Assembly (NCBI GenBank): GCA_019873665.1 | Contig: JAIOAV010000005.1 | Location: 1-64,000 of the forward strand | DNA from: Chloroflexota bacterium | GTDB taxonomy: Bacteria; Chloroflexota; Anaerolineae; JAAYEA01 | DNA: 64,000 nucleotides | Direction: 5' to 3' | Shown: one piece after another, positions 1 to 64,000 of the stretch | How positions within the stretch are numbered: the stretch's first letter is position 1 | How the letters are laid out: the number at the start of each line of letters is the position of its first letter | Notes under the pieces: generated by a model | Database searches by the model: none | What the model saw: only the letters and a program-made list of their open reading frames with translations | Told to the model about the DNA's origin: nothing | Program-made: the position numbers and the translations under genes

Positions 1-44
1 CCCTACATTGCCAATCCAAAATAGTACCCAAAACGGCCCTTTTG

Positions 45-1163
45 TCAAATCGCCTTTTCGGGCGGTGAGGTGGCCAATTGCAGAGCGGGGATGACATCCA
101 GATCCCAAGCCGCGCGCTCTCCAGCCTGGTAGCGAAAGTAAGCTGCCGCCGCTACCATCGCGGCGTTGTCGGTGCAAAGGCGCGGCGGCGGGTAGCGCAG
201 CGGCACCGACAGCCGTTCGGCCATGCGCTGGCGCAATCGCTTGTTGGCGGCCACGCCGCCAGCCAGCAGCACCTCCTGCACAGGATAAGCCGCCGCTGCG
301 GCCGCTGTTTTGGCCACCAGCACATCCACCAGAGCCTCTTGGAAACTGGCGGCGAGATCGGCTTCATTGATCTTGCGCATTACACCGGCGGGCACACGAG
401 TTCGCTTGCCGCGGCTTATGGCAGTGGGAGCATCATCACCACCCACCTTTTGCACCAAGCGCAGCACGGCGGTCTTGAGGCCGCTGAAGGAAAAGTCATA
501 GCTATCCCCGAGCCACGCCCGCGGCAAATCATAGGCCGTCGGATCCCCCCGCGACGCGGCTTGCTCAATAGCCGGCCCGCCGGGATAGCCCAGGCCCATC
601 AGCCGCGCCACCTTGTCGAACGCCTCGCCGGCAGCGTCGTCAATAGTGCGCCCCAGCGCCCTGTATTGCATGTGATCCTGCATATAGATCAACTCGGTGT
701 GACCGCCGGAGACGATGAGACAGAGGAGCGGAAAGGCCGGCGCGGGATGCCGCGCGATGAGCGACGCCGGATCGAACACTGCGTCCGGCGGCTCGATAAG
801 CCAGTTGGCATAGATATGCGCCTCCAGGTGATTGACACCGACCATGGGGCGCTGTGCAGCCCACGCCAGCCCCTTGACCACATTGACCCCTACCAGCAGC
901 GAGCCAGCCAGCCCCGGCCCATGCGTTGCCGCCAAAGCGGCGATGTCATCCCAAGACACACCCGCTTTGCGCAACGTCTCTTCCACCACCGGCACGATGG
1001 CCAGGATATGCTGACGCGACGCCATCTCGGGAAAGACGCCACCATATGCGCGGTGGATGTCAATCTGCGAAGCCACCACCTGCGCGCGGATCATGCGCCC
1101 GTCGGCGACCACCGCCGCCGATGTCTCATCGCAGGATGTCTCGACGCCAAGGATGTTGATCAT
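45..1163 (-). CDS. tsaD: tRNA N6-adenosine threonylcarbamoyltransferase TsaD (Kae1/Gcp family)
   Basis: 372-aa ORF with the characteristic N-terminus MINILGVETSCDETSAAVV and HxxH-like metal-binding segments; length typical for TsaD. Confidence 0.88.
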   Translation of the reverse strand: MINILGVETSCDETSAAVVADGRMIRAQVVASQIDIHRAYGGVFPEMASRQHILAIVPVVEETLRKAGVSWDDIAALAATHGPGLAGSLLVGVNVVKGLAWAAQRPMVGVNHLEAHIYANWLIEPPDAVFDPASLIARHPAPAFPLLCLIVSGGHTELIYMQDHMQYRALGRTIDDAAGEAFDKVARLMGLGYPGGPAIEQAASRGDPTAYDLPRAWLGDSYDFSFSGLKTAVLRLVQKVGGDDAPTAISRGKRTRVPAGVMRKINEADLAASFQEALVDVLVAKTAAAAAAYPVQEVLLAGGVAANKRLRQRMAERLSVPLRYPPPRLCTDNAAMVAAAAYFRYQAGERAAWDLDVIPALQLATSPPEKAI

Positions 1164-1168
1164 ATCCG

Positions 1169-3367
1169 CTAGTCAGACAGGTTGATGAAACCAAGCATTG
1201 TGCCGTTCAACAAGAACAGGCGTGGTGTCGCGCCATCCACAGCAATATCACGCAGGTCATCGAACGGCAGCTTGTCCGCCGCAGGGCGAAACTGCCGCGA
1301 GAAATGGCCCGCTTTGTCGAACTCGACGATGCGCTGGTTGCCCGCATCTGCCACATACACCGATCCCTTGCTCATGTCGTCTGGCCTGGAGATGGCAATG
1401 GCCACCGGATTGCTGAGCGGCTGGTCGAGTCCTTCCTGCGGGAAATCCACTTCTTTGCCCTGGAAAAGCTTGACGATTTCACCGTTCTTGAGCAGCACAT
1501 AGATGCTGCCATCGATCGCCAAATCCACGCCATCGCGCAATGTGATGGTTGGGTCAGTCAGCCTGTAATCCTCCGGTGCGTCAGTGTAGCTGCCATCCGC
1601 CGTAGCCTGGAACTTTTTGATGACGTTTTCCGCCGGGTCAAGGACGTATAAATAGAGATTCGGCGCGTCATAGTATGTCTCAACAGCCTGCGGCGCGCGG
1701 AGGGCTGCGCCATTCTCCAACGCCCTAGCCACAAGGCGGAGCGGCTGCCCGCCGCGCTCCAGGATGGTCCCGCCCTGCGCTAGAATCACCAGATTACCGT
1801 CCTCAGGGCGTAGGGCCATCCGCAGGCAGGTGATGTCCAAAGGTGTTCGCTTGTTGCCATCCACTACGGTCGAGGCGTCCAGCAATATCTCCGGGATCTC
1901 GCTCTTGAGGCTCTGACGCGTTTCATCCAACGTGTACTTGGCCACCCGGCCGATGCCCGTATCGAGCACATAGATCTCGCTCTGGCCCATCGCCAGACGG
2001 CTGGGGCGAATCGAGTCGGTGCCGGTGATGCGTGTCAGTTCGCCGACAAAGTTGACACGGGACACCTTGTTCACCTCATCCAGGCGCGCCGCAATCTGCT
2101 GCCGCAGCGCCGATGCTTCCTGGTGCTGTGGCGATTCGGTCAGCAACTGCACAAGCAGCGCGTCTGCCTGATACAAGGCGCTACGCTGTTCAGGCGGCGT
2201 GCCTGCCTGGGCCGCAGCCACGAGCTGCCCGGCGGTGGCCAGTTTGGCGGCGATCTGCGCCTGGCGTTCGCGCTCCAAGCGAGCACTGTTCCAAAAGTAG
2301 ACGATGGCGATCAACGCCGGGATGATGAGCGCGATCAGCCCGATCCGCAACGCAGTGGGTAAGGCACCCTGTCCCGGCGTGGCGCCCCCCTTCGCCGCAG
2401 TCTGGCGCTCTGGCAGCAGACCCTGCCCGATGGCACCAATCCGTTGCAGGAGGCTGCGGGCCGGTGCGGGCGCGGCGCCGGCCGCGCTGCGGCCGGCGGC
2501 ATACTCGGACGCGCGGGGGCGACGAGGGGCCGCAGGCCGATAAATCTCCGCCTCTGCTGCTTCTGCTCTCTCCGCTTGGGCAGTAGCGGCCTGCGCGGCA
2601 CGCGCCGATGCGCGCCCGCGCGTAGCGGCAGTCGCTGCCTGACGCACTCGCGTCGTTCCCGGCTCTATCTCGATGGCAATCGCCGCTAGAGTCGCGCCTT
2701 CGGCCAGCGCCTCCAGTGCGGAAATGGCGCTCTCGCTGTCCGTCTGCACGAGCGCGCCCACGATCTCGGCCTCGTCGGCCAGCCGCACCAGCGAGGTGGA
2801 AGCAAGGACGATGAGATCACTCTTGGCGACTTGGGCATGAAAGAGGTCCGGCTCGATCTCACGTCGCCAACCCACCGCTGTGGCCTGACGCGCATTTATG
2901 GCGTTGGGCGCGCGGCGGCTGAGCCAGGGGGAATCCGCCGGAAAGCGCCGCAACTCGTCGCCATGCGCCAGATAGACCAACGAAGGGCCTGCTTGCGCGA
3001 GAAAGAGGCTGTCGTTATGGAGAACAGCACAACTGATGCCGACAATGCCACGCTCCTCCACCTTGGCCTGTAGGTTCTCCTCGAACAGGGTGCGATTCGC
3101 CTCTTGGATCGCATACCGGAGGCGCGCCGTAATGCTGCCTCGACCCGGCCAGTACGCCTGTTCGATCAAGTCCGCCAGGCGGCGACAGACATCATCAGGA
3201 TCGGGGAAGGATCCCATCGGCTCAAGGAGGAGATAGAGCGCATCTCGGCCTTTGCCGAGCGACAAGAGGGCGCGCGGCTCGACGACACGCAGTTGATCGG
3301 TCCGTTCCTGCCACTCCCCATCCACTACACAGAGCTGTGCGACTGCCGTCTTGAAACGCGGGGCCAT
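1169..3367 (-). CDS. Membrane-anchored PP2C-family Ser/Thr phosphatase with C-terminal extracytoplasmic NHL-repeat beta-propeller
   Basis: N-terminal ~240 aa resemble a PP2C/SpoIIE domain (GIVGISCAVLH...LAQAGPSLVYL), followed by an Ala/Arg-rich linker, one TM helix (LRIGLIALIIPALIAIVYFW) and a C-terminal region with NHL-like repeats (VYVADAGNQRIVEFD). Confidence 0.6.
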   Translation of the reverse strand: MAPRFKTAVAQLCVVDGEWQERTDQLRVVEPRALLSLGKGRDALYLLLEPMGSFPDPDDVCRRLADLIEQAYWPGRGSITARLRYAIQEANRTLFEENLQAKVEERGIVGISCAVLHNDSLFLAQAGPSLVYLAHGDELRRFPADSPWLSRRAPNAINARQATAVGWRREIEPDLFHAQVAKSDLIVLASTSLVRLADEAEIVGALVQTDSESAISALEALAEGATLAAIAIEIEPGTTRVRQAATAATRGRASARAAQAATAQAERAEAAEAEIYRPAAPRRPRASEYAAGRSAAGAAPAPARSLLQRIGAIGQGLLPERQTAAKGGATPGQGALPTALRIGLIALIIPALIAIVYFWNSARLERERQAQIAAKLATAGQLVAAAQAGTPPEQRSALYQADALLVQLLTESPQHQEASALRQQIAARLDEVNKVSRVNFVGELTRITGTDSIRPSRLAMGQSEIYVLDTGIGRVAKYTLDETRQSLKSEIPEILLDASTVVDGNKRTPLDITCLRMALRPEDGNLVILAQGGTILERGGQPLRLVARALENGAALRAPQAVETYYDAPNLYLYVLDPAENVIKKFQATADGSYTDAPEDYRLTDPTITLRDGVDLAIDGSIYVLLKNGEIVKLFQGKEVDFPQEGLDQPLSNPVAIAISRPDDMSKGSVYVADAGNQRIVEFDKAGHFSRQFRPAADKLPFDDLRDIAVDGATPRLFLLNGTMLGFINLSD

Positions 3368-3414
3368 CGCTGTCCTCTCCTTTGTCTGGGCTGGTTACTA
3401 CTGCCCGAGCTTGG

Positions 3415-5004
3415 CTACTCCCACTCGATGGTGGCGGGGGGTTTACTGGTCACGTCATAAACGACACGATTGACGCCTGGCACCTCGTTGACGATGCGGT
3501 TGGCGATCTTGCCGAGCAGCTCATAGGGGAGGCGCGCCCAATCAGCGGTCATGGCGTCCTGGCTGGTAACCGCACGAATGGCCACCACATTGGCATAGGT
3601 GCGCCCGTCCCCCATCACGCCGACGCTGCGCAACGGCGTCAGGATGGCAAAGTACTGCCAGATATCGCGCCCCAGTCCGGCGGTCTCGACCTCGGTAGTT
3701 ACAATGGCATCCGCCAAGCGCAACGTCTCCAGCCGCTCTTGAGTCACCTCACCGATGATGCGGACAGCCAGGCCAGGGCCGGGAAAGGGTTGGCGTTGCA
3801 CGATCGCGTCTGGTAGCCCCAATTCAGCGCCCACCGCGCGCACCTCATCCTTGAAGAGGTCACGCAGTGGCTCTACCAGCGAGAACCTCATATCCGGCGG
3901 AAGCCCGCCGACATTATGATGCGTCTTGATATGCGCCGCGGTCTGAGACTTGCGTGGATCGGCGCTCTCGATCACATCCGGATAGAGCGTGCCCTGCACC
4001 AAAAAGTCCACCCGCCCCAATTGCCGGGCAGTCTCCTCGAAGATGCGGATGAAAGTCGCGCCGATGCGTTTGCGCTTTTCCTCCGGGTCGGTTACGCCCA
4101 CCAGCGAGTGCAAAAAGCGTTCGCGGGCGTTCACCAATATCACCTCAGCGTCCACATAGTCGCGGAAAAAGGACATGTTCCGCTCCGCCTCCCCCAGCCG
4201 GAGCAGGCCGTGGTCCACAAAGACGCAGGTCAACTGGGCGCCAATGGCGCGCGCCGTGAGCGCAGCAGCCACCGACGAATCCACACCGCCGGAAAGGGCG
4301 CAGATGGCTTTCCCATCGCCGACCTGGCGGCGAATCTGGGCAATGCTCTCTGCAATGAAAGAGCCGGCCGTCCAGTCGCCGCGACAGCCACAGATACGGT
4401 AGAGGAAATTGCGCAGGATCTGCATGCCCTGGGGCGTGTGGGCCACCTCGGGGTGGAATTGCAGCGCATAGATGCGGTGTTCCCGGTGAGCCATGGCAGC
4501 GACCGGGGAGTTGGCGCTGGAGGCCAGCACGACAAAGCCAGGGGGCAGCGTCTGGACATGGTCGCCGTGGCTCATCCAGACCGGCTGCGGGGCGTGCAAA
4601 CCGGCGAAAAGTGGGCTATCCCCGGCCATTTCGTCCAGGATGGCAGGCCCGTACTCGCGGCGCGGCGCGGGCTGCACCTGGCCGCCCAGTGTCTGGGCCA
4701 GCGCCTGCATCCCATAGCAAATGCCGAGGATGGGCACGCCCAAGCGGACGACGTATGCAGGCAGATGCGGCGCATCGGGGTCATACACGCTGGCCGGGCC
4801 GCCTGACAGGATGATGCCCACCGGCGCGAATGCCGCCAGCTCCGACTCGGCCACATCGTGCGGAAAGAGACGGCAATAGACATGGCACTCGCGCACCCGC
4901 CGCACGATCAACTGGGTGTATTGCGAGCCGAAATCCAGAACAGCGATCGCCTGGTGGTTTGCAGACATATTGTCAGATGTTTTCGGCGTGGGCTGGCCGC
5001 TCAT
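3415..5004 (-). CDS. guaA: GMP synthase (glutamine-hydrolysing)
   Basis: Class I glutamine amidotransferase N-terminus ([21 protein letters not shown]), ATP-pyrophosphatase SGGVDSSV motif, and the conserved C-terminal tail ending ...PATIEWE; the true start may be the internal Met at ~4968. Confidence 0.9.
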
Positions 5005-5580
5005 CTAGCCATCCTTCATGGTGATCTGCCCATCGTTCATAGCGGTGATAACGACAAGGCTCTCGATGGGTACACCCAGGGGGGTCAGCAACTCCCGTCC
5101 GCCCTCAAACGACTTTTCGATAACCGCACCGATACCCACCAATTTGGCACCGCTCTGCTCCACAACCCGCGCCAGCGCCTGGATCGTCTGGCCACTGGCC
5201 AGAAAGTCGTCCACGATCAAGACACGATCCGTGGGGCCGAGGAACTCAGGCGAGACCAGAAGCTCTACCATCTTGCCTTTGGTATGAGAGGGGGCAGTCT
5301 CGCAATAGACATGAGCGGGCATGGTGATCGGTTTGGCCTTGCGCGCATAGATCACCGGCACACCCAGCGCCAGCGCGGTAGTCAATGCTGGGGCAATGCC
5401 TGAGATCTCGGCAGTGAGCACCTTACTCACGCCCCGGTCGGCAAAGCGCCGTGCCATCTCCTGCCCCACATCCAGCATGAGGGGAGCATCTACCTGGTGG
5501 TTGAGAAAACTGTCAACCTTGAGTATCCCCTTACCCAAGTTGCGCCCTTCGCGGGCAATCCTCTCCTTGAGCGCTTGCAT
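5005..5580 (-). CDS. xpt: Xanthine phosphoribosyltransferase
   Basis: 191-aa ORF with Xpt-like N-terminus (MQALKERIAREGRNLGKGILKVDSFLNHQVD) and PRPP-binding motif (VLIVDDFLASGQT); immediately upstream of guaA, consistent with a purine-salvage operon. Confidence 0.85.
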   Translation of the reverse strand: MQALKERIAREGRNLGKGILKVDSFLNHQVDAPLMLDVGQEMARRFADRGVSKVLTAEISGIAPALTTALALGVPVIYARKAKPITMPAHVYCETAPSHTKGKMVELLVSPEFLGPTDRVLIVDDFLASGQTIQALARVVEQSGAKLVGIGAVIEKSFEGGRELLTPLGVPIESLVVITAMNDGQITMKDG

Positions 5581-5648
5581 CTTCTGCGATCTGCCTCCCT
5601 GCGGTGCACAGTTGCTGCACGCGGCTTACAGAAGCCATGTGTTGACTG

Positions 5649-5677
5649 ATTATACTCTCGAACTGCGCTTTGAGCAA
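5649..5677 (-). promoter_or_regulatory. Sigma70-like promoter for xpt-guaA (TTGCTC-17-TATAAT on minus strand)
   Basis: Reverse complement reads ttgctc aaagcgcagttcgagag tataat, ~70 nt upstream of the xpt ATG, with a GGGAGG ribosome-binding site before the start. Confidence 0.5.
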
Positions 5678-5703
5678 GTGAAAAGACGCTCAGGGTATCA
5701 GCT

Positions 5704-5872
5704 GGTAGTATATCCTTTTCGGTAGAAATTGCGAAGGGCAGTGCAAGCCCGAATCGACCTCTCAGCAGACGCTTTACGTGGCCCCAAAGCATCGAATCGG
5801 AGCCAGAAAAAGGCGTTTGGAGCGATTCTGGAGCCGTTTTGGGCGATGATCGACGTCGAGTCTGGGATTTCC
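5704..5872 (+). repeat. Copy A of a ~170-bp conserved intergenic element (three copies in window)
   Basis: ~85% nucleotide identity to 27497-27670 (+) and ~80% to the reverse complement of 14372-14534. Shared core ...gcaagcc(c/a)gaatcg(a/c)cctct(c/g)agcagac(g/a)ctt(t/c)acgtggccc(c/a)aaagcatcgaatcggagccagaaa(a/c)aggcgtttggagcgattctggagccgttt... followed by a GC hairpin. Substitutions do not preserve any reading frame. Confidence 0.8.
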
Positions 5873-5966
5873 CACTGACATCTACCGCTCTGCGCTTGGA
5901 CTTGCCTTGTATGTCAAGCTATGCTATAATGTGTCAAATGGTGCAATCCGATTCAGGGCATGTACT

Positions 5967-6755
5967 ATGAGACGGACTAGACTGGTCTTCTTTATAATAC
6001 TCGCCATCATGCTGTCCATCCTGCTCTTTAGTCACTGGCAGAGGGTGGCCGAGTTTGCTGTTGCCCCGGCGGCAACGACCGTCTCATCTCCCCTGCCGAC
6101 GCCATCACAGGGGCGCAGTAGCGCGCCACTCCCCAGCATCAAGTCAGCATCGCCAGAGGGGGCGCTTTCCGCTGAGGTGCGGGATGTTCTTCCGTTGCGC
6201 ACCTCAATCGGCGCTGTTTACTTTGTGGGGGAGATCGTCAACACGGGTAGTCACCCGATCGCCAAGCCAGAAACGATCATCTCCTTGCTAGACGCCGAGG
6301 GCAAGCGTCTGGCATTTGAGACCGGGTACACGGTGCAAGACATTGTGATGCCGGGCGAGACGGTGCCGGTGACCGTGATCTTCAGCGACCCCCCGGAGAA
6401 TTGGAGCACTTTTGAGGTGTTCCTGCAGGCCAAGGCCAGCACCGGGCGCGAGTTCATGGCCTATACGGCTTTCACGTCGGAGGATACCACGATCAGCAGG
6501 GATGACAACGGTTACTATGTGCTCAGCGGCACGGTGCAGAACACGGGAGAGTCACGAGCTGAGTTTGTCCAGGCTGTGGTTTCCCTCTATGGCGAGGACG
6601 GCAAGATCGTCGGGGTTGGCAGCGCCTACCTGGAGCAAAGCAAGCTGGATGTAGGCGAGCAATCTGCCTTCAGCCTTCGGGTGACGAACCTCGCCGCGGA
6701 ACCCCTCTTCTATCGCATGCAGTTCGTCGGTCACGCCAAGGCATCTACCCCGTGA
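5967..6755 (+). CDS. Hypothetical secreted/membrane-anchored protein with an internal ~100-aa tandem duplication
   Basis: N-terminal TM/signal segment (MRRTRLVFFIILAIMLSILLF), a Ser/Pro-rich linker, then two related domains (…FVGEIVNTGSHPIAKPE… / …LSGTVQNTGESRAEFVQ…). A gctataat -10 box lies ~45 nt upstream. No recognisable family. Confidence 0.5.
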   Translation: MRRTRLVFFIILAIMLSILLFSHWQRVAEFAVAPAATTVSSPLPTPSQGRSSAPLPSIKSASPEGALSAEVRDVLPLRTSIGAVYFVGEIVNTGSHPIAKPETIISLLDAEGKRLAFETGYTVQDIVMPGETVPVTVIFSDPPENWSTFEVFLQAKASTGREFMAYTAFTSEDTTISRDDNGYYVLSGTVQNTGESRAEFVQAVVSLYGEDGKIVGVGSAYLEQSKLDVGEQSAFSLRVTNLAAEPLFYRMQFVGHAKASTP

Positions 6756-6780
6756 TGGTAACGCTTTCGGGCTTCCCGCG

Positions 6781-7257
6781 ATGATCTTGCCTGGTCATCT
6801 GGCGATGGCGATTTTCACCCACAAAGTGACTGGATCTGATTTGCGCACCCTGTTGGCAGCCACGCTGGCGCCTGATGTGGTGGACAAGAGCCTGGCACAG
6901 GTGGTTCATGTCGCGCCGAGCGGCCGGTACGCAATGCATACCGCGCTGGGCTGGCTGATCTCGTCGCTCATCGTGCTCTGGGTGGCGGGAAGGCAGCGCG
7001 CCAGCGCCTGGGCGTTGGGATATCTGGCACATCTACTGGGGGATGGTATGCAGGTCCCCTTTTGGTTGCCATTTCGCCGTTACGATTTCGGCGAGGTGAT
7101 GGAGCTGGATGATTTCCTGTGCGGCGTCCTATCGTCGGCAGAAGGGCGCAAAGGTCTATTGGGAGAGATGTTGCTTCTGGTGTTGGCACTGCTCATGCCT
7201 GCGATGGCGAGAGCGGAATCCGAGCTGTGCCGTAACGAGGCGAACCGGTCTCTGTAA
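6781..7257 (+). CDS. Small membrane protein, possibly a YdjM/DUF457-like metal-dependent hydrolase
   Basis: 158 aa, hydrophobic with His/Asp-containing motifs (APDVVDK, HLLGDG); the family assignment is tentative. Confidence 0.35.
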   Translation: MILPGHLAMAIFTHKVTGSDLRTLLAATLAPDVVDKSLAQVVHVAPSGRYAMHTALGWLISSLIVLWVAGRQRASAWALGYLAHLLGDGMQVPFWLPFRRYDFGEVMELDDFLCGVLSSAEGRKGLLGEMLLLVLALLMPAMARAESELCRNEANRSL

Positions 7258-7310
7258 TCGAAAGCCTCCTCTGGACATAGCCGCAGGAGGCTTTGATCCT
7301 CGCACCCTGC

Positions 7311-8375
7311 CTATAGGATGCCTACTTTGCTGTGATCCCCCAGCACAAGTTTGATCGCCTTGGGCTTGATTGGCGAACGCTTGACCTCCACTGATCGGCC
7401 GATCAAGCTGTTCTCAATCCGCTGCGGGATGTCGATGATCTGGCAGTTCTCCAGGATGATGCTGTGCTCGACCTCGCTCGCCTCGATGGTAGTATGGTGA
7501 TAGATCGAGGTAAAGGGACCGATGTACGAGTTGACGATGCGGCTTTCGCGCCCGATTGCAGCGGGGCCGCGGATGACGCTATTGATGATCTCTGCACCCT
7601 CCTCGATCCATACCTTGCCGTTCACCTCGGAGGCGCTATCCACAAAACCGGCTATCTGAGGGGTCAACTCCTCTAGCAACAGACGATTCGCCTCCAGAAG
7701 ATCCTCCATCTTGCCGGTATCTATCCACCAACCCTCGTGGACGTACGGATAGACCTTGTAGCCCTTTTCCACAAGATACTGGATGGCGTCGGTGATCTCC
7801 AGCTCGTTCCGCCACGAGGGCTTGATGGCGTTGACAGCCTCAAAGATATGGTGATCGAACATATAGATGCCGACCAGCGCATAGTTGCTCTTGGGGACAC
7901 GCGGCTTTTCCTCCAGCCCCACGATGCGGCCGTCGCGAATCTCGGCGACGCCGAACGCGCGCGGATCCTCCACGTGCTTGAGCACGATCTGCGCATTCCA
8001 GGTGTTCTGCGAGAATTGTTTGACCAGTCTCTCGATGCCTCCCTGGATGACATTGTCGCCCAAGAACATGACGAAGGGCTCCTCTCGCAGGTAGTCCTGC
8101 GCGACCTTGACAGCGTGTGCCAGGCCAAGGGGAGCTTCCTGACGGACGTAGGTGATCTTGACTCCCCAGCGCGATCCATCACCCACAGCCGCCTGGATTT
8201 CGGGCGCTGTATCCCCGACTATGATGCCAACATCAGAGATGCCGGCATCACGCACTGCCTCGATCACGCGAAAGAGGACCGGTTTGTTCGCCACCGGCAC
8301 CAGCTGCTTGACGCTGGTATAAGTGATCGGGCGCAGCCGAGTGCCCTTCCCGCCGCTGAGAATCAATGCTTTCAT
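7311..8375 (-). CDS. Sugar-phosphate nucleotidyltransferase (long-form glucose-1-phosphate thymidylyltransferase-like, with C-terminal left-handed beta-helix)
   Basis: N-terminal MKALILSGGKGTRLRPITYTSVKQLVPVANKP matches the G-x-G-T-R-L NTP-transferase signature; ~355 aa indicates the long form with a C-terminal LbH domain. Confidence 0.8.
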   Translation of the reverse strand: MKALILSGGKGTRLRPITYTSVKQLVPVANKPVLFRVIEAVRDAGISDVGIIVGDTAPEIQAAVGDGSRWGVKITYVRQEAPLGLAHAVKVAQDYLREEPFVMFLGDNVIQGGIERLVKQFSQNTWNAQIVLKHVEDPRAFGVAEIRDGRIVGLEEKPRVPKSNYALVGIYMFDHHIFEAVNAIKPSWRNELEITDAIQYLVEKGYKVYPYVHEGWWIDTGKMEDLLEANRLLLEELTPQIAGFVDSASEVNGKVWIEEGAEIINSVIRGPAAIGRESRIVNSYIGPFTSIYHHTTIEASEVEHSIILENCQIIDIPQRIENSLIGRSVEVKRSPIKPKAIKLVLGDHSKVGIL

Positions 8376-8380
8376 CGGAT

Positions 8381-9064
8381 CTACCCCTCTTCGCTCTCCC
8401 CGTAATAGTAACCCATGCGACGATTCAATTCCGCGTTGTTGAGCACTGCGCCGATGATCGGCGCGCTCACCTTGTCCAGTTGCGCCTTGGCGTTTCGCAG
8501 ATCGTCTCGCTTGGTGTGACCCGCACTCGCGACGAGCAGCACACCATCCACACGCGAGGCGAGGATAGAGGCGTCGGTGACAGCCAAAACCGGCGGCGCG
8601 TCAAAAAGGAGGAGATCCGCCCTAGCGAGCAGCGACTCGATGACACGCGCCATACGCTGCGAGCCCAACAGGTCGGGCGGGCGTGGCGGCAGTGGCCCAC
8701 TGGCCAACAGCCACAGCCCCTTGACGCCTGTCTCTTGCAGGGGCGGGTTGGCTAGCGCCTCATCCTCTACCATCATCGTTACCAAGCCAATTTCGCGGCT
8801 TAGGCCAAAGAGCTTGTGCAGCACAGGACGGCGCAGGTCGCAATCCACCATGATCACCCTCTTTTCCGCCTGCGCCATGGTCACAGCGAGATTGGCCAGC
8901 GTCGTGGATTTGCCCTCTTCCGGGCTGGCCGACGTAACAAGAATAGTACGTAAGGGCCGATCCACGCTGGTGAATTGCAGGTTGGTGCGCAGCGTACGAA
9001 ATGCCTCACTGGCCAAGGAGCGGGGATCGGCGATCGTGATCAGCTCACCCTGTTTCTCAGTCAT
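8381..9064 (-). CDS. BY-kinase / CpsD-CapB-type tyrosine autokinase (exopolysaccharide chain-length regulation)
   Basis: Walker A (SASPEEGKSTTLANLA), Walker A'/B-like (VIMVDCDLRRP, LLLFDAPPVL) and C-terminal tyrosine cluster (GYYYGESEEG); start placed at MTEKQGEL rather than the upstream in-frame extension. Confidence 0.8.
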   Translation of the reverse strand: MTEKQGELITIADPRSLASEAFRTLRTNLQFTSVDRPLRTILVTSASPEEGKSTTLANLAVTMAQAEKRVIMVDCDLRRPVLHKLFGLSREIGLVTMMVEDEALANPPLQETGVKGLWLLASGPLPPRPPDLLGSQRMARVIESLLARADLLLFDAPPVLAVTDASILASRVDGVLLVASAGHTKRDDLRNAKAQLDKVSAPIIGAVLNNAELNRRMGYYYGESEEG

Positions 9065-9101
9065 CGTTTCTCCGTTTCCTCCAAATGCGATGCAGCTTGG
9101 G

Positions 9102-9797
9102 TCAGGCGCGTTTTGCCAGACGCCCGCTGCGCGGCGCAGACTCGGCCACGACGGGGATGGCGCCCAACACCGGAACACCGAGATAACGCTCAACATCCTC
9201 CTCCGAACGCACGATGTCCGCCTCCAACCATTCGAGGGCAAAGATGATGATCATCCCCAACAACGCGCCCAAAACGCCACCCGCCAGCACGTTGAACTTG
9301 GTCTTGGGCTTGAAGAGCGAGCCAGGGCGGGCGTAATCGCGCACACTGATCAGCACACGGTCGCGCTGATCGATTACCTGCATCTGCTCTGTGATGTCAA
9401 TGACAAATACATCAGCAGTTTTGTCCGCGATCATCTTGGCCAAGAGGGGGTCATAGTCGTCCACGCTGATCTGGATCAAAAGATCCGACTCGACCGGGTC
9501 CACTGAGATCTTGCTGCGCATCATGTCGGGGGGCATGTCCAGTTGTAGCTCATTGTCCACCCGTTGCAGGATCTTGTCCGAAGTGATCTGCCCGGCATAG
9601 TTGCGCAATTGGTTCTTGATCATTTGCTGCAATCCCCAGTCGGGCCGCGCCGGGATGGCATTCAGGTAGAGCGTAGATCGGTACACGGGACGCTGTAGCT
9701 TGCTAAAAACATACGCGCTGGCAGCCGTGATCACCGCCAAGAGGATGATGATCCAGCCTCTTCTGAGCAGTATTCTGACGTACTCATGGATTTCCAC
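9102..9797 (-). CDS. Wzz/CpsC-like polysaccharide co-polymerase (chain-length determinant) protein
   Basis: N-terminal TM helix after MEIHEYVRILLRRGWIIILLAVI, periplasmic domain, second TM near the C-terminus (VLAGGVLGALLGMIIIFALEWL); adjacent to the BY-kinase as in CpsC/CpsD pairs. Confidence 0.75.
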   Translation of the reverse strand: MEIHEYVRILLRRGWIIILLAVITAASAYVFSKLQRPVYRSTLYLNAIPARPDWGLQQMIKNQLRNYAGQITSDKILQRVDNELQLDMPPDMMRSKISVDPVESDLLIQISVDDYDPLLAKMIADKTADVFVIDITEQMQVIDQRDRVLISVRDYARPGSLFKPKTKFNVLAGGVLGALLGMIIIFALEWLEADIVRSEEDVERYLGVPVLGAIPVVAESAPRSGRLAKRA

Positions 9798-9855
9798 TAT
9801 TCCCTCCTGCGGTACCTGTCATGGTGTATCATGACAGGCTAGACTAGAGATTCTA

Positions 9856-10602
9856 TCACCTGTTATCGCTTTCGCCAAGTAGCTTCAGGAGCATACGCCA
9901 GGAACGAAGTCGCCATCTCCTGGAACGAGGTATCTCGGCGAGAGTTTGCAGTCCCAATGCCTCCAGGTCGCTGCAGCCGTGTACACTGTCGTCAAGATAG
10001 TCCAACAGAAACGCCAGCGCCACACCCGCGACCAGCGCCAGGAAGAGCCGAATCGGCAAGTCCAGCCGTTCGCGCAGGCTGGGGCCCACCATGCCCACCA
10101 CCGGCGGATCAATCAGCGCGACATGCGCGTTCTCCGCGCCCAACTGCGCCAGGAATGTGGCGCTTTCCTCTTGCAGCGTCTGCACAGCGGCGTTGGCGAT
10201 CAGCCGCAACTCTTCCTCCTGTCCCCAGGTGATAGACAGGCTGAGGATGCGATGTAACTTGCCTGCCTGCGTGCTCCCCTGAATGGCGCCGGCGGGAACC
10301 TGTATGCCGTGCATTGCCAGTCGCTGCGAGACGGCGCTGGCAAAGGCGCTGCTGCGCACCACTTCTGCCAGATCATCCACCAGGTACTCGGAGGCCAGCC
10401 ATGTGTAATAGCGATCATAGGTGTAATATGCGCCGGTGCTCGGCTCTGGCACGACGCCAACAGCAAAGCGCATGCCCGCCTGATATACCGCTGGCCTGTC
10501 AGCAAGCAGGCCAGGAAGACTGGCGATGACCACTACGAGTAACAAAAGGGCGATCACCCACCTATGTCGCCATAGGATACGACCGTACGCTTTCAGTTCC
10601 AA
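9856..10602 (-). CDS. Second Wzz-like chain-length determinant protein
   Basis: Same architecture (MELKAYGRILWRHRWVIALLLLVVVIASL ... C-terminal TM LFLALVAGVALAFLL); tandem paralog. Confidence 0.65.
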   Translation of the reverse strand: MELKAYGRILWRHRWVIALLLLVVVIASLPGLLADRPAVYQAGMRFAVGVVPEPSTGAYYTYDRYYTWLASEYLVDDLAEVVRSSAFASAVSQRLAMHGIQVPAGAIQGSTQAGKLHRILSLSITWGQEEELRLIANAAVQTLQEESATFLAQLGAENAHVALIDPPVVGMVGPSLRERLDLPIRLFLALVAGVALAFLLDYLDDSVHGCSDLEALGLQTLAEIPRSRRWRLRSWRMLLKLLGESDNR

Positions 10603-11747
10603 GAGATGCCTCCTTTATGCCTGCTGGCCGCCGCCGTTACATAGTCGGCAAGCTGACTCTTGAAGAGCGCGGTGTCAAAGCGGGCAGCATGACGCTGAAT
10701 GGTGGTGCTATCCCAATGCATCTGCTCCGATCGCCGGATAGCATCAATCAGCGATGCGGCACTCTTTTCCCGGAAAAACAGGCCGGTTACGCCTTCGATC
10801 ACCGTGTCCAACGCGCCGCCTCCCGCATAGGCGATGACGGGGCTGCCCGCAGCCTGCGCTTCGACCGGCGTGATGCCGAAATCCTCCTCCCCGGGAAAGA
10901 CAAAAGCGCGACAGTGCGCGAGCTCTTCCCGCAACTCGGCATCGCTCAGCCGCCCGCGAAAGACGATGTTCGGCTTGGCCATCGCCTGCAGCGCGGCGCG
11001 GTCGCGTCCATCGCCGACGATGTGCAGCGGCAGGCCAAGCTCATTGAACGCTTGCACGGCCAGATCCACCCGTTTGTATGGGATCAAGCGCCCTGCGCTC
11101 AGGTAGTAGTCTCCGCGCTGTGGCGCGGCATAGAAGCGTCGTACGTCCACCGGCGGATAGATGATCTCAGCAGTGCGGCCATAGCACCTGCCGATGCGCT
11201 CGCGCACTGCCTGTGAGATAGCGATAAAGTCGTCAATGCGATCCGCTGCCCTGCGATCCCATCGGCGGAGGCGCGTGATCAGCGGCGGCAACAGCAGTCG
11301 CGCCACTTTCCCCAGCGCCTCGCGCTTCACGTACGTCTCATAATCCCAAAGGAAACGGGCCGGGGTCAGGCAATAGCAGATGTGTCGGGTTTCCGGTGGC
11401 GTCTTGATGCCATGAGCAAAAGCGCTGGTAACGCTCAAGAGCACGTCATAGCCACGCACATCCAGGCGTTCAAAGGCGATCGGATACAGGGGCAGAAACG
11501 GCTGATGATGTGGCTTGACCAACGGCCAGCGATCGAGAAAGGTAGTGCGAATATCCCAGGAGCGGTACGCAGCGGGCAGCGCTTCTGGCCAGTAAATCGA
11601 GGTATAGATTGGCGCCTCCGGGTACATCTCGTGCACCACTTCCAGGACGCGCTCTGCGCCGCCATATTGGTTCAGATACGAACAGGCAATCGCTACCCGT
11701 AACGCCACAGTCTCTTGCTCACCTTGCTCGTCGCTATTTCCCCACAC
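10593..11747 (-). CDS. Glycosyltransferase family 4 (GT-B, group 1)
   Basis: 384 aa with the C-terminal GT4 E-x7-E-type region (FVFPGEEDFGITPVEAQAAGSPVIA). Confidence 0.8.
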   Translation of the reverse strand: MWGNSDEQGEQETVALRVAIACSYLNQYGGAERVLEVVHEMYPEAPIYTSIYWPEALPAAYRSWDIRTTFLDRWPLVKPHHQPFLPLYPIAFERLDVRGYDVLLSVTSAFAHGIKTPPETRHICYCLTPARFLWDYETYVKREALGKVARLLLPPLITRLRRWDRRAADRIDDFIAISQAVRERIGRCYGRTAEIIYPPVDVRRFYAAPQRGDYYLSAGRLIPYKRVDLAVQAFNELGLPLHIVGDGRDRAALQAMAKPNIVFRGRLSDAELREELAHCRAFVFPGEEDFGITPVEAQAAGSPVIAYAGGGALDTVIEGVTGLFFREKSAASLIDAIRRSEQMHWDSTTIQRHAARFDTALFKSQLADYVTAAASRHKGGISWN

Positions 11748-13125
11748 AGAAACGCCGAAAGATCGTGTCCAGTAGATCCTCTGTCGCCGATTCGCCGGTG
11801 ATCTCCCCCAGCGCCGTCACAGCAGCAGTTACGTCAATCGAGACAAAATCCTCGGCCATGCCACGCATGTGTGACTCCTGGGCCGCCCGGACATGCTCCA
11901 GTGCCCGATGCAGGATGGCCTGGTGGCGCGGATTACTCACCAGCGGCGCATCGGATGTGCGCACCTGCCCGGCAAAGATCGCCTCCTCCATGGCCTGCTC
12001 GAGCGTGTCTATCCCCTCGCCGGTCAGTGCGGAGACCGTCACATGCATAGCTTTTGGCAAAAGGGCATCAGTCACGGCGACTGCGGGCAGGTCTGCCTTG
12101 TTGAGCACGAGGATCACTGTCTTGCCGTGCAACAACGCGGCGATCGCCTCGTCGGCGGCGGTCAACGCCTCGCTGCGGTCAACGACGAACAGGACGAGAT
12201 CTGCCTGCTGCAACGCCTGGCGGCTGCGCTCGATGCCCAGTTGCGTGACCAGATCCTCTGTGGCGGCGATGCCGGCGGTATCCACTAGGCAGAGGGGAAT
12301 ACCGCGCAAGTTCAGCCTCTCTTCGAGAGTGTCGCGCGTTGTGCCCGGAATCGGCGCGACGATGGCGCGGCTCGTGCGCAACAGCGCGTTCAGCAGGCTT
12401 GACTTGCCCACATTCGGCCGGCCCACAATCGCCACGCGCACCCCCTGCCGGTAGATGATGCCCTGGCTCGATTGCACGAGGAGCTGCTCCAGTGCCGCCT
12501 CAGCCCTGGCCAGCGGTGGCGCGATGTCCTGATACGGGATGTCGTCCTCCGTGAAATCTATGCTGGCTTCCAGGAAGGCAAGCACCTCCACCAGTTCCTG
12601 TCGCACTACGCGCACTCTATCCGACAGCCGCCCTTCCAGTTGACCTAACGCCATCCGCAGGCTCGCATCGGTCTGCGCACAGATGATGTCCAGCACCGCC
12701 TCCGCCTGCGCCAGGTCGAGACGCCCATTAAGAAAAGCGCGCAGGGTGAACTCGCCCGGCTCGGCCAGCCGCGCGCCCTGGCGCAACGCCAGCAGCAGGA
12801 TGCGCCGCAGCGGGACGATGCCGCCGTGACAGTTGATCTCGACGACATCCTCCCGTGTATACGAGTGCGGCGCCCGCATATAGGACGCCAGAACCTCGTC
12901 CAGAGTTTCCCCAGTCGCCGGATCAACCACGCGCCCATAACGGAGTCGGTATGGCTCAATCGCCGGCACAGCGTTCCCTTTCTTGCCACGCCGTAGGACA
13001 CGGCGCAAGATGGCAAGCGCATCCGGCCCGCTAAGGCGAACGATGCCGATTCCTCCCTCGCCGATGGGCGTGGAGATCGCGACGATGGTGTCATTCAGCA
13101 CGGGCATGCGATTCCGCCAATTCAC
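11734..13125 (-). CDS. mnmE: tRNA modification GTPase MnmE (TrmE)
   Basis: N-terminal folate-binding domain (DTIVAISTPIGEGGIGIVRLSG), G-domain (GRPNVGKSSLLNAL, DTAG) and C-terminal CxGK motif (RFCVGK). Confidence 0.9.
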   Translation of the reverse strand: MNWRNRMPVLNDTIVAISTPIGEGGIGIVRLSGPDALAILRRVLRRGKKGNAVPAIEPYRLRYGRVVDPATGETLDEVLASYMRAPHSYTREDVVEINCHGGIVPLRRILLLALRQGARLAEPGEFTLRAFLNGRLDLAQAEAVLDIICAQTDASLRMALGQLEGRLSDRVRVVRQELVEVLAFLEASIDFTEDDIPYQDIAPPLARAEAALEQLLVQSSQGIIYRQGVRVAIVGRPNVGKSSLLNALLRTSRAIVAPIPGTTRDTLEERLNLRGIPLCLVDTAGIAATEDLVTQLGIERSRQALQQADLVLFVVDRSEALTAADEAIAALLHGKTVILVLNKADLPAVAVTDALLPKAMHVTVSALTGEGIDTLEQAMEEAIFAGQVRTSDAPLVSNPRHQAILHRALEHVRAAQESHMRGMAEDFVSIDVTAAVTALGEITGESATEDLLDTIFRRFCVGK

Positions 13126-14311
13126 CGATCAACATACAAGGCCCATGTACCGTCTGCGTGAGAAAGAGAATGCACGTCTGACTTCCTGACAGCTTGAGCC
13201 CCTTCCGAAAGGTCTCTGGCTCCACCGGAAAGCCCCTCTTTTTGACCACCAGCTCTCCCACGTCTAACGCGTGCAGGCGTTCCTTGAGCAGGCGTAGGCT
13301 GAAGCGGTGCGCCTCAAGAATACGATAGCCCTTGGCAAAGGGCGTCTGCACTAGGTGGTCGCCAACCAGATAGGCGATATCCGGATGGATCTTGGCCAGA
13401 CCTAACTGCCGCGCCAGCGGCTGAACCAGATGGGCGCGGATCACCGCGGCATCCGGCTCATAAAGATAGCGCTGTGGCTCGACGACGGGCACGGAGGCGA
13501 CATCTTCATCGTCAATGAGCGTTGCCTCTTGCGGCAGGAGCGTCGCACGACGCGCGCACGTCCGAAAACGCCCCAGCCAGAGGATCGCCTCTTTGCAGGT
13601 TCCCTTCTCCGAAATGAACTCGACCTCGCAATCAAGCCCCAGCTGGTCTAGCTCATCGTAATCCACGCCGGGTGATATCTTGACGGCGATATCCGGCGTC
13701 TCGCGCCTCAGCTCGCGCAGCACGGTGAGTGGCGGATCGTAGCGAAAGATGGAGAAGGCACGCCGCTCTTCCGCCCGCCGCGAGGGATCCAGATACAGGG
13801 CCGGGAGCGCGGAGAGGCGCAGCGTGCGCCAGTCCGCGCAGACCGGCCACATGGCCTCCGAGCGACCACCGGCGGCGACATTGGCTACCGCTATCCGGAG
13901 ACGCAGCTCATCCCGCTCGATGGCCATCACCTGCGTTACCTGGCTCAGCGCCATTGTGTCGCCGCCGATCCCACATCCCAGCTCTCCCAGCCTGGAGACA
14001 GACGCCAGCCGCTGGGCGCGGTAGCGCGCGACGGCGTCGCCGCTGGCCTGCTCCAGCGCCTCACGCGTCAGGTAGAGCCGATCGGCGCAGGCGAACTTGA
14101 CGGCCGCCCGCTGGCGGAGCAGCGCCGTCTCCAGTGCCGCCGCGGCGTGATCCCTGCCATACGCGGCGCGCAGCCGTTCCAGCCAGCGCAGGCGATCGCC
14201 CTCTCGGATCTGCTCGCCGGCGAGTTGCTGCAGCGCGGCAGCGCCCTGGGGCGACTGGAGCCAATCAAGGTCAGCCAGAGTCATCTGATATGCCATATCC
14301 ACACCGCCCAT
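13091..14311 (-). CDS. Class I SAM-dependent methyltransferase with a C-terminal THUMP-like/uncharacterised domain
   Basis: SAM-binding motif I (LGCGIGGD); ~400-aa two-domain protein; the start may be the second Met (MAYQM). Confidence 0.55.
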   Translation of the reverse strand: MGGVDMAYQMTLADLDWLQSPQGAAALQQLAGEQIREGDRLRWLERLRAAYGRDHAAAALETALLRQRAAVKFACADRLYLTREALEQASGDAVARYRAQRLASVSRLGELGCGIGGDTMALSQVTQVMAIERDELRLRIAVANVAAGGRSEAMWPVCADWRTLRLSALPALYLDPSRRAEERRAFSIFRYDPPLTVLRELRRETPDIAVKISPGVDYDELDQLGLDCEVEFISEKGTCKEAILWLGRFRTCARRATLLPQEATLIDDEDVASVPVVEPQRYLYEPDAAVIRAHLVQPLARQLGLAKIHPDIAYLVGDHLVQTPFAKGYRILEAHRFSLRLLKERLHALDVGELVVKKRGFPVEPETFRKGLKLSGSQTCILFLTQTVHGPCMLIGELAESHARAE

Positions 14312-14371
14312 ATTTTACGGTTTTGCAGGCAAAATCCCAAACCAGCCATCCGACGGGTAGCATGTAAATAA

Positions 14372-14534
14372 GTCCCGGACTTACCTCGGTCGTCGCCAAA
14401 AACAGCTCCTGAATCGCTCCCAACGCCTGTTTCTGGCTCCGATTCGATGCTTTGGTGCCATGTGAAGCGTTTGCTCAGAGGGCGATTCCGGCTTGCACTG
14501 CCCTTTGCGCAATCTCCACCGAAAAGTATATCGC
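14372..14534 (-). repeat. Copy C (inverted orientation) of the ~170-bp conserved intergenic element
   Basis: Reverse complement aligns with copies A and B across the whole core (…cagtgcaagccggaatcgccctctgagcaaacgcttcacatggcaccaaagcatcgaatcggagccagaaacaggcgttgggagcgattcaggagctgtttttggcgacgaccgaggtaagtccgggact…). It lies immediately 5' of the minus-strand methyltransferase gene. Confidence 0.8.
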
Positions 14535-14610
14535 AGTTTGCCTAATCGGCAGGATTATGCTATAATTACTATTTGTGGCATGTGCATTACCGGAAAGGCG
14601 GTGAAGTGCG

Positions 14611-14970
14611 ATGGTGGATCTTCTCTCCTCTGTGGAGCAGCAGTACAAATCTGAGAAGGAAATACCTGATCTGCGACCTGGCGATACAGTCCGCGTCCAT
14701 AATCGCATTGTGGAAGGCGAGCGTGAGCGCGTTCAAGTCTTTCAAGGAACGTTGATGCGGCATCGGCATGGGGGCCTGAACGAGACGATTACGGTACGGC
14801 GTATCGCCTCCAATGGTGTGGGTGTGGAGCGTACCTTTCTCCTGAATTCACCTTCAGTGGAAAAAGTCGAGATCATGCGCCACGCCAAGACGCGACAGGC
14901 CCAGCTCTATTTTCTACGGGATCGGCGTGGCAAGTCGGCGCGTATCAAAGAGAACCGGTCGCGCGAGTAG
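14611..14970 (+). CDS. rplS: 50S ribosomal protein L19
   Basis: 119-aa protein with conserved L19 core (…RPGDTVRVHNRIVEGERERVQVFQGTLM…VRRIASNGVGVERTF); gctataat -10 box ~50 nt upstream. Confidence 0.9.
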   Translation: MVDLLSSVEQQYKSEKEIPDLRPGDTVRVHNRIVEGERERVQVFQGTLMRHRHGGLNETITVRRIASNGVGVERTFLLNSPSVEKVEIMRHAKTRQAQLYFLRDRRGKSARIKENRSRE

Positions 14971-15001
14971 GACGCGCGCGGCATCGTCCCGGAGACATGA
15001 G

Positions 15002-15026
15002 GCGCAGGCGCAGACCTGCGCTTTTT
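15002..15026 (+). terminator. Probable rho-independent terminator/attenuator after rplS
   Basis: GC stem gcgcagg / cctgcgc followed by ttttt, between rplS and rnhB. Confidence 0.45.
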
Positions 15027-15042
15027 CGTCTGGAAACGGCGG

Positions 15043-15729
15043 ATGCAGATTCCTACCCTGGCTGTCGAGCGATCGCTATTCGCAGATGGGTATCACTGGA
15101 TTGCGGGCATTGACGAGGTAGGCCGTGGCGCGTGGGCTGGCCCAGTGGTTGCGGCCGCAGTTATCCTGCCAGTGCAAGAGCAGACACTCATCGCCGATCT
15201 GGCAGGAGTGCGCGACTCCAAGTTGCTGACCCCGGCTCAGAGACACTCTCTCGCGCAGCGTATTCGCGCACAAGCCCTCACCGTGGGGACTGGCATGGTC
15301 TCACATAGCGAGATCGATGCACACGGCATTGTCGCGGCGACACGCCGGGCGATGCTGCTCGCGCTGGCCGCCCTGCCTTTCCAGCCCGACTATCTGGTGA
15401 TAGACGCGCTGACTCTGCCGGGCTGTCCGATCGCACAGATGGCGATCATCCACGGGGACGCGCGCTGCCTCAGCGTCGCTGCGGCCTCCATTATCGCCAA
15501 GGTGACGCGCGACAACTGGATGGTCGGGCAGGATAGTGCCTATCCAGGCTATGGCTTTGCGCAGCACAAGGGCTATGGCACGCGCGCACATCAGAGCGCG
15601 TTAGCCCGGTTGGGGCCGACCACTATCCACCGCCGCTCTTTTGCTCCTCTCCGCCACTACCTGTCGGCGCAAGGTGAGCACTGTGACACCTCATCAGATG
15701 CCAGCCTCATCAGTGGCGGACGCGAGTAG
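15043..15729 (+). CDS. rnhB: Ribonuclease HII
   Basis: N-terminal catalytic motif IAGIDEVGRGAWAGPVVAAAVIL (D-E-D-D family); classical rplS-rnhB linkage. Confidence 0.9.
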   Translation: MQIPTLAVERSLFADGYHWIAGIDEVGRGAWAGPVVAAAVILPVQEQTLIADLAGVRDSKLLTPAQRHSLAQRIRAQALTVGTGMVSHSEIDAHGIVAATRRAMLLALAALPFQPDYLVIDALTLPGCPIAQMAIIHGDARCLSVAAASIIAKVTRDNWMVGQDSAYPGYGFAQHKGYGTRAHQSALARLGPTTIHRRSFAPLRHYLSAQGEHCDTSSDASLISGGRE

Positions 15730-15911
15730 AATCCCTGACTTTGGGCCACTGCCGCGCATGGCAGCAGCCCAGAGAATTGGCGTTGCGCCGCGATGATGGA
15801 CTTGTGGCGAATTTCGTGGTATTATATGCACCATCTACAGACCAAGCATTGATAATGCTCTGTTGTGAGCATCCCGCCGTTGATCGCCCTTGACCGATCA
15901 GGAGCAGCGTT

Positions 15912-17480
15912 ATGCTAAAGCCCTTGCGTGTCCTTTTGGGCAGCCTCCTTGTCATAACCGCATTTCTGCTGACACCCTGGCAGATCAGTTACGTTGTCCT
16001 CAGTGCATTTCTACTCTGGCTGGTCTCAAGCTTTGCGCCTCGCCGCTACAAGCGTCATTTCTTCCTCGCCTGGTGCGTCGTGTTCATCACGCTCTTCGTC
16101 AGCACCGTGCTACAATCCATTCTCATTCGGCACCGTGGCTTCCAGAGCCTGCTGCAACGCTTCCCTATCCTCGATCTGCTGGCGGGCGGCCCTTATAAGC
16201 TCGGCTTTTGGGCGGCCCTCGCCGGCCTGGTGATCGCCATCGTCGCCGTCTGGGTTGCGCTGCAGGCGCTGGCATTTGTCAGCGCGGAATGGGTTCTGAA
16301 TCTGAGCAGCGGATTGCAGATTGACGCGAAACAAGCGCGCAAGTACGTGTGGGACCTCATCCTACAGCAACACCTCCCCTCGGTGATTGTGGATAGCGGG
16401 CAGGCCATAACCCAGTCGCCGGCAGGTATCCTCAATCGGTTGGGAGGACCTGGCCTGCTCATCATACGGCCAGGGAATGCTGTCATCGTTGAGTCCGCAG
16501 ACGGCACAGTGGAAATTCACGGGCCGGGCACGGCTCCCCTCAAGCGTCTGGCAAAGATCAAGGAAGTGGTTGATCTTCGCCCACAGGAAGAGGCTATCAC
16601 GGTGACCGAGGTGCTCACTAAGGAGCGGATCCCGCTCAAGTTCCAGCTCAATGCCATCTTTCAGATCGAGCCGAAAGCAGACACCGATTCCCGGCCCGCG
16701 GCTCTGACAGAGCGCAAGCACGTGGAGGGCACGATCAGCGGCCCATATGCTGTTTACAAGGAGACGGTGTTCAAGGCGGGTTACCAAGCGGCCCATGCGG
16801 GATGGAAGGCGGAGACGATCCAGGCCATTTCCGCCGCGCTAAGAGATATCGTCTTTGGGCACAGCATCGAAGAGATATACCACACACCTGTGGCCACGCT
16901 GGCTGAGAGCCGGTATGTTGGCACGGGCACCCCAGAAAAGAGCCAGATTATCTCATCGTTGGAACAAGCGCTCCAGCAACAGCTAGCGGCCGTCACCCCG
17001 GCCTGGGGCGTGCGTATCGCGAGCATTGACATCGCCACCATCGAGGCCCCAGCCGAGATCTACCAGACGATCTTGACCTGGTGGCAGAAAAAGTGGGAAG
17101 TCGAGATCGCCAAGCAGGATGCGACAAAGGAAGCCACGCTGATGATGGAACGTGCCGCCGCGCGCCGGGATGCCTTCATGTACGAGACGGAGGGGGAGGC
17201 CCTGGCCCGTGCCCAGTGGCTGCGCGAGATTCTGCCGGTGCTCCTCAAGGACAACCAGACTCTCGATAACCGCAGCGTGGTCGAACTGCTGCGCGAGCTG
17301 ATCTCTCCCGGCAAAGGCCGCACCATCGAGCAGCCAAAGCAAGCGCCGCAACTGACACAGCCCGCTCCTACTGTCCCCATGTCCGCCGACGGCGCACAGC
17401 AGGCAGCGTCACCAGCCCCACCACCAGAGACATCTGCAGAGCAGCCAAAGGCTGAACCAGGGAGCAAGAAGGAGGAGTGA
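15912..17480 (+). CDS. SPFH/Band-7 domain membrane protein with long C-terminal extension
   Basis: N-terminal TM helices, SPFH-like core (…LLIIRPGNAVIVESADGTVEIHGPG…ITVTEVLTKERIPLKFQLNAIFQIEP…), coiled-coil and Pro/Ala-rich acidic tail. Confidence 0.65.
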   Translation: MLKPLRVLLGSLLVITAFLLTPWQISYVVLSAFLLWLVSSFAPRRYKRHFFLAWCVVFITLFVSTVLQSILIRHRGFQSLLQRFPILDLLAGGPYKLGFWAALAGLVIAIVAVWVALQALAFVSAEWVLNLSSGLQIDAKQARKYVWDLILQQHLPSVIVDSGQAITQSPAGILNRLGGPGLLIIRPGNAVIVESADGTVEIHGPGTAPLKRLAKIKEVVDLRPQEEAITVTEVLTKERIPLKFQLNAIFQIEPKADTDSRPAALTERKHVEGTISGPYAVYKETVFKAGYQAAHAGWKAETIQAISAALRDIVFGHSIEEIYHTPVATLAESRYVGTGTPEKSQIISSLEQALQQQLAAVTPAWGVRIASIDIATIEAPAEIYQTILTWWQKKWEVEIAKQDATKEATLMMERAAARRDAFMYETEGEALARAQWLREILPVLLKDNQTLDNRSVVELLRELISPGKGRTIEQPKQAPQLTQPAPTVPMSADGAQQAASPAPPPETSAEQPKAEPGSKKEE

Positions 17481-18244
17481 TGTCCACAGCAAGCCCTTCC
17501 CCTCGAAAAGCGGAAACGGCAGCGAAGGAAGCGCCAGTGCCCAGCTATTTCCAGACGATCCTGGGCCAGATCAGCATTCTCACACTCCTTCTGCCGCTAG
17601 CGCCCATCCTGCCTGACATGGGACGCAAGACAACCGTTATGGCCGAGGTCATCTGCGCGCTGGTGTTCATTTTCCTCTACAAGCAACGCCGCTCGCTATA
17701 CGAGGGGGAGCTGCGCAAGAGCGTCCGTGGCGCTGCGGGGATGAGCGTGAGGACGATCGCGATCCTAGCACTTGCTGCGGCCATGGTGGTGGGCTTCTTT
17801 CTGGCTTCAGACGGCGCAGTCTACCTGAAGCAAATCCTGCCCACCGTTCTCGTGAGCAAGTTCATCGTCCCACCCTTGCAGATGTTCACCTTTGCCGGGG
17901 TGACCTTCGCCTTTGCCACGATGGCCGCTCTCGATTATATGGCCAAGCTAGAGGAGGCAGGACAATATCCCCGGCCAGATTACCTGCGAGAAGACGCGGA
18001 TCTTCCCACACTAGCCGCCAAGGTCCTGCGCGCCAACCTGAAGATCCCGGATGGAATCGAGTGGAAAATCGTGGAGCGCGAAAAGACACGTAGCGGCGGT
18101 GCCAAGCTGGTCATCGCGTGGACAGAAGAGGTCGTGCGGACAACCTCAAAGGGCGAGATGGTCAAACTTGTACAGGAGAAGCGATACAGGGTCGAACTCG
18201 GCGTGAAGGGGCAGATCATCTCCTTTGCGGAGATCACGACATGA
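17477..18244 (+). CDS. Hypothetical integral membrane protein (translationally coupled to the SPFH gene)
   Basis: GTGATG stop/start overlap with the upstream gene; 4 predicted TM helices; no family assignment. Confidence 0.5.
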   Translation: MMSTASPSPRKAETAAKEAPVPSYFQTILGQISILTLLLPLAPILPDMGRKTTVMAEVICALVFIFLYKQRRSLYEGELRKSVRGAAGMSVRTIAILALAAAMVVGFFLASDGAVYLKQILPTVLVSKFIVPPLQMFTFAGVTFAFATMAALDYMAKLEEAGQYPRPDYLREDADLPTLAAKVLRANLKIPDGIEWKIVEREKTRSGGAKLVIAWTEEVVRTTSKGEMVKLVQEKRYRVELGVKGQIISFAEITT

Positions 18245-18284
18245 TACGAGAGCAGGTCAAAGCAAGCTATAGGAAGGACGGGCC

Positions 18285-19211
18285 ATGAGCGTACCTCGTA
18301 TAGTCGTTATCGGCGCTGCCACCCTCGACATCAAGGGAAAGGCCAAGAAGGCATTGCTGCCGCTAACCTCGAACCCCGGGGACATTCATTTTGGCCCAGG
18401 TGGCGAGGCGCGGAACATCGCTGAGAACCTGGCCCGCCTTGGCCTAGAGACGATCTTGCTCTCCGCGGTGGGACAGGACAGCATTGGGGCCACTATCATC
18501 GCCGACACGGCAGCGGCAGGGGTTGATATCAGCCGCGTGATCCAGAGCGAAACGCACCGCTCATCTACTTATCTGGCGGTGCTGGACGATTCCGGAGCGC
18601 TGGCGATCTCCATCGAGGATATGGCGGCGCTCGAACTGATACGGCCACAGTTCATTTTCCAGCACCGAAGCTGCTTTGCGGGTGCAGCTATGATCGTCAT
18701 AGACGCGAACCTGTCGGAACGCACGATACAGTCAATCCTGCGCATTGCAGAACGATATCGCGTGCCGGTGGCGGCAAACACAGTCTCGGTGGGGTTGGCA
18801 CCGCGTCTGCGCTCTTTCCTCCCGCGGCTGAGCATCCTAACCGCCAACGCCACCGAGGCCTCGGCGCTGTTGAATGAGCGGATCAGCAACACCAGAGAGG
18901 CGCAAGCCATGGCACAGCGTCTTGTCGCGATGGGTGTTGGCACCGTCATCATCACACTCGCTGACAGGGGACTATGCTATGCCACCTCGCGTGAGAGCGG
19001 CTACATGCCGGCGATCCGGTGCGATGTGGTGGATTATACCGGTGCCGGCGCTGCTCTGATGGCGGCGGTGATCTATGGCATCGTCAACGCATTTCCCATC
19101 AATGAGGCGATGCGGCTTGGCGTCTCGGCGGCGACGCTCACGCTCAAATGTCCGGAAACGGTGAGCAAAGAGATGAGCCTCGACAGTCTGTATAACGCAT
19201 TGGTGATATAA
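18285..19211 (+). CDS. psuK: PfkB-family carbohydrate kinase, probable pseudouridine kinase
   Basis: PfkB signatures (IGAATLDIKG…, C-terminal DTTGAGD-like VVDYTGAGAALMAAV); immediately upstream of psuG with a 3-nt gap. Confidence 0.7.
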   Translation: MSVPRIVVIGAATLDIKGKAKKALLPLTSNPGDIHFGPGGEARNIAENLARLGLETILLSAVGQDSIGATIIADTAAAGVDISRVIQSETHRSSTYLAVLDDSGALAISIEDMAALELIRPQFIFQHRSCFAGAAMIVIDANLSERTIQSILRIAERYRVPVAANTVSVGLAPRLRSFLPRLSILTANATEASALLNERISNTREAQAMAQRLVAMGVGTVIITLADRGLCYATSRESGYMPAIRCDVVDYTGAGAALMAAVIYGIVNAFPINEAMRLGVSAATLTLKCPETVSKEMSLDSLYNALVI

Positions 19212-19213
19212 GG

Positions 19214-20137
19214 ATGACAACAGTGCGAATGATGCGTAGCAGCGAGGTGCAAGCCGCCATGGCTGCAGGGGCGGCGATCGTGGCGCTCGAGTCGAATGTG
19301 ATCTCGAGCGGGCTGCCCTATCCCGAGAACATCGCCACAGCATACAAAGTGGAGCAGGCAATTCGCGACGCTGGCGCCGTGCCTGCGACTATTGCGGTGC
19401 TCCACGGCCAGATCAAGGTGGGGCTGACGGGAGACGAGATCGAATACCTCGGCACAGCGCGTGGCACGCGCAAGATGAGCCGGCGCGATCTACCCCTGGC
19501 GCTGGCACAGGCATGGAGTGGTGGCACCACGGTGGCAGCCACCATGCTCCTCGCTCACCGGGCAGGGATCCGTGTTTTCGCCACCGGCGGCATCGGCGGC
19601 GTGCATCGTGGGCAGCCTTTGGATGTCTCCGCCGATCTGCCCGAGCTGGCCCAGACGCCGGTCCTGGTGGTTTGCTCCGGCGCCAAGGCGATCTTGGACC
19701 TGCCGCTGACGCTGGAGTGGCTGGAAACGCACGGCGTGCCAGTGATCGGATTTGGCACATCCGAGTTCCCCTCTTTCTACAGCCGCCATAGCGGGCTGGG
19801 GGTAGACGTGCGTGTGGATCAGCCTGAAGAGGCAGCAAACATCTTTCGGGCGCAGCGGGCGCTGGGCATGAGTACCGCCCTGCTGGTGACGGTGCCAGTG
19901 CCGGCCGATGTGGAGCTGGATCACGTGCAAATGGAGCAGGCGATCAACGCCGCACTGGGGGAGGCCGCAGCCGCAGGAGTCAGCGGCAAAGCACTGACAC
20001 CCTTCCTCCTCTCTCGTGTGGCTGGCCTCACTGCGGGCGCTAGCCTGCGAGCAAATGTGGCGCTATTGGAGAATAACGCACGCGTGGCCGCGACCATCGC
20101 CGCTGCGCTGCAGTCGGGAGCGGCGAATGAAATCTGA
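19214..20137 (+). CDS. psuG: Pseudouridine-5'-phosphate glycosidase
   Basis: 307 aa, YeiN/PsuG-like throughout (…VALESNVISSGLPYPENI…ATGGIGGVHRG…VLVVCSGAKAILD…). Confidence 0.85.
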   Translation: MTTVRMMRSSEVQAAMAAGAAIVALESNVISSGLPYPENIATAYKVEQAIRDAGAVPATIAVLHGQIKVGLTGDEIEYLGTARGTRKMSRRDLPLALAQAWSGGTTVAATMLLAHRAGIRVFATGGIGGVHRGQPLDVSADLPELAQTPVLVVCSGAKAILDLPLTLEWLETHGVPVIGFGTSEFPSFYSRHSGLGVDVRVDQPEEAANIFRAQRALGMSTALLVTVPVPADVELDHVQMEQAINAALGEAAAAGVSGKALTPFLLSRVAGLTAGASLRANVALLENNARVAATIAAALQSGAANEI

Positions 20138-20792
20138 CGCCTGGGCGCTGATTCTTTCGTACATCTATGTTTTTGCCGTCATCCTGTGCGGCGAAGGGCT
20201 GCGCCGTTGGCGGCGCTATTCCGTTGATTTCACGCGCAAATTCATCCACGTCGGCGTCGGCCTATGGAGCATCGGCACCGTCGCGCTATTCCAGAATCGT
20301 TATCTGGCGATGATCCCGCCCCTTTCCTTCGTTGTCATCAACTATATCTCTTACCGGCGCGAGACCTTCAAGGCAATGGAAACCGGAGAGCCTGGCAACC
20401 TGGGCACCGTCTATTTCCCTGTCTCCTTTGCCGTGTTGATCCTCTGGTTCTGGGGGCAGCCGGCGCTGCTCGTGGCGAGCCTCATGCCGATGACGCTTGG
20501 CGACGCCGCAGCTGCCCTGGTCGGCGAACGCTTTGGCCATCACCGCTTCCGTGTATTCGGCAGTCAAAAAAGCTGGGAGGGGAGCATTGCCATGTTCCTG
20601 GTAAGCTCTCTGGCCATATGGATCACGCTGAGGATCATGTCCGCCGCAGGGTGGGCGATCAACCTGTGGCTCGCTGCCATCGTCGCCCTTGCGGCTACTG
20701 CTGTGGAAGCCTTCACTCCATGGCGCATGGACAACCTGACTGTGCCATTCGTATCCGCGCTCGTCCTGGCGTTGCAGTCCGCCGTGCGCTAG
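20127..20792 (+). CDS. Polyprenol/phytol/dolichol-kinase-family (CTP-dependent) membrane protein
   Basis: Multi-TM 221-aa protein with RKxxH-type motif (TRKFIHVGVG) and an LGD…ERFG segment typical of the dolichol kinase/VTE5/CdsA superfamily; start overlaps the psuG stop (ATGAAATCTGA). Confidence 0.5.
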   Translation: MKSDAWALILSYIYVFAVILCGEGLRRWRRYSVDFTRKFIHVGVGLWSIGTVALFQNRYLAMIPPLSFVVINYISYRRETFKAMETGEPGNLGTVYFPVSFAVLILWFWGQPALLVASLMPMTLGDAAAALVGERFGHHRFRVFGSQKSWEGSIAMFLVSSLAIWITLRIMSAAGWAINLWLAAIVALAATAVEAFTPWRMDNLTVPFVSALVLALQSAVR

Positions 20793-20813
20793 AGAACTCT
20801 GGGGAACGCCGGA

Positions 20814-20842
20814 TTTGCTGCCAAAGCTGAATAGTGCTATAA
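20814..20842 (+). promoter_or_regulatory. Sigma70-like promoter for rpsO (TTGCTG-17-TATAAT)
   Basis: ttgctg ccaaagctgaatagtgc tataat ~80 nt upstream of the rpsO ATG. Confidence 0.5.
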
Positions 20843-20924
20843 TTGCCAATCGGAGAAACTGCGCATTCTGCTATTCGCCAACAAGCTCCAGATGACGACT
20901 GATTCGAGCAGAAAGGAAGTACAT

Positions 20925-21194
20925 ATGCCTTTGTCCACCGAGCAAAAGATGACCATCATTCAGGAGTATCATCTGCACCAATCAGATACCGGCTCTCCGG
21001 AAGTGCAGATTGCTCTGCTCACGCGGCGGATTAGCGACCTGACGGAACACCTGAAGATCCACAAGCACGATGAACACTCGCGGCGCGGGCTGATCAAGTT
21101 GGTGGGGCAGCGGCGTCGGCACTTGAACTACCTCAGCCAGAAAGACGTGAACCGATATCGTGAGATCGTGGCACGGCTTGGCCTGCGCAAGTAG
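20925..21194 (+). CDS. rpsO: 30S ribosomal protein S15
   Basis: MPLSTEQK… with conserved [13 protein letters not shown]…HDEHSRRGL…; RBS gaaaggaag; start chosen at the internal Met of the longer ORF. Confidence 0.9.
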
Positions 21195-21224
21195 GCGATC
21201 GTTCACCTGAGACGTCTGAACAGC

Positions 21225-21262
21225 GAGTAGATGGTGAGATCACTCTCCATCTACTCGTTTGG
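21225..21262 (+). terminator. rpsO terminator/read-through hairpin in the rpsO-pnp intergenic leader
   Basis: 10-bp stem gagtagatgg…ccatctactc followed by gtttgg; a second long hairpin (gagtgagc…gctcactc, 21328-21365) lies in the pnp leader. Confidence 0.45.
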
Positions 21263-21408
21263 CTGTAGGTAGGAGGGATGGGTTTGAGGTTGAGCCACGG
21301 GTACAGGAATTGGAGAGTGCGCCTAACGAGTGAGCGTCGTCAGCCACGCGCCGTGAGGCTCACTCTCCAGTCCCTGGCCGATGGTCCAACCTCGCATACA
21401 GAGGAAGG

Positions 21409-23604
21409 ATGAAAGGGACAATGACACACACATTTACAGCGAAATTGGGGGAGGAGACGGTTACGCTCGAAACGGGCAAACTGGCGATGCAAGCGGGGGG
21501 CGCCGTAACGGTGCGCTCCGGCGACACCATCGTGCTGGTAACCGCCACAGCCTCCAGCCAACAGCGGGAAGGGGTTGATTTCTTCCCCTTGACCGTGGAC
21601 TATGAAGAGCGGCTCTACGCAGCAGGCAAGATCCCCGGCGGTTTCTTCCGGCGGGAAGGCCGTCCTACCGAGGGGGCGATCCTGACCGCGCGCCTCGTCG
21701 ACCGCGCATTGCGACCTCTCTTTCCCAAGGGCATGCGCAATGACGTCCAGGTGATCATCACCGCGCTCTCCGCAGATCAAGAGCACCTCGTGGATACATT
21801 GGCGATCATCGGTGCGTCCACAGCACTGATGATCTCTGATATCCCGTTCAATGGCCCGGTAGGAGCCGTGCGGATGGGATACATTGACGGCCAGCTCACT
21901 GTCAACCCATCCGTCTCTCAGGCAGAGAACAGTCTGCTGGACCTGCGCCTGGCCGGCACGCGCGAGGCCGTCAACATGGTGGAAGCGGGTGCCCACGAAG
22001 TCCCGGAAGAGATCATGCTCCAGGCGTTGGAGAAAGGGCATCAGGCGATTCAGGACGTCATTCGCGTCCAAGAAGAGATGCGAGAAGCGGTTGGCAAGCC
22101 AAAGGGCAACTATCCGATTCACGAGGTCCGGCAGGACCTTGTGGACGCCATCAAGGCGCAGTTCGCAGCGCGCATCACCGAAGTGATTAAAACGTCCGGC
22201 CTGAAAGAGGAACGAAACGCCGGTCTGGACGCGCTTCGGGATGAGGCGGTGGCCGCATTTGCGGAGAGTTATAGCGAGCTTGATGTTCGAGAGGCCTTTG
22301 AAAAGGTGCTCAAGGCCACCGTCCGGCAGCGCGTGCTACAGGAGGGGCTTCGGCCCGACGGGCGTGACGCCAAGACGATCCGCCCCATCACATGCGAGGT
22401 CGGCATGTTGCCGCGTGCACACGGCTCCGGGCTCTTTACACGCGGCGAAACGCAGGTCCTCACCATCGCGACGCTCGGCACGGTGGGTGACGAGCAGATG
22501 CTGGAAGGGCTGGAGGATGAGGGCAGCAAGCGCTACCTGCACCACTATAACTTCCCTCCCTACTCTGTCGGCGAGGTTCGACCACTGCGCGGCCCTGGCC
22601 GTCGCGAGATCGGGCACGGCGCGTTGGCAGAGCGTGCGCTAGTGCCAGTGATCCCCGCCGAGGAGACCTTCCCCTATACTATTCGTCTCGTTTCCGAGGT
22701 TCTCTCTTCAAACGGCTCGACCTCCATGGCGAGCACCTGCGCCAGCACGCTGGCACTGATGGATGCAGGCGTGCCGATCCATGCGCCGGTCGCCGGCGTG
22801 GCCATGGGCTTGATCAAAGAGGGCGACCGTCATGTCGTGCTGACCGATATCCTGGGCATGGAAGATTTCCTGGGAGACATGGACTTTAAGGTGGCAGGCA
22901 CGGCCAAGGGCATCACTGCCCTGCAGATGGACATCAAGATCGCGGGATTGAGCCAGGCCATTCTCGGCGAAGCGCTGGCGCAGGCACGGGAAGCCCGTCT
23001 CTTTATCCTGGACAAGATGCTCCAGACGATAGACAAGCCGCGTCCGCACCTGTCCCCGTTTGCGCCTCAGATCACGATCATCAAGATCAATCCGGACAAG
23101 ATCGGCACCGTTATCGGCCCGGGTGGCAAGACGATCCGCAGTATCATCGAACAGACTGGCGCCAAGATAGACGTGGAGGATGACGGCAGCGTCTATGTTT
23201 CGGCAGTGGATCAGGCCAGCGGCAACAAGGCGCTGGAGATAATCCGCGGCTTGACAGAGGAGGCAGAGATCGGCAAGATCTACACCGGTCGCGTGGTGCG
23301 CACCACCCCGTTCGGCGCCTTTGTGGAGATCCTTCCGGGCAAAGAGGGACTGGTGCATATCTCGCAGCTGGCTGACTATCGTGTTCCCAGCGTCGAGGAC
23401 GTGGTGCACGAAGGCGATGAGATCATGGTCATGGTGATCGATATTGACTCGGACGGCAAGATCAGGCTCTCGCGGCAGGCCGTGCTAGAAGGTTGGACCG
23501 CCGCTGAGGCGCGCGAGCGCGACCGCAGGCCGCGCCGTGAGAGCAGCGCGCCGCGCAGCGGCGACCGTGGTGAACGCAGTGGGCGAGACAGGCGATCCCG
23601 CTAG
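21409..23604 (+). CDS. pnp: Polyribonucleotide nucleotidyltransferase (PNPase)
   Basis: Two RNase PH domains, KH and S1 domains (…[29 protein letters not shown]…; S1 …[21 protein letters not shown]…) and an Arg-rich tail; the start may be the Met at 21421. Confidence 0.92.
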
Positions 23605-23625
23605 ACCCATCTGGAGAAGGGAAGG

Positions 23626-24195
23626 ATGTCCGACGAATCTTATCGCGCAGAGGCCGAACAGACCTCCGCGCCACGCAGCAGGAGCGGGCTAGGTAGCTGG
23701 ATACGCGATCTTCTGGAAACGGTTGTCCCGGCACTGATCATCGTACTGGTCGTCAACCTTTTCTTGGCCCAAGCCACACGAGTGGAAGGTCAGAGCATGG
23801 AGCCGAGCCTTTACAATGATCAGCGCCTGATCATCGAAAAAGTCTCGTATCACTTTCATCCACCGCGCCGAGGCGATATAGTCGTCCTCAAGCTGCCGAA
23901 TCGCCCGGGCCCCCCGCTGATCAAGCGCGTGATCGGGTTGCCAGGCGAGATGGTGGAAATCCAGCAGGGCCATGTGTATATCAATGGCGAACTGCTGCAG
24001 GAGCCGTACCTGACCCAACTCACCTTTAGCAGCCACTCCCGTGAGGTCGTGCCGGAAGACAGCATCTTTGTGCTGGGCGACAACCGCGGCTATAGCAGCG
24101 ATTCACGCTCGTTTGGCGTGGTGAAGCTGGAGTACGTCATCGGGCGAGCGTGGTTCCGCTACTGGCCACTGGACGAGATCGGATTCGTGCGGTAG
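23626..24195 (+). CDS. lepB: Signal peptidase I
   Basis: Catalytic Ser box (GQSMEPSL) and Lys box (RGDIVVLK), plus the GDNRGYSSDSR motif. Confidence 0.88.
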   Translation: MSDESYRAEAEQTSAPRSRSGLGSWIRDLLETVVPALIIVLVVNLFLAQATRVEGQSMEPSLYNDQRLIIEKVSYHFHPPRRGDIVVLKLPNRPGPPLIKRVIGLPGEMVEIQQGHVYINGELLQEPYLTQLTFSSHSREVVPEDSIFVLGDNRGYSSDSRSFGVVKLEYVIGRAWFRYWPLDEIGFVR

Positions 24196-24306
24196 GCGCA
24201 GTGCAGCTCTTCGTTGGCGATTTGATCTTTTGGCCTGAACAGCGTATAATCGCAAACTGGCTTGTGGGAAGACAAGAACAGATCATCGTAGTGGAGGTGA
24301 TCATCA

Positions 24307-24600
24307 ATGCCACTGTACGAATATGAATGCGAGACGTGTGGGATTCGTTTCGAGCGCAAGCAGAGCATGGCTGATGCGCCTCTACGCACCTGCCCGGAGT
24401 GCTCGGGGCCGGTACATCGCATCATCCAGCCTGTGGGGATTGTCTTTAAGGGCTCCGGTTTCTATTGCACAGATCACCGCACCGGCTCCGGCGCAACGCT
24501 GACCTCAGGCAAGAGCGAACCCACAGACAAGAGCACATCCACAGACAAGAGCGAAACTGCAGCCAAGAGCGCCAGAAAGGAAACCGCCGCGAGCGACTGA
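24307..24600 (+). CDS. FmdB-family zinc-ribbon regulatory protein
   Basis: MPLYEYECETCG…CPECSG with CxxC…CxxC spacing typical of the FmdB family; low-complexity Ser/Thr/Lys tail. Confidence 0.75.
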   Translation: MPLYEYECETCGIRFERKQSMADAPLRTCPECSGPVHRIIQPVGIVFKGSGFYCTDHRTGSGATLTSGKSEPTDKSTSTDKSETAAKSARKETAASD

Positions 24601-24641
24601 GCGCGGCGGTGCACGATGCGCGCCGAATGTCTCATAGCGAA

Positions 24642-24678
24642 AAACAGGAGCATGAAGATAAGACTCATGCTCCTGTTT
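24642..24678. terminator. Bidirectional rho-independent terminator between convergent genes
   Basis: Perfect inverted repeat aaacaggagcatga…tcatgctcctgttt flanked by A/T runs on both strands. Confidence 0.7.
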
Positions 24679-24690
24679 CTATCTCAGGAC

Positions 24691-24990
24691 CTATAGCTGA
24701 AAGCCGCCTTCTGCCTTCACAACCTTGCGAGAATAGTTGAGCACGTATTCCTGCAACCGCTCTTCGAGCTGGATCCACACTTCGTTGCGCAGAAGCGCTT
24801 CCATGGTCTCCATATCCTGCACCACACCGCCGGCCAAGACCTGCGGGCCTTCACCATAGACCGTCAGCCAGGCATCCGTGGGCGTGATGCCCAGCTTCTG
24901 GATAGTGGGCGTGAAATCCTGAACCAGGAAATCCATAAACTCTTTCTCTTTGTTCGCGATGATGTCCCAACTCATGAGCAGCTTGACCAC
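24691..24990 (-). CDS. Hypothetical small protein (~99 aa)
   Basis: ORF with normal codon usage and convergent terminator; no family confidently recognised. Confidence 0.4.
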   Translation of the reverse strand: MVKLLMSWDIIANKEKEFMDFLVQDFTPTIQKLGITPTDAWLTVYGEGPQVLAGGVVQDMETMEALLRNEVWIQLEERLQEYVLNYSRKVVKAEGGFQL

Positions 24991-25074
24991 AGTATCATAT
25001 CCTTCTGTTGATAGCTCTGACTGCTATCATGATACCATACTGTGCCCATTCAGACAAACGATGAGGAGAACGCT

Positions 25075-25512
25075 ATGCGTCTAGTTCTGCAGCGGGTCGT
25101 CAAGGGTTCGGTTACCGTTGATGGCGAGGTCGTCGGAGCGATCGGCCCGGGACTTGTCGTGCTGATCGGTGTCCGCGAGGGAGATGGCGAGGAGCAAGCA
25201 GCCTGGCTCGCGCACAAAGCCGCCAATCTGCGCATTTTCGCCGACGAGCAAGGCAAGTTCAACAGGTCGCTGCGCGATGTAGGAGGCGAGATGCTGGTGA
25301 TCTCCCAGTTCACTCTGTACGGCGATGCGCAAAAGGGGCTGCGCCCCAGTTTCAGCGATGCGGCTCGCCCTGAGCTGGCAGAGCCGCTGATTGACCGGTT
25401 TGTCGCCCATGTACGCGCCGAAGGCGTGCGTGTCCAGACCGGTGTTTTCCAGGCGATGATGCTGGTAGAAATCCATAACGACGGGCCGGTTACGCTCATC
25501 CTTGAGAGATGA
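25075..25512 (+). CDS. dtd: D-aminoacyl-tRNA deacylase
   Basis: MRLVLQRV…[22 protein letters not shown]…ISQFTLYGD…[10 protein letters not shown] match the Dtd family end to end. Confidence 0.9.
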
Positions 25513-26406
25513 TCAGTCCACTCCCCCGCGCGGCAACCCATCGGCGGCGAGGCTATCCAGGCCACTGGCCTGCACCCACGCCTCCAGCGCCGTCAGCAAT
25601 TGCCATGGCGCATAAGGCTGCCGCAGGATAACGCTATCCAGAAGGATGGCGTGCGCACCTGCAGCCAGACACGCGAGAATATCGTCCAGGGTGTGCACGC
25701 CACCGCGCGCGATGAGCGGCGCACCTAGCCCGGCCGCCAGTCGGCGGAGTTGTTGCAGGCACAGCGGCAGCAATGCCGGGCTGAACAACTCGCCCTGATA
25801 TGCCGCACCGCTCACCACATCCGGCAGCCAGCCCACAGGCGGCGCCGAAACCACCAGGGCATCAGCGCCCATCTCCACGCACCGCCGCGCTAGATGCACA
25901 TTCGCCATGAAAGGCAGCTCCACCAACAGCGGCATATTGGCCGCCGTGCGCACTTGCGAAATGACCTCCAGTAGCGCATCCTCGGCCTCATCTCCGATGG
26001 CACCTGGCGGTACGCTCAGCGCCAGACCAGCCACCCCTGGCAGGCCCTCCACGCGTGCTGCCAAGCGCGCGTGTTCTTGCGCGTCGCCACCGCATACATG
26101 CACGATGATCGGCACGCCCCAACTTGCCCATGCGGGGGCATCATGGCGCAAAACGTGCCGCAAACCCGGGTTCTGCCAGCCTACCTGCAAGAGAAAGCCA
26201 GCGGGAACCTCGTGCAGGCGTGGTTGCGGCGCTCTCGACCAAGGGCGAAAGCTCAACGGGGCGGTGACCAGTGCGCCCAGCCGGCTGAGGTCGCCGATCC
26301 GGGACAATTCGGTGCCATAGCCACCGAAGCCGGACGCGATCATGATGGGGTTCGAGAGGTCGAGTCCCCACTTGTGCTGTGGGGCCAGACGCACCGACAG
26401 ATTCAC
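25513..26406 (-). CDS. Dihydroorotate-dehydrogenase-family (class 1-like TIM barrel) protein
   Basis: N-terminal LSNPIMIASGFGGYGTE resembles DHOD substrate/FMN-binding region; the catalytic-loop cysteine is not obvious (VVSAPPVGW), so function is uncertain; 4-nt overlap with the upstream amidase gene. Confidence 0.5.
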   Translation of the reverse strand: MNLSVRLAPQHKWGLDLSNPIMIASGFGGYGTELSRIGDLSRLGALVTAPLSFRPWSRAPQPRLHEVPAGFLLQVGWQNPGLRHVLRHDAPAWASWGVPIIVHVCGGDAQEHARLAARVEGLPGVAGLALSVPPGAIGDEAEDALLEVISQVRTAANMPLLVELPFMANVHLARRCVEMGADALVVSAPPVGWLPDVVSGAAYQGELFSPALLPLCLQQLRRLAAGLGAPLIARGGVHTLDDILACLAAGAHAILLDSVILRQPYAPWQLLTALEAWVQASGLDSLAADGLPRGGVD

Positions 26407-27407
26407 CGTCCCACCTCGGCGCGGTACGCCTCAATGGCGGCCACGTAGGTCGCTGCTAGCGCCTCCAGGAACTCGGGGCGCTTGAGGAACTCGGCTTCCA
26501 TGGGATTAGAGATGAACACGGGCTCACTGAGCGCCCCCGGCATCTGGCTGGGGCGAACGCAGCGCTCTTCACATGGCCCCAGCAACACGAGATGTTGGCC
26601 AGGCTCGCCCGGCACGGCCAACGTGCTGTCGGGGATCGCGCCCCGATCATACGTCTTCAGTCCTGCCTCCGCGAGGAAGGCGAGCACATACTCCTGCACG
26701 ATCTGGGCAAAGCGTCTGCTTTTCTCGGCAAAGGGGCGCGCCTCACAATAGTAGGTCGTCGTGCCATAAACCTGGCGCACTATCTCCTTGTCCGGATGAT
26801 CAAAGCCGTTCAGATGAATGGAGAGCACTAGGTCTGCCTTGGCCTCATTGATCAGGTCAACTCGCATTTGCAGGTCATCTACCCAATCCACTTCACCCTC
26901 GCCGGTGATGTCTGGACCGATATTCTCGCCGACATAGTTATTCAGCAAGTAATCATCATCGCGCGTCAGGACCACGCCATAGCGCTTTTCCTCCAGCAGA
27001 CGGGCGAGGCGCAGAGCGATATCCAATACCACCTCACTCTCGTAAAAGTCCATCTTGCCTTCGTCGTTAAAGTGGCGCGCGCCGAGATCCACGCCACCGT
27101 GCCCCGGATCAATGGCCACGATGAAGGGAACGGTCGGCGTGGGGGTGACGGTGGGCGTCTCTGTGGGCACAGGCGTGCTGGTATTGGTGGCAGTGGGTGT
27201 TGCGCTTCGCACATGGGTGGCCGTGGCGGTTGGCGTCGCCGTCCAGGTAAGTATAGCCGTGGCGGTCGGCACGGGCGTGCTGCTCGAGACTATCATGCTC
27301 TGTGGAGCCAACGTGAGCGTCGGGGTGGGGGCCGGCGCTGCAGGATTGGCGGCACAACCTGCCAGGCAGAAGATGAGCAACAAGAGCGGTATCAGCCGTT
27401 TGCGCAT
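26403..27407 (-). CDS. N-acetylmuramoyl-L-alanine amidase (Amidase_3) lipoprotein with Thr/Pro-rich linker
   Basis: Lipoprotein signal (MRKRLIPLLLLIFCLAGCAA), TPTPT low-complexity linker, Amidase_3 motifs (IAIDPGHGG…, HLNG…). Confidence 0.8.
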   Translation of the reverse strand: MRKRLIPLLLLIFCLAGCAANPAAPAPTPTLTLAPQSMIVSSSTPVPTATAILTWTATPTATATHVRSATPTATNTSTPVPTETPTVTPTPTVPFIVAIDPGHGGVDLGARHFNDEGKMDFYESEVVLDIALRLARLLEEKRYGVVLTRDDDYLLNNYVGENIGPDITGEGEVDWVDDLQMRVDLINEAKADLVLSIHLNGFDHPDKEIVRQVYGTTTYYCEARPFAEKSRRFAQIVQEYVLAFLAEAGLKTYDRGAIPDSTLAVPGEPGQHLVLLGPCEERCVRPSQMPGALSEPVFISNPMEAEFLKRPEFLEALAATYVAAIEAYRAEVGR

Positions 27408-27496
27408 GAATCGGTTGCCTTTGCATCGGTCTCGGGGTGGATTCAATCGCGCTATTGTAGCACACTCATGTCGGCAGGCAAAACCACACGTCGGAT

Positions 27497-27670
27497 GGTA
27501 GTATATCCTTTGCGGTGGAAACTGCGCAGGGCAATGCAAGCCAGAATCGCCCTCTGAGCAGACACTTCACGTGGCCCAAAAGCATCGAATCGGAGCCAGA
27601 AACAGGCGTTTGGAGCGATTCTGGAGCCGTTTGACGCGACGATCGACGTCGCGTCAAATGCGGGATTTCC
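27497..27670 (+). repeat. Copy B of the ~170-bp conserved intergenic element, upstream of rpoD
   Basis: Aligns with copy A from ggtagtatatcc to gggatttcc; contains the perfect hairpin gacgcgacg-atcga-cgtcgcgtc. Confidence 0.8.
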
Positions 27671-27960
27671 GTCGAGATGGGTATACCACCGCATCAGCAC
27701 TTTTTTTGACACGCTCTCTCAAATGATGTATAATGATCAATAGTGGATGCGCAGGTTTCTCGCGGGGGAAAAGGTCAGACCTGCCGTATCGTCCACTGAT
27801 TGCCTGACGGCCCCAGCATATGGACACCATCGTGTCCCTCCGTCTGCGCAGCTTTGCCGGAGCGGTTTTGCCCCCCAAGGAGTGCTTTTGAGACGCGCAT
27901 GTGAGGCGATCACGCCAGCAAGCGGTGGCCACCCGAAACATCCCGTCTGCCGGTGAGTTC

Positions 27961-29238
<1,278 letters not shown>

Positions 29239-29342
29239 CAAACCGCACCGTCTGAGCCTAAGCCGCTAGATTACCTGATCGCAGTATCCGGGAAATGCAA
29301 GGGATGACGCATGGACAAGAACATTCATACAATGAGCGATAG

Positions 29343-29371
29343 TTGACAACGCGGTTGATATATGTTATGAT
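29343..29371 (+). promoter_or_regulatory. Consensus sigma70 promoter (TTGACA-17-TATGAT) for the ArsR-family gene
   Basis: ttgaca acgcggttgatatatgt tatgat 45 nt upstream of the ATG; overlapping AT-rich dyad could be the autoregulatory operator. Confidence 0.55.
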
Positions 29372-29413
29372 ACGTTTACCTTTGCGGTGTGATCTTTCGA
29401 CAGGAGTGAGCCC

Positions 29414-29776
29414 ATGCCCAAGAGAATGGATGATCGCTGCGAGGTCTATTTCCTGGATGAGGAGAAGGTCAAGCAGGCACAGAGCAATCTGGTAGACGGG
29501 CTGACCTCCACGCGCATGGCGCAGGTGTTCCATGCACTGAGCGACCCCAGCCGCGTTCGCACCGTGTCGGCGTTGGTCCCCGGGGAGCTTTGTGTCTGCG
29601 ACATTGCCGCCAGCGTCGGCATGAGCCAGTCGGCTGTCTCGCATCAACTGCGCGCGTTGCGCGACGCTGGCCTGGTCAAGTTTCGCAAAGTGGGTCGCAA
29701 GGCATATTATGCCCTCGAAGGCGATCACATCGCTTCGCTCTTTTCGGAGAGCTGGAAGCATGCCAAGCTGACATGA
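29414..29776 (+). CDS. ArsR/SmtB-family metalloregulatory transcriptional repressor
   Basis: wHTH with the alpha3 metal-binding ELCVCD motif and DNA-recognition helix (SQSAVSHQLRALRDAGLV). Confidence 0.85.
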   Translation: MPKRMDDRCEVYFLDEEKVKQAQSNLVDGLTSTRMAQVFHALSDPSRVRTVSALVPGELCVCDIAASVGMSQSAVSHQLRALRDAGLVKFRKVGRKAYYALEGDHIASLFSESWKHAKLT

Positions 29777-29839
29777 GTCTTGGCCCCCGCTATAGACAGG
29801 AGGGCAAAGGGCAAGGAAGCTGCTCTGCCCTCCTTTTTC

Positions 29840-31582
29840 CTACCTCCCGCCCCGGGTTCCCGTGCTATGCGCCGCCTTTCGCGCCAGGCGTTCTTGTAGC
29901 GCCCGTAGGGGCAGCGTATTCACCACGTCGGAGAGCGTCGCCCAACCGCGTCGCGCTGTAGCTACACCGTAGCCGATAGCGCCCAGGCTCGGGGCGCTGT
30001 GCGCGTCGCTGTTGATGGCGATCTGCACGCCCTGTTCGATGGCGCGACGGATGTGCACGTCATCCAGGTCCAGGCGGTTCGGGATGCTGTTCACCTCCAG
30101 GATCGTGCCGGTCTCTGCCGCCGCCTGAATCAGCGCCTCCAGATTCACCGCGCTCGCCTCCCGTTGCCCCAGGATGCGCCCGGAAGGATGCGCGAGGATA
30201 TCCACATGGGGGTTACGCATCGCCTGAATCACGCGCGCTGTGATCTGCGTCTCATCCTGCCGCAGGCCAGAGTGGAGCGACGCGACCACCACATCAAGCT
30301 GGGCTAGCATCTCGTCCGTAAAGTCCAACGTACCATCCATACGGATCTCGACCTCGACCCCCTGCAGGATGCGCAGGTTAGGGTATTGCGCCTGCCAGCA
30401 CGCGATCTCCGCGCGCTGAGCCTGGAGCCGCTCCCAACTCTGCCCATTGGCGATGGTCAACCCCTCCGAGTGATCGGAGATGGCGATATAGTCATACCCA
30501 AACTCGCTGGCGGCGCGGATCATCTCCTCGACAGAGCTGAGGCCGTCGCTCCAGTCGGTGTGCATATGAAGGTCGCCCTTCAGGTCCGCCGCGCTGACCA
30601 GGCGCGGCAAACGCCCTTCGCGCGCCGCCTCCAGCTCGCCGCGGTCCTCCCGCAGTTCTGGCGGGATCCAGGGCAACCCCAGAAGCTGGTACACCTCTAC
30701 TTCGGTGGAGCAGAGTATCTCCTCATCGCCTCGCCTGAAACCATACTCGCTGAGGCTCAAGCCCTCCCTTTGCGCGATTTCACGCAACCGGACATTGTGC
30801 GCCTGGCTGCCGGTGAAATACTGCAGCGCCGAGCCCCAGTGATGTGGTTGCACTACGCGCAAGTCCACCTGCAGGCCGGCCTGCAACATGACGCTGACCT
30901 TGGTGGGACCCTGGGCGATGACACTGGCCACCAGCGGCAGATGAGCGAAAGCCTCAGTCACGGCAGCAGTATCCGCCGCCGCGGCAAGCAGGTCAATGTC
31001 GCCGATAGTGGGAGACATGCGCCGCAGGCTGCCCGCCGTCTCGATCTGCTCTAGCGGGATCGCCGCCCGGAGCTGAGCGATTAGCTCTTGCGCGATGGGC
31101 CAGGCGGTGCCGAGTAGCACGCGCGACGAACGGCGACCCGCCGCCTCGATGCCCTGTAGAATTCTTTGCTCGGTGCGCTCGCCCATGCCGGGCAAGTGGC
31201 GCAACCGTCCCTCGCGTGCCGCTGTCTCCACATCCGTCAGGGTGAGGAGGCCTTGCTCCAGAAAGAGCGCGGCGGTCTTGGGACCAACGCCGGGGATATC
31301 GAGCAGCGCGGTTACACTGGGCGGGATCTCTTCCTTGAGCTTTTCATAGTAGGCCAATCGCCCGGTGCGGAGCAGCTCGTCCAGCTTCTTGGCAAGCGCC
31401 GGGCCAATGCCCGGGATGGTGCGCAGCTTTTTCTCCCGCCAGATCTCCTCGACCCCCTGGCCGAGCGCCTCGATACTATCGGCAGCGCGGCGGTATGCCA
31501 GGCTCTTGTAGACTGTCTCCCCCTTGATCTCCAGCATACGCGCGATCTGCCGCAGCAGATCGGCGATCTCTTTGTTGGTCAT
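29840..31582 (-). CDS. polX: DNA polymerase/3'-5' exonuclease PolX (Pol beta-like domain + PHP domain)
   Basis: [22 protein letters not shown]… (HhH), GSLRR…GDIDLL nucleotidyltransferase motif, C-terminal PHP ([12 protein letters not shown]…DHSEG…); the 878-aa ORF in the track has a spurious ~300-aa N-terminal extension. Confidence 0.88.
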
Positions 31583-31807
31583 CGCAGGCCTCTTCTCATA
31601 CGACTCGGCTGCTTGTAGTATAACCTGTCCCGGGGGAGTGTCAACGGCGCTGGCCGTGGCCACAATCTCGAACGCGCATCGCTTTGCCCCAGCAGCACCG
31701 TGGTGGTATAATACCGCTGCTGATTGGCAGGTCAACGAGGACAGCGGGCAGTGAGGGCGTCCCACTTGGCCGCCCTCTCTTTGTGCAAACCTCAACAGGA
31801 GGGCTGT

Positions 31808-32611
31808 GTGTTTCACGCCATCGTCTGCATCAAACAGGTGCCGGAAACAACCGAAGTTCAGATCAACCCCGAGACCAATACCCTGGTGCGCGAGGGGGTC
31901 AAGGGGATCATCAATCCCTTCGACACCTACGCCATCGAGGAGGCGATCCGCTGGAAGGAAAAGCTCGGCGGCAAGGTAACCGTCATCTCGATGGGGCCGC
32001 CGCAAGCGATGGACGCGCTGAAGGAGGCGGTGGCAATGGGGTGCGACGCGGCGGTGCTCTTGAGCGACCGGGCGTTTGCCGGCGCGGATACATGGGCTAC
32101 CGCCTACACGCTCTCTCAGGCGATCCGCAGGCTGGGCGATTTCGACCTCATCCTCTGCGGCAAGCAAGCCATTGACGGCGACACCGGTCAGGTCGGGCCG
32201 GGCATCGCGCGCCAACTGGGCATCCCACAGCTCACATACGTTTCCAAGATCCCGGAGCTGCACTTGAAGCAGCGCGCCATCCGCGTGGAGCGGTTGCTCG
32301 AGGAAGGACGCGAGATGGTAACCAGCACGCTGCCGGCGCTGGTGACGGTCGTGAAGGACATCAACCAGCCGCGCTACCCGACGGTGTTGGGCATCCGCCG
32401 CGCCACGCGCCTGACGATCCCCATCTGGACCGCCGCCGATCTGGAGGGGGCCGACCCGAGCAAGTTCGGCCTGCAAGGCTCGCCCACGCAGGTGATCCGC
32501 ATCTTCACGCCGCCGCCACGTGCCGCTGTCTGCGAGATGATCGCTGCCGAGTCGGCAGAAGAGGCTGCGGCCGCGCTGGTGGAGCGCCTGCTAGCGGAAA
32601 AGGTGTTCTAA
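31808..32611 (+). CDS. etfB: Electron transfer flavoprotein beta subunit
   Basis: (M)FHAIVCIKQVPET…VREGVKGIINPFDTYAIEEA… classic EtfB N-terminus; GTG start with RBS caggaggg; tataat -10 ~95 nt upstream. Confidence 0.85.
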   Translation: MFHAIVCIKQVPETTEVQINPETNTLVREGVKGIINPFDTYAIEEAIRWKEKLGGKVTVISMGPPQAMDALKEAVAMGCDAAVLLSDRAFAGADTWATAYTLSQAIRRLGDFDLILCGKQAIDGDTGQVGPGIARQLGIPQLTYVSKIPELHLKQRAIRVERLLEEGREMVTSTLPALVTVVKDINQPRYPTVLGIRRATRLTIPIWTAADLEGADPSKFGLQGSPTQVIRIFTPPPRAAVCEMIAAESAEEAAAALVERLLAEKVF

Positions 32612-32621
32612 GGAGGAGCGG

Positions 32622-33818
32622 ATGCCATTGCTGCAAGTTCTCGCCGACAAGTGCATTGGTTGCGGGGCATGTGTTGAGACATGCCACTTTGGCGCGCTGG
32701 CGATGGTCAACGACGTCGCCGTGGTGAACGAGGCATGCACTGCCTGCGGCGCGTGCCTGGAGGCATGTCCGGCGGAAGCGCTGGTCTTGGAGCGGCCCAC
32801 GGCCACACCTGGCGACAAGCTGGACAGCTATCGTGGCGTGTGGGTGTGGATCGAGCAGTTTGACGGGGAGGCAGGCAGCATCTCTTGGGAGATGATGGGG
32901 CAGGCGCGCCGGCTCGCCGATGAGCTGGGCAGTCCGGTTACCGCCTGCGTCCTGGGGAGCAACGTGCGCCATATCGCGCAGGAGGCGATCGCGTTTGGCG
33001 CGGATCGCGTCTTTCTCGCCGACGATCCGACGCTGGCCACCTACCGCACGGAACCGTACAATCGCGTGCTGGTATCGCTGGTGCGTGAGCACCGACCGGA
33101 GATACTCCTTCTGGGAGCAAGCGCCCGCGGGCGTGATCTGGCCGGCGCCATCGCCACCGAGATCAACACCGGCCTCACCGCCGATTGCACCGGCCTGGAA
33201 ATTGACCCGGAGACGCGGCTGCTGCGGCAGACCCGCCCCGCGTTTGGTGGCAACATTATGGCCACTATCCTCTGCCCCAACCACCGCCCGCAGATGGCAA
33301 CCGTGCGTCATCGCGTGTTCGAGATGCCGACACCCGACCCAACGCGCCAGGGACAGATCATAGACATCTCGGCAGCTCTGCGAGAGGAAGAGATCGCCAC
33401 CAAGGTGGTTGGTTTCATCCGCGAAGAGGGTGAGGTGAATGTGGCCGACGCCAAGATCATCGTCTCTGGTGGCAGGGGCGTGGGCGGACCGGAGGGCTTT
33501 GCGCCGCTGCGCGAGTTGGCCCAGGTCCTGGGGGGCGCGGTGGGCGCATCCCGCGCCGCCGTGGACGCGGGCTGGATCCCGTATCCGCACCAGGTGGGGC
33601 AGACGGGCCGCACCGTCCGCCCCGATGTGTACATCGCCTGCGGCATTTCGGGCGCGATCCAGCATCTGGCCGGGATGCAGACCTCCAAGATCATCGTCGC
33701 CATCAACCGTGACCCGGAGGCCCCGATCTTTGGCGTCGCCACATACGGCGTGGTGGGCGACGTGGCCAAGATCGTTCCCGAGCTGACCAAACAGATCAAG
33801 AGCAAACTGGGGCGCTAA
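32622..33818 (+). CDS. etfA: Electron transfer flavoprotein alpha subunit with N-terminal 2x[4Fe-4S] ferredoxin domain
   Basis: N-terminal [11 protein letters not shown]…[12 protein letters not shown], followed by a full EtfA (FAD-binding …[12 protein letters not shown]…). Confidence 0.85.
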
Positions 33819-33901
33819 GCGAGCGTTTTCGCCAGCAGGCGCTACGCTATCAGCGCATAATCGGCATTTCCATCCCAAAGGCGCAGATGGAGGAGAGACA
33901 T

Positions 33902-35119
<1,218 letters not shown>

Positions 35120-35127
35120 GGTGGGGC

Positions 35128-36254
<1,127 letters not shown>

Positions 36255-36264
<10 letters not shown>

Positions 36265-37595
36265 GCCGCACCACGTATCTGGATGAAAAGCAGCTCCCCT
36301 TCTCTTTCTGCCCCGGCTGCGGTCATGCGCTGACCGTCAGAGCGCTCGATGCTGCGTTGGTCAAGCTGCAACTCGACCCGCACGAGGTCGTCATCGTTAC
36401 GGATATCGGTTGCGCCGGGTTGGCGGATCGTTTCTTTGCCACGAATGCGTTTCATGGCCTGCACGGGCGCGCCGTAACCTATGCCACCGGCATCAAGCTG
36501 GCCAACCCGTCGCTCAAGTTGATCGTCATCATGGGCGACGGTGGCTGCGGCATCGGCGGGCACCACGTGATCAGCGCCGCGCGGCGCAACATAGGCCTCA
36601 CCGTCATCGTCATGAACAACCTGAATTTTGGCATGACCGGCGGCGAGCATTCGGTAACGACGCCCACCAATGCCATCACAGCGACCACATGGCACGGTCA
36701 TCTGGAGCGCCCGCTGGATATCGCCACCACTGCGGCCAGCAACGGCGCCACCTATGTCGTCCGCACGACGGCGTTCGACAAAGCGCTGCCCGATCTGATA
36801 GCGGCGGCGATCGCGAACGAGGGTTTCGGCCTGCTGGACGTATGGGAGCTATGCACCGCTTACTTTCAGCCAAGCAACCGCTACGCGCGGCGCGAACTGG
36901 AGGCGGCAGTGGCAGCGATGCCCGGCGGCGCGGGCGTCTTGCATCAGGAGACACGGCCCGAATACAGCCGCGCCTATCGCGCAACCTGCGTCAGCGAGAG
37001 CAGACGCCCTGCCCTCGCGCCATTGCCGCTCGCGGCCAAGTATGATCACACCATCACCCGCCCGCTCAAAGGGGTGATCGCCGGCGCAGCAGGCGCCAAG
37101 ATCGTGTCCACTGCGACGGCCTATGCGCGCGGCGGCGTCCTGTCCGGGTTGTGGGCCACGCAGCGCAACGACTACCCGGTCACAGTGCGCACCGGCTATT
37201 CGGTGTCCGAGGTGATCCTAAGTCCGGAAGAGATTTTCTATCCGGGCATTGCCAGGCCGGATTTTGTCATCATCCTGTTCCCGGAGGGGCTAACGCCTAT
37301 GGTGCGGGCGCAGTTGGCACAGATGGGCGAGGCGGACACAGTGTATGCCGACCAGAGGCTGCTGCCACTGCCCACGCGGGCGCGCATCGTGCCGCTGGAT
37401 TTTGCCCGCGCCAGAATCAGGGCCTGCAAGGAGAACATGGCGATCATGGCCGTAAGCGAGCTGCTGCGCCATCAGGCCATCTACCCGCTGGATGCGCTGG
37501 TGGAGGCCATCCATCTGGGGCAACGCGCCGAATACGCCGCCGAGAATATCGCCGCCGTGCAGGCGTGCGAGGGGATCATGCTGTGCGACGGCTAG
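36255..37595 (+). CDS. korB: 2-oxoacid:ferredoxin oxidoreductase beta subunit (TPP-binding) fused to a gamma-subunit-like C-terminal domain
   Basis: TPP-binding GDGG motif and Cys ligands (FCPGCGH…DIGCAG…), then ~170-aa C-terminal domain resembling the Por/Kor gamma subunit (…RTGYSVSEVILSPEEIFYPGIARPDFVIIL…). Confidence 0.75.
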
Positions 37596-37614
37596 CTGCC
37601 CGGCTGAACCTGAT

Positions 37615-37783
37615 GTCATTGCGAGGAAGCGAAGCGACCAAAGCAATCTCCAACCGCAGTACAGGAGATTGTTTCGCAAATCGCGCTCACAATGACAGCG
37701 CCAGCGTCATTGCCTCGGGGGCGAAGCCCCCGAAGCAATCCCCTTCCAGCAGGAGATTGCTCCGCCGCTGCGCCCGCAATGAC
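37615..37783. repeat. Two tandem ~80-nt imperfect palindromic hairpin units (REP-like element) between kor and mocA genes
   Basis: Unit 1 (37615-37696) and unit 2 (37706-37783) both start gtcattgc and end (g/c)caatgac and contain an inner inverted repeat agcaatc(t/c)cc–N8-12–ggagattg. Confidence 0.65.
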
Positions 37784-37848
37784 GGACTGTGTTGGTCAAC
37801 ATCTGTTTGCTTTCTCCATAGGCATGAGGAATTGCGAAGGAGGAGGAG

Positions 37849-38877
37849 ATGAGACGAATCGGCATCATCGGGGCTGGGACAATGGGGAGGTGGCACGCGC
37901 AACGGTGGGCCGCCTTGATCAGACGCGGCGCGCCGGCGCAACTGGCCGGCTTTTTCGACATGGACGTAACGACGGCGGAGAGCGCCGCCGCCCAATACGG
38001 CGGTCGCGCCTTTGCCTCGCAGGATGCACTCTTTGCCGACGTTGACACGGTGATCGTTACTACACCGACTCCCACACACCGCGACGTAGTTGTGGCGGCG
38101 GCAGCACGGGGCAAGGACATCTTTTGCGAAAAGCCGATGGCGCGCCACCAGAAGGATTGTCGCGATATGATCGCCGCCTGCGCCGCGTCCGGCTCGCGCC
38201 TCTTTGTCGGGCAGGTGGTGCGCTTCTTTCCCGAGTTCGCCCGCGCACACGAGGTTCTGGCACGCGGCGATATCGGCCAGCCTGGTGTCATCCGCACGAC
38301 GCGGGGCGGCAGCCATCCCAAAACAGGCCGCAACTGGTATGCGAATTATGAACAGAGCGGCGGCGTGATCCTGGACCTGGCGATTCACGACCTGGACTAT
38401 GTGCGATGGTGCTGCGGCGATGTGGAGCGCGTCTATGCGCAGGGGTTGATGCATGCCGGCCTGCCACAGACCGATTACGCGCTTATCTCCCTCCGCTTCA
38501 AGAGCGGCGCAGTGGGCCATGTCGAGGCGAGCTGGGCGTATCCGCCGGGCAAATTCATTACGCGCCTAGAGATCGCCGGCGTGAGCGGTCTCATCGAGTT
38601 CAACAGCGAGCGGATGACGCCGCTGCAAGTGTGGGCGCAGGCCGAGGCACAGGGACAGGGTCCCAGCGTCACCATCCCGGAAAGCCCGCTGGCCGAGGAG
38701 GATGACCCGTACTACCGGGAGGACAAACACTTTCTGGATTGCCTGATCAGCGGCGAGCCGTTCATGATCCAGCCAGAAGATGGCATGGCGGCGGTAGAGG
38801 TCGCCCTGGCTGCCATCCACTCTTTGCGCACCGGCAAGCCTGTTCCGCTGGATTCCTTCGAGGAGGTGCTGCCATGA
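37849..38877 (+). CDS. Gfo/Idh/MocA-family NAD(P)-dependent oxidoreductase
   Basis: Rossmann motif IGIIGAGTMG, EKP motif (FCEKPMA), C-terminal alpha/beta domain. Confidence 0.8.
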   Translation: MRRIGIIGAGTMGRWHAQRWAALIRRGAPAQLAGFFDMDVTTAESAAAQYGGRAFASQDALFADVDTVIVTTPTPTHRDVVVAAAARGKDIFCEKPMARHQKDCRDMIAACAASGSRLFVGQVVRFFPEFARAHEVLARGDIGQPGVIRTTRGGSHPKTGRNWYANYEQSGGVILDLAIHDLDYVRWCCGDVERVYAQGLMHAGLPQTDYALISLRFKSGAVGHVEASWAYPPGKFITRLEIAGVSGLIEFNSERMTPLQVWAQAEAQGQGPSVTIPESPLAEEDDPYYREDKHFLDCLISGEPFMIQPEDGMAAVEVALAAIHSLRTGKPVPLDSFEEVLP

Positions 38878-39872
38878 AGATCGGCTTGCTCAGCTTTGCC
38901 CATATGCACGCCAGCAGCTATGCCGCCTGCCTGAAGCGGATTCCGGGGGTCGAGATCGTGGGCATCGCCGACGATAACGCCGCGCGTGGTCAGGCTGCGG
39001 CGGCCCAGTTCGCCACCCGCTACTATGCCGACCCGCAGGAACTGCTGGCACAAGGGCTGGATGGCGTCATCGTCTGTTCAGAGAACAGCACGCATCTGAT
39101 GTGGGTACAACTTGCCGTCGGGCGTGTGCCGTATCTGCTGTGCGAAAAGCCGATCGCTGCCACGCTGGCAGATGGCCGCGCCATCATCGCCATGTGCGCG
39201 CAACGTGGCACCAAGCTACAAATTGCCTTTCCCGTGCGCTTCAGCCCGCCGGTGCGCCGCGCCAAAGAGATGCTGGACCAGGGCAGACTGGGGCGCATCT
39301 ATGGCGTCAAGACGACGAATCACGGCTACATGCCCGGCGGTTGGTTCATCCAGAAGGAACTATCCGGCGGTGGCGCGGTCATTGACCATACGGTGCACGT
39401 GATTGATGTGTTGCGCTGGTTCTGGAACACTGAGGTCACCGAGGTGTATGCTGAGGTCGGCTTTGATCTTATCCATCCGGGACTGGGCATTGACGATGTG
39501 GGCCTTCTGTCGTTCAAGCTGGCAAACGGCGCTTTTGGCACGCTGGACACCAGTTGGTCCCGCCCCAAAAGCTATGCCACATGGGGCGATGTAACGCTGG
39601 AGATCGTCGGCGAAAAGGGCACGCTCCTGATAGACGCCTTCGCCCAGCACATTGACGTCTACAGCGACGCGGTGGGCAAAGGGCAATGGGCCGGCTGGGG
39701 CAGCGACATTGACCTGGGGCTGATCCGCGATTTCACCGACGCCATCGCCACAGGCCGCGAGCCATCCATCACTGGCGAAGATGGGCTGCGTGCGCTGGAG
39801 GTGGCGCTGGCGGCATATCGTTCCGCAGAGACAGGGCAGCCAGTCAAGTTGCCGCTGCAAGGGGCCGCCTAG
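38874..39872 (+). CDS. Gfo/Idh/MocA-family NAD(P)-dependent oxidoreductase (second paralog)
   Basis: MKIGLLSFAHMHA…LCEKPIA…; ATGA start/stop overlap with the upstream gene. Confidence 0.8.
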   Translation: MKIGLLSFAHMHASSYAACLKRIPGVEIVGIADDNAARGQAAAAQFATRYYADPQELLAQGLDGVIVCSENSTHLMWVQLAVGRVPYLLCEKPIAATLADGRAIIAMCAQRGTKLQIAFPVRFSPPVRRAKEMLDQGRLGRIYGVKTTNHGYMPGGWFIQKELSGGGAVIDHTVHVIDVLRWFWNTEVTEVYAEVGFDLIHPGLGIDDVGLLSFKLANGAFGTLDTSWSRPKSYATWGDVTLEIVGEKGTLLIDAFAQHIDVYSDAVGKGQWAGWGSDIDLGLIRDFTDAIATGREPSITGEDGLRALEVALAAYRSAETGQPVKLPLQGAA

Positions 39873-39926
39873 ATCGCACTGACACGAAAGGAACTAACAA
39901 TCGGGTTCGATCCGATCTCGCACAAC

Positions 39927-40775
39927 ATGCGCGACTCATGGCGAGTGCGCGAGGCGCATTTTCCGCTGCAAGTGCGCTTCGTGCGCCCACACAAGACAGC
40001 CGCTATCAGCGTTACTGGTGTGTCTTGCGCGCTGCACTGCGCGCATTGCGACGGGCGCTATCTGCGCGGCATGATGCCGCTGTCGTCGGCTGACGTGCGC
40101 GATGCCCGCAGTTGCCTCATCTCTGGCGGCTGCGACTTACAGGGGCGTGTGCCGCTCCTGCCGCATTTGCCGCAGATCGTGGCATTGCGTGAGGGTCGGC
40201 GGCTTAACTGGCACGTCGGATTGGCCGACGAGGAGACGATCCGTGCCATCGCGCCGTATGCCGACGTGGTGTCGTTTGACATCGTCGGCGACGACGCGAC
40301 GATCCGCGAGGTGTATGGTCTGTCGGCCACGGTCCCCGACTACTGGCGCACGTATGACCTGCTGCGGCGCTATGCGCGCGTCGTCGTGCCGCATATCACC
40401 ATCGGCTTGCGCGGCGGTCGCATCTCTGGGGAGTATGCCGCGCTGGCCGAGCTGCAGCGACGCGGCGTGGAGACCGTCGTCTATCTCGTCCTGATCCCGA
40501 CGCGCGGGACGGCTTACGCCGAGTGCGCGCCCCCCACCCCGGAGATAGTGGGAGACGTTCTCACCGCGGCGCGCTGCGCGCTGCCAGAGACGGCGCTGTA
40601 TCTCGGCTGTATGCGCCCCGGCGGGAGTTATCGCGATCGTGTGGACGCGATAGCCTTACACGCCGGCGTGAACGCCATTGTCAACCCCGCGCCCGGCGCG
40701 GTGGCGCTGGCGGCAGAGCTGGGGCTGCGCGTGGTGTGGGATGACGAGTGCTGCGTGTTTGAGAATGTCAAATAG
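39927..40775 (+). CDS. Radical SAM protein (biotin-synthase-like; candidate LipS-type lipoyl synthase subunit)
   Basis: CxxxCxxC motif CALHCAHC near the N-terminus; ~280 aa; no LipA-type auxiliary CPNxxEC cluster motif. Confidence 0.6.
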   Translation: MRDSWRVREAHFPLQVRFVRPHKTAAISVTGVSCALHCAHCDGRYLRGMMPLSSADVRDARSCLISGGCDLQGRVPLLPHLPQIVALREGRRLNWHVGLADEETIRAIAPYADVVSFDIVGDDATIREVYGLSATVPDYWRTYDLLRRYARVVVPHITIGLRGGRISGEYAALAELQRRGVETVVYLVLIPTRGTAYAECAPPTPEIVGDVLTAARCALPETALYLGCMRPGGSYRDRVDAIALHAGVNAIVNPAPGAVALAAELGLRVVWDDECCVFENVK

Positions 40776-40790
40776 AAAGCGAGCCATCAT

Positions 40791-41819
40791 TTGGCGTTGG
40801 ACCACGTGAATACGGGCGATCTTGCAGATGCAGCACGTCTTGCGGATGCGATCAAGGTATCCATCGGCACGGCGGGCGTGCTCGGTCTGGCCGAGGTGGT
40901 GCAGCATGATCCGCCGACCACCGCCTATCTAATGGTCGGCGACAGGTGTGGCCGCGACTGCGCCTTTTGCGCCCAGGCGCGATCCAGCCGGGCGCGCGCT
41001 AACGCACTCTCGCGGGTGACCTGGCCACCCTATGATGCCGCCGAGACGGTGGCGCGACTCGCCGATGCTTACCTCGCGGGCCGTCTGCGACGCGCTTGCC
41101 TACAGGTTACAGCGACGCCGGACTCGCTGGCGCGAGCAGAAGAGATCGTGGCGCGCATCCGCGCCATGTCGAAGATCCCCATCTCCGCATCGGTGGCGCT
41201 GCGCCATGCGGAGGATGCGGCCCGGTTGTTCGCCGCGGGGGCGGATCGGCTGGCCCTGGCGCTGGATGCCGCCACGCCGGAGCTGTTCGAGCGGCTGAAA
41301 ACACCGGGCTGGCAGCGACAATGCAACCTGCTGGCGGAGCTGGCAGAGCGTTTTCCGGGCCGAATCAGCACCCACCTCATCGTCGGGCTGGGCGAGACCG
41401 AGGCCGATCTCGTGCGATGCTTTGCCTGGCTGACGGAACGCGGCATCTGCATCGGGCTTTTCGCCTTTACACCGGTGCCGGGCACTGCGCTCGCGGATCG
41501 TCTGCCGCCGGCGCTGGCCAGTTACCGCCGGGTGCAGGCGGCGCGCTGTCTTATCGCGCAAGGCAGGCTAGATGTGGCGCAGATGCGGTTTTCGTCGGAG
41601 GGGCAGATCGTCAGCTATGGCCTGTCATCGCGACAACTCGCTGCGCTGCTGGGCTCCGGTGACGCCTTTCGCACGGCCGGATGCCCTGACTGCAACCGGC
41701 CATACTATAATGAGCGGCCCGGCGGGGTGATGTACAACTATCCGCGGCCTCTGACGCCTCACGAGGTGCAGGAGGCCGTGGCAATCGTGCAGAGCGCGCT
41801 GACCACGCCAACGCCCTGA
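40791..41819 (+). CDS. Radical SAM protein (biotin-synthase-like; candidate LipS-type lipoyl synthase subunit)
   Basis: CxxxCxxC motif CGRDCAFC in a context similar to LipA (LMVGDRCGRDCAFCAQ); C-terminal CPDC pair; directly upstream of gcvH. Confidence 0.6.
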   Translation: MALDHVNTGDLADAARLADAIKVSIGTAGVLGLAEVVQHDPPTTAYLMVGDRCGRDCAFCAQARSSRARANALSRVTWPPYDAAETVARLADAYLAGRLRRACLQVTATPDSLARAEEIVARIRAMSKIPISASVALRHAEDAARLFAAGADRLALALDAATPELFERLKTPGWQRQCNLLAELAERFPGRISTHLIVGLGETEADLVRCFAWLTERGICIGLFAFTPVPGTALADRLPPALASYRRVQAARCLIAQGRLDVAQMRFSSEGQIVSYGLSSRQLAALLGSGDAFRTAGCPDCNRPYYNERPGGVMYNYPRPLTPHEVQEAVAIVQSALTTPTP

Positions 41820-41922
41820 GCGGGCAGCAGTAACCAGACGGATCACAACAAGGGGACCAACGCGTGATGCGGCCGCATCATGCGACACCCGCAAGATAAT
41901 CATCAAGAGGAGGAAGAACGAC

Positions 41923-42324
41923 ATGACCGTTTATCTGCCCGGTCTTCTGTACACCAAGACGCATGAATGGGTCAAGATCGAGCAAGAGGGGGACCAAGCC
42001 GTGGCCGTCAGCGGCATCTCCGACTATGCTCAGGAAGAGCTCAACGACGTGGTCTATGTTGAGCTACCAGAGGAGGGAGACGAGTTCGAGCAAGGGGAAA
42101 CATATGCGGTTATCGAGTCAGTCAAGGCCGCATCTGACATCCAGATGCCCCTGAGCGGCGAGATCATCGCCGTCAACCGTGCATTGGAGGACACCCCGCA
42201 ACTGGTCAACGAGGACCCCTATGGCCGGGGATGGATCATCAAGCTGCGTGTCCGCAACCAGAGCGAGGCAGATCAGTTGCTGGACGCCGCAGCGTATGAG
42301 GCGTTCATTGCCGAGGAGGGCTAA
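41923..42324 (+). CDS. gcvH: Glycine cleavage system H protein (lipoyl carrier)
   Basis: …YTKTHEWV…AVIESVKAASDIQMPLSGEI… with the lipoyl-lysine in ESVKA. Confidence 0.9.
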   Translation: MTVYLPGLLYTKTHEWVKIEQEGDQAVAVSGISDYAQEELNDVVYVELPEEGDEFEQGETYAVIESVKAASDIQMPLSGEIIAVNRALEDTPQLVNEDPYGRGWIIKLRVRNQSEADQLLDAAAYEAFIAEEG

Positions 42325-42325
42325 G

Positions 42326-43675
42326 ATGTCTTACGTTCCGCAAAACGACGCGGAACGGCAGGCGATGTTGGCAGTGCTGGGGCTGCGCGATGTGAGGGAG
42401 CTGTTCGATGACATCCCCGCCGAGTTCAGGTTCCCCGATCTGGACCTGTTTCCGCCAATGGCCGAGTTGGAGGTCATGCGGCGGCTGCAGGCGCTGAGCG
42501 AGAACAACCTGGACACCCAGCACTATATCAGTTTTTTGGGCGCAGGAGCCTATGACCACTTTGTGCCCAGCGTCGTGCGCCACATCACCGGCCGCTCCGA
42601 GTTCTACACCGCCTACACGCCGTACCAGCCGGAGATCAGCCAGGGCACGCTGCAGAGCATCTTTGAGTACCAGAGCATGATCTGCGCGCTCACCGGCATG
42701 GACGTGGCCAACGCTTCGCACTACGACGGGGCGACAGCGATGGCAGAGGCGGTGATGATGGCCTATCACGTGGGGCGCAAGAAGCGCCGCAAGGCGCTTA
42801 TCGCGCCTACCGTCCACCCCGAATACCGCGCTACCGTTCGCACCTACACGCAGAGCCTGGACATCGAGATCGTCGAAGGGCTCCCGGATATGGATCCGCT
42901 AAACCTGGACGTGGGCGCGCTGGCGGCAATGGTGGACAAGGACACCGCTTGCGTCGTCGTACAGAACCCCGATTTTTTCGGGCAGCTCTACAAGTGGGAT
43001 GCAGTGGCGGACGCGGCGCACGCCGCAGGGGCGCTCCTAGTGGTGAGCGCCGACCCCATCTCGCTGGGGCTTTTCCAGCCACCGGGCGCGTATGGTGCAG
43101 ACATCGTCATCGGCGAGGGTCAGCCGCTGGGGCTGGGCCTACAGTTCGGCGGCCCATACCTCGGCTATTTCGCCTGCCGCAAGGAGCATGTGCACCGCAT
43201 GGCAGGGCGCGTCGTGGGCGAGACGGTGGACGTGGACGGCAAGCGAGGCTATGTGCTGACGTTGACCGCCCGCGAGCAGCACATCCGCCGCGAGCGCGCC
43301 ACCTCGAACATCTGCACGAACCAGGCGCTCTGCGCGCTGGCCGCATCGGTCTATCTGGGAGCGATGGGCCGCACCGGGCTGCGTCGCATCGCCGAGTTGT
43401 GCTATCACAAGGCGCACTATGCGGCACAGCAGGTCGGCTCCTTGCCCGGCTTTGCGCTGGCAAGCCAGCAGCCCTTCTTCAAGGAATTCGTGGTCCGTTG
43501 CCCGCAGCCTGTGGACGAGATCAACGACCGCCTGCTGGATGCCAACATCATCGGCGGTTACGATCTGAGCCGCGACTATGCGCTGGAGAACCACATGCTG
43601 CTCTGCGTTACGGAGACGATAGACCGCGATGAGATAGACCATCTGGTGGCAACCCTGCGGGAGGTGACCACATGA
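42326..43675 (+). CDS. gcvPA: Glycine dehydrogenase (decarboxylating) subunit 1
   Basis: [20 protein letters not shown]… canonical GcvPA; ATG 2 nt after the gcvH stop. Confidence 0.9.
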
Positions 43676-45144
43676 CAGAGCCCCTGCTGAACGAGCTGAG
43701 TGGCGAGGGACGCTGCGGCTGCCTCTTGCCCGATCTGGACGTGCCCCCAGCCGAGCTGCCCGCCGAGTTCCTGCGAGATGATCTCCCCCTGCCAGAGGTG
43801 GGGGAGGTGGATTTGGTGCGCCACTACGTGCGGCTCTCGCAGATGAACTATGCCGTAGATACAGGCTTTTACCCGCTCGGCTCCTGCACCATGAAGTATA
43901 ACCCCAAGGTCAACGAGGAGACGGCGCGGCTGCCCGGCTTTGTGCACACGCATCCCTACCAAGATGAGCTGACCGTCCAGGGAAGCCTGCAGCTCATCTG
44001 GGAATTGCAAGAGTTCCTGCGCGAGATTGGCGGTTTTGCCGGGGTCTCGCTGCAACCGGCAGCAGGCGCGCAAGGTGAATTTGCCGGCGTGCTCATGATC
44101 CGTGCCTATCACCGGGAGCGTGGCGATGCCAAGCGCCATATCATGCTCATCCCCGATTCCGCGCACGGCACCAACCCCGCTTCCACGAGCATGAGCGGCT
44201 ATGACACGGTGGAGATCAAGTCCGACGCGCGGGGAAACGTGGACCTGGAGGACTTGCGGGCGCACTGCAACGATGAGGTTGCCGGGCTTATGCTCACCAA
44301 CCCCAATACGCTGGGCCTCTTTGATGAGCATGTCGTCGAGATCGCGGCGCTGGTACACGGCTGTGGTGGGCTGCTATATGGCGACGGCGCTAACATGAAC
44401 GCCCTGCTGGGGATCGTCAAGCCCGGAGAGCTGGGCTTTGATGTGATGCACTATAACCTGCACAAGACCTTCTCCACGCCACACGGTGGCGGCGGCCCGG
44501 GCGCTGGACCGGTCGGCGTCAATGAAAAGTTGCTTCGCTACCTACCCGGGCCGATCGTAACCCGGGTTGAGGTGAAGGGAGAACACACGCAGGAGCATGA
44601 GGACGAGGATATTCCATCTTATGTCTACATCTGGTCCGTACCAGAGGCATCCATTGGGCGAATGAAATCGTTCTACGGCAACTTTGGTGTGCTGGTCCGC
44701 GCCTATACCTATATCTGCTCCCTGGGCGCGGCAGGGTTACGCAAGGCCAGCGAGACTGCCGTTCTCAATGCCAACTATCTGCTCCACCGGCTCAAGGGGC
44801 TCTACCCACTGCCCTATGACCGCCGCTGTATGCACGAGTTCGTCCTGTCCGGACGCCGCGAGGCCGCGCCGGACATTCATACGCTGGATATCGCCAAGCG
44901 TCTGATGGATTACGGCTTCCATCCACCGACGATTTACTTCCCGCTCATCGTGCCCGAGGCGCTGATGATCGAGCCGACCGAGACGGAGAGCAAACGCACG
45001 CTGGATGCCTTCTGCGAGGCGATGCACAAGATCGCCGCCGAGGCCGTGGAACACCCGGAGCTATTGCACGATGCGCCGCACGGCACGCCGGTGCGTCGGC
45101 TGGACGAGGTGCGCGCGGCTCGTCAGCCCAAGCTCACTTGGTAA
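43672..45144 (+). CDS. gcvPB: Glycine dehydrogenase (decarboxylating) subunit 2 (PLP-binding)
   Basis: …[13 protein letters not shown]…[16 protein letters not shown]… (PLP-Lys in HKTF); ATGA overlap with gcvPA. Confidence 0.9.
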
Positions 45145-45208
45145 CACGCGCAAAAGGCGGTGATGGCCAGCATAAGCCATCACCGCTTTTTTCCACGACC
45201 ACCGCCCG

Positions 45209-48200
45209 TCAGGGCAGCCTGCGCTCCCACACGCCATCGTTGGTGCCAGCATAGATCAACTGGCAGCGGACATAATCCAGCGCCAGCGCTTGCACCACGC
45301 GGTTCTCCAGCCCTTCATCGAGAGGTCTCCAGTAGAGGCCACCATTGGTCGTGATCAGCACGCCGCTCCCCGATGTCCCGGCGAATACGACCTGTGCACT
45401 GAGGGGATCCAGCGCGAGGCTATAAGTGCGGCCCAGGCCACCGACATACGTCCAGCTCTGGCCGCGGTTGTCGCTGCGAAAGACGCCGCCGTCCGTCCCC
45501 GCATAGACGATGGCCGGATTCGCCTGGCTGGTGACGATCGTCCAGACCACATCATTGCCCAGCGGCACATGCGACCACGATGCACCGCCGTTCGTCGAGC
45601 GATAGATGCCTCGGTCATAGGTGCCCGCCAGGATGAGCTGCGGATCCACCGGGTTGACGGATACCGAGCTCATCTGCAAGCTGCCGAGGCCGTTATTGAC
45701 GGCGTTCCACGACGCGCCGCCGTCAACGCTTTTGAAGACACCGGTCATCGCCGTAGCTGCATAGACGGTGCGGTCCACAGCATAGTTGGGGGAGATCGCC
45801 AGGCCGTACACATACGGGCTGGTCAGCCCGGTGTTGGCCGGCTGCCAAGTGATCCCACCATCGGTGGAACGATAGATGCCCGCATCGCCCCATGTGCCGA
45901 CAAAGACATGCCCGGCCGGCGAGGCTGTGGCCGCAATGGCATAGACAGCGACCGACGGCAGGCTGACGTTGGCGTACCACTCGCCGCCGCAGTAAAGGTG
46001 GCGGAAGAGACCACGATCGGTGCCAGCATAGACAGTCTGCGTGTTGCCCGGATCGGTCGCCAACGACTTGATCTCTACAGCCGTGAGGCCGCTCCGTTCC
46101 CAGACGACGGGATAGTCGCGGTAGATCAGCGGCAGTTGCAGCAGCCGGATCACAGTCGGCGTGGGCGTGGGGGTCTGGGTTGGCGTCTCGGTTACGGTGG
46201 GGGTCGCCGATGGCGATGGAGTCGTCGTGGCGGTCGCCGTATCCGTCGGCGTGGCAGTCGGCAGCGGCGAACCGGTCGCCGTCGGGGTCGGCGTCGGTTT
46301 GCTCTTTAGCGTGTAGCGCCACACACCACGCCCCCATGAACCGGCAAAGATCGTACGCCACACATTCGGCGAAACCGCCAGCGACGAGAGATAGGTAAAA
46401 TCAAGCCCCTCGCTAAAGGGCTCCCAACTCACGCCGGCATTCGTGGAATGATAGACACCGTGCTCGTCCGTGGCGACGTACACGGTCTGGTCAAGCAGGA
46501 ACTGCCCCAGCGTGATCGCTGCAACGCCATCATCGGGCAGGCTTGCGCCGACCGGCCGCCATTGGCCCCCGCCATCTGTCGAATAGAGCACCCCGCCGCC
46601 GCCAGCGGCAGTCGCATAGCCAGCAAAGATCGTGTGGTCGGAGATATAGCTAGGCGACAACGCTAATGAGCGGAACGTCACCTCGGCCGCCACCTCTGCC
46701 GGCCACTCTATCACCACGGGAGTCCAGAGGCTGCCGCCGTCAATAGACTTGAAAAGCTGGCCCCGATCTCCTCCCGCAAAGACCGCTTTCGTCTCGCCCG
46801 GCGGGTCAGTCTCGTTATAACCAGGCGACACAGCTACCACGCTGAACGCCGTGCCATCAGATACCAATGCTGTATTCCAGTCGCTGCCCATGTTTGTGGA
46901 CTTTAGAATGCCAGACGGGCCGGCGGCCAAGAACAAGGTCCGATCTGTGAGAAAGCGGGATGGAATGGCGAACATCTGCACGGAGGATCGCTCCGGCACG
47001 GTATAGACTTGCGTCCAAGAGATGCCGCCACGATTCGAGCGATAGACTTGACCATCCTGCCCGCCAGCGAAGACCAGGTTTGAGGCGACGCCGACACTGT
47101 GGATGGAACGCACCGCGCGCGGCAAGCCGCTGTTAGCCGTTTGCCATGTCTGCCCACCATCCGAGGACTGGAAGATGCCTCCCTCCAGCGTGCTGGCCAT
47201 CAGAAAGCGATCCAGGCCAAAGAGTGGCGAGATGCCGACAGAGGTCACATGCAAAGCGTTCAGTCCGATCGAGCTCTGCTGCCAGACATCCTGCACATTC
47301 CGCCGCAGACGGTACACACCGCGGCCCCGAGTTCCCAACCATACGGTCGAGTCGCGGTTGAAGGCTGGCGAGATAGCGACTGATTCGGCAACCGTCTCCT
47401 CGAGGCCATTGTTGAGCATCACCCACTGCAATCGGCCCAGACCATCGCGGCCGTTGGTCGCATACATGATACCACCGACCGGATAGTCCACATCCGGATA
47501 GAAGGAAGCAAAAGCGACCGCGTCGGTCTTGAACGTGGTAGAGAGCGCCACAGAGGAACAGGTGGGGAACGGGTTCAGCTGACTCCAGCCCGCGCCGTTA
47601 TCCGCTGTCCAGAGCAGCCCCTGACCCTCGGTCGCAACGAATATCGTCCGGTCAGCGGCGTAATCGGGGGAGAGGACGATCTGCCGTACGCTCGCCCCAT
47701 CCGGCACCTGGTAGAACGGATTCCAGTTAACGCCATCGTCTGATGAGCGCAGGATCCGCCCATCGCTGGTGCCCACAAAGATCACCGGGCTCCGCGGGTA
47801 TGTCGGCGCCAGGGCCACCGCGGAGATCACCACACCCGTTACCGGCGCTGCCAGGATCAAAGTCCATGTGTCGCCACCATTTGTGGAGCGATAGAGAGCG
47901 CTGGACGTGGATACCACGCTGGCGAAGACAATGTGGTCCGTGCGGAAGTTAGGAGAGATGGCAATAGCCGGAATGCCGATGCGTCCGGTCGGTTCTGGCG
48001 ATGGCATGGCGGGCGAGCAGTCACCCCATGTTCTCCCTTGATCATCAGAGCACCAGAGGCCGTCTTGGCGTGTCCCGACATAGATCATGCCACCTGTAGC
48101 ACCGCTTTCCGCCGCAAAATCCGGCGAGATCGCCATCGTCTGGATGGGCACATTCACCTGCCGGCCGGTCTCCCGCCAAGTATCAGCGCCATCATTCGAG

Positions 48201-48493
48201 ACAAAGACGCCACAAGAGGTGCTGGCGAAAAGGGTAGTGTCGCGGTTATAGGCGGGAGAGACAACGAGGCTTGAGACCGTGCCTCCCCATGGTCCGTTTG
48301 TCGTCCAATATCCCTCGGGGGTCTGCGTGGGGATCGCGGTCGGCAAGACTTGCGCGAACACACTGCCAGCAGAGTGGGGCACCATGACCCGGTTGGAGAT
48401 GCCTGGGGCGATGAGCAACGATACTACCAAAACCGCCCCGATTACGAACATCATGCCGCTAGGCCCATGTGTTGGCTCGTGCGTGTGGTTCAT
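45209..48493 (-). CDS. Secreted BNR/Asp-box repeat protein (two beta-propeller-like regions joined by a Thr/Pro-rich linker)
   Basis: >12 S-x-D-x-G-x-T/S-W Asp-box motifs (STNGGDTW, SDDGVNW, SSDGGQTW, STDGGITW, SDNRGQSW …), N-terminal signal/TM, central PTPTPTATGSPLPTATPTDTATATTTPSP linker. Confidence 0.75.
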   Translation of the reverse strand: MNHTHEPTHGPSGMMFVIGAVLVVSLLIAPGISNRVMVPHSAGSVFAQVLPTAIPTQTPEGYWTTNGPWGGTVSSLVVSPAYNRDTTLFASTSCGVFVSNDGADTWRETGRQVNVPIQTMAISPDFAAESGATGGMIYVGTRQDGLWCSDDQGRTWGDCSPAMPSPEPTGRIGIPAIAISPNFRTDHIVFASVVSTSSALYRSTNGGDTWTLILAAPVTGVVISAVALAPTYPRSPVIFVGTSDGRILRSSDDGVNWNPFYQVPDGASVRQIVLSPDYAADRTIFVATEGQGLLWTADNGAGWSQLNPFPTCSSVALSTTFKTDAVAFASFYPDVDYPVGGIMYATNGRDGLGRLQWVMLNNGLEETVAESVAISPAFNRDSTVWLGTRGRGVYRLRRNVQDVWQQSSIGLNALHVTSVGISPLFGLDRFLMASTLEGGIFQSSDGGQTWQTANSGLPRAVRSIHSVGVASNLVFAGGQDGQVYRSNRGGISWTQVYTVPERSSVQMFAIPSRFLTDRTLFLAAGPSGILKSTNMGSDWNTALVSDGTAFSVVAVSPGYNETDPPGETKAVFAGGDRGQLFKSIDGGSLWTPVVIEWPAEVAAEVTFRSLALSPSYISDHTIFAGYATAAGGGGVLYSTDGGGQWRPVGASLPDDGVAAITLGQFLLDQTVYVATDEHGVYHSTNAGVSWEPFSEGLDFTYLSSLAVSPNVWRTIFAGSWGRGVWRYTLKSKPTPTPTATGSPLPTATPTDTATATTTPSPSATPTVTETPTQTPTPTPTVIRLLQLPLIYRDYPVVWERSGLTAVEIKSLATDPGNTQTVYAGTDRGLFRHLYCGGEWYANVSLPSVAVYAIAATASPAGHVFVGTWGDAGIYRSTDGGITWQPANTGLTSPYVYGLAISPNYAVDRTVYAATAMTGVFKSVDGGASWNAVNNGLGSLQMSSVSVNPVDPQLILAGTYDRGIYRSTNGGASWSHVPLGNDVVWTIVTSQANPAIVYAGTDGGVFRSDNRGQSWTYVGGLGRTYSLALDPLSAQVVFAGTSGSGVLITTNGGLYWRPLDEGLENRVVQALALDYVRCQLIYAGTNDGVWERRLP

Positions 48494-48563
48494 CAGCTAG
48501 CTCCATTACGTCCAGGTGGTAGGGTTGGGCATCCCCTGCTGGCGCATCGCCTTTTGACAGCTA

Positions 48564-48593
48564 AATATACCATCAAATGACACACCAGTCAAT
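48564..48593 (-). promoter_or_regulatory. Sigma70-like promoter for the BNR-repeat gene (TTGACT-17-TATATT, minus strand)
   Basis: Reverse complement reads ttgact ggtgtgtcatttgatgg tatatt ~70 nt upstream of the start. Confidence 0.45.
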
Positions 48594-48610
48594 TGTAGAA
48601 GCGCTGACAG

Positions 48611-48646
48611 AAAAGGGCGCGCCCAGCAGACAGGCGCGCCCCGTGG
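48611..48646 (-). terminator. Rho-independent terminator closing the long minus-strand operon
   Basis: Minus strand: ggggcgcgcc-tgtctgctg-ggcgcgccc followed by ttttctgtc, immediately after the stop of the SHMT-GcvT fusion gene. Confidence 0.65.
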
Positions 48647-48653
48647 GCCATCG

Positions 48654-51600
48654 CTACTCTTGCGGCTCCGCGCCGCTTCGTCTTGCCTTCTCCTCCGGCG
48701 TTGGGAATCGCTCCAGGACTGTAGCCCATTCGGGAAGCAGCACACGATCCCCTAGTTGCAGGGCATTCATCGGCTTGGCTTCAGGCATTCGGTCCGGCGC
48801 AGGAAGCGCAAAGATGCCGATCGGTGTGCCCGCCTCGTTATAGCGCTTCTCCACATATGCCATGCCCATCTGCATCCCGCCGATGAGCGTGCAGCTTGTC
48901 ACCCAGCCGATGTGTTGACCGTTGCGGTTGACGACGGGATCATCCTGCCGCAGGGCGCGTGCGCCGCTGCGGTCCACGCGGAAGCGGACCACTGCCATCG
49001 TCCGGTTGGCTTCCTGGGCAATGCACGCCTGTCGGCCAATGAAGAACGGCTTGTGGAACTTGACAAAGAGGGCGAACCCCGCCTCTGTTGGTTTGATGTC
49101 ATGCGGGCCAGCCAGCTCGTGTCCATAGAGCGGCAGCCCCGCCTCCATGCGCGTCGAGTCGCGCGCGGCCAGGCCACATGGCCGCAGGCCCTCCTTCTCT
49201 CCGTTTTCCAGCAAGAGTCGCCAGAGGCGCACCGCATGATCCGGATGTACGTACAGCTCGTAGCCAATATCCTCGCCAGTGTAACCGGTGCGCGCCACGA
49301 TGAGCGGGATGCCTGCCAGCACGGTTTCGATGAAATGCGTGCGGCGAATGCGCGCCAGCGCGCGCTGTTGGCGGGGATCTTCCGTCAAGCTCTGCAAGAT
49401 AGCCAGCGACTTGGGCCCCTGCAAAGCCAGGTCCACCAGCCGATCCGCGCCGCTTTCGGAGGACTGCAGGTTGCGGATGGTAACCGGCGCGGGCGTCTGC
49501 ATGGCGGGATTGGCGCGGTCTATACGCACCTCGCCCGCGTTCACCGCGCGCAGCCATGCCAGGTCCTTGTCGGTGTTGGCCGCATTCACCACCACCAGAT
49601 AGCGGTCCCAGCAGCGACGGTAGATCATGAGGTCATCCAACACATGTCCATCCGGATCCATCAGATAGCTATAACATGATTGGCCGTCACGTAGCCACCG
49701 CACGTAATTCGTGCTCACCAGGTCGAGGAACGCAGCGGCATGCTCCCCCGCCACCTCGAGGACGCCCATGTGCGCCACGTCAAACAAGCCTGCCGCCCGG
49801 CGCACTGCCTGGTGTTCTTCTGCCACACTGGTGTACCACACCGGCATCTCCCACCCGGCAAAGGGGATGATCTTGCGGGTGAGACGGCGATGCTCTTCAT
49901 AGAGCGGCGTTCGCTTGAGAGGCTGTTCTTTGTCTTCCCAGTGGAATTCTCGCTTATCGCTGGCGGGCAACAGCGACGCATACGCCTTTTGCCCCACAAA
50001 ATACGGTTTGGTCAGCGCGAAATAGGCAGGATATGCCTGCTGCAGATGTGCCAGCGAGAGTTTCTCGGTGGCCGATGGCAGCGGCCAGCCCAACTGCGTC
50101 CGCAGCACTGGCTCGGCCTCCGGCCCCATCACCGTCGCGCCCCTCGCGTGCAGCGCCTCCAGAAGCACCCTTCGCGCCGTCTGGTGAACCAGGATCTCGT
50201 AGCGGGGCATGTCACCGCTTGCTGCCAGTGCGACCCAGGCCATCTGGTCACGCAACGCTTCGCCGGCCTGTAGTGCGCCATGCCACCAGACGGCTGGCGA
50301 CAGCTCGACGCCTAGCCCGTGCAGGATCGCGGGCGCTGCTGTCCCCTGCAACACGATCAATGCCAGCCGATCCTCAGCCGGCGGCTCGTCGCCCAGGTCG
50401 TCTACCACCACTGGCCCCTCAACCTTGGCCAAAAGGTCATCAGGGTCAAAGACCACATACCCATCCGAGAGATCCCGCAGCCACGCGCGCACCCGCTGCC
50501 GCGTCTCGGCAGGCAAGGTCAGCCAATAGCGGTCCGATTCCGTATCGCCAGCGGACATACGCCAGAGAGTGGCGTCCGACATCAGGGTGCCATCTGGCTC
50601 CAGAAGAAGGGTGCGATCCGCCTGTTGCGGGCGGAGCTCAGCCAGATTGCGCGTCGCTACCTGCTGCAAGAACGCACTGGCGCGGTCGCCGCTGATCTGC
50701 AGGATGCCGGCGGCCGTCAGATCAACGCCCACAGCGCCCTCCGTAGTGGCTTGCAAGATGGGCGTCGCCTCCGCCACGCTCGTGGCGGAGGCATTGCTCC
50801 CCTCGGCACTATCATAGTGCGGGTAGCCGGAACCGCGCGCGGCGGTTTCGGCCGGGGTTGCCTCGGCTATTCTGTTCACTTGACGTTTGACCTCCTCAAT
50901 GATTTCGAACGGGATCTTGCCGCGAGGCATCTCGCCGCGCGACCCAATGTAGTAAAATGGGTGGACGTTGGTCACAATACGATGGATGAGGCCGGCCAGG
51001 ACGTCCATGTCCGTCGGCCCCATGCCGCGCTGCGTCAGCCACGGAGTGCCGAGCCGCACGCCGCTTGCCAGCGCTGTTACGGTGTCGCCGGGGAGGGTGT
51101 TCTTGTTGGCCACCAGCCCGCACAGTTCCATGATCCGCACAGCGATCTCGCCGCGCACCGGCAACCCATTCGGCGTCTCGATCGCGCGAAGATCGAGCAA
51201 GCACATGTGCGTATCGGTCCCGCCATAGGCGACGCGCAGCCCGCGCGACTGCAGGCCTGCCGCCAGCGCCTGGGCATTCACCACGATCCGCTGTTGGAGC
51301 TCGCGGAACTGCGGCGTGGCAGCGATTTTGAACGCGACCGCCATCGCCGCGAACTTGTTCGTGTGTGGCCCACCCTGCGCTCCGGGGAAGACGGCGGCAT
51401 CCACCAGCTTGGCCCTATCTTCATCTGTGGTCATGATCACGGCACCACGCGGCCCGCACATGGTCTTGTGCGTGGTAAAGGTGATCACATCCGCCAGTCC
51501 CACCGGCGAAGGGCAGACGCCCGCGCACACCAGGCCCGCCGTATGCGCGATATCAGCCATGAGCAGCGCGCCACAGGCATCGGCGATCTCACGGAATGCC

Positions 51601-52298
51601 TTCCAATCCGGCGCCCACGGGTAGGAGGTAAAGCCAGCGACGATCAGCTTGGGGCGGTACTCCAGCGCGAGCCGTTGAATCGCCTCATAGTCGAGGCGCT
51701 CCGTTTTGGGGTCCACGCCATACGAGACGACATGATACCGTCGGCCGGAGATGTTGAACTCGCTGCCATGCGTCAGGTGGCCGCCCTGGAAGAGATCCAT
51801 CCCCATCAGCGTGTCGCCAGCTTTCAGGAAGGCGTCATAGACGGCTAGGTTGGCGGCAGCGCCCGATAGCGGCTGCACGTTCACATAGATGTCTGCTGCA
51901 GACACATCGGGGGTGGCAAAGAGGCTGGCGCAGCGCCGCTGTGCCAAGCACTCGATAAAGTGCACATAGTCTGCGCCCTTGTAAAAGCGTCTGTCTCCAT
52001 AGCGACGATAGTTGGCCAATTGGCGGGAGAGATCGAGGATGCCCGCCTCATCCTCTTCCATCATGCGTAGCGGCGGGTAGCCCTCTGCGTAAACGTTCGT
52101 GAACACCGAGGCCAGAGCCTCGCGCACCGGCTGCGGACAGATGCTCTCCGATGGGATAAAGATGAGCCGCCGCGCCTGGCGCTCCTCCTCCAAACGGATA
52201 ATCAGGTCAATGTCCGCGTCGACATCGGCCAAGCGACGACCCCATACGTCGCGATAGTCGCCCCCCTCATGCGACGATTGACCTGTCCCTTCTGCCAT
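48654..52298 (-). CDS. Tri-domain fusion protein: serine hydroxymethyltransferase + GcvT-like folate-binding domain + complete aminomethyltransferase (glycine cleavage T protein)
   Basis: Residues ~20-470 are a full SHMT (…FIPSESICPQPVREALASVFTNVYAEGYP…, PLP-Lys motif TTHKTMCGPRGAVIM). Residues ~800-1200 are a full GcvT (RTPLYEEHRRLTRKIIPFAGWEMPVWYTSVAEEHQAVRRAAGLFDVAHMGVLEVAGEHAAAFLDLVSTNYV…). The intervening ~300 aa carry a second, degenerate GCV_T-like domain (…ILQISGDRASAFLQQVATRNLAEL…). It is a single uninterrupted 1214-codon frame. Confidence 0.8.
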   Translation of the reverse strand: MAEGTGQSSHEGGDYRDVWGRRLADVDADIDLIIRLEEERQARRLIFIPSESICPQPVREALASVFTNVYAEGYPPLRMMEEDEAGILDLSRQLANYRRYGDRRFYKGADYVHFIECLAQRRCASLFATPDVSAADIYVNVQPLSGAAANLAVYDAFLKAGDTLMGMDLFQGGHLTHGSEFNISGRRYHVVSYGVDPKTERLDYEAIQRLALEYRPKLIVAGFTSYPWAPDWKAFREIADACGALLMADIAHTAGLVCAGVCPSPVGLADVITFTTHKTMCGPRGAVIMTTDEDRAKLVDAAVFPGAQGGPHTNKFAAMAVAFKIAATPQFRELQQRIVVNAQALAAGLQSRGLRVAYGGTDTHMCLLDLRAIETPNGLPVRGEIAVRIMELCGLVANKNTLPGDTVTALASGVRLGTPWLTQRGMGPTDMDVLAGLIHRIVTNVHPFYYIGSRGEMPRGKIPFEIIEEVKRQVNRIAEATPAETAARGSGYPHYDSAEGSNASATSVAEATPILQATTEGAVGVDLTAAGILQISGDRASAFLQQVATRNLAELRPQQADRTLLLEPDGTLMSDATLWRMSAGDTESDRYWLTLPAETRQRVRAWLRDLSDGYVVFDPDDLLAKVEGPVVVDDLGDEPPAEDRLALIVLQGTAAPAILHGLGVELSPAVWWHGALQAGEALRDQMAWVALAASGDMPRYEILVHQTARRVLLEALHARGATVMGPEAEPVLRTQLGWPLPSATEKLSLAHLQQAYPAYFALTKPYFVGQKAYASLLPASDKREFHWEDKEQPLKRTPLYEEHRRLTRKIIPFAGWEMPVWYTSVAEEHQAVRRAAGLFDVAHMGVLEVAGEHAAAFLDLVSTNYVRWLRDGQSCYSYLMDPDGHVLDDLMIYRRCWDRYLVVVNAANTDKDLAWLRAVNAGEVRIDRANPAMQTPAPVTIRNLQSSESGADRLVDLALQGPKSLAILQSLTEDPRQQRALARIRRTHFIETVLAGIPLIVARTGYTGEDIGYELYVHPDHAVRLWRLLLENGEKEGLRPCGLAARDSTRMEAGLPLYGHELAGPHDIKPTEAGFALFVKFHKPFFIGRQACIAQEANRTMAVVRFRVDRSGARALRQDDPVVNRNGQHIGWVTSCTLIGGMQMGMAYVEKRYNEAGTPIGIFALPAPDRMPEAKPMNALQLGDRVLLPEWATVLERFPTPEEKARRSGAEPQE

Positions 52299-52325
52299 AG
52301 GCTAACTCCTTCATGTGATCGTCTT

Positions 52326-53516
52326 CTAGCCCAATCGCCTCTCTGGCTTGAGCTGGTTCGGGTCTCCCCAGAAAGTGTGATTCACCCAGCGCGGGATGTC
52401 CACCCCGCTCAGCCGCCAGGCGCTCTCCACAATCACAAACATATCACCAGACACCAAAGAATGCCCGCCCATCACAACCGGGATTGGGCTTTCCATGGCG
52501 GCCTCGGTAAAGGTGCGCACAAACTCGTTCTCGATCCTGTCCGGCCGCAACAAGTCCGAGTTGAACCGATCAGCAGGAGAGGGCCAAACGCCAAAGTGTA
52601 CCCAGAGGACACGGTCGTCAAAGAAAACCGCCTGAGCCATCTCCCCCAGCGTGCTAAAGAAACGGCGCGGTCCCACCTTCTCATAGTAGTAGCCCAGCAA
52701 CGAGCGCACCTCGCCGCGATCCTGTCGCCCGCTGGCCCGCATGCCGCGCTCCTCCGAGAAGACGCGCACCCGGCAGGCCGCTTCCTGTTCCATATACGCC
52801 AGCGTGGCCGAGGAGATTCGCCCTGCCAGCACGATCTCTGACGAGCGGTTGACAAAGAACTTCATGGAGCGTTGCAAGTGCGACGTGTCAAGTTTGAGGC
52901 TATTCAGATACGTCTGCAGGTTCTCGCCCAGCTCCGGCTGGAAGGTCAGCACCATCAGATCAACCGGCGTGTCAATGTCGAGCTGGCTGGCGGCCGAGCG
53001 GGGCAGCGAGACGTTGGGCAGCCCGTTCTTCTGTCCCATCCGCCAGCCGAGATCGTTGTCATAGGGCGGTGGATGGATCTCGTTGATGTGCGAGGCGGGC
53101 GTGAACGCGCAGAAATCGGTGGAGTAAAAGTTGTTGGTGATCAGCAGCGAATCTGCCTTGAGCGTCTCTTGCGCGATCTCGCGGAGCTGTTCCACCGTCA
53201 GTAGGATGCCGCTGCCCCCTCCCATGTAGATCACCTTGGGCAGCCGATATTGATTGATGATCTCGCGCAAACGAAAGCCAAAGTGAAACTTGGCGTCGGC
53301 CGGGTCCTTTTCGATCACGACCGGCCAATCGCGCAATCGCGCGATCAGATCGGTGGAATTGGTCGAGATAATGATGGGGCCAACATTCCCGGCTGCCAGC
53401 GCCTTGGCTACCATGTCAAGGGTGGACGCAACCAATGCGCCCGCCATCATCTCCTCGACCTCGCTCGCTGCGGTCACGCCGGTCATGATGATCATCGGAA
53501 CCTGATCTTGCGCCAT
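52326..53516 (-). CDS. Hypothetical two-domain protein (uncharacterised; N-terminal alpha/beta nucleotide-binding-like fold)
   Basis: 396-aa ORF sitting 28 nt upstream of the fusion gene in the same operon; no confident family match (weak resemblance to MobA/CofC-like and DUF2088-like folds). Confidence 0.4.
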   Translation of the reverse strand: MAQDQVPMIIMTGVTAASEVEEMMAGALVASTLDMVAKALAAGNVGPIIISTNSTDLIARLRDWPVVIEKDPADAKFHFGFRLREIINQYRLPKVIYMGGGSGILLTVEQLREIAQETLKADSLLITNNFYSTDFCAFTPASHINEIHPPPYDNDLGWRMGQKNGLPNVSLPRSAASQLDIDTPVDLMVLTFQPELGENLQTYLNSLKLDTSHLQRSMKFFVNRSSEIVLAGRISSATLAYMEQEAACRVRVFSEERGMRASGRQDRGEVRSLLGYYYEKVGPRRFFSTLGEMAQAVFFDDRVLWVHFGVWPSPADRFNSDLLRPDRIENEFVRTFTEAAMESPIPVVMGGHSLVSGDMFVIVESAWRLSGVDIPRWVNHTFWGDPNQLKPERRLG

Positions 53517-53555
53517 TTTCCCTCGCTGTTCTGGGATCTCCCGGTGTTTGGGCTC

Positions 53556-55748
53556 TCAACTTGTCGCTTGCGCACTCAACCCCACCAACTCGCTGACCAA
53601 CTGCACCAGCTCACGCGCTTTCTCTGGAGTGTCCGATTCCGCGAATATCCGCAGCAAGGGCTCCGTGCCGGAAAAGCGCAGAATCACCCAATTATCGTTC
53701 TCCAACAGGAACTTGGTCCCGTCCAGATGTGAGACATTAACCATGCGATAGGGACCCAGCGCTGGGACGCTCATCTGGCGCAGCCGTTGCGGGATAATCA
53801 CCTTCATCTCAGAAGTGGCTGGCAGGTTCTCCTCAACAGTGTATAACCGCCCGGTCAGCGCATGGACCTCTTGCAGCAGTTGCGAGATGCTCTTGCCGGT
53901 GCGCGCCAGCATCTCCACCACCAGCACGGCGGCCAGGATGCCGTCCTTGCCCATGATATGCCCGCGGATCGTCAGGCCGCCGCTGCTTTCCCCGCCCAAT
54001 AGCGCATCGGTGCGCTTCATCGCCGCGGCGATATGTTTGAACCCCACCGGCACCTCGACGCACGTTTCGCCCAGGCGGCGCGCCAGCCGATCCAGCATGT
54101 GGGTCGTAGCGAGATTACGCACGACGCCACCCTTATAGCCGCGGATCTCGTGCAAGTAGTAGTAAAGGAGCAACAGGATATCATTGATATGAATATAATC
54201 GCCGCGCTCGTCCACAATCGCAATACGATCCGCATCACCATCCATCGCCAGGCCGAGGTCATAATGCCCATCGCGTATTTCCGCGATCAGCATGTTGAGA
54301 GCTTTCAAGTCGGGCGCTGGCGAGCGACCGCCAAAGAGCGGATCGTGGCGACCGTGAATGATCACCACGCGGCAGCGCGCCTCGATCAGGATGATCTCCA
54401 GCGTCACCTGCCCCACGCCATACATTGGATCAACGATCACGCGCAATCCAGCGCGTCGGATCACATCCAGGTCCACAAACGATTCCACCGCATCCACATA
54501 CTCATTCGTAAAGTCAGCGCGGCGCACGATGCCGGCGCTTTCCGCCAGATCCAGCTCGATCTTGACAACATCCTGCATTCCGAGCTGGTTTGCCTCGTCC
54601 TCCACCTCGCGCGTCTCCTCATCCATCAGAAGGGAGCCATCCGTCAGAAACACCTTGAGCCCGTTGTATTCGGGCGGGTTGTGGCTGGCGGTGAAGGCTA
54701 ATCCCAGCACAGCATTCTGGATGCTGGCGGCATAGGTGATGAGCGGCGTCGGCGCGTCCTCGCTCAACAATACCACCGGGATGTTGTTGCCGGCGAACAC
54801 CTCCGCGGCGGCCTCCGCCGAGCGATCAGAAAGAAACCGTCGGTCATAGCCGATCACCACGCCACGCGCCTCGGTGCCCTCGCGGATGAGCTTGTTCGCC
54901 AGCGCCTGACAGAGGCGGCGCACATTGTGAAGTGTGAATCCCTCACCGATCACGGCGCGCCATCCGCCTGTGCCAAACTGGATGATATGCTCCTCTTCCA
55001 CGCGCTTGGGCCGGTAGAAGCGTTTCTGCAGGATGAACTCAGCCTCCTGCAGGTCTTGCGGCGTGTTGATGCCCAGTATCTCATCCTGATCATAGCTTTG
55101 ATAGCTCTCGACGCGATGGCCGGCGCGGATGAGGCGGTGAACCAGGTCGGTGAGCAGGTATCGCTTGGCCCCGCTCTGTGCCAACAATGCGAGCGCCGCA
55201 AAGAGCGGTTGCGCCTTGAACACATACGCGCCCAGGTTCAGCTCGCGGATCTTTTGCACCTCAGCGGAGGCATCCGCCTGCTCGATGATATCCACTACAT
55301 TCCCGCGACTATCGCGGATGATGCGCCCATAAGGAAGAGGCTGGTCGGAGATGGCGGTAAAGAGGGTCAGATCGGCACCCTTCAGGCGATGCCGATTGAG
55401 CAACCCGCGCAGCGAAGCAGGGCGAAAGAGGGGCGTGTCGCCATAGAGGATGAGCAGATCGCCGCCATAGTCTCCCAGCTGGTCGCGAGCCTGCCACACC
55501 GCATGGCCGGTGCCCAGCGGCTCATCCTGAATCACATAATGATAGGCCGCGCCGAGGTGCGCCTGTAACTTTTCGCGCTCGTATCCCGCGACGATGTAAA
55601 GATCGTCTGGGGCCACAAACCGGAGGGCGTTTTCCACCACATAGTCTATGATCGCCCTGTCGCCAAGCCGCTGCAGCAACCGGGGATAGGGCGCGCCCGC
55701 GCCCTCGCCGGGGCTGGCGGCGAGAATGATCGCTTTGAGCTGATCCAC
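53556..55748 (-). CDS. Bifunctional sugar-1-phosphate nucleotidyltransferase (GlmU-N-terminal-like) / phosphohexomutase (PGM/PMM family) fusion
   Basis: N-terminal ~245 aa NTP-transferase (ILAASPGEGAGAP…, LILYGDTPL). C-terminal ~470 aa alpha-D-phosphohexomutase with the phosphoserine loop TASHNPPEYNGLKV and metal-binding DGDADR. GTG start. Confidence 0.75.
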   Translation of the reverse strand: MDQLKAIILAASPGEGAGAPYPRLLQRLGDRAIIDYVVENALRFVAPDDLYIVAGYEREKLQAHLGAAYHYVIQDEPLGTGHAVWQARDQLGDYGGDLLILYGDTPLFRPASLRGLLNRHRLKGADLTLFTAISDQPLPYGRIIRDSRGNVVDIIEQADASAEVQKIRELNLGAYVFKAQPLFAALALLAQSGAKRYLLTDLVHRLIRAGHRVESYQSYDQDEILGINTPQDLQEAEFILQKRFYRPKRVEEEHIIQFGTGGWRAVIGEGFTLHNVRRLCQALANKLIREGTEARGVVIGYDRRFLSDRSAEAAAEVFAGNNIPVVLLSEDAPTPLITYAASIQNAVLGLAFTASHNPPEYNGLKVFLTDGSLLMDEETREVEDEANQLGMQDVVKIELDLAESAGIVRRADFTNEYVDAVESFVDLDVIRRAGLRVIVDPMYGVGQVTLEIILIEARCRVVIIHGRHDPLFGGRSPAPDLKALNMLIAEIRDGHYDLGLAMDGDADRIAIVDERGDYIHINDILLLLYYYLHEIRGYKGGVVRNLATTHMLDRLARRLGETCVEVPVGFKHIAAAMKRTDALLGGESSGGLTIRGHIMGKDGILAAVLVVEMLARTGKSISQLLQEVHALTGRLYTVEENLPATSEMKVIIPQRLRQMSVPALGPYRMVNVSHLDGTKFLLENDNWVILRFSGTEPLLRIFAESDTPEKARELVQLVSELVGLSAQATS

Positions 55749-55790
55749 AGGCCGACTCCCCTCTATGAGCTATCATGCTCGCAAATAGCA

Positions 55791-55991
55791 CTATCCGCCG
55801 CCGATCATGTGCAAGACCTTGACCGTGTCTCCCTCGTAGATGGGAGACTGATCATAGGCGGCGGGCTCTACCACCATGCCGTTCACGATAACGATCAGGC
55901 AAGGCGACGTAAAGCGGCAAGCTTCAAGCAAGGTTGTAACCGTCATTCCCTCTTGCCACTCGACCTCGAACTTGTCGTTAACGCGGATCAT
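55791..55991 (-). CDS. ThiS/MoaD-family sulfur-carrier-like protein (C-terminal Gly-Gly)
   Basis: 66 aa, beta-grasp-like pattern (MIRVNDKFEVEWQEGMTVTTLLEA…IVIVNGMVV…GDTVKVLHMIGGG). Confidence 0.7.
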   Translation of the reverse strand: MIRVNDKFEVEWQEGMTVTTLLEACRFTSPCLIVIVNGMVVEPAAYDQSPIYEGDTVKVLHMIGGG

Positions 55992-58150
55992 CGGAGATGT
56001 TTCTTCACCACATCCAGCACGTCGGGAAAGTCAATACCCAACTCTGCCAGCTTTTGCGGCGTGGGCACACCATCGTGCGTCCAGCCGCGCCGCGCATATA
56101 CCGCGTCCTTGAGCAGCTCGTATTGCTGTTCACGGTGCGCCCGCAACAGCGCCATCTTTTCCGCCGTGGTCTTGCCCGCGATATCATGGCCCAGGTCGCG
56201 CAGCTGTTTGTCGTAACGCTCCTGCCGCGACTCGTACTCCTCGGCAGTTACTGGCCCCATCGAACGGTATGGGATCTCATCATCCTGGCGCAAGCCGTGT
56301 CCCAGCCGCAGGTTAAAGACACGCTGAAAGTTATAGACCTTCTCGGACATGAGGATGAGGTCATCGCCGCTGCGTACATCATCGCGCCCCGTAACGCCGA
56401 CAAAGTAATCCACATAGTTGCGGACGTGTTCCGGCACCTTGGCCGGCTCGTCGGTCTGGCGGTTGTCCGCTGGCTCGATGTCGTTCCAGATGATCTTGCA
56501 GAGGCCATTCAGCCCGAACCAGGTGCGCCACATGGGAAAGTAATGCAGCGCCTCTGCCTTGTCGGCAAAGGTCGGGATCTGGTTGTTCACCATATCCATA
56601 AAGATCAGCCACGCCTCGTCGTGCTGCGGCCCCTTGAGCGTGAGGCCATAGCCGCCCTGCATGGCCAACGACTCTTTCGTTACATACTCGGAAAACTCCA
56701 GCCCCTTAGACTCCATGCCGATGTCGTGCATGAAAGCCGGATCGCCGCCGTACTTGTCCGCAAAGAGGCGCTTCATGCGGCGCACGCCCTGGCCCACAAC
56801 GGGGCCAAAGCCCTCGCCGCGCCCCATCTGATGCAGCAGCTCCAGCACCGCCTCGGCGTTTCCCCAGCGCAGCTCCAGGCCACCGGTGATCTCCTTGTTC
56901 AGGATGCCCGCCTCGTAGCACTCCATGGCAAAGGCGGTAGCCGTGCCGAACGAGATGGTGTCAATGCCATAGGTGTCGCAGTAATAGTTGATCTCGATCA
57001 CCGCTTCCGGGTCGAATATCCCCAGGTTGGAGCCGCATCCGGCAATCGTCTCGTATTCAGGCCCATCTACGCCCACAACCCTGCCCTTGTAGGGGCCGCT
57101 CTTGAGCGTGAATCCGTCCACACGTTTGGAGCAGGCCATGGTGCAGCCATACCAGCAGCCATCAGGAATGCCCTGTGTGAACAGCTCGCAAAAGACCTTG
57201 GCCGAGAGGCGACCGGCCTCCGGGTGCTCCCCATACTTGAAGTTATGTGTAGGGAGCAGGTCATAATCGTTCATGATCTGGATAAGGTGCGATGTGCCCA
57301 CCGCGCGCATGTGGCGCTGCAAATGATCCAGGTCATGCATCTCGCGATGCATCTTGAGCCCGACGCGGCGCACGCGGTTGAGGTCAGCAGGTTGATTCGA
57401 GTCGCTGCGCACGTCGCGCCGCTTGACGACGATGGCCTTGATCCGTTTGTCGCGCAGCACAGTGCCGGTGCCGCCGCGTCCCGCCTGCTTGAAACGGAGA
57501 GCGCGGCGACGGTTGTCGTACCAGCTAAAGTTGAGACAGCCCATGCGCGTATGCTCTGCGCCGCTGCCGGCGGCCACCACCGAGATCGCCTCTCTGTCAT
57601 CCTCGGTCCGGGCATACTTGTCCATCATCTGCTGACCGATGACGTGCGCGTCCGCCACGCCCTCGGGCGCCCCTTCGATGCGCACAATGCCCGTGTCACC
57701 ATCTATGTAGATGACGACATCGCGCGAAGCCTTGCCCTGGATCTCCAGCGCGTCCCAACCGGCGAACTTGAGCAGGGGACCAAAGTGGCCACCCACGTTG
57801 CTGTCAATCACCGAGTCGGTGAGTGGAGAGATGCTGACCACGATGGACTTGCCCGAGCCAGGGAAGGTGGTGGTGCCGCCCAGCGGACCAGCGGAGATAA
57901 CGATCTCGTTCTCGGGATCGTCCCAACGGGTGTCATCGTGAATCCCATGCCACAAAAGCCAGAGGCCAAAGCCACGCCCCCCGATAAAGAGATCCTTCAT
58001 CAACTTGGTCACCGGCTTGGCAGCGATAGTGTTATCCGACACATTGACATACAGCGTCTGGCCAGCATAGCCCCGCCATACCTCAGGGCGCTCATAGAGA
58101 AACTCGGCCAGGGGTTCGCTCGTTTCCGTCAGCCAGTCGTTTGCGCTCAT
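55988..58150 (-). CDS. aor: Aldehyde:ferredoxin oxidoreductase (tungsten/molybdopterin AOR family) catalytic subunit
   Basis: 720-aa AOR-family protein (…DLFIGGRGFGLWLL…, Cys ligands for the [4Fe-4S] …CWYGCTMAC…, pterin-binding regions); start at MSANDW with ATGA overlap with the upstream ferredoxin gene. Confidence 0.85.
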   Translation of the reverse strand: MSANDWLTETSEPLAEFLYERPEVWRGYAGQTLYVNVSDNTIAAKPVTKLMKDLFIGGRGFGLWLLWHGIHDDTRWDDPENEIVISAGPLGGTTTFPGSGKSIVVSISPLTDSVIDSNVGGHFGPLLKFAGWDALEIQGKASRDVVIYIDGDTGIVRIEGAPEGVADAHVIGQQMMDKYARTEDDREAISVVAAGSGAEHTRMGCLNFSWYDNRRRALRFKQAGRGGTGTVLRDKRIKAIVVKRRDVRSDSNQPADLNRVRRVGLKMHREMHDLDHLQRHMRAVGTSHLIQIMNDYDLLPTHNFKYGEHPEAGRLSAKVFCELFTQGIPDGCWYGCTMACSKRVDGFTLKSGPYKGRVVGVDGPEYETIAGCGSNLGIFDPEAVIEINYYCDTYGIDTISFGTATAFAMECYEAGILNKEITGGLELRWGNAEAVLELLHQMGRGEGFGPVVGQGVRRMKRLFADKYGGDPAFMHDIGMESKGLEFSEYVTKESLAMQGGYGLTLKGPQHDEAWLIFMDMVNNQIPTFADKAEALHYFPMWRTWFGLNGLCKIIWNDIEPADNRQTDEPAKVPEHVRNYVDYFVGVTGRDDVRSGDDLILMSEKVYNFQRVFNLRLGHGLRQDDEIPYRSMGPVTAEEYESRQERYDKQLRDLGHDIAGKTTAEKMALLRAHREQQYELLKDAVYARRGWTHDGVPTPQKLAELGIDFPDVLDVVKKHLR

Positions 58151-58608
58151 GACATCACCCTCTCCGCCCACATTTCGGTCTGTGATCTCCCCGGCTCTGG
58201 CTGCTCCTCGATGCGCAATGCCCCTGAGGGGCATACTTTGACGCACTTGCCACACGCGACACACTTGAACGGCGCCAGTTCGTCTGGATGATGGCGCATG
58301 GCGCCAATGGGGCAGAAGGCGACACATGCCAGACAGCCCATACATAGCCTGTCCTCGCCCGAGCGCCCTGGGTCGATGCGCACTACGCCGACAGCATTCC
58401 GCGCGATAGCCACGGTCTGGCAGATGTCAATGCATTCGCCGCATTGCGAGCAGACCACGATCCGATAGGTATCTGTACCCGGTGCCGGGTCATAGACGCG
58501 GATGGCCGCTTTCTCCCGATCGCGCACGTGGAACCAGGTCTCGGCACATGTTTCCTCACACAGGTGGCATCCCGTGCAAAGCTCCGCCTGGACAGAAAGG
58601 ACCTTCAT
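58147..58608 (-). CDS. Poly-ferredoxin ([4Fe-4S] x3-4) electron-transfer subunit associated with AOR (AorA-like)
   Basis: Multiple CxxCxxCxxxCP motifs (CTGCHLCEETC, CSQCGECIDIC, CMGCLACVAFCP, CVACGKCVKVCP). Confidence 0.8.
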   Translation of the reverse strand: MKVLSVQAELCTGCHLCEETCAETWFHVRDREKAAIRVYDPAPGTDTYRIVVCSQCGECIDICQTVAIARNAVGVVRIDPGRSGEDRLCMGCLACVAFCPIGAMRHHPDELAPFKCVACGKCVKVCPSGALRIEEQPEPGRSQTEMWAERVMS

Positions 58609-58661
58609 AGCTTCACCTCTCCTGTGGTATGACGGCCCAGCTTGACCAGCTACGGTATCGT

Positions 58662-58690
58662 ATTATAGACCAGAGTAGCACGTATGGCAA
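58662..58690 (-). promoter_or_regulatory. Sigma70-like promoter (TTGCCA-17-TATAAT, minus strand) for the ferredoxin-AOR-…-SHMT/GcvT operon
   Basis: Reverse complement reads ttgcca tacgtgctactctggtc tataat, ~55 nt upstream of the ferredoxin ATG, with RBS ggagaggtg. Confidence 0.5.
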
Positions 58691-58729
58691 ACTTTCCTGG
58701 GACGCAGCCGGCAATGACATGCGAGATGT

Positions 58730-58757
58730 TTGACATTCACCTGGCGCAAGGTATAAT
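58730..58757 (+). promoter_or_regulatory. Sigma70-like promoter (TTGACA-16-TATAAT) for proB-proA, divergent from the AOR operon promoter
   Basis: ttgaca ttcacctggcgcaagg tataat ~50 nt upstream of the proB ATG. Confidence 0.5.
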
Positions 58758-58806
58758 CTCTCTGCTATCGAGCGACCAAACCGAGTGAGGGAACAGACAT
58801 TCGCAT

Positions 58807-59898
58807 ATGCGCATCGTGGTCAAAGTGGGAACCCGCACCTTGACGCAAGGTGGCAGCCGGCTGAGTCGTCCCTATATGCTGGAGCTTGTGCGCCAGATGG
58901 CGCAACTGCACGCCGACAGGCACGAGATTATCCTGGTCTCGTCGGGGGCAGTCTTTGCGGGGCGAGAAGCGCTGGGCACATTGCCAAACCGGCGCGACAT
59001 CCCCTTCAAGCAGACGCTGGCGGCCATCGGGCAGGTGCGGTTGATGGCGATCTATGAGCAGCTATTTCAGCTTTATGATGTAATCATCGCACAGGCACTG
59101 TTGACCCGTGCGGACCTGGCGAACCGCGAGCGGTATCTGAACGCCCGCAACACGATGCAGTCGCTGCTGGATCTGCGCGTCATCCCGATCATCAACGAGA
59201 ACGATGTGGTGGGCGTGGAGGAGATCCGCATCGGCGACAATGACAATCTCTCAGCGTTGGTGGCCAACCTGGTGGACGCCGATCTGCTCATCATCCTCAC
59301 GGACCAACCCGGGCTCTTCACCGCTGACCCGCGCCTCGACCCGCAGGCAGAGCTCATCCCGGAGGTGCGCGTGATTGATGAGCGCATCCGGCGGCTGGCG
59401 GGTGGAAGCGGTTCCGGCATCGGCACTGGCGGCATGGCGACCAAGATCGAGGCGGCAGACCTGGCGACTCATTCGGGCACGGAGGTAGTTATCGCCGCAG
59501 GTAACACGTCTAACGTGCTGTTGCGGTTGGTGGCCGGCGAGGCGTTGGGCACGCGGTTTTTGGCCGCGACCAGCCATGTGGAGGGGCGCAAGCGCTGGAT
59601 CTTGGCGGAAGCGCCGCGCGGCGAGATCGTCGTTGATGCCGGTGCCGCCGACGCCATCACGCGCCAGGGAAAAAGCCTCCTGCCGGTGGGTATCGCGGAG
59701 GTGCGCGGCGCGTTCCAGCGCGGCCAGACCGTCCGGCTGCTCGCGCCAGATGGCCGCGAGATCGCGCGCGGCATTACGCACTACGACGCCGAGGATGTGA
59801 TCGCCATCCGACGACACCGTTCAGATGAGATCAGCGACATCCTGGGATACGAGTACGGCCCGGCGGTCGTGCATCGAGATGATCTGGCGCTGGTCTAG
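58807..59898 (+). CDS. proB: Glutamate 5-kinase (with C-terminal PUA domain)
   Basis: MRIVVKVGTRTLT… amino-acid kinase fold, PUA domain at the C-terminus. Confidence 0.9.
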   Translation: MRIVVKVGTRTLTQGGSRLSRPYMLELVRQMAQLHADRHEIILVSSGAVFAGREALGTLPNRRDIPFKQTLAAIGQVRLMAIYEQLFQLYDVIIAQALLTRADLANRERYLNARNTMQSLLDLRVIPIINENDVVGVEEIRIGDNDNLSALVANLVDADLLIILTDQPGLFTADPRLDPQAELIPEVRVIDERIRRLAGGSGSGIGTGGMATKIEAADLATHSGTEVVIAAGNTSNVLLRLVAGEALGTRFLAATSHVEGRKRWILAEAPRGEIVVDAGAADAITRQGKSLLPVGIAEVRGAFQRGQTVRLLAPDGREIARGITHYDAEDVIAIRRHRSDEISDILGYEYGPAVVHRDDLALV

Positions 59899-59931
59899 GC
59901 GCTTTGGTTTGCAGACGAGAGGAGTGAGAGC

Positions 59932-61191
59932 ATGTTCGCCGAGTTGGAGCAATTGGGGAAGCAAGCGCAACGTGCCGCGCGGCGGCTGCGCACGCTGGAT
60001 ACCGAGACAAAGAATCGCGCTCTTGAGGGGATCGCCCAAGTGCTGCGGGAGCGCCAAGCCGATATCCTGGCCGCCAACGCTGAGGATCTGACAGCAGGTC
60101 GCGCCACTGGCCTGAGCGAGGCGATGCTGGAACGCCTCCTGCTCAACGAGGCGCGCTTGCAGAGCATGGCCGCGGACATCCGTCACATCATCGCGCTGCC
60201 GGATCCGGTTGGCGAGACCTTTGATGGGCAGACGCTGCCGAATGGCCTGCAGATCACCAAGCGGCGCGTCCCTATCGGCGTCATCGGCGTGATCTACGAG
60301 TCGCGGCCCAATGTAACGGTGGACATCGCATCACTCTGCATCAAATCCGGGAACGCGGCTATCCTACGCGGCGGCAAAGAGGCGGCATGCTCGAACGCGG
60401 CGTTGGCCGAGGCGGTGGCTGCCGGGTGCGAACGAGGCGGTGTCCCCCGTGAGGCGATCCAACTCATCCGCTCGCAGGAGCGAGAGCTGGTGAAGGACAT
60501 GTTGACCGCCGACCAGTATATCAACATGATCATCCCCCGTGGCGGCGCCGGGCTGCACGATTTCGCGCGGCGGAACGCCACCATCCCCGTGATCACCGGC
60601 GGCATTGGCATCTGCCACATATTCATTGACGAATCAGCCGACATCGCCAAGGCGATCCCCATCGTGTTCAACGCCAAGGTGCAGCGCCCGACCGTCTGCA
60701 ATGCCCTAGACGTGCTGCTGGTGCATGCCAGCATCGCACCGCGTATCCTGCCCGCCATCGCCGCCGATCTGGCACGCGCCCAGGTGGAGCTGCGTTGCGA
60801 TCCACGCGCTCATGCCATCCTGCGCGATCACCCGCTTGCCAAGCCCGCCGGGCCGGAGGACTTTGACACCGAATTTCTGTCACTGGTGCTGGCCGTCAAG
60901 GTGGTGGACTCGCTGGATGAGGCGCTAGATCACATCGAGCAACACAGCACGCATCATTCAGACGCCATCCTCACCGAGAATTACAGCCATGCCATGCGCT
61001 TTACCGATGAGGTGGATTCGGCAGCGGTGTATGTCAACGCCAGCACGCGCTTTACCGACGGCAGCCAGTTCGGCCTGGGGGCGGAGGTGGCCATCAGCAC
61101 GCAGCGGCTGCACGCCCGCGGGCCGATGGCGCTGCGCGAGCTCACCACTTACAAGTGGGTCGTGCTGGGCGATGGGCAGGTGCGGCCGTAG
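59932..61191 (+). CDS. proA: Gamma-glutamyl phosphate reductase
   Basis: ALDH-fold with catalytic Cys region (TGGIGICHIFIDESAD… / CNALDVLLV) and ProA-like termini. Confidence 0.9.
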   Translation: MFAELEQLGKQAQRAARRLRTLDTETKNRALEGIAQVLRERQADILAANAEDLTAGRATGLSEAMLERLLLNEARLQSMAADIRHIIALPDPVGETFDGQTLPNGLQITKRRVPIGVIGVIYESRPNVTVDIASLCIKSGNAAILRGGKEAACSNAALAEAVAAGCERGGVPREAIQLIRSQERELVKDMLTADQYINMIIPRGGAGLHDFARRNATIPVITGGIGICHIFIDESADIAKAIPIVFNAKVQRPTVCNALDVLLVHASIAPRILPAIAADLARAQVELRCDPRAHAILRDHPLAKPAGPEDFDTEFLSLVLAVKVVDSLDEALDHIEQHSTHHSDAILTENYSHAMRFTDEVDSAAVYVNASTRFTDGSQFGLGAEVAISTQRLHARGPMALRELTTYKWVVLGDGQVRP

Positions 61192-61277
61192 GGCGCGAGT
61201 TGCGCCGGCGGGCAGGCATCGGGCTGTTGGCTCACCTCACAGCGCGAGGCGACGCGAAACCAGGGCGCGGAGGTCTC

Positions 61278-64000
61278 CTAGACCTCCGCGCCCTCTGCTA
61301 ACGCTGCGAGTACGCGCTCCGGCGTGGCGGGCAGCGCATAGAGTCGCGCGCCGCAGGCATGATAGATGGCGTTGAGGATGGCAGGGGCGGTGGGAATGGA
61401 CGGGATCTCGCCGATCCCCTTGGCGCCATACGGCCCAGCGACTACTGGCTCCTCGACGATGACCGGCACGATCTCCGGCACATCGGCAGCGGTGGGCAGG
61501 TGGTAGTGCGCCAGATCGGTGATCAACGGGACCCCCTTCTCCTGGGGGAATTCCTCCCGCAAGGCCAGGCTCATGCCCATCACCACGCCGCCTTCGATCT
61601 GCCCCAACACGCCGAGCGGGTTGAGGGCACGGCCTACATCGTGCACGGCGATCACGCGCAAGACGCGAACAGCACCGGTCTCGGTATCCACCTCCACCTC
61701 GGCGAGCTGGGTGGTGTAGCCAAAGGCAAAGTGCATGTCGCCGCCTTGTCCCAGCGGCTGTGTGCGCGGAGGCGTATAGATGTGATCCGCTGCCAGCGAT
61801 GCCCCATCGCGACGGGCCAGCGCCACCGCTTCCTGCCAGGGCATTGCCCGGCCGTCCGGCGCGATCACCCGCCCATCGCGGCAGATCACGGTCTCGGCGG
61901 CCACTGACCAGTGGCGCGCCACCGTCCGGACGATGCTCTCTCTCACTGCCGCTGCGGCCAGCCGCACGGCGTTGCCAGTGATAAATGACTGCCGCGAGGC
62001 AGTGGTCGGGCCGCCATCCAGCGTGTGATCCGTGTCCCCCACCAGCACTTCCACACACGACAGCGGCACGCCCAGCTCCTCGGCGGCGATCTGCGCCAGC
62101 ACCGCCACCAGCCCCTGTCCCACCTCTGCCGCGCCCGCCCGCACCAGAACACGGCCATCTGGTTGCGCTTCGACCGTCCCGCCCGCAGAATCGGGCGCGC
62201 CGCCGCCCAACCCGACGTTCTTGTAGGCGCATGCCATTCCCCAGGCGCGCCGCATACGGCCCTCGCCGCCGACGACCCCGGGGGCGAGACCCTCCGGGGC
62301 GTAGCGCGCCAGCGCCACCGCCGCCTGATCCAGCGTTACCAGAAGGCCAACACCATCACGCAATACCTGGCCTGTCGCCGTCACGCTGCCGACGCGGAAC
62401 GCGTTCCGCCGCCGAATCTCGCATGGGGAGAGGCCGAGCTGCTCCGCCAGGATGTCCATCTGGCTCTCGATGGCAAAGGCTGCCTGTGGCACGCCAAAGC
62501 CGCGAAATGCGCCTGCCGGGATGTTGTTGGTATAGACGGCGCGGCAGTGAATGCGCACATGCGGGATCTCGTAAGGGCCAGTGGCATGCGTGGCCGTGCG
62601 GGTCATGACATGTGCGCCCAGCGAGGCGTACGCGCCCGTATCGCCCACGATATCCGCATCCAACGCTACCAGTCGGCCATCCCTGGTCACGCCGGTCTTG
62701 AGCCGAATCGTGGCCGGATGCCGCTTGGGATGTGCGATCAGCGACTCGGCACGGGAATAGACGAGCCGCACGGGGCGCCGTGTGACCCAGGCGGCCAGCG
62801 CGGCATGGATTTGCCCGGCGATATCCTCTTTGCCGCCAAAGGCGCCGCCGGTCTCGGTATGCACCACGCGCACCTGAGATTCGGGCAGATTCAACGAGGC
62901 GGCAATCTGCCGCCGGTCATCGAAGGGGATCTGCGAGCCGACCCATACGATCAGCCGTCCTTCCTCATCCACCGCGGCCACACAGGCTTCCGGCTCTAGG
63001 AAAGCATGCTCGGCGCGGGGCGTGTGGTAGATGCGCTCGACGATGAGGTCGGCCTGCGCGAATCCCTGCGTCACATCCCCACGCTCAATGTGGATCTCCT
63101 TGGCCACATTGCCCCCCGCATGCAAGAGCGGCGCGTCGGGCGCCAGTGCCATCTCCGGCGAGTCTATCACTGGCAGCGGTTCGGCGTCCACAACGATCAG
63201 CGAGAGCGCCTTGGCGGCGACGGCATCCGTCTCGGCGATGACGACAGCGATGGCATCGCCCACATAGCGCGTCTCATCGGCGCAAAGGACCGGCCAGTCA
63301 GGGCGTTCCAGGCCATGGCAGGGAGCGCCGGGGACATCCCGCGCTGTCAGCACCGCCACCACGCCTGGCAACGCCTGCGCGGCGTCCACATTGACCCGGC
63401 GCAGCCGTGCATGGGGATAAGGGGAGCGCAGCACACGCGCGACGAGCATCCCGGGCAGGTGGATATCCGCCGCATAGACCGCCGTGCCGGTTACTTTGGC
63501 CCGCGCATCGGGCCGCGTCGCCGGCTGGCCTACGGCCTGCAACGGTGCGTGCGGCGTCGGGACAACTGGCTTGGGCCATGGCTGGCCCGCCAGAGCTGCG
63601 GCTGCTGCCTGCACCGCCGCGACAATGCGCTCATAGCCGGTGCAGCGGCAGAGGTTGTGGCGTAGCGCGCGCCGAATCTGCTCTGCCGTCGGCTGCGGAT
63701 TGGCATCCAACAGCGCCTTGGCGGCCATGATCATGCCAGGCGTGCAAAAGCCGCATTGCACCGCGCCAAGCTCGATAAACGCCTGCTGCAGCGGATGCAG
63801 TTGCCCACCGCGGCTCAGGCCCTCGATGGTCTCCACGCGCTGCCCCGCCGCTTGCCGCGCGGGATAGACGCAGGCGCGCACCGCCTTGCCGCCGACGATC
63901 ACGGTGCATGCCCCGCAATGTCCCTGCGCGCAGCCGTTCTTGGTCCCCATCAACCCCAACTGGTCGCGCAGCACGGCCAGCAGCGACATCTTGGGCGTGA
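61278..64000 (-). CDS. MOP-type molybdopterin aldehyde oxidoreductase (2x[2Fe-2S] + MoCo domains in one chain), 5'-partial at window edge
   Basis: N-terminal [2Fe-2S] motifs (CAQGHCGACTV; CGFCTPGMIMAA…CRCTGY) fused to an ~750-aa xanthine-dehydrogenase-family Mo-binding domain. Length and architecture match Desulfovibrio-type MOP (~907 aa). The reading frame continues past position 64000, so the true start is outside the window. Confidence 0.75.
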   Translation of the reverse strand, partial: TPKMSLLAVLRDQLGLMGTKNGCAQGHCGACTVIVGGKAVRACVYPARQAAGQRVETIEGLSRGGQLHPLQQAFIELGAVQCGFCTPGMIMAAKALLDANPQPTAEQIRRALRHNLCRCTGYERIVAAVQAAAAALAGQPWPKPVVPTPHAPLQAVGQPATRPDARAKVTGTAVYAADIHLPGMLVARVLRSPYPHARLRRVNVDAAQALPGVVAVLTARDVPGAPCHGLERPDWPVLCADETRYVGDAIAVVIAETDAVAAKALSLIVVDAEPLPVIDSPEMALAPDAPLLHAGGNVAKEIHIERGDVTQGFAQADLIVERIYHTPRAEHAFLEPEACVAAVDEEGRLIVWVGSQIPFDDRRQIAASLNLPESQVRVVHTETGGAFGGKEDIAGQIHAALAAWVTRRPVRLVYSRAESLIAHPKRHPATIRLKTGVTRDGRLVALDADIVGDTGAYASLGAHVMTRTATHATGPYEIPHVRIHCRAVYTNNIPAGAFRGFGVPQAAFAIESQMDILAEQLGLSPCEIRRRNAFRVGSVTATGQVLRDGVGLLVTLDQAAVALARYAPEGLAPGVVGGEGRMRRAWGMACAYKNVGLGGGAPDSAGGTVEAQPDGRVLVRAGAAEVGQGLVAVLAQIAAEELGVPLSCVEVLVGDTDHTLDGGPTTASRQSFITGNAVRLAAAAVRESIVRTVARHWSVAAETVICRDGRVIAPDGRAMPWQEAVALARRDGASLAADHIYTPPRTQPLGQGGDMHFAFGYTTQLAEVEVDTETGAVRVLRVIAVHDVGRALNPLGVLGQIEGGVVMGMSLALREEFPQEKGVPLITDLAHYHLPTAADVPEIVPVIVEEPVVAGPYGAKGIGEIPSIPTAPAILNAIYHACGARLYALPATPERVLAALAEGAEV

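Follow-up and report, generated by a model that had tools for sequence, protein, structure and literature searches.

The aldehyde oxidoreductase (AOR) operon of Aromatoleum aromaticum (AorABC with AorD/AorE; PMC6365974; PDB 8c0z) carries the gene for a small subunit with four [4Fe-4S] clusters directly 5' of the AOR-family catalytic gene, encodes two MoaD-like small proteins alongside and includes the FAD/NAD-binding subunit AorC. MoaD-like genes within AOR operons are considered putative maturation factors, and AORs show broad aldehyde specificity (PMC6365974). WOR5 of P. furiosus (PDB 6x1o) and AOR with its Fe-S subunit (PDB 9mqx) are heterodimers of a catalytic subunit and a four-cluster subunit of approximately 150-170 aa.

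We analysed a stretch of 64,000 nucleotides from a Chloroflexota bacterium (the window), in which six minus-strand genes form a compact cluster. Its first three genes resemble the Aromatoleum operon in the four-cluster subunit gene directly 5' of the AOR-family gene and in the MoaD-like protein encoded alongside, and the heterodimers WOR5 and 9mqx in the pairing of the two subunits. Unlike Aromatoleum, the cluster possesses one MoaD/ThiS-like gene, and its catalytic subunit has 720 aa rather than 616, i.e. about 100 additional residues. Sequence identity to WOR5 and 9mqx is low. No FAD/NAD-binding AorC-type gene was found in the cluster or in related loci, so that the three-subunit AorABC composition does not apply. 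Because AorC is absent, the electron acceptor of the window AOR is probably ferredoxin and not NAD+.

For comparison with related loci the cluster was divided into module A (4x[4Fe-4S] ferredoxin, AOR and MoaD/ThiS-like protein), module N (a nucleotidyltransferase-phosphohexomutase fusion, NTP-PGM) and module U (a 396-aa protein, U396, followed by a fusion of serine hydroxymethyltransferase, SHMT, with the aminomethyltransferase GcvT). We consider it likely that the cluster is a mosaic, in function as in evolution, whose three modules are independent of each other and, although probably co-transcribed, do not constitute one pathway; both the co-transcription and the lack of a common pathway are what we infer from the data below.

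Organisation of the cluster

Pfam and NCBIfam identified the six minus-strand ORFs, in order, as ferredoxin, AOR, ThiS/MoaD-like protein, NTP_transferase-PGM/PMM, the 396-aa protein and the SHMT-GcvT fusion. On the same strand, a sigma-70-type promoter-like site (TTGCCA-17-TATAAT, 11/12 match) is located at 58662 to 58690, and signal scan and sequence reading revealed an intrinsic-terminator-like hairpin of 12 bp, 9 of them GC, followed by a T-tract (TTTTCTGT) at 48614 to 48642. In a scan of the window these were the sole strong minus-strand signals flanking the cluster. At the internal junctions the consensus scan, which covered sigma-70-like promoters only, found neither promoter-like nor terminator-like sites. 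The promoter belongs to an extended motif, TTTG-N12-CTCTG-N3-TATAAT, of which the part CTCTG-N3-TATAAT has a single occurrence in the 64 kb of the window, against 0.01 expected. The complete motif is also present 5' of the ferredoxin gene in the related loci L081 and L099 and 5' of the NTP-PGM gene in L001 and L084, which lack the AOR. Since it is kept at orthologous positions in relatives, the motif is more than a chance match to the consensus.

The ferredoxin/AOR and AOR/ThiS junctions are ATGA overlaps, as read from the sequence. The remaining gaps, 42 nt between ThiS and NTP-PGM, 39 nt between NTP-PGM and U396 and 27 nt between U396 and SHMT-GcvT, each carry a purine-rich ribosome-binding site. 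Thus the gene order, promoter, terminator and tight junctions (overlapping or below 45 nt) described in an earlier note on this DNA were all borne out, and the sequence is in keeping with its view of a single compact unit. Such a same-strand unit between promoter and terminator makes co-transcription plausible, and judged from these signals the six genes probably form one transcript bounded by the two sites.

The three modules and their predicted functions

The first gene of module A (58147 to 58608, minus strand) encodes an AorA-like polyferredoxin of 153 aa, a small Fe-S subunit recognised by the Pfam Fer4 families and by PDB sequence matches. Its translation contains four CxxCxxCxxxC motifs, corresponding to four [4Fe-4S] motifs, and matched the AOR partner subunits 9mqx_E (E 2.6e-12), 8c0z_C (AorA, E 1.4e-8) and 6x1o_B, the Fe-S subunit of WOR5. 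The catalytic subunit (55988 to 58150, minus strand) belongs to the AOR family, with 162.4 bits for AFOR_N (cut-off 29.8) and 329.4 bits for AFOR_C (cut-off 27) in Pfam. Its start was placed at the ATG at 58150, which overlaps the ferredoxin stop codon and gives 720 aa, as compared to 785 aa for the longest ORF; the gene calls of L081 agree. The best solved relatives were 1AOR (E 1e-56) and 8c0z_A (E 9e-52); 9mqx_D (E 2.9e-52) matched as well, and the hits of the two subunits included 6x1o_A/B. The match to the NCBIfam GAPOR model was negligible (34 bits, cut-off 1300). In P. furiosus AOR the [4Fe-4S] cluster beside the pterin is bound by the ligands of a CxxCxxxC motif. In the alignment with 1AOR a C-x3-C-x3-C motif of the window protein (GCWYGCTMAC) falls on the corresponding CYACPIGC; two cysteines align exactly, the first is offset by one residue, and the fourth ligand lies beyond the aligned block. 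The sequence does not discriminate between W and Mo, and the label "tungsten-type" used in the earlier note is an assumption; the window showed no gene for a tungstate transporter.

The last gene of the module (55791 to 55991, minus strand) encodes a small sulfur-carrier-like protein of 66 aa. Membership in the MoaD/ThiS family is indicated by the fold signature (Pfam ThiS, E 1.8e-9; NCBIfam TIGR01683, 46.6 bits, cut-off 37.45) and by the Gly-Gly at the C-terminus (...HMIGGG). A ThiS-like gene is also found downstream of the AOR gene in L081, L085, L086, L088, L097 and L098. This protein had been suggested as a candidate pathway-specific component, but its conserved place after the AOR gene and the MoaD-like genes of known AOR operons (PMC6365974) favour cofactor maturation. 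By analogy with AorD/AorE, a role as maturation factor for the AOR cofactor is the better explanation.

We infer the enzyme reactions from family membership. Module A would encode a pterin-dependent aldehyde oxidoreductase of two subunits, of which the 720-aa one oxidises an aldehyde to the acid at a W/Mo-bis-pyranopterin site. Electrons would pass from the [4Fe-4S] cluster of AOR to the small subunit and through its four clusters on to ferredoxin, and the 66-aa protein would serve as a dedicated sulfur carrier in the maturation of the cofactor.

Module N (53556 to 55748, minus strand) consists of a GlmU-like sugar-1-phosphate nucleotidyltransferase (aa 1-250; Pfam NTP_transferase) and a phosphohexomutase (aa 250-730) in a protein of 730 aa. 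The latter belongs to the phosphohexomutase superfamily: Pfam domains PGM_PMM_I-IV were all above cut-off, and the translation contains the catalytic serine motif TASHNP and the metal-binding motif DGDADR in addition to GINTPQDL. No NCBIfam equivalog model reached its cut-off, archaeal GlmM scoring 308 bits (cut-off 439) and the GlmU N-terminal domain 190 bits. Because of these scores the sugar specificity was left unassigned. The protein would convert hexose or hexosamine 6-phosphates via the 1-phosphates to NDP-sugars for envelope or glycan synthesis. A metagenome scan with the NTP-PGM alignment returned 9 loci.

The SHMT-GcvT fusion of module U (48654 to 52298, minus strand) has 1214 aa. 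Both domains named in the earlier note are present, yet the protein is composed of three domains, not two. The SHMT domain (aa 1-470; 50889 to 52298) scored 387 bits in Pfam and 413 bits with NF000586 (cut-off 335) and contains the PLP-lysine motif TTHKT, which places it in the SHMT family. The C-terminal domain (aa 791-1214 and stop codon; 48654 to 49928) qualifies as a glycine-cleavage T-protein with 310.3 bits for TIGR00528 (cut-off 235.85) and 313 bits for Pfam GCV_T; GCV_T_C was slightly below cut-off with 24.5 bits. Between them lies a degenerate GcvT-like folate-binding domain (aa 471-790; 49929 to 50888), which is 29% identical to the C-terminal GcvT over 280 aa (BLASTP, E 3e-21). Pfam GCV_T accordingly matched two stretches of the fusion, and tblastn gave cross-matches in relatives. 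The fusion is widespread, with more than 120 clusters of 1100-1240 aa under the NCBI name GcvT. Databases hold hundreds of copies labelled "GcvT" alone, and literature searches yielded no paper describing an SHMT-GcvT fusion.

Convergent with the cluster and 3.5 kb from the fusion, the plus strand carries lipS1, lipS2, gcvPA and gcvPB (39927 to 45144), i.e. a lipoyl synthase pair (NCBIfam LipS1, 274 bits, cut-off 230; LipS2, 346 bits, cut-off 270) and the P-protein subunits (Pfam GDC-P and GcvP2_C). This proximity indicates housekeeping glycine cleavage. The gcvP neighbours are also present in L081 and L099. A gcvH gene was not located in the window, and a scan of the window and of L001, L028, L060 and L070 at Rfam gathering thresholds gave no match to a riboswitch or any other RNA family in the vicinity of SHMT. 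The fusion would unite the two enzymes producing or consuming 5,10-methylene-THF in a single polypeptide and, together with GcvPA/PB and LipS1/LipS2, would interconvert 2 Gly and Ser + CO2 + NH3 as part of housekeeping C1 metabolism.

Distribution of the modules and alternative explanations

All relatives compared were metagenome contigs, and absence of an AOR refers to the locus and not to the genome. The combination A+N+U was found only in the near relatives L081 and L099 from the same genus and in L085, whose AOR is 79% identical and whose locus contains two extra small ORFs. The AOR-SHMT/GcvT linkage therefore recurs in these three loci, but ferredoxin, AOR or ThiS genes upstream of U396 were present in 0 of 46 species-representative loci (those with at least 6 kb of upstream sequence), and the parts are separate elsewhere. 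L001 and L084 have N+U behind the orthologous promoter without AOR; L088 has AOR, ThiS and NTP-PGM followed by hrcA-grpE-dnaK without U; L082 and L083 have the U396 gene and SHMT-GcvT alone. In these loci each part occurs without the others at an evolutionary distance similar to that of the A+N+U relatives. Module A is found beside unrelated genes in L086, L097 and L098, and without ThiS in L087. A 312-aa gene call comprising only AFOR_C in L099 was considered as a possible AOR pseudogene; this was rejected, as an assembly gap of Ns is responsible. L088 (A+N) and L083 (U) come from one sample and are compatible with one organism (GC 0.576 and 0.588, tetranucleotide r = 0.92).

In this shallow clade, of genus to family rank, module A stands between module N and a promoter that was probably there before it, owing either to insertion or to precise loss in sister lineages. 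GC composition over the AOR module showed no anomaly, and a search for direct or inverted repeats around it as insertion scars gave short chance-level matches only. A+N adjacency recurs in at least three of the sampled lineages (the window group, L085 and L088) and the full A+N+U order in two, so that co-expression may have been favoured by selection to some extent.

The earlier note had envisaged the six genes as one dedicated pathway, in which the AOR oxidises or reductively forms a C2 aldehyde, for example glycolaldehyde or glyoxylate, and glycine/serine are supplied from it via SHMT-GcvT. In a variant, SHMT would cleave threonine to acetaldehyde, which the AOR removes, and to glycine, which is then used by the glycine cleavage system. 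SHMT is indeed known to release aldehydes by retro-aldol cleavage, a reaction independent of THF. AORs are of broad aldehyde specificity (PMC6365974), and the tight same-strand packing with one promoter-like site and one terminator, kept as an arrangement in L081, L099 and L085, would suit a common purpose. The same comparison, however, shows the modules separating freely at equal evolutionary distance (L001, L084, L088, L082/L083), the AOR module in four unrelated contexts and no linkage in the 46 species loci. Moreover, SHMT-GcvT is widespread without AOR and resembles a housekeeping T-protein beside gcvP and lipS, and the cluster possesses no enzyme joining a C2 acid or aldehyde to glycine, e.g. 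a glyoxylate aminotransferase. A dedicated pathway is therefore very unlikely. A conserved AOR-to-C1 operon would have suggested that anaerobic Chloroflexota connect C2 aldehydes with glycine/serine by a new route linked to ferredoxin. As the modules are joined only in a few close relatives there is no sign of such a pathway, and a lineage-specific juxtaposition of ordinary modules does not justify the hypothesis.

Very unlikely as well is a reading in which AOR and NTP-PGM form the functional pair, the AOR, much like GAPOR, acting on an aldehyde of sugar origin in connection with sugar-phosphate or sugar-nucleotide metabolism, with the C1 genes as bystanders. The NTP-PGM gene comes immediately after ThiS in the window, L081, L099, L085, L088 and probably L093, but with NTP-PGM proteins at least 81% identical these loci all fall within a single narrow clade, so the adjacency probably reflects one ancestral event. 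NTP-PGM without AOR (L001, L084, L089-L092), AOR without NTP-PGM (L086, L087, L097, L098) and the negligible GAPOR score also argue against it. A different objection concerns transcription: weak internal promoters, e.g. within thiS or the 42-nt spacer, might give NTP-PGM, U396 and SHMT-GcvT a transcription of their own, separate from that of the AOR genes. Housekeeping C1 genes plausibly need expression apart from an accessory oxidoreductase, the ThiS to NTP-PGM gap is not constant (window, 42 nt; L085, 149 nt; L093, about 490 nt), and the consensus scan sees sigma-70-like sites alone. Nevertheless we regard separate transcription as unlikely, because the internal junctions of the window are devoid of promoter-like and terminator-like sites, the gaps of 27-42 nt hold ribosome-binding sites alone, and the ancestral N+U promoter now stands upstream of the ferredoxin gene. 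Three co-transcribed but independent modules thus remain our preferred reading.

U396 and comparison with known systems

U396 (52326 to 53516, minus strand), an "unknown" in the earlier note, indeed matched no Pfam or NCBIfam family at E values up to 0.01, and its family profile found nothing significant among PDB sequences (best E 0.056, KdsB). Its N-terminal fold is nevertheless recognisable. The remote-homology search suggested for this protein, performed with Foldseek on a predicted structure (model pLDDT 88.9), matched the N-terminal ~210 residues to 6bwg, 2i5e, 7p97 and KdsB with E values of 1.7e-7 to 1e-4; the best match (E 1.7e-7) had a TM score of 0.75 on the target. According to the model the N-terminal half thus adopts a GT-A-like nucleotidyltransferase fold of the CofC/MobA type, followed by an alpha/beta domain (aa ~210-380) that found no match. 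A motif of the (D/N)TPxDL type, LDIDTPVDL, can be compared to GINTPQDL in the neighbouring NTP-transferase domain, and in JGI annotation some homologues of U396 are called MocA or CofC.

In 33 of the 71 loci that could be assessed, SHMT comes next after U396, as the fusion in Anaerolineae and as standalone glyA in Dehalococcoidia, thus in two classes of Chloroflexota, with 19 different upstream neighbours. The deeply conserved element of the cluster is therefore the U396 gene beside SHMT. The 396-aa protein had rightly been singled out, but its conserved partner is SHMT and not AOR. Module U would then be the conserved core, with the predicted nucleotidyltransferase fold of U396 preceding the SHMT-GcvT fusion. 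A link of U396 to either neighbour is possible. Tentatively, U396 could represent a Chloroflexota-restricted family of 370-400 aa that acts as an undescribed enzymatic or regulatory partner of SHMT and C1 metabolism, e.g. by activating or modifying a phospho-acid or cofactor that SHMT works with, the AOR having been recruited secondarily to the same transcript in the window clade. If so, the novelty would reside in the conserved U396/SHMT pair and not in the AOR. As a phylum-wide gene consistently located 5' of SHMT, U396 would be a sensible choice for functional studies of C1 metabolism in Chloroflexota. Two further by-products concern annotation: a large clade of 720-aa Chloroflexota AORs with polyferredoxin and MoaD-like partner, which has no characterised member, and the SHMT/GcvT-like/GcvT tri-domain fusion behind the database label "GcvT".

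The modelled N-terminal half of U396 superposes on CofC/FbiD (2-phospho-L-lactate, PEP or 3-phosphoglycerate guanylyltransferases; 6bwg, 2i5e and 7p97) and on MobA/MocA/KdsB. In CofC/FbiD and MobA/MocA nucleotidyltransferases an N-terminal NTP-binding loop containing Lys/Arg is expected. Unlike these enzymes U396 lacks membership in their sequence profiles, and its family alignment is devoid of conserved basic residues over the first 30 positions, where it shows a conserved (L/V)(I/V)MTG...(M/V)AG instead. NTP-PGM shares strong domain matches and the catalytic serine and metal motifs with GlmU, GlmM and archaeal phosphohexomutases, but both activities are fused and the acetyltransferase domain of GlmU (left-handed beta-helix) is missing. 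The SHMT-GcvT fusion, finally, corresponds to GlyA (SHMT) and GcvT of the standard glycine cleavage system, since both domains exceed the NCBIfam cut-offs, the PLP-lysine motif is present and gcvPA/PB and lipoyl synthase genes are close by. Whereas GlyA and GcvT are separate proteins, the window encodes them as one polypeptide with an extra degenerate GcvT-like domain in between.

Gene content and transcription of the cluster

Six open reading frames lay on the minus strand in the interval 58690-48614 and were identified with Pfam and NCBIfam. The first (fdx, 58608-58147) encodes a 153-aa polyferredoxin with four CxxCxxCxxxC motifs, and the second an AOR-family protein in which AFOR_N and AFOR_C domains were recognised. 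They are followed by a ThiS/MoaD-family protein of 66 aa with a C-terminal GGG (55991-55791), a 730-aa protein in which a GlmU-like nucleotidyltransferase domain is fused with a four-domain phosphohexomutase (NTP-PGM, 55748-53556), a 396-aa protein without a family match (U396, 53516-52326) and finally a protein of 1214 aa containing SHMT and GcvT domains (52298-48654). For the AOR gene the ATG at 58150 is the most likely start and predicts a protein of 720 aa; this codon forms an ATGA overlap with the ferredoxin stop, and the gene calls of a near-identical contig place the start there too. A second ATGA overlap joins the AOR stop to the ThiS start, and the remaining three gaps (42, 39 and 27 nt) each contain a purine-rich ribosome-binding site.

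A consensus scan placed a promoter-like site matching 11 of 12 positions at 58690-58662 (minus strand), with the core GTTTGCCATACGTGCTACTCTGGTCTATAATA 5' of fdx, and a terminator-like hairpin of 12 bp with nine GC pairs and a T-tract at 48642-48614 (minus strand). Open reading frames, junctions and bracketing signals thus confirmed the cluster, and its six-gene order, as the earlier note had described it. Transcription as more than one unit was judged improbable, independently of the other readings considered here, since the same scan found no promoter-like or terminator-like site at any internal junction. The cluster is probably one transcript.

The proB/proA genes (58807-61191) are divergent from fdx. 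Besides the fdx promoter, the 198-nt intergenic region contains a perfect 12/12 TTGACA-16-TATAAT site (58730-58757, plus strand) that would serve proB-proA, the two being arranged back to back. An identical perfect site is present at 7605-7578 of L001, a related locus.

Distribution of the modules among relatives

All window proteins were compared by tblastn with 80 loci encoding U396. The closest of these, L001 (71-78% amino-acid identity), was syntenic with the window without the ferredoxin, AOR and ThiS genes: proA/proB were divergent from NTP-PGM, which was followed by U396, SHMT-GcvT and a BNR-repeat protein. Sequence reached 6 kb or more upstream of U396 in 46 loci, and none of these carried Fdx, AOR or ThiS.

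Look-ups of individual homologues extended the picture (L081-L099). L081 and L099 showed the identical arrangement at 87-98% identity. L085 (AOR 79% identical) possessed Fdx-AOR-ThiS, NTP-PGM, two small ORFs, U396 and SHMT-GcvT; the small ORFs (12707-13736; 197 and 140 aa, no Pfam match) are an insertion seen in L085 only. Other relatives held parts of the cluster: AOR-ThiS-NTP-PGM followed by hrcA-grpE-dnaK in L088 (AOR 84%), NTP-PGM, U396, SHMT-GcvT and BNR without AOR in L084 (U396 71%), and, behind a QueG-like gene, nothing but U396 with SHMT-GcvT in L082/L083 (U396 78%). Fdx-AOR-ThiS was free-standing beside unrelated genes in L086 (RraA-like), L097 (P5C reductase) and L098 (between an upstream aminotransferase gene and a convergent downstream phosphatase gene), L087 had Fdx-AOR without ThiS, and NTP-PGM stood alone beside ABC permeases or a GHMP kinase in L089-L092. 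These varied combinations define three modules, Fdx-AOR-ThiS, NTP-PGM and U396 with SHMT-GcvT, which by gene order combine freely among relatives all about 75-85% identical to the window.

The P5C-reductase-like gene of L097 (3719-4576) lies directly 3' of ThiS. That proline-biosynthesis genes adjoin the AOR trio in two differing arrangements may be coincidence, there being two cases only.

In alignment A4 the fdx promoter core aligned with two sets of regions: those 5' of fdx in L081 and L085, and those 5' of NTP-PGM in L001 and L084, which lack the AOR. The extended motif CTCTG-N3-TATAAT occurred once in the 64-kb window against 0.01 expected, and the longer TTTG-N12-CTCTG-N3-TATAAT was found at the aligned positions in L001, L081, L084 and L099. 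With an orthologous promoter on one side and NTP-PGM on the other, the AOR trio behaves like a cassette, inserted at this site or precisely lost in sister lineages. Its position supports co-transcription in the window, and the comparison shows that the genes downstream of the trio would not need the AOR.

The longer motif also occurred in L046, from a distant Chloroflexi genome (46% identical), at 11330-11359 (plus strand), about 250 nt downstream of the U396 gene; this copy may be a chance match or reflect a shared promoter type.

U396, the SHMT-GcvT fusion and glycine cleavage

The U396 family comprised at least 1817 proteins, and 825 clusters were counted at 50% identity. Full-length members had 365-400 aa and no domain fusions, shorter entries being fragments. 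No Pfam or NCBIfam model matched U396, but it has a recognisable fold despite being called unknown in the earlier note. When the family alignment (A1) was used to scan one genome per species, relatives were encoded in at least 588 species. All 80 examined loci were labelled Chloroflexota, except two MAGs with generic or conflicting labels. Of 71 assessable loci, 33 had an SHMT gene after U396 in the same orientation, as the fusion in Anaerolineae and as standalone glyA in Dehalococcoidia (comFC/hpf, U396, glyA, rpsF), while the upstream genes spanned 19 different clusters. This neighbour is the robust feature of the U396 gene, and within the region the U396-SHMT pair alone represents a deep linkage.

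A single-domain response-regulator receiver gene of about 150 aa often lay directly after U396 (L016, L018, L019, L020, L022, L023, L025, L027, L030), intervening between U396 and SHMT-GcvT in several Anaerolineae loci.

Both the SHMT and GcvT domains scored above NCBIfam cut-offs, and the protein would be the organism's SHMT and glycine-cleavage T-protein on a single chain. Such fusions are widely distributed, with more than 120 clusters in the size range 1100-1240 aa that carry only the name GcvT at NCBI. Its middle region, aa ~470-790 (49929-50888, minus strand), is a degenerate second GcvT-like domain, 29% identical to the C-terminal one (E 3e-21). This domain is general among Anaerolineae fusions and truncated in shorter variants of about 1100 aa. 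No description of the tri-domain SHMT/GcvT-like/GcvT fusion was found in the literature; together with the U396-SHMT pair it is the most interesting remainder.

After the cluster terminator comes a BNR/Sortilin-repeat protein (1094 aa, 45209-48493, minus strand; NCBIfam F510_1955 family glycosylhydrolase, 236 bits) with its own TTGACT-17-TATATT promoter-like site at 48592-48564. It is syntenic downstream of SHMT-GcvT in L001, L081, L084, L099 and probably L082/L083. Converging on this gene and the fusion, 3.5 kb from the latter, are lipS1-lipS2-gcvPA-gcvPB (39927-45144, plus strand), encoding LipS1-family and LipS2-family lipoyl synthases above NCBIfam cut-offs and the P-protein subunits. No gcvH was spotted within the window.

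The earlier note had proposed an operon coupling the AOR to glycine/serine C1 enzymes in a dedicated pathway. The linkage was kept in L081, L099 and L085. Beyond genus or family level it was largely absent from related genomes, though not wholly, on account of L085; the modules are separate in L001, L084, L088 and L082/L083. Moreover, the fusion with nearby lipS and gcvP genes looks like a signature of housekeeping glycine cleavage, which speaks against a specialised aldehyde pathway. A genuine AOR-C1 pathway is therefore very unlikely, and this covers the variant with an AOR that would clear the acetaldehyde made by SHMT in a threonine-aldolase side reaction. A functional link of the AOR to the sugar-nucleotide gene is likewise very unlikely. 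We consider it likely that in the AOR-C1 coupling three autonomous modules lie side by side, in an arrangement that is lineage-specific and shallow.

Affinities of NTP-PGM and the AOR module

Every gene of the cluster adds a member to a family already known. In NTP-PGM a uridyltransferase domain resembling that of GlmU, whose acetyltransferase domain is missing here, is combined with an archaeal-GlmM-like mutase; the scores lie below the NCBIfam equivalog cut-offs. The protein is predicted to be a bifunctional NDP-sugar-forming enzyme.

The window AOR falls within a large, well-conserved Chloroflexota clade of ~720-aa AORs, with thousands of matches at about 70% identity. To our knowledge no member of this clade has been characterised. 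The metal may be W or Mo; sequence does not tell the two apart.

A xanthine-dehydrogenase-family molybdoenzyme of 903 aa, to which [2Fe-2S] domains are fused, lies beyond proB/proA (61278-63989, minus strand) and is a second pterin-cofactor enzyme near the MoaD/ThiS-like gene. Its best NCBIfam match, selenium-dependent XDH, scored 813 bits and narrowly missed the cut-off of 830.

The large AOR subunit matched the solved structures 1AOR, 9mqx_D and 8c0z_A (E 1e-57 to 1e-52), and in the alignment to 1AOR a Cys triad fell on the cluster-ligand motif, two of its residues matching exactly and the first being displaced by one position. The small Fe-S protein matched partner subunits of solved AORs: 9mqx_E (E 2.6e-12), AorA of Aromatoleum (8c0z_C, E 1.4e-8) and the Fe-S subunit of Pyrococcus furiosus WOR5. 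The aor operon of Aromatoleum aromaticum also encodes MoaD-like proteins, regarded as cofactor-maturation factors (PMC6365974). Since no counterpart of AorC, the FAD subunit of the Aromatoleum enzyme, is encoded in the cluster, the window AOR is of a two-subunit type, probably with ferredoxin as acceptor.

Follow-up and report, generated by a model that had tools for sequence, protein, structure and literature searches.

Within the 64-kb window (the whole stretch of DNA that was analysed), a single minus-strand gene encodes a protein in which an intact serine hydroxymethyltransferase (SHMT; aa ~15-480) is followed by a GcvT-derived middle domain (aa ~510-792) and a complete GcvT (aa 793-1214). 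The features of the gene and its surroundings are listed in Table 1. The initial annotation had described the protein as a complete SHMT, a degenerate GCV_T-like domain and a complete GcvT, and this three-part anatomy was borne out by profile searches against Pfam and NCBIfam. The upstream neighbour, orf396, combines a CofC/FbiD-like nucleotidyltransferase fold with one further domain and is possibly co-transcribed with the fusion gene. At a distance of 3.5 kb from the fusion gene lies a lipS1-lipS2-gcvH-gcvPA-gcvPB cluster, in which lipS1 and lipS2, encoding a two-component lipoyl synthase, are directly upstream of gcvH. As had been noted before, this gcv operon is without a gcvT of its own. 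No second SHMT or GcvT module is present elsewhere within the window. Nor does the window contain sdaA, folD, fhs or a gene for the L protein. Genes for an aldehyde:ferredoxin oxidoreductase and a 2-oxoacid:ferredoxin oxidoreductase are also present in the window.

Table 1. Features of the fusion gene and the neighbouring genes in the window
Feature	Position	Strand	Basis or remarks
lipS1	39927-40775	+	NF053742, 274 bits (cut-off 230)
lipS2	40791-41819	+	NF053743, 346 bits (cut-off 270)
gcvH	41923..42324	+	PF01597, E 8e-43; lipoyl-lysine motif IESVKAAS
gcvPA	42329..43675 (start approximate)	+	PF02347, E 5.5e-131
gcvPB	43672..45144	+	PF21478 and PF02347
Terminator-like hairpin	48614..48642	-	Directly after the stop codon of the fusion gene; 12-bp stem with 9 G-C pairs, then a T-rich tail
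Whole fusion gene	48654..52298	-	1214 aa and stop codon; one uninterrupted ORF; ATG start
Complete GcvT module (aa 793-1214)	48657..49922	-	TIGR00528, NF001567, PDB matches
Asp889 codon	49632..49634	-	Aligned to Asp96 of T. maritima T protein (1woo); invariant in the family
Middle pseudo-T domain (aa 510-792)	49923..50771	-	PF01571, hhalign, high pLDDT
Second half of middle domain (aa ~658-728)	50115..50327	-	Low conservation, gaps; BLASTP against L022
Best-conserved stretch of middle domain (aa ~605-635)	50394..50486	-	Family alignments
Linker from SHMT to middle domain (aa 481-509)	50772..50858	-	Poorly conserved, many gaps; probably flexible
SHMT module (aa 1-480)	50859..52298	-	PF00464, NF000586, PDB alignments, AF2 secondary structure
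Lys278 codon (PLP Schiff-base lysine)	51465..51467	-	PDB SHMT alignment; in TTHKT, invariant in 119 family members
SHMT insert of ~24 aa (aa 79-102)	51993..52064	-	Gap in alignments to PDB SHMTs
Shine-Dalgarno AAGGAG	52306..52311	-	7 nt upstream of the start codon (52298); read from sequence
orf396	52326..53516	-	Conserved upstream neighbour of the fusion gene; 28-nt gap

The fusion protein scored 387 bits with PF00464 (cut-off 27) and 413 bits with the NCBIfam SHMT model NF000586 (cut-off 335), and its SHMT module is ~43-44% identical to the SHMT of Thermus thermophilus. In the AF2 model, the canonical fold spans aa ~20-445, after which aa 445-480 form a C-terminal beta-hairpin and a helix that are specific to the family. 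Alignments to PDB structures located the PLP and substrate residues at Y70, E72, Y106, H174, D249, H252, T275-K278, R284 and R415. In the numbering of the E. coli enzyme, equivalents of Y55, E57, Y65, H126, D200, H203, T226-H228-K229, R235, N347 and R363 are present. These key residues are invariant or nearly so among the 119 homologues. The module has the same fold as bacterial GlyA (PF00464; 2DKJ, 1DFO) and all the PLP, substrate and folate residues that were checked, but differs from it in the additional C-terminal hairpin and helix, in the ~730 further residues to which it is joined, and in a conserved 24-aa insert that separates the YAEGYP motif from the conserved Tyr106. The insert occurs family-wide, with a mean column conservation of 0.79 and with R98, R99, Y100 and D102 invariant. 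Judging from its PLP, substrate and folate residues, the N-terminal module would be a catalytically intact PLP-dependent SHMT, and it probably dimerises like bacterial SHMTs.

For the C-terminal module, TIGR00528, the equivalog model of gcvT, gave 310 bits (cut-off 235.85; profile positions 1-341 of 362) and NF001567 gave 353 bits (cut-off 300); in the PDB it matched 1yx2 (E 1e-72) and 1woo (E 3e-61). PF08669 (GCV_T_C) scored 24.5 bits in the whole protein, just under its cut-off of 25.9, but the alignments to PDB chains and to the full-length models of GcvT extend across the region where the C-terminal barrel of the three-domain cloverleaf would lie, and AF2 predicts a beta-rich domain of high pLDDT there. 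The N-terminal arm of T proteins is intact, and the motifs DD (aa 888-889), VVNAAN, TGYTGE and ARDxxRxEAGLPLYG are invariant in the family. Asp96 of T. maritima, with which Asp889 is aligned, corresponds to Asp97 in E. coli and Asp101 in human, the residue proposed to activate N10 of folate. Like canonical GcvT (TIGR00528; 1WOO, 1YX2, 3A8I), to which they align full length, the C-terminal 420 aa possess the folate-binding motifs as well as the catalytic Asp and adjoin gcvH and gcvP genes; unlike canonical GcvT, they lie covalently behind an SHMT and a truncated second T copy and end in an extension of ~50 aa, and they contain a 21-aa insertion relative to GcvT of B. subtilis. The C-terminal module can be regarded as a T protein, with predicted aminomethyltransferase activity.

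The match of the whole protein to GCV_T (313 bits) is spread over two stretches. Searched alone, the middle 310 aa matched PF01571 with 64 bits (E 1.4e-17, cut-off 25.6, profile positions 35-237 of 255). Aligned by hhalign to the family's own T module, the middle domain gave a probability of 100% and an E of 1.6e-66 at 24% identity (template columns 27-321). In neither the profile search nor hhalign did the middle domain extend over the N-terminal arm or the C-terminal barrel, which in GcvT complete the folate/lipoyl cavity; there is no barrel because the next T module begins directly after the KPYFVGQ motif. By these alignments, the middle domain is an internal duplicate of GcvT domains 1 and 2. 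In the window, only D575 is left of the DD pair (S574-D575), NxxN has become PxxT with the loss of both Asn, and the GYTGE and ARD motifs have been lost; P0015, L004 and some other relatives retain most of the catalytic and folate motifs in this domain.

Conservation within the middle domain is uneven. Residues ~605-635 follow the consensus AWLRGLSDGYxLFDxEDIFRKVEGPVVVEDL, with W606, D612, F617, D618, K625, G628 and P629 invariant. Of the 65 loci with a whole fusion, 26 lack the second half, and the lengths of the middle spacer are bimodal. Because this half is deleted in the closest relative of the window sequence (L022, BLASTP) and in a short-form clade, it is dispensable. No complete family member is without the middle piece, however: a core of ~100 aa with the seven invariant residues is always kept. 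The domain is a decaying relic of a tandem T-module duplication that comprised domains 1 and 2 only. Its most likely role is that of a folded spacer, or of a scaffold for the active modules on either side; against this, the strictly conserved 30-aa motif suggests some role more specific than spacing.

In the AF2 model of the fusion protein, a pTM of 0.84 and a pLDDT of 85.6 suggest that the domains are in a defined arrangement. In the linker between SHMT and the middle domain, pLDDT drops under 50 over model residues 485-494 (aa 499-508 of the protein); the poor conservation and low confidence of this linker would fit a rigid machine and a loose tether equally well. At the protein level, the family alignments show conserved junction regions, e.g. 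KPYFVGQ...EFxW...RTPLYEEH.

Relatives are numerous. The SHMT-middle-GcvT architecture was found in >240 distinct protein clusters at 90% identity from NCBI, JGI, ENA and Logan assemblies, and one peptide pattern, the most conserved motif of the middle domain, retrieved relatives in 272 GTDB species genomes, from which 80 loci were kept. The whole fusion lies in one ORF at 65 of these loci; the others are cut by contig ends, save two that are split by an apparent frameshift (L041 and L049). Module order was identical in every full-length match (149 library representatives examined). Hundreds of uncultured bacteria thus carry the fusion, most of them Chloroflexota, and the hosts include Bipolaricaulota/Acetothermia, Aerophobetes and Anaerolineae; all homologues found came from MAGs or metagenomes. 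The initial annotation had known of no description of the architecture. That holds for the full-text literature searched, in which no description of an SHMT-pseudo-T-GcvT fusion was found, and for curated family models, none of which covers it; but the architecture is not rare, and the database entries name it only 'GcvT' or 'glycine hydroxymethyltransferase'. The gene product is best seen as a genuine three-module enzyme, conserved among these relatives, which joins known enzymes in an arrangement for which we found no published description.

The gene neighbourhood of relatives links the fusion with glycine cleavage. The fusion is adjacent to gcvH-gcvPA-gcvPB in ~21 related loci. It precedes these genes on the same strand in L005, L017, L034, L042, L055, L056, L059, L062, L077 and L078, and is convergent with them in 7 further loci. 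The position directly upstream of gcvH-gcvPA-gcvPB is the canonical one for gcvT, and it is filled by the fusion in at least 10 genomes; no separate gcvT was found at any of the 80 GTDB fusion loci. The earlier suggestion that the fusion is the source of T protein is therefore strongly backed by synteny. A second SHMT can accompany the fused one: in L077, the operon that contains the fusion also includes a stand-alone glyA.

We consider it probable that SHMT and T protein on one chain couple glycine cleavage to serine formation via 5,10-methylene-THF. The T module, whose partners would be the lipoyl-H protein and PA/PB decarboxylase encoded by genes of their own, would convert aminomethyl-H protein and THF into 5,10-methylene-THF and NH3; the SHMT module of the same chain would then transfer the C1 unit from methylene-THF to a second glycine, yielding serine and regenerating THF. 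With the P, H and L proteins, the net reaction would be 2 Gly + NAD+ -> Ser + CO2 + NH3 + NADH. We infer both activities, their coupling through folate and the physiological direction.

Comparable couplings are known. Plant photorespiratory GDC/SHMT and the gcvH2-gcvP2-glyA2-sdaA-gcvT2 operon of P. aeruginosa, in which the glycine cleavage system and GlyA act together in glycine catabolism (PMC4894688), likewise convert two glycines into serine via 5,10-methylene-THF, as proposed for the fusion; but there the enzymes are separate polypeptides, whereas here T protein and SHMT form one chain with no linked sdaA. In dimethylglycine oxidase/dehydrogenase, the alpha subunit of sarcosine oxidase and TMAO demethylase, a GcvT-type folate module is joined covalently to a partner active site with which it exchanges C1 units, and such an exchange is predicted for the fusion. 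Several of these enzymes pass the C1 unit along an internal cavity. The partner in dimethylglycine oxidase, sarcosine oxidase and TMAO demethylase is a flavin or metal oxidase releasing iminium or formaldehyde, whereas in the fusion it is another folate enzyme, and the C1 unit passing between the sites would be folate-bound. DHFR-TS and formiminotransferase-cyclodeaminase likewise combine two successive folate-dependent activities in a single chain, as is predicted for the fusion. Channelling has been reported for these enzymes, which provide a model for the movement of a folate intermediate between sites; their folds are unrelated to those of the fusion, in which channelling is hypothetical.

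A possible, if less persuasive, reading is that the fusion merely secures a 1:1 ratio and proximity of the two enzymes, with folate diffusing freely and the middle domain being debris kept as a linker. Fusions of enzymes of the same pathway are common, and in plant mitochondria GDC and SHMT couple through the free folate pool without any fusion; the coupled reaction can therefore do without one. The shrinkage of the middle domain in many lineages and the low conservation and pLDDT of the linker are consistent with this reading, whereas the middle core with its seven invariant residues, never lost in complete members, and the conserved family-specific inserts of the SHMT module and the T module are against it, and the pTM argues for fixed contacts between domains.

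An anabolic role is unlikely. Together with the P, H and L proteins, the fusion would act as glycine synthase plus SHMT, in the reductive glycine pathway or in serine/glycine biosynthesis from C1 units, its modules both drawing on one supply of methylene-THF. All steps of the scheme are reversible, the host lineages named above are anaerobic, the window carries the ferredoxin oxidoreductase genes, and no glycine riboswitch, often a mark of catabolic gcv operons, was found. However, in this direction the modules would have no intermediate in common apart from the shared cofactor, which gives no obvious kinetic logic for a fusion, and fhs, folD, formate dehydrogenase and serine deaminase genes are neither linked in the window nor recurrent in the 80 loci. 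The C1 hand-over put forward in the initial annotation makes chemical sense where 5,10-methylene-THF is produced by one module and used by the other, as in 2 Gly -> Ser + CO2 + NH3 run in either direction, but not for the reductive glycine route: there, T protein and SHMT both consume methylene-THF, so that the fusion would give co-localisation, not channelling.

It is highly improbable that the GcvT-fold modules form a THF-dependent demethylase acting on another methylamine or methyl donor, on the model of DmdA, LigM or the folate domains found in sarcosine and dimethylglycine oxidases, with SHMT fixing the methylene-THF into serine. Many demethylases use the GcvT fold, and the middle domain might act as a further module for substrate binding; but the matches to the TMAO demethylase, SoxA and DmdA models are far under the cut-offs (181 against 1100, 148 against 1164 and 80 against 410), whereas the T module exceeds that of the gcvT equivalog, retains the N-terminal arm and motifs of T proteins, and replaces gcvT beside gcvH-gcvPA-gcvPB in many genomes. 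That two or three adjacent genes were wrongly merged, a concern to which only the two frameshift-split loci of the 80 would lend support, is effectively refuted, because the window, 65 independent GTDB species genomes and the >240 clusters all contain the same continuous ORF, end to end, and the junctions are conserved; the join is real.

Within the favoured scheme of glycine cleavage coupled to serine formation, a stronger version, which we regard as doubtful, is a self-contained 'glycine-to-serine' machine, in which a bound (polyglutamyl)folate shuttles C1 units between the T and SHMT sites and the W-D-F-D-K-G-P core of the middle domain serves as a folate anchor or a dock for H protein. If so, bulk methylene-THF would never be released, and the CofC-like orf396 product might modify or supply a cofactor for it.

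Based on the Pfam and NCBIfam assignments, the anatomy proposed for the 1214-aa protein in the initial annotation, a complete serine hydroxymethyltransferase (SHMT) followed by a degenerate GCV_T domain and a complete GcvT (T protein), is correct. In the whole protein, SHMT was recognised by PF00464 (387 bits) and NF000586 (413 bits, cut-off 335), and GcvT by TIGR00528 (310 bits, cut-off 236), NF001567 (353 bits, cut-off 300) and PF01571 (313 bits, split over two stretches); the C-terminal barrel scored 24.5 bits with PF08669, slightly below the cut-off of 25.9. Both outer modules are members of their respective families, SHMT and GcvT. The middle 310 aa alone matched PF01571 at an E-value of 1.4e-17 (64 bits, profile positions 35-237 of 255). 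Beyond the hairpin that follows the gene lies a site resembling a promoter, placed to serve the neighbouring gene.

Features of the fusion locus, its surroundings and two related loci (coordinates refer to the sequence named in the second column)
Feature	Sequence	Coordinates	Strand	Description
Fusion gene	window	48654-52298	-	1214 aa, ATG start, uninterrupted (ORF listing)
SHMT module	window	50859-52298	-	N-terminal part of the fusion
Ribosome-binding site	window			AAGGAG, 7 nt 5' of the fusion ATG (sequence reading)
Hairpin	window			12 bp, GC-rich, with T tail, directly 3' of the fusion stop codon
lipS1-lipS2	window	39927-41819	+	NF053742 274 bits, NF053743 346 bits
Repeat protein	window	45209-48493	-	1094 aa, BNR/Sortilin-Vps10/Ycf48-like repeats, Thr/Pro-rich linker; between fusion and gcv operon
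orf396	window	52326-53516	-	conserved neighbour gene upstream of the fusion
Sugar-phosphate mutase-like gene	window	53556-55748	-	730 aa, N-terminal NTP_transferase and complete four-domain phosphogluco/phosphomannomutase; immediately upstream of orf396
Aldehyde:ferredoxin oxidoreductase	window	55988-58345	-	
2-Oxoacid:ferredoxin oxidoreductase subunit	window	35748-37592	+	
Xanthine-dehydrogenase-family protein	window	61281-63998	-	molybdopterin protein with fused 2Fe-2S domain
ORF	window	1172-3394	-	741 aa, no Pfam family at E <= 1e-5
ORF	window	32508-33914	-	469 aa, no Pfam family at E <= 1e-5; overlaps neighbouring ORFs, may be spurious
fusion-gcvH-glyA-gcvPA-gcvPB	L077 (Ca. Aquidulcis, Limnocylindria)	8501-17223		
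Tandem whole-fusion paralogues	L064	8519-11767, 13766-17074		

Aligned to solved SHMTs, the SHMT module carries the PLP lysine motif TTHKT with Lys278 and equivalents of E. coli Y55, E57, Y65, H126, D200, H203, R235, N347 and R363. All of these, TTHKT included, are invariant or nearly so in 119 family members. The T module aligned over its full length to the T proteins of B. subtilis, T. maritima and E. coli. Its Asp889 corresponds to T. maritima Asp96, and the motifs DD, VVNAAN, TGYTGE and ARDxxRxEAGLPLYG are invariant across the family. Judging from these residues, both modules look catalytically intact. Two features of the SHMT module are specific to the family: an insert of 24 aa (aa 79-102), which is conserved, and a hairpin and a helix at its C-terminal end (aa 445-480). 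Against the 496-position 'long SHMT' model NF010094 (cut-off 735), this module scored only 309 bits, with aa 163-480 of the protein on profile positions 170-483; the match hints that the insert and the hairpin/helix may be common to a stand-alone long-SHMT family.

An AF2 model of aa 15-1214, built with 119 aligned sequences, had a mean pLDDT of 85.6 and a pTM of 0.84. For a chain of 1200 residues this is a high pTM, and it suggests that the inter-domain contacts are fixed. Low confidence was confined to the linker (model residues 485-494) and to N-terminal SHMT segments, which in real SHMTs pack across the dimer. Employing Foldseek with the full model against the PDB, we recovered SHMT chains only, covering ~30% of the model at a query TM-score of ~0.3, and no solved structure with the whole fusion architecture.

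The radical-SAM lipoyl synthase LipS1/LipS2 was initially characterised in Thermococcus. The genes for this two-component enzyme (PMC9585515, PMC10332631), lipS1 and lipS2, lie in the window immediately 5' of gcvH, gcvPA and gcvPB, forming a lipoylation and glycine cleavage system (GCS) cluster in a Chloroflexota genome; gcvH retains the lipoyl-lysine motif. The gcv operon had been described as lacking a gcvT of its own, and none is present from lipS1 to gcvPB. Neither a second SHMT nor a second GcvT was found within the 64-kb window, and a separate gcvT was absent from all 80 GTDB loci compared. Among the related loci, 10 have gcvH-gcvPA-gcvPB directly downstream of the fusion and in the same orientation, so that the fusion sits where gcvT canonically does; in 7 more, the fusion and the gcv genes are convergent, as in the window. 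The genomic context points to the fusion as the T protein, in place of gcvT.

Neighbour clustering of the 80 loci yielded gcvH, gcvPA, gcvPB and orf396 as the only frequent neighbours, with no recurrent sdaA, folD, fhs or lpd; none of the latter four was found linked in the window either, and an Rfam search of the window at gathering thresholds returned no glycine riboswitch or other RNA family. In the Ca. Aquidulcis locus, the glyA product is a canonical SHMT that lacks the insert of the family, and the gene order there shows that a stand-alone SHMT can coexist with the fusion. Another locus, L064, carries the whole fusion twice in tandem. At the loci of two distant homologues (L001 and L003), plsX-fabF-thioesterase genes lie upstream and LarA and glycerate kinase genes downstream, with no gcv linkage. 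The 1094-aa repeat protein is kept, among the related loci, only in L022, an uncultured Anaerolineae bin. The two ferredoxin oxidoreductase genes and the xanthine-dehydrogenase-family gene of the window point to an anaerobic or facultative host.

In the fusion, SHMT and T protein, both of them intact, form a single chain that stands in the place of gcvT. The T module would convert aminomethyl-H protein and THF into 5,10-methylene-THF and NH3, and the SHMT module would use the methylene-THF with a second glycine to form serine and THF. The folate cofactor would cycle inside one protein, with the net reaction 2 Gly -> Ser + CO2 + NH3 (+ NADH). The same GCS/SHMT pairing operates in photorespiration. 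It is also found in the gcvH2-gcvP2-glyA2-sdaA-gcvT2 operon of P. aeruginosa, which serves growth on glycine (PMC4894688). Channelling in a reductive-glycine-type route, as suggested in the initial annotation, did not hold: both modules consume methylene-THF there, so the fusion would channel nothing. Only the 2 Gly -> Ser coupling, or its exact reverse, hands the folate-bound one-carbon unit from module to module.

Fusion for co-expression of the two enzymes, with no channelling, is a tenable if somewhat unlikely alternative. An anabolic, reductive role is possible at a rather low probability, as it offers no obvious kinetic logic for joining the modules. That the protein is a demethylase instead of a GCS T protein is very unlikely, and this candidate was rejected on the gcvT equivalog scores and the gcv synteny.

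When 5.8 billion clustered proteins were searched, 120 matched at full length, the protein of the window among them; they have 1096-1243 aa, 53-100% identity and the same Pfam pair; a second search, with a Thermoflexales member as the query, gave a further 120 clusters. With so many SHMT-GcvT fusions found, the architecture is not rare. The homologues from both searches all derive from metagenome-assembled genomes (MAGs) or metagenomes, and the matches to the Thermoflexales query included no cultured host. In the databases, these proteins are named only 'glycine cleavage system aminomethyltransferase GcvT', 'serine hydroxymethyltransferase' or 'glycine hydroxymethyltransferase'. A peptide pattern of the middle domain, [LM][SA]DGY[VI][LV]FD, had matches in 272 GTDB species-representative genomes. 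SHMT, the middle piece and GcvT share a single ORF in 65 of the 80 loci kept; the others are cut by contig ends, except for 2 split by frameshifts. A profile of the middle domain gave 150 matches at E <= 1e-30 in 1.84 billion cluster representatives, and the module order was identical in every full-length member among 149 representatives examined. The closest GTDB relative of the window, L022, shows ~70% identity and the same gene order. A merged-gene artefact, with a fusion ORF that is not genuine, can be dismissed, being ruled out by conservation of the continuous ORF across protein clusters and GTDB loci.

The hosts belong mainly to Chloroflexota (Anaerolineae, Caldilineae, Thermoflexales, Chloroflexia, Dehalococcoidia and Limnocylindria), with others in Planctomycetota, Aerophobetes, Bipolaricaulota/Acetothermia and Xenobia. 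A full bacterial-type fusion also occurs in four MAGs (L016, L020, L033 and L043) that bear a Thermoplasmata or Methanomassiliicoccales label, one of them a 5.16-Mb 'chromosome' and another a 3.2-Mb one; either the gene has moved horizontally into archaea, or the genomes are mislabelled or misbinned.

By profile-profile comparison, the middle region of the family matched the family's own T module with a probability of 100% (E 1.6e-66, 24% identity) over T-module columns 27-321, that is, domains 1 and 2 without the N-terminal arm and the barrel. An insertion that separates the T module of the family from the B. subtilis enzyme is also present in the middle duplicate, which points to tandem duplication within the lineage as its probable origin. 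In some members, for example proteins P0014, P0015 and P0017 and loci L004 and L053, the middle domain still has the segment 'LLDEHRxLGAE...GW.VPLHY' at its N-terminus, along with most of the T motifs. In the window, D575 is the sole survivor of the DD pair, and the NxxN, GYTGE and ARD motifs are gone; the domain is homologous to GCV_T but lacks the barrel, arm and motifs of a functional T protein. The spacer between SHMT and T modules is bimodal in length, either 177-235 aa (26 loci) or 294-345 aa (39 loci), and L022 lacks the residues equivalent to aa ~658-728 of the window protein. A core of ~100 aa is never lost and probably has a specific role; its final stretch reads AWLRGLSDGYxLFDxEDIFRKVEGPVVVEDL, in which W, D, F, D, K, G and P do not vary. 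Because the motifs have decayed and the spacer has shrunk in many loci while the core is always kept, we read the middle domain as a probable decaying pseudo-enzyme serving as a scaffold.

One-carbon units enter and leave folate metabolism chiefly through two systems, SHMT and the glycine cleavage system. Coupling between these is the basis of photorespiration, of glycine catabolism in bacteria and of the reductive glycine pathway, a current target of engineering for formate and CO2 assimilation. A full-text literature search, with most subscription journals outside its coverage, returned no description of an SHMT-GcvT fusion. NCBIfam release 20 holds dedicated models for some other fusions, such as LplA-LipA, and none for this one, for which the PGAP name is plain GcvT. 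The fusion is an undescribed but widespread domain architecture built from textbook enzyme families; it joins two enzymes of the same pathway and is not a new kind of system. Calls of 'GcvT' only or 'SHMT' only cause pathway completeness to be mis-scored in genomes that carry it, which bears on the one-carbon metabolism of Chloroflexota. For enzymology, it is a neat case in which folate channelling could be tested, and a ready test of whether methylene-THF hand-over is kinetically useful; for engineering, it is a candidate pathway part. Uncultured Chloroflexota and several other phyla possess in it a natural covalent T-SHMT enzyme, in which the decaying T duplicate may represent a catalytic domain becoming a scaffold, with lineages caught at different stages.
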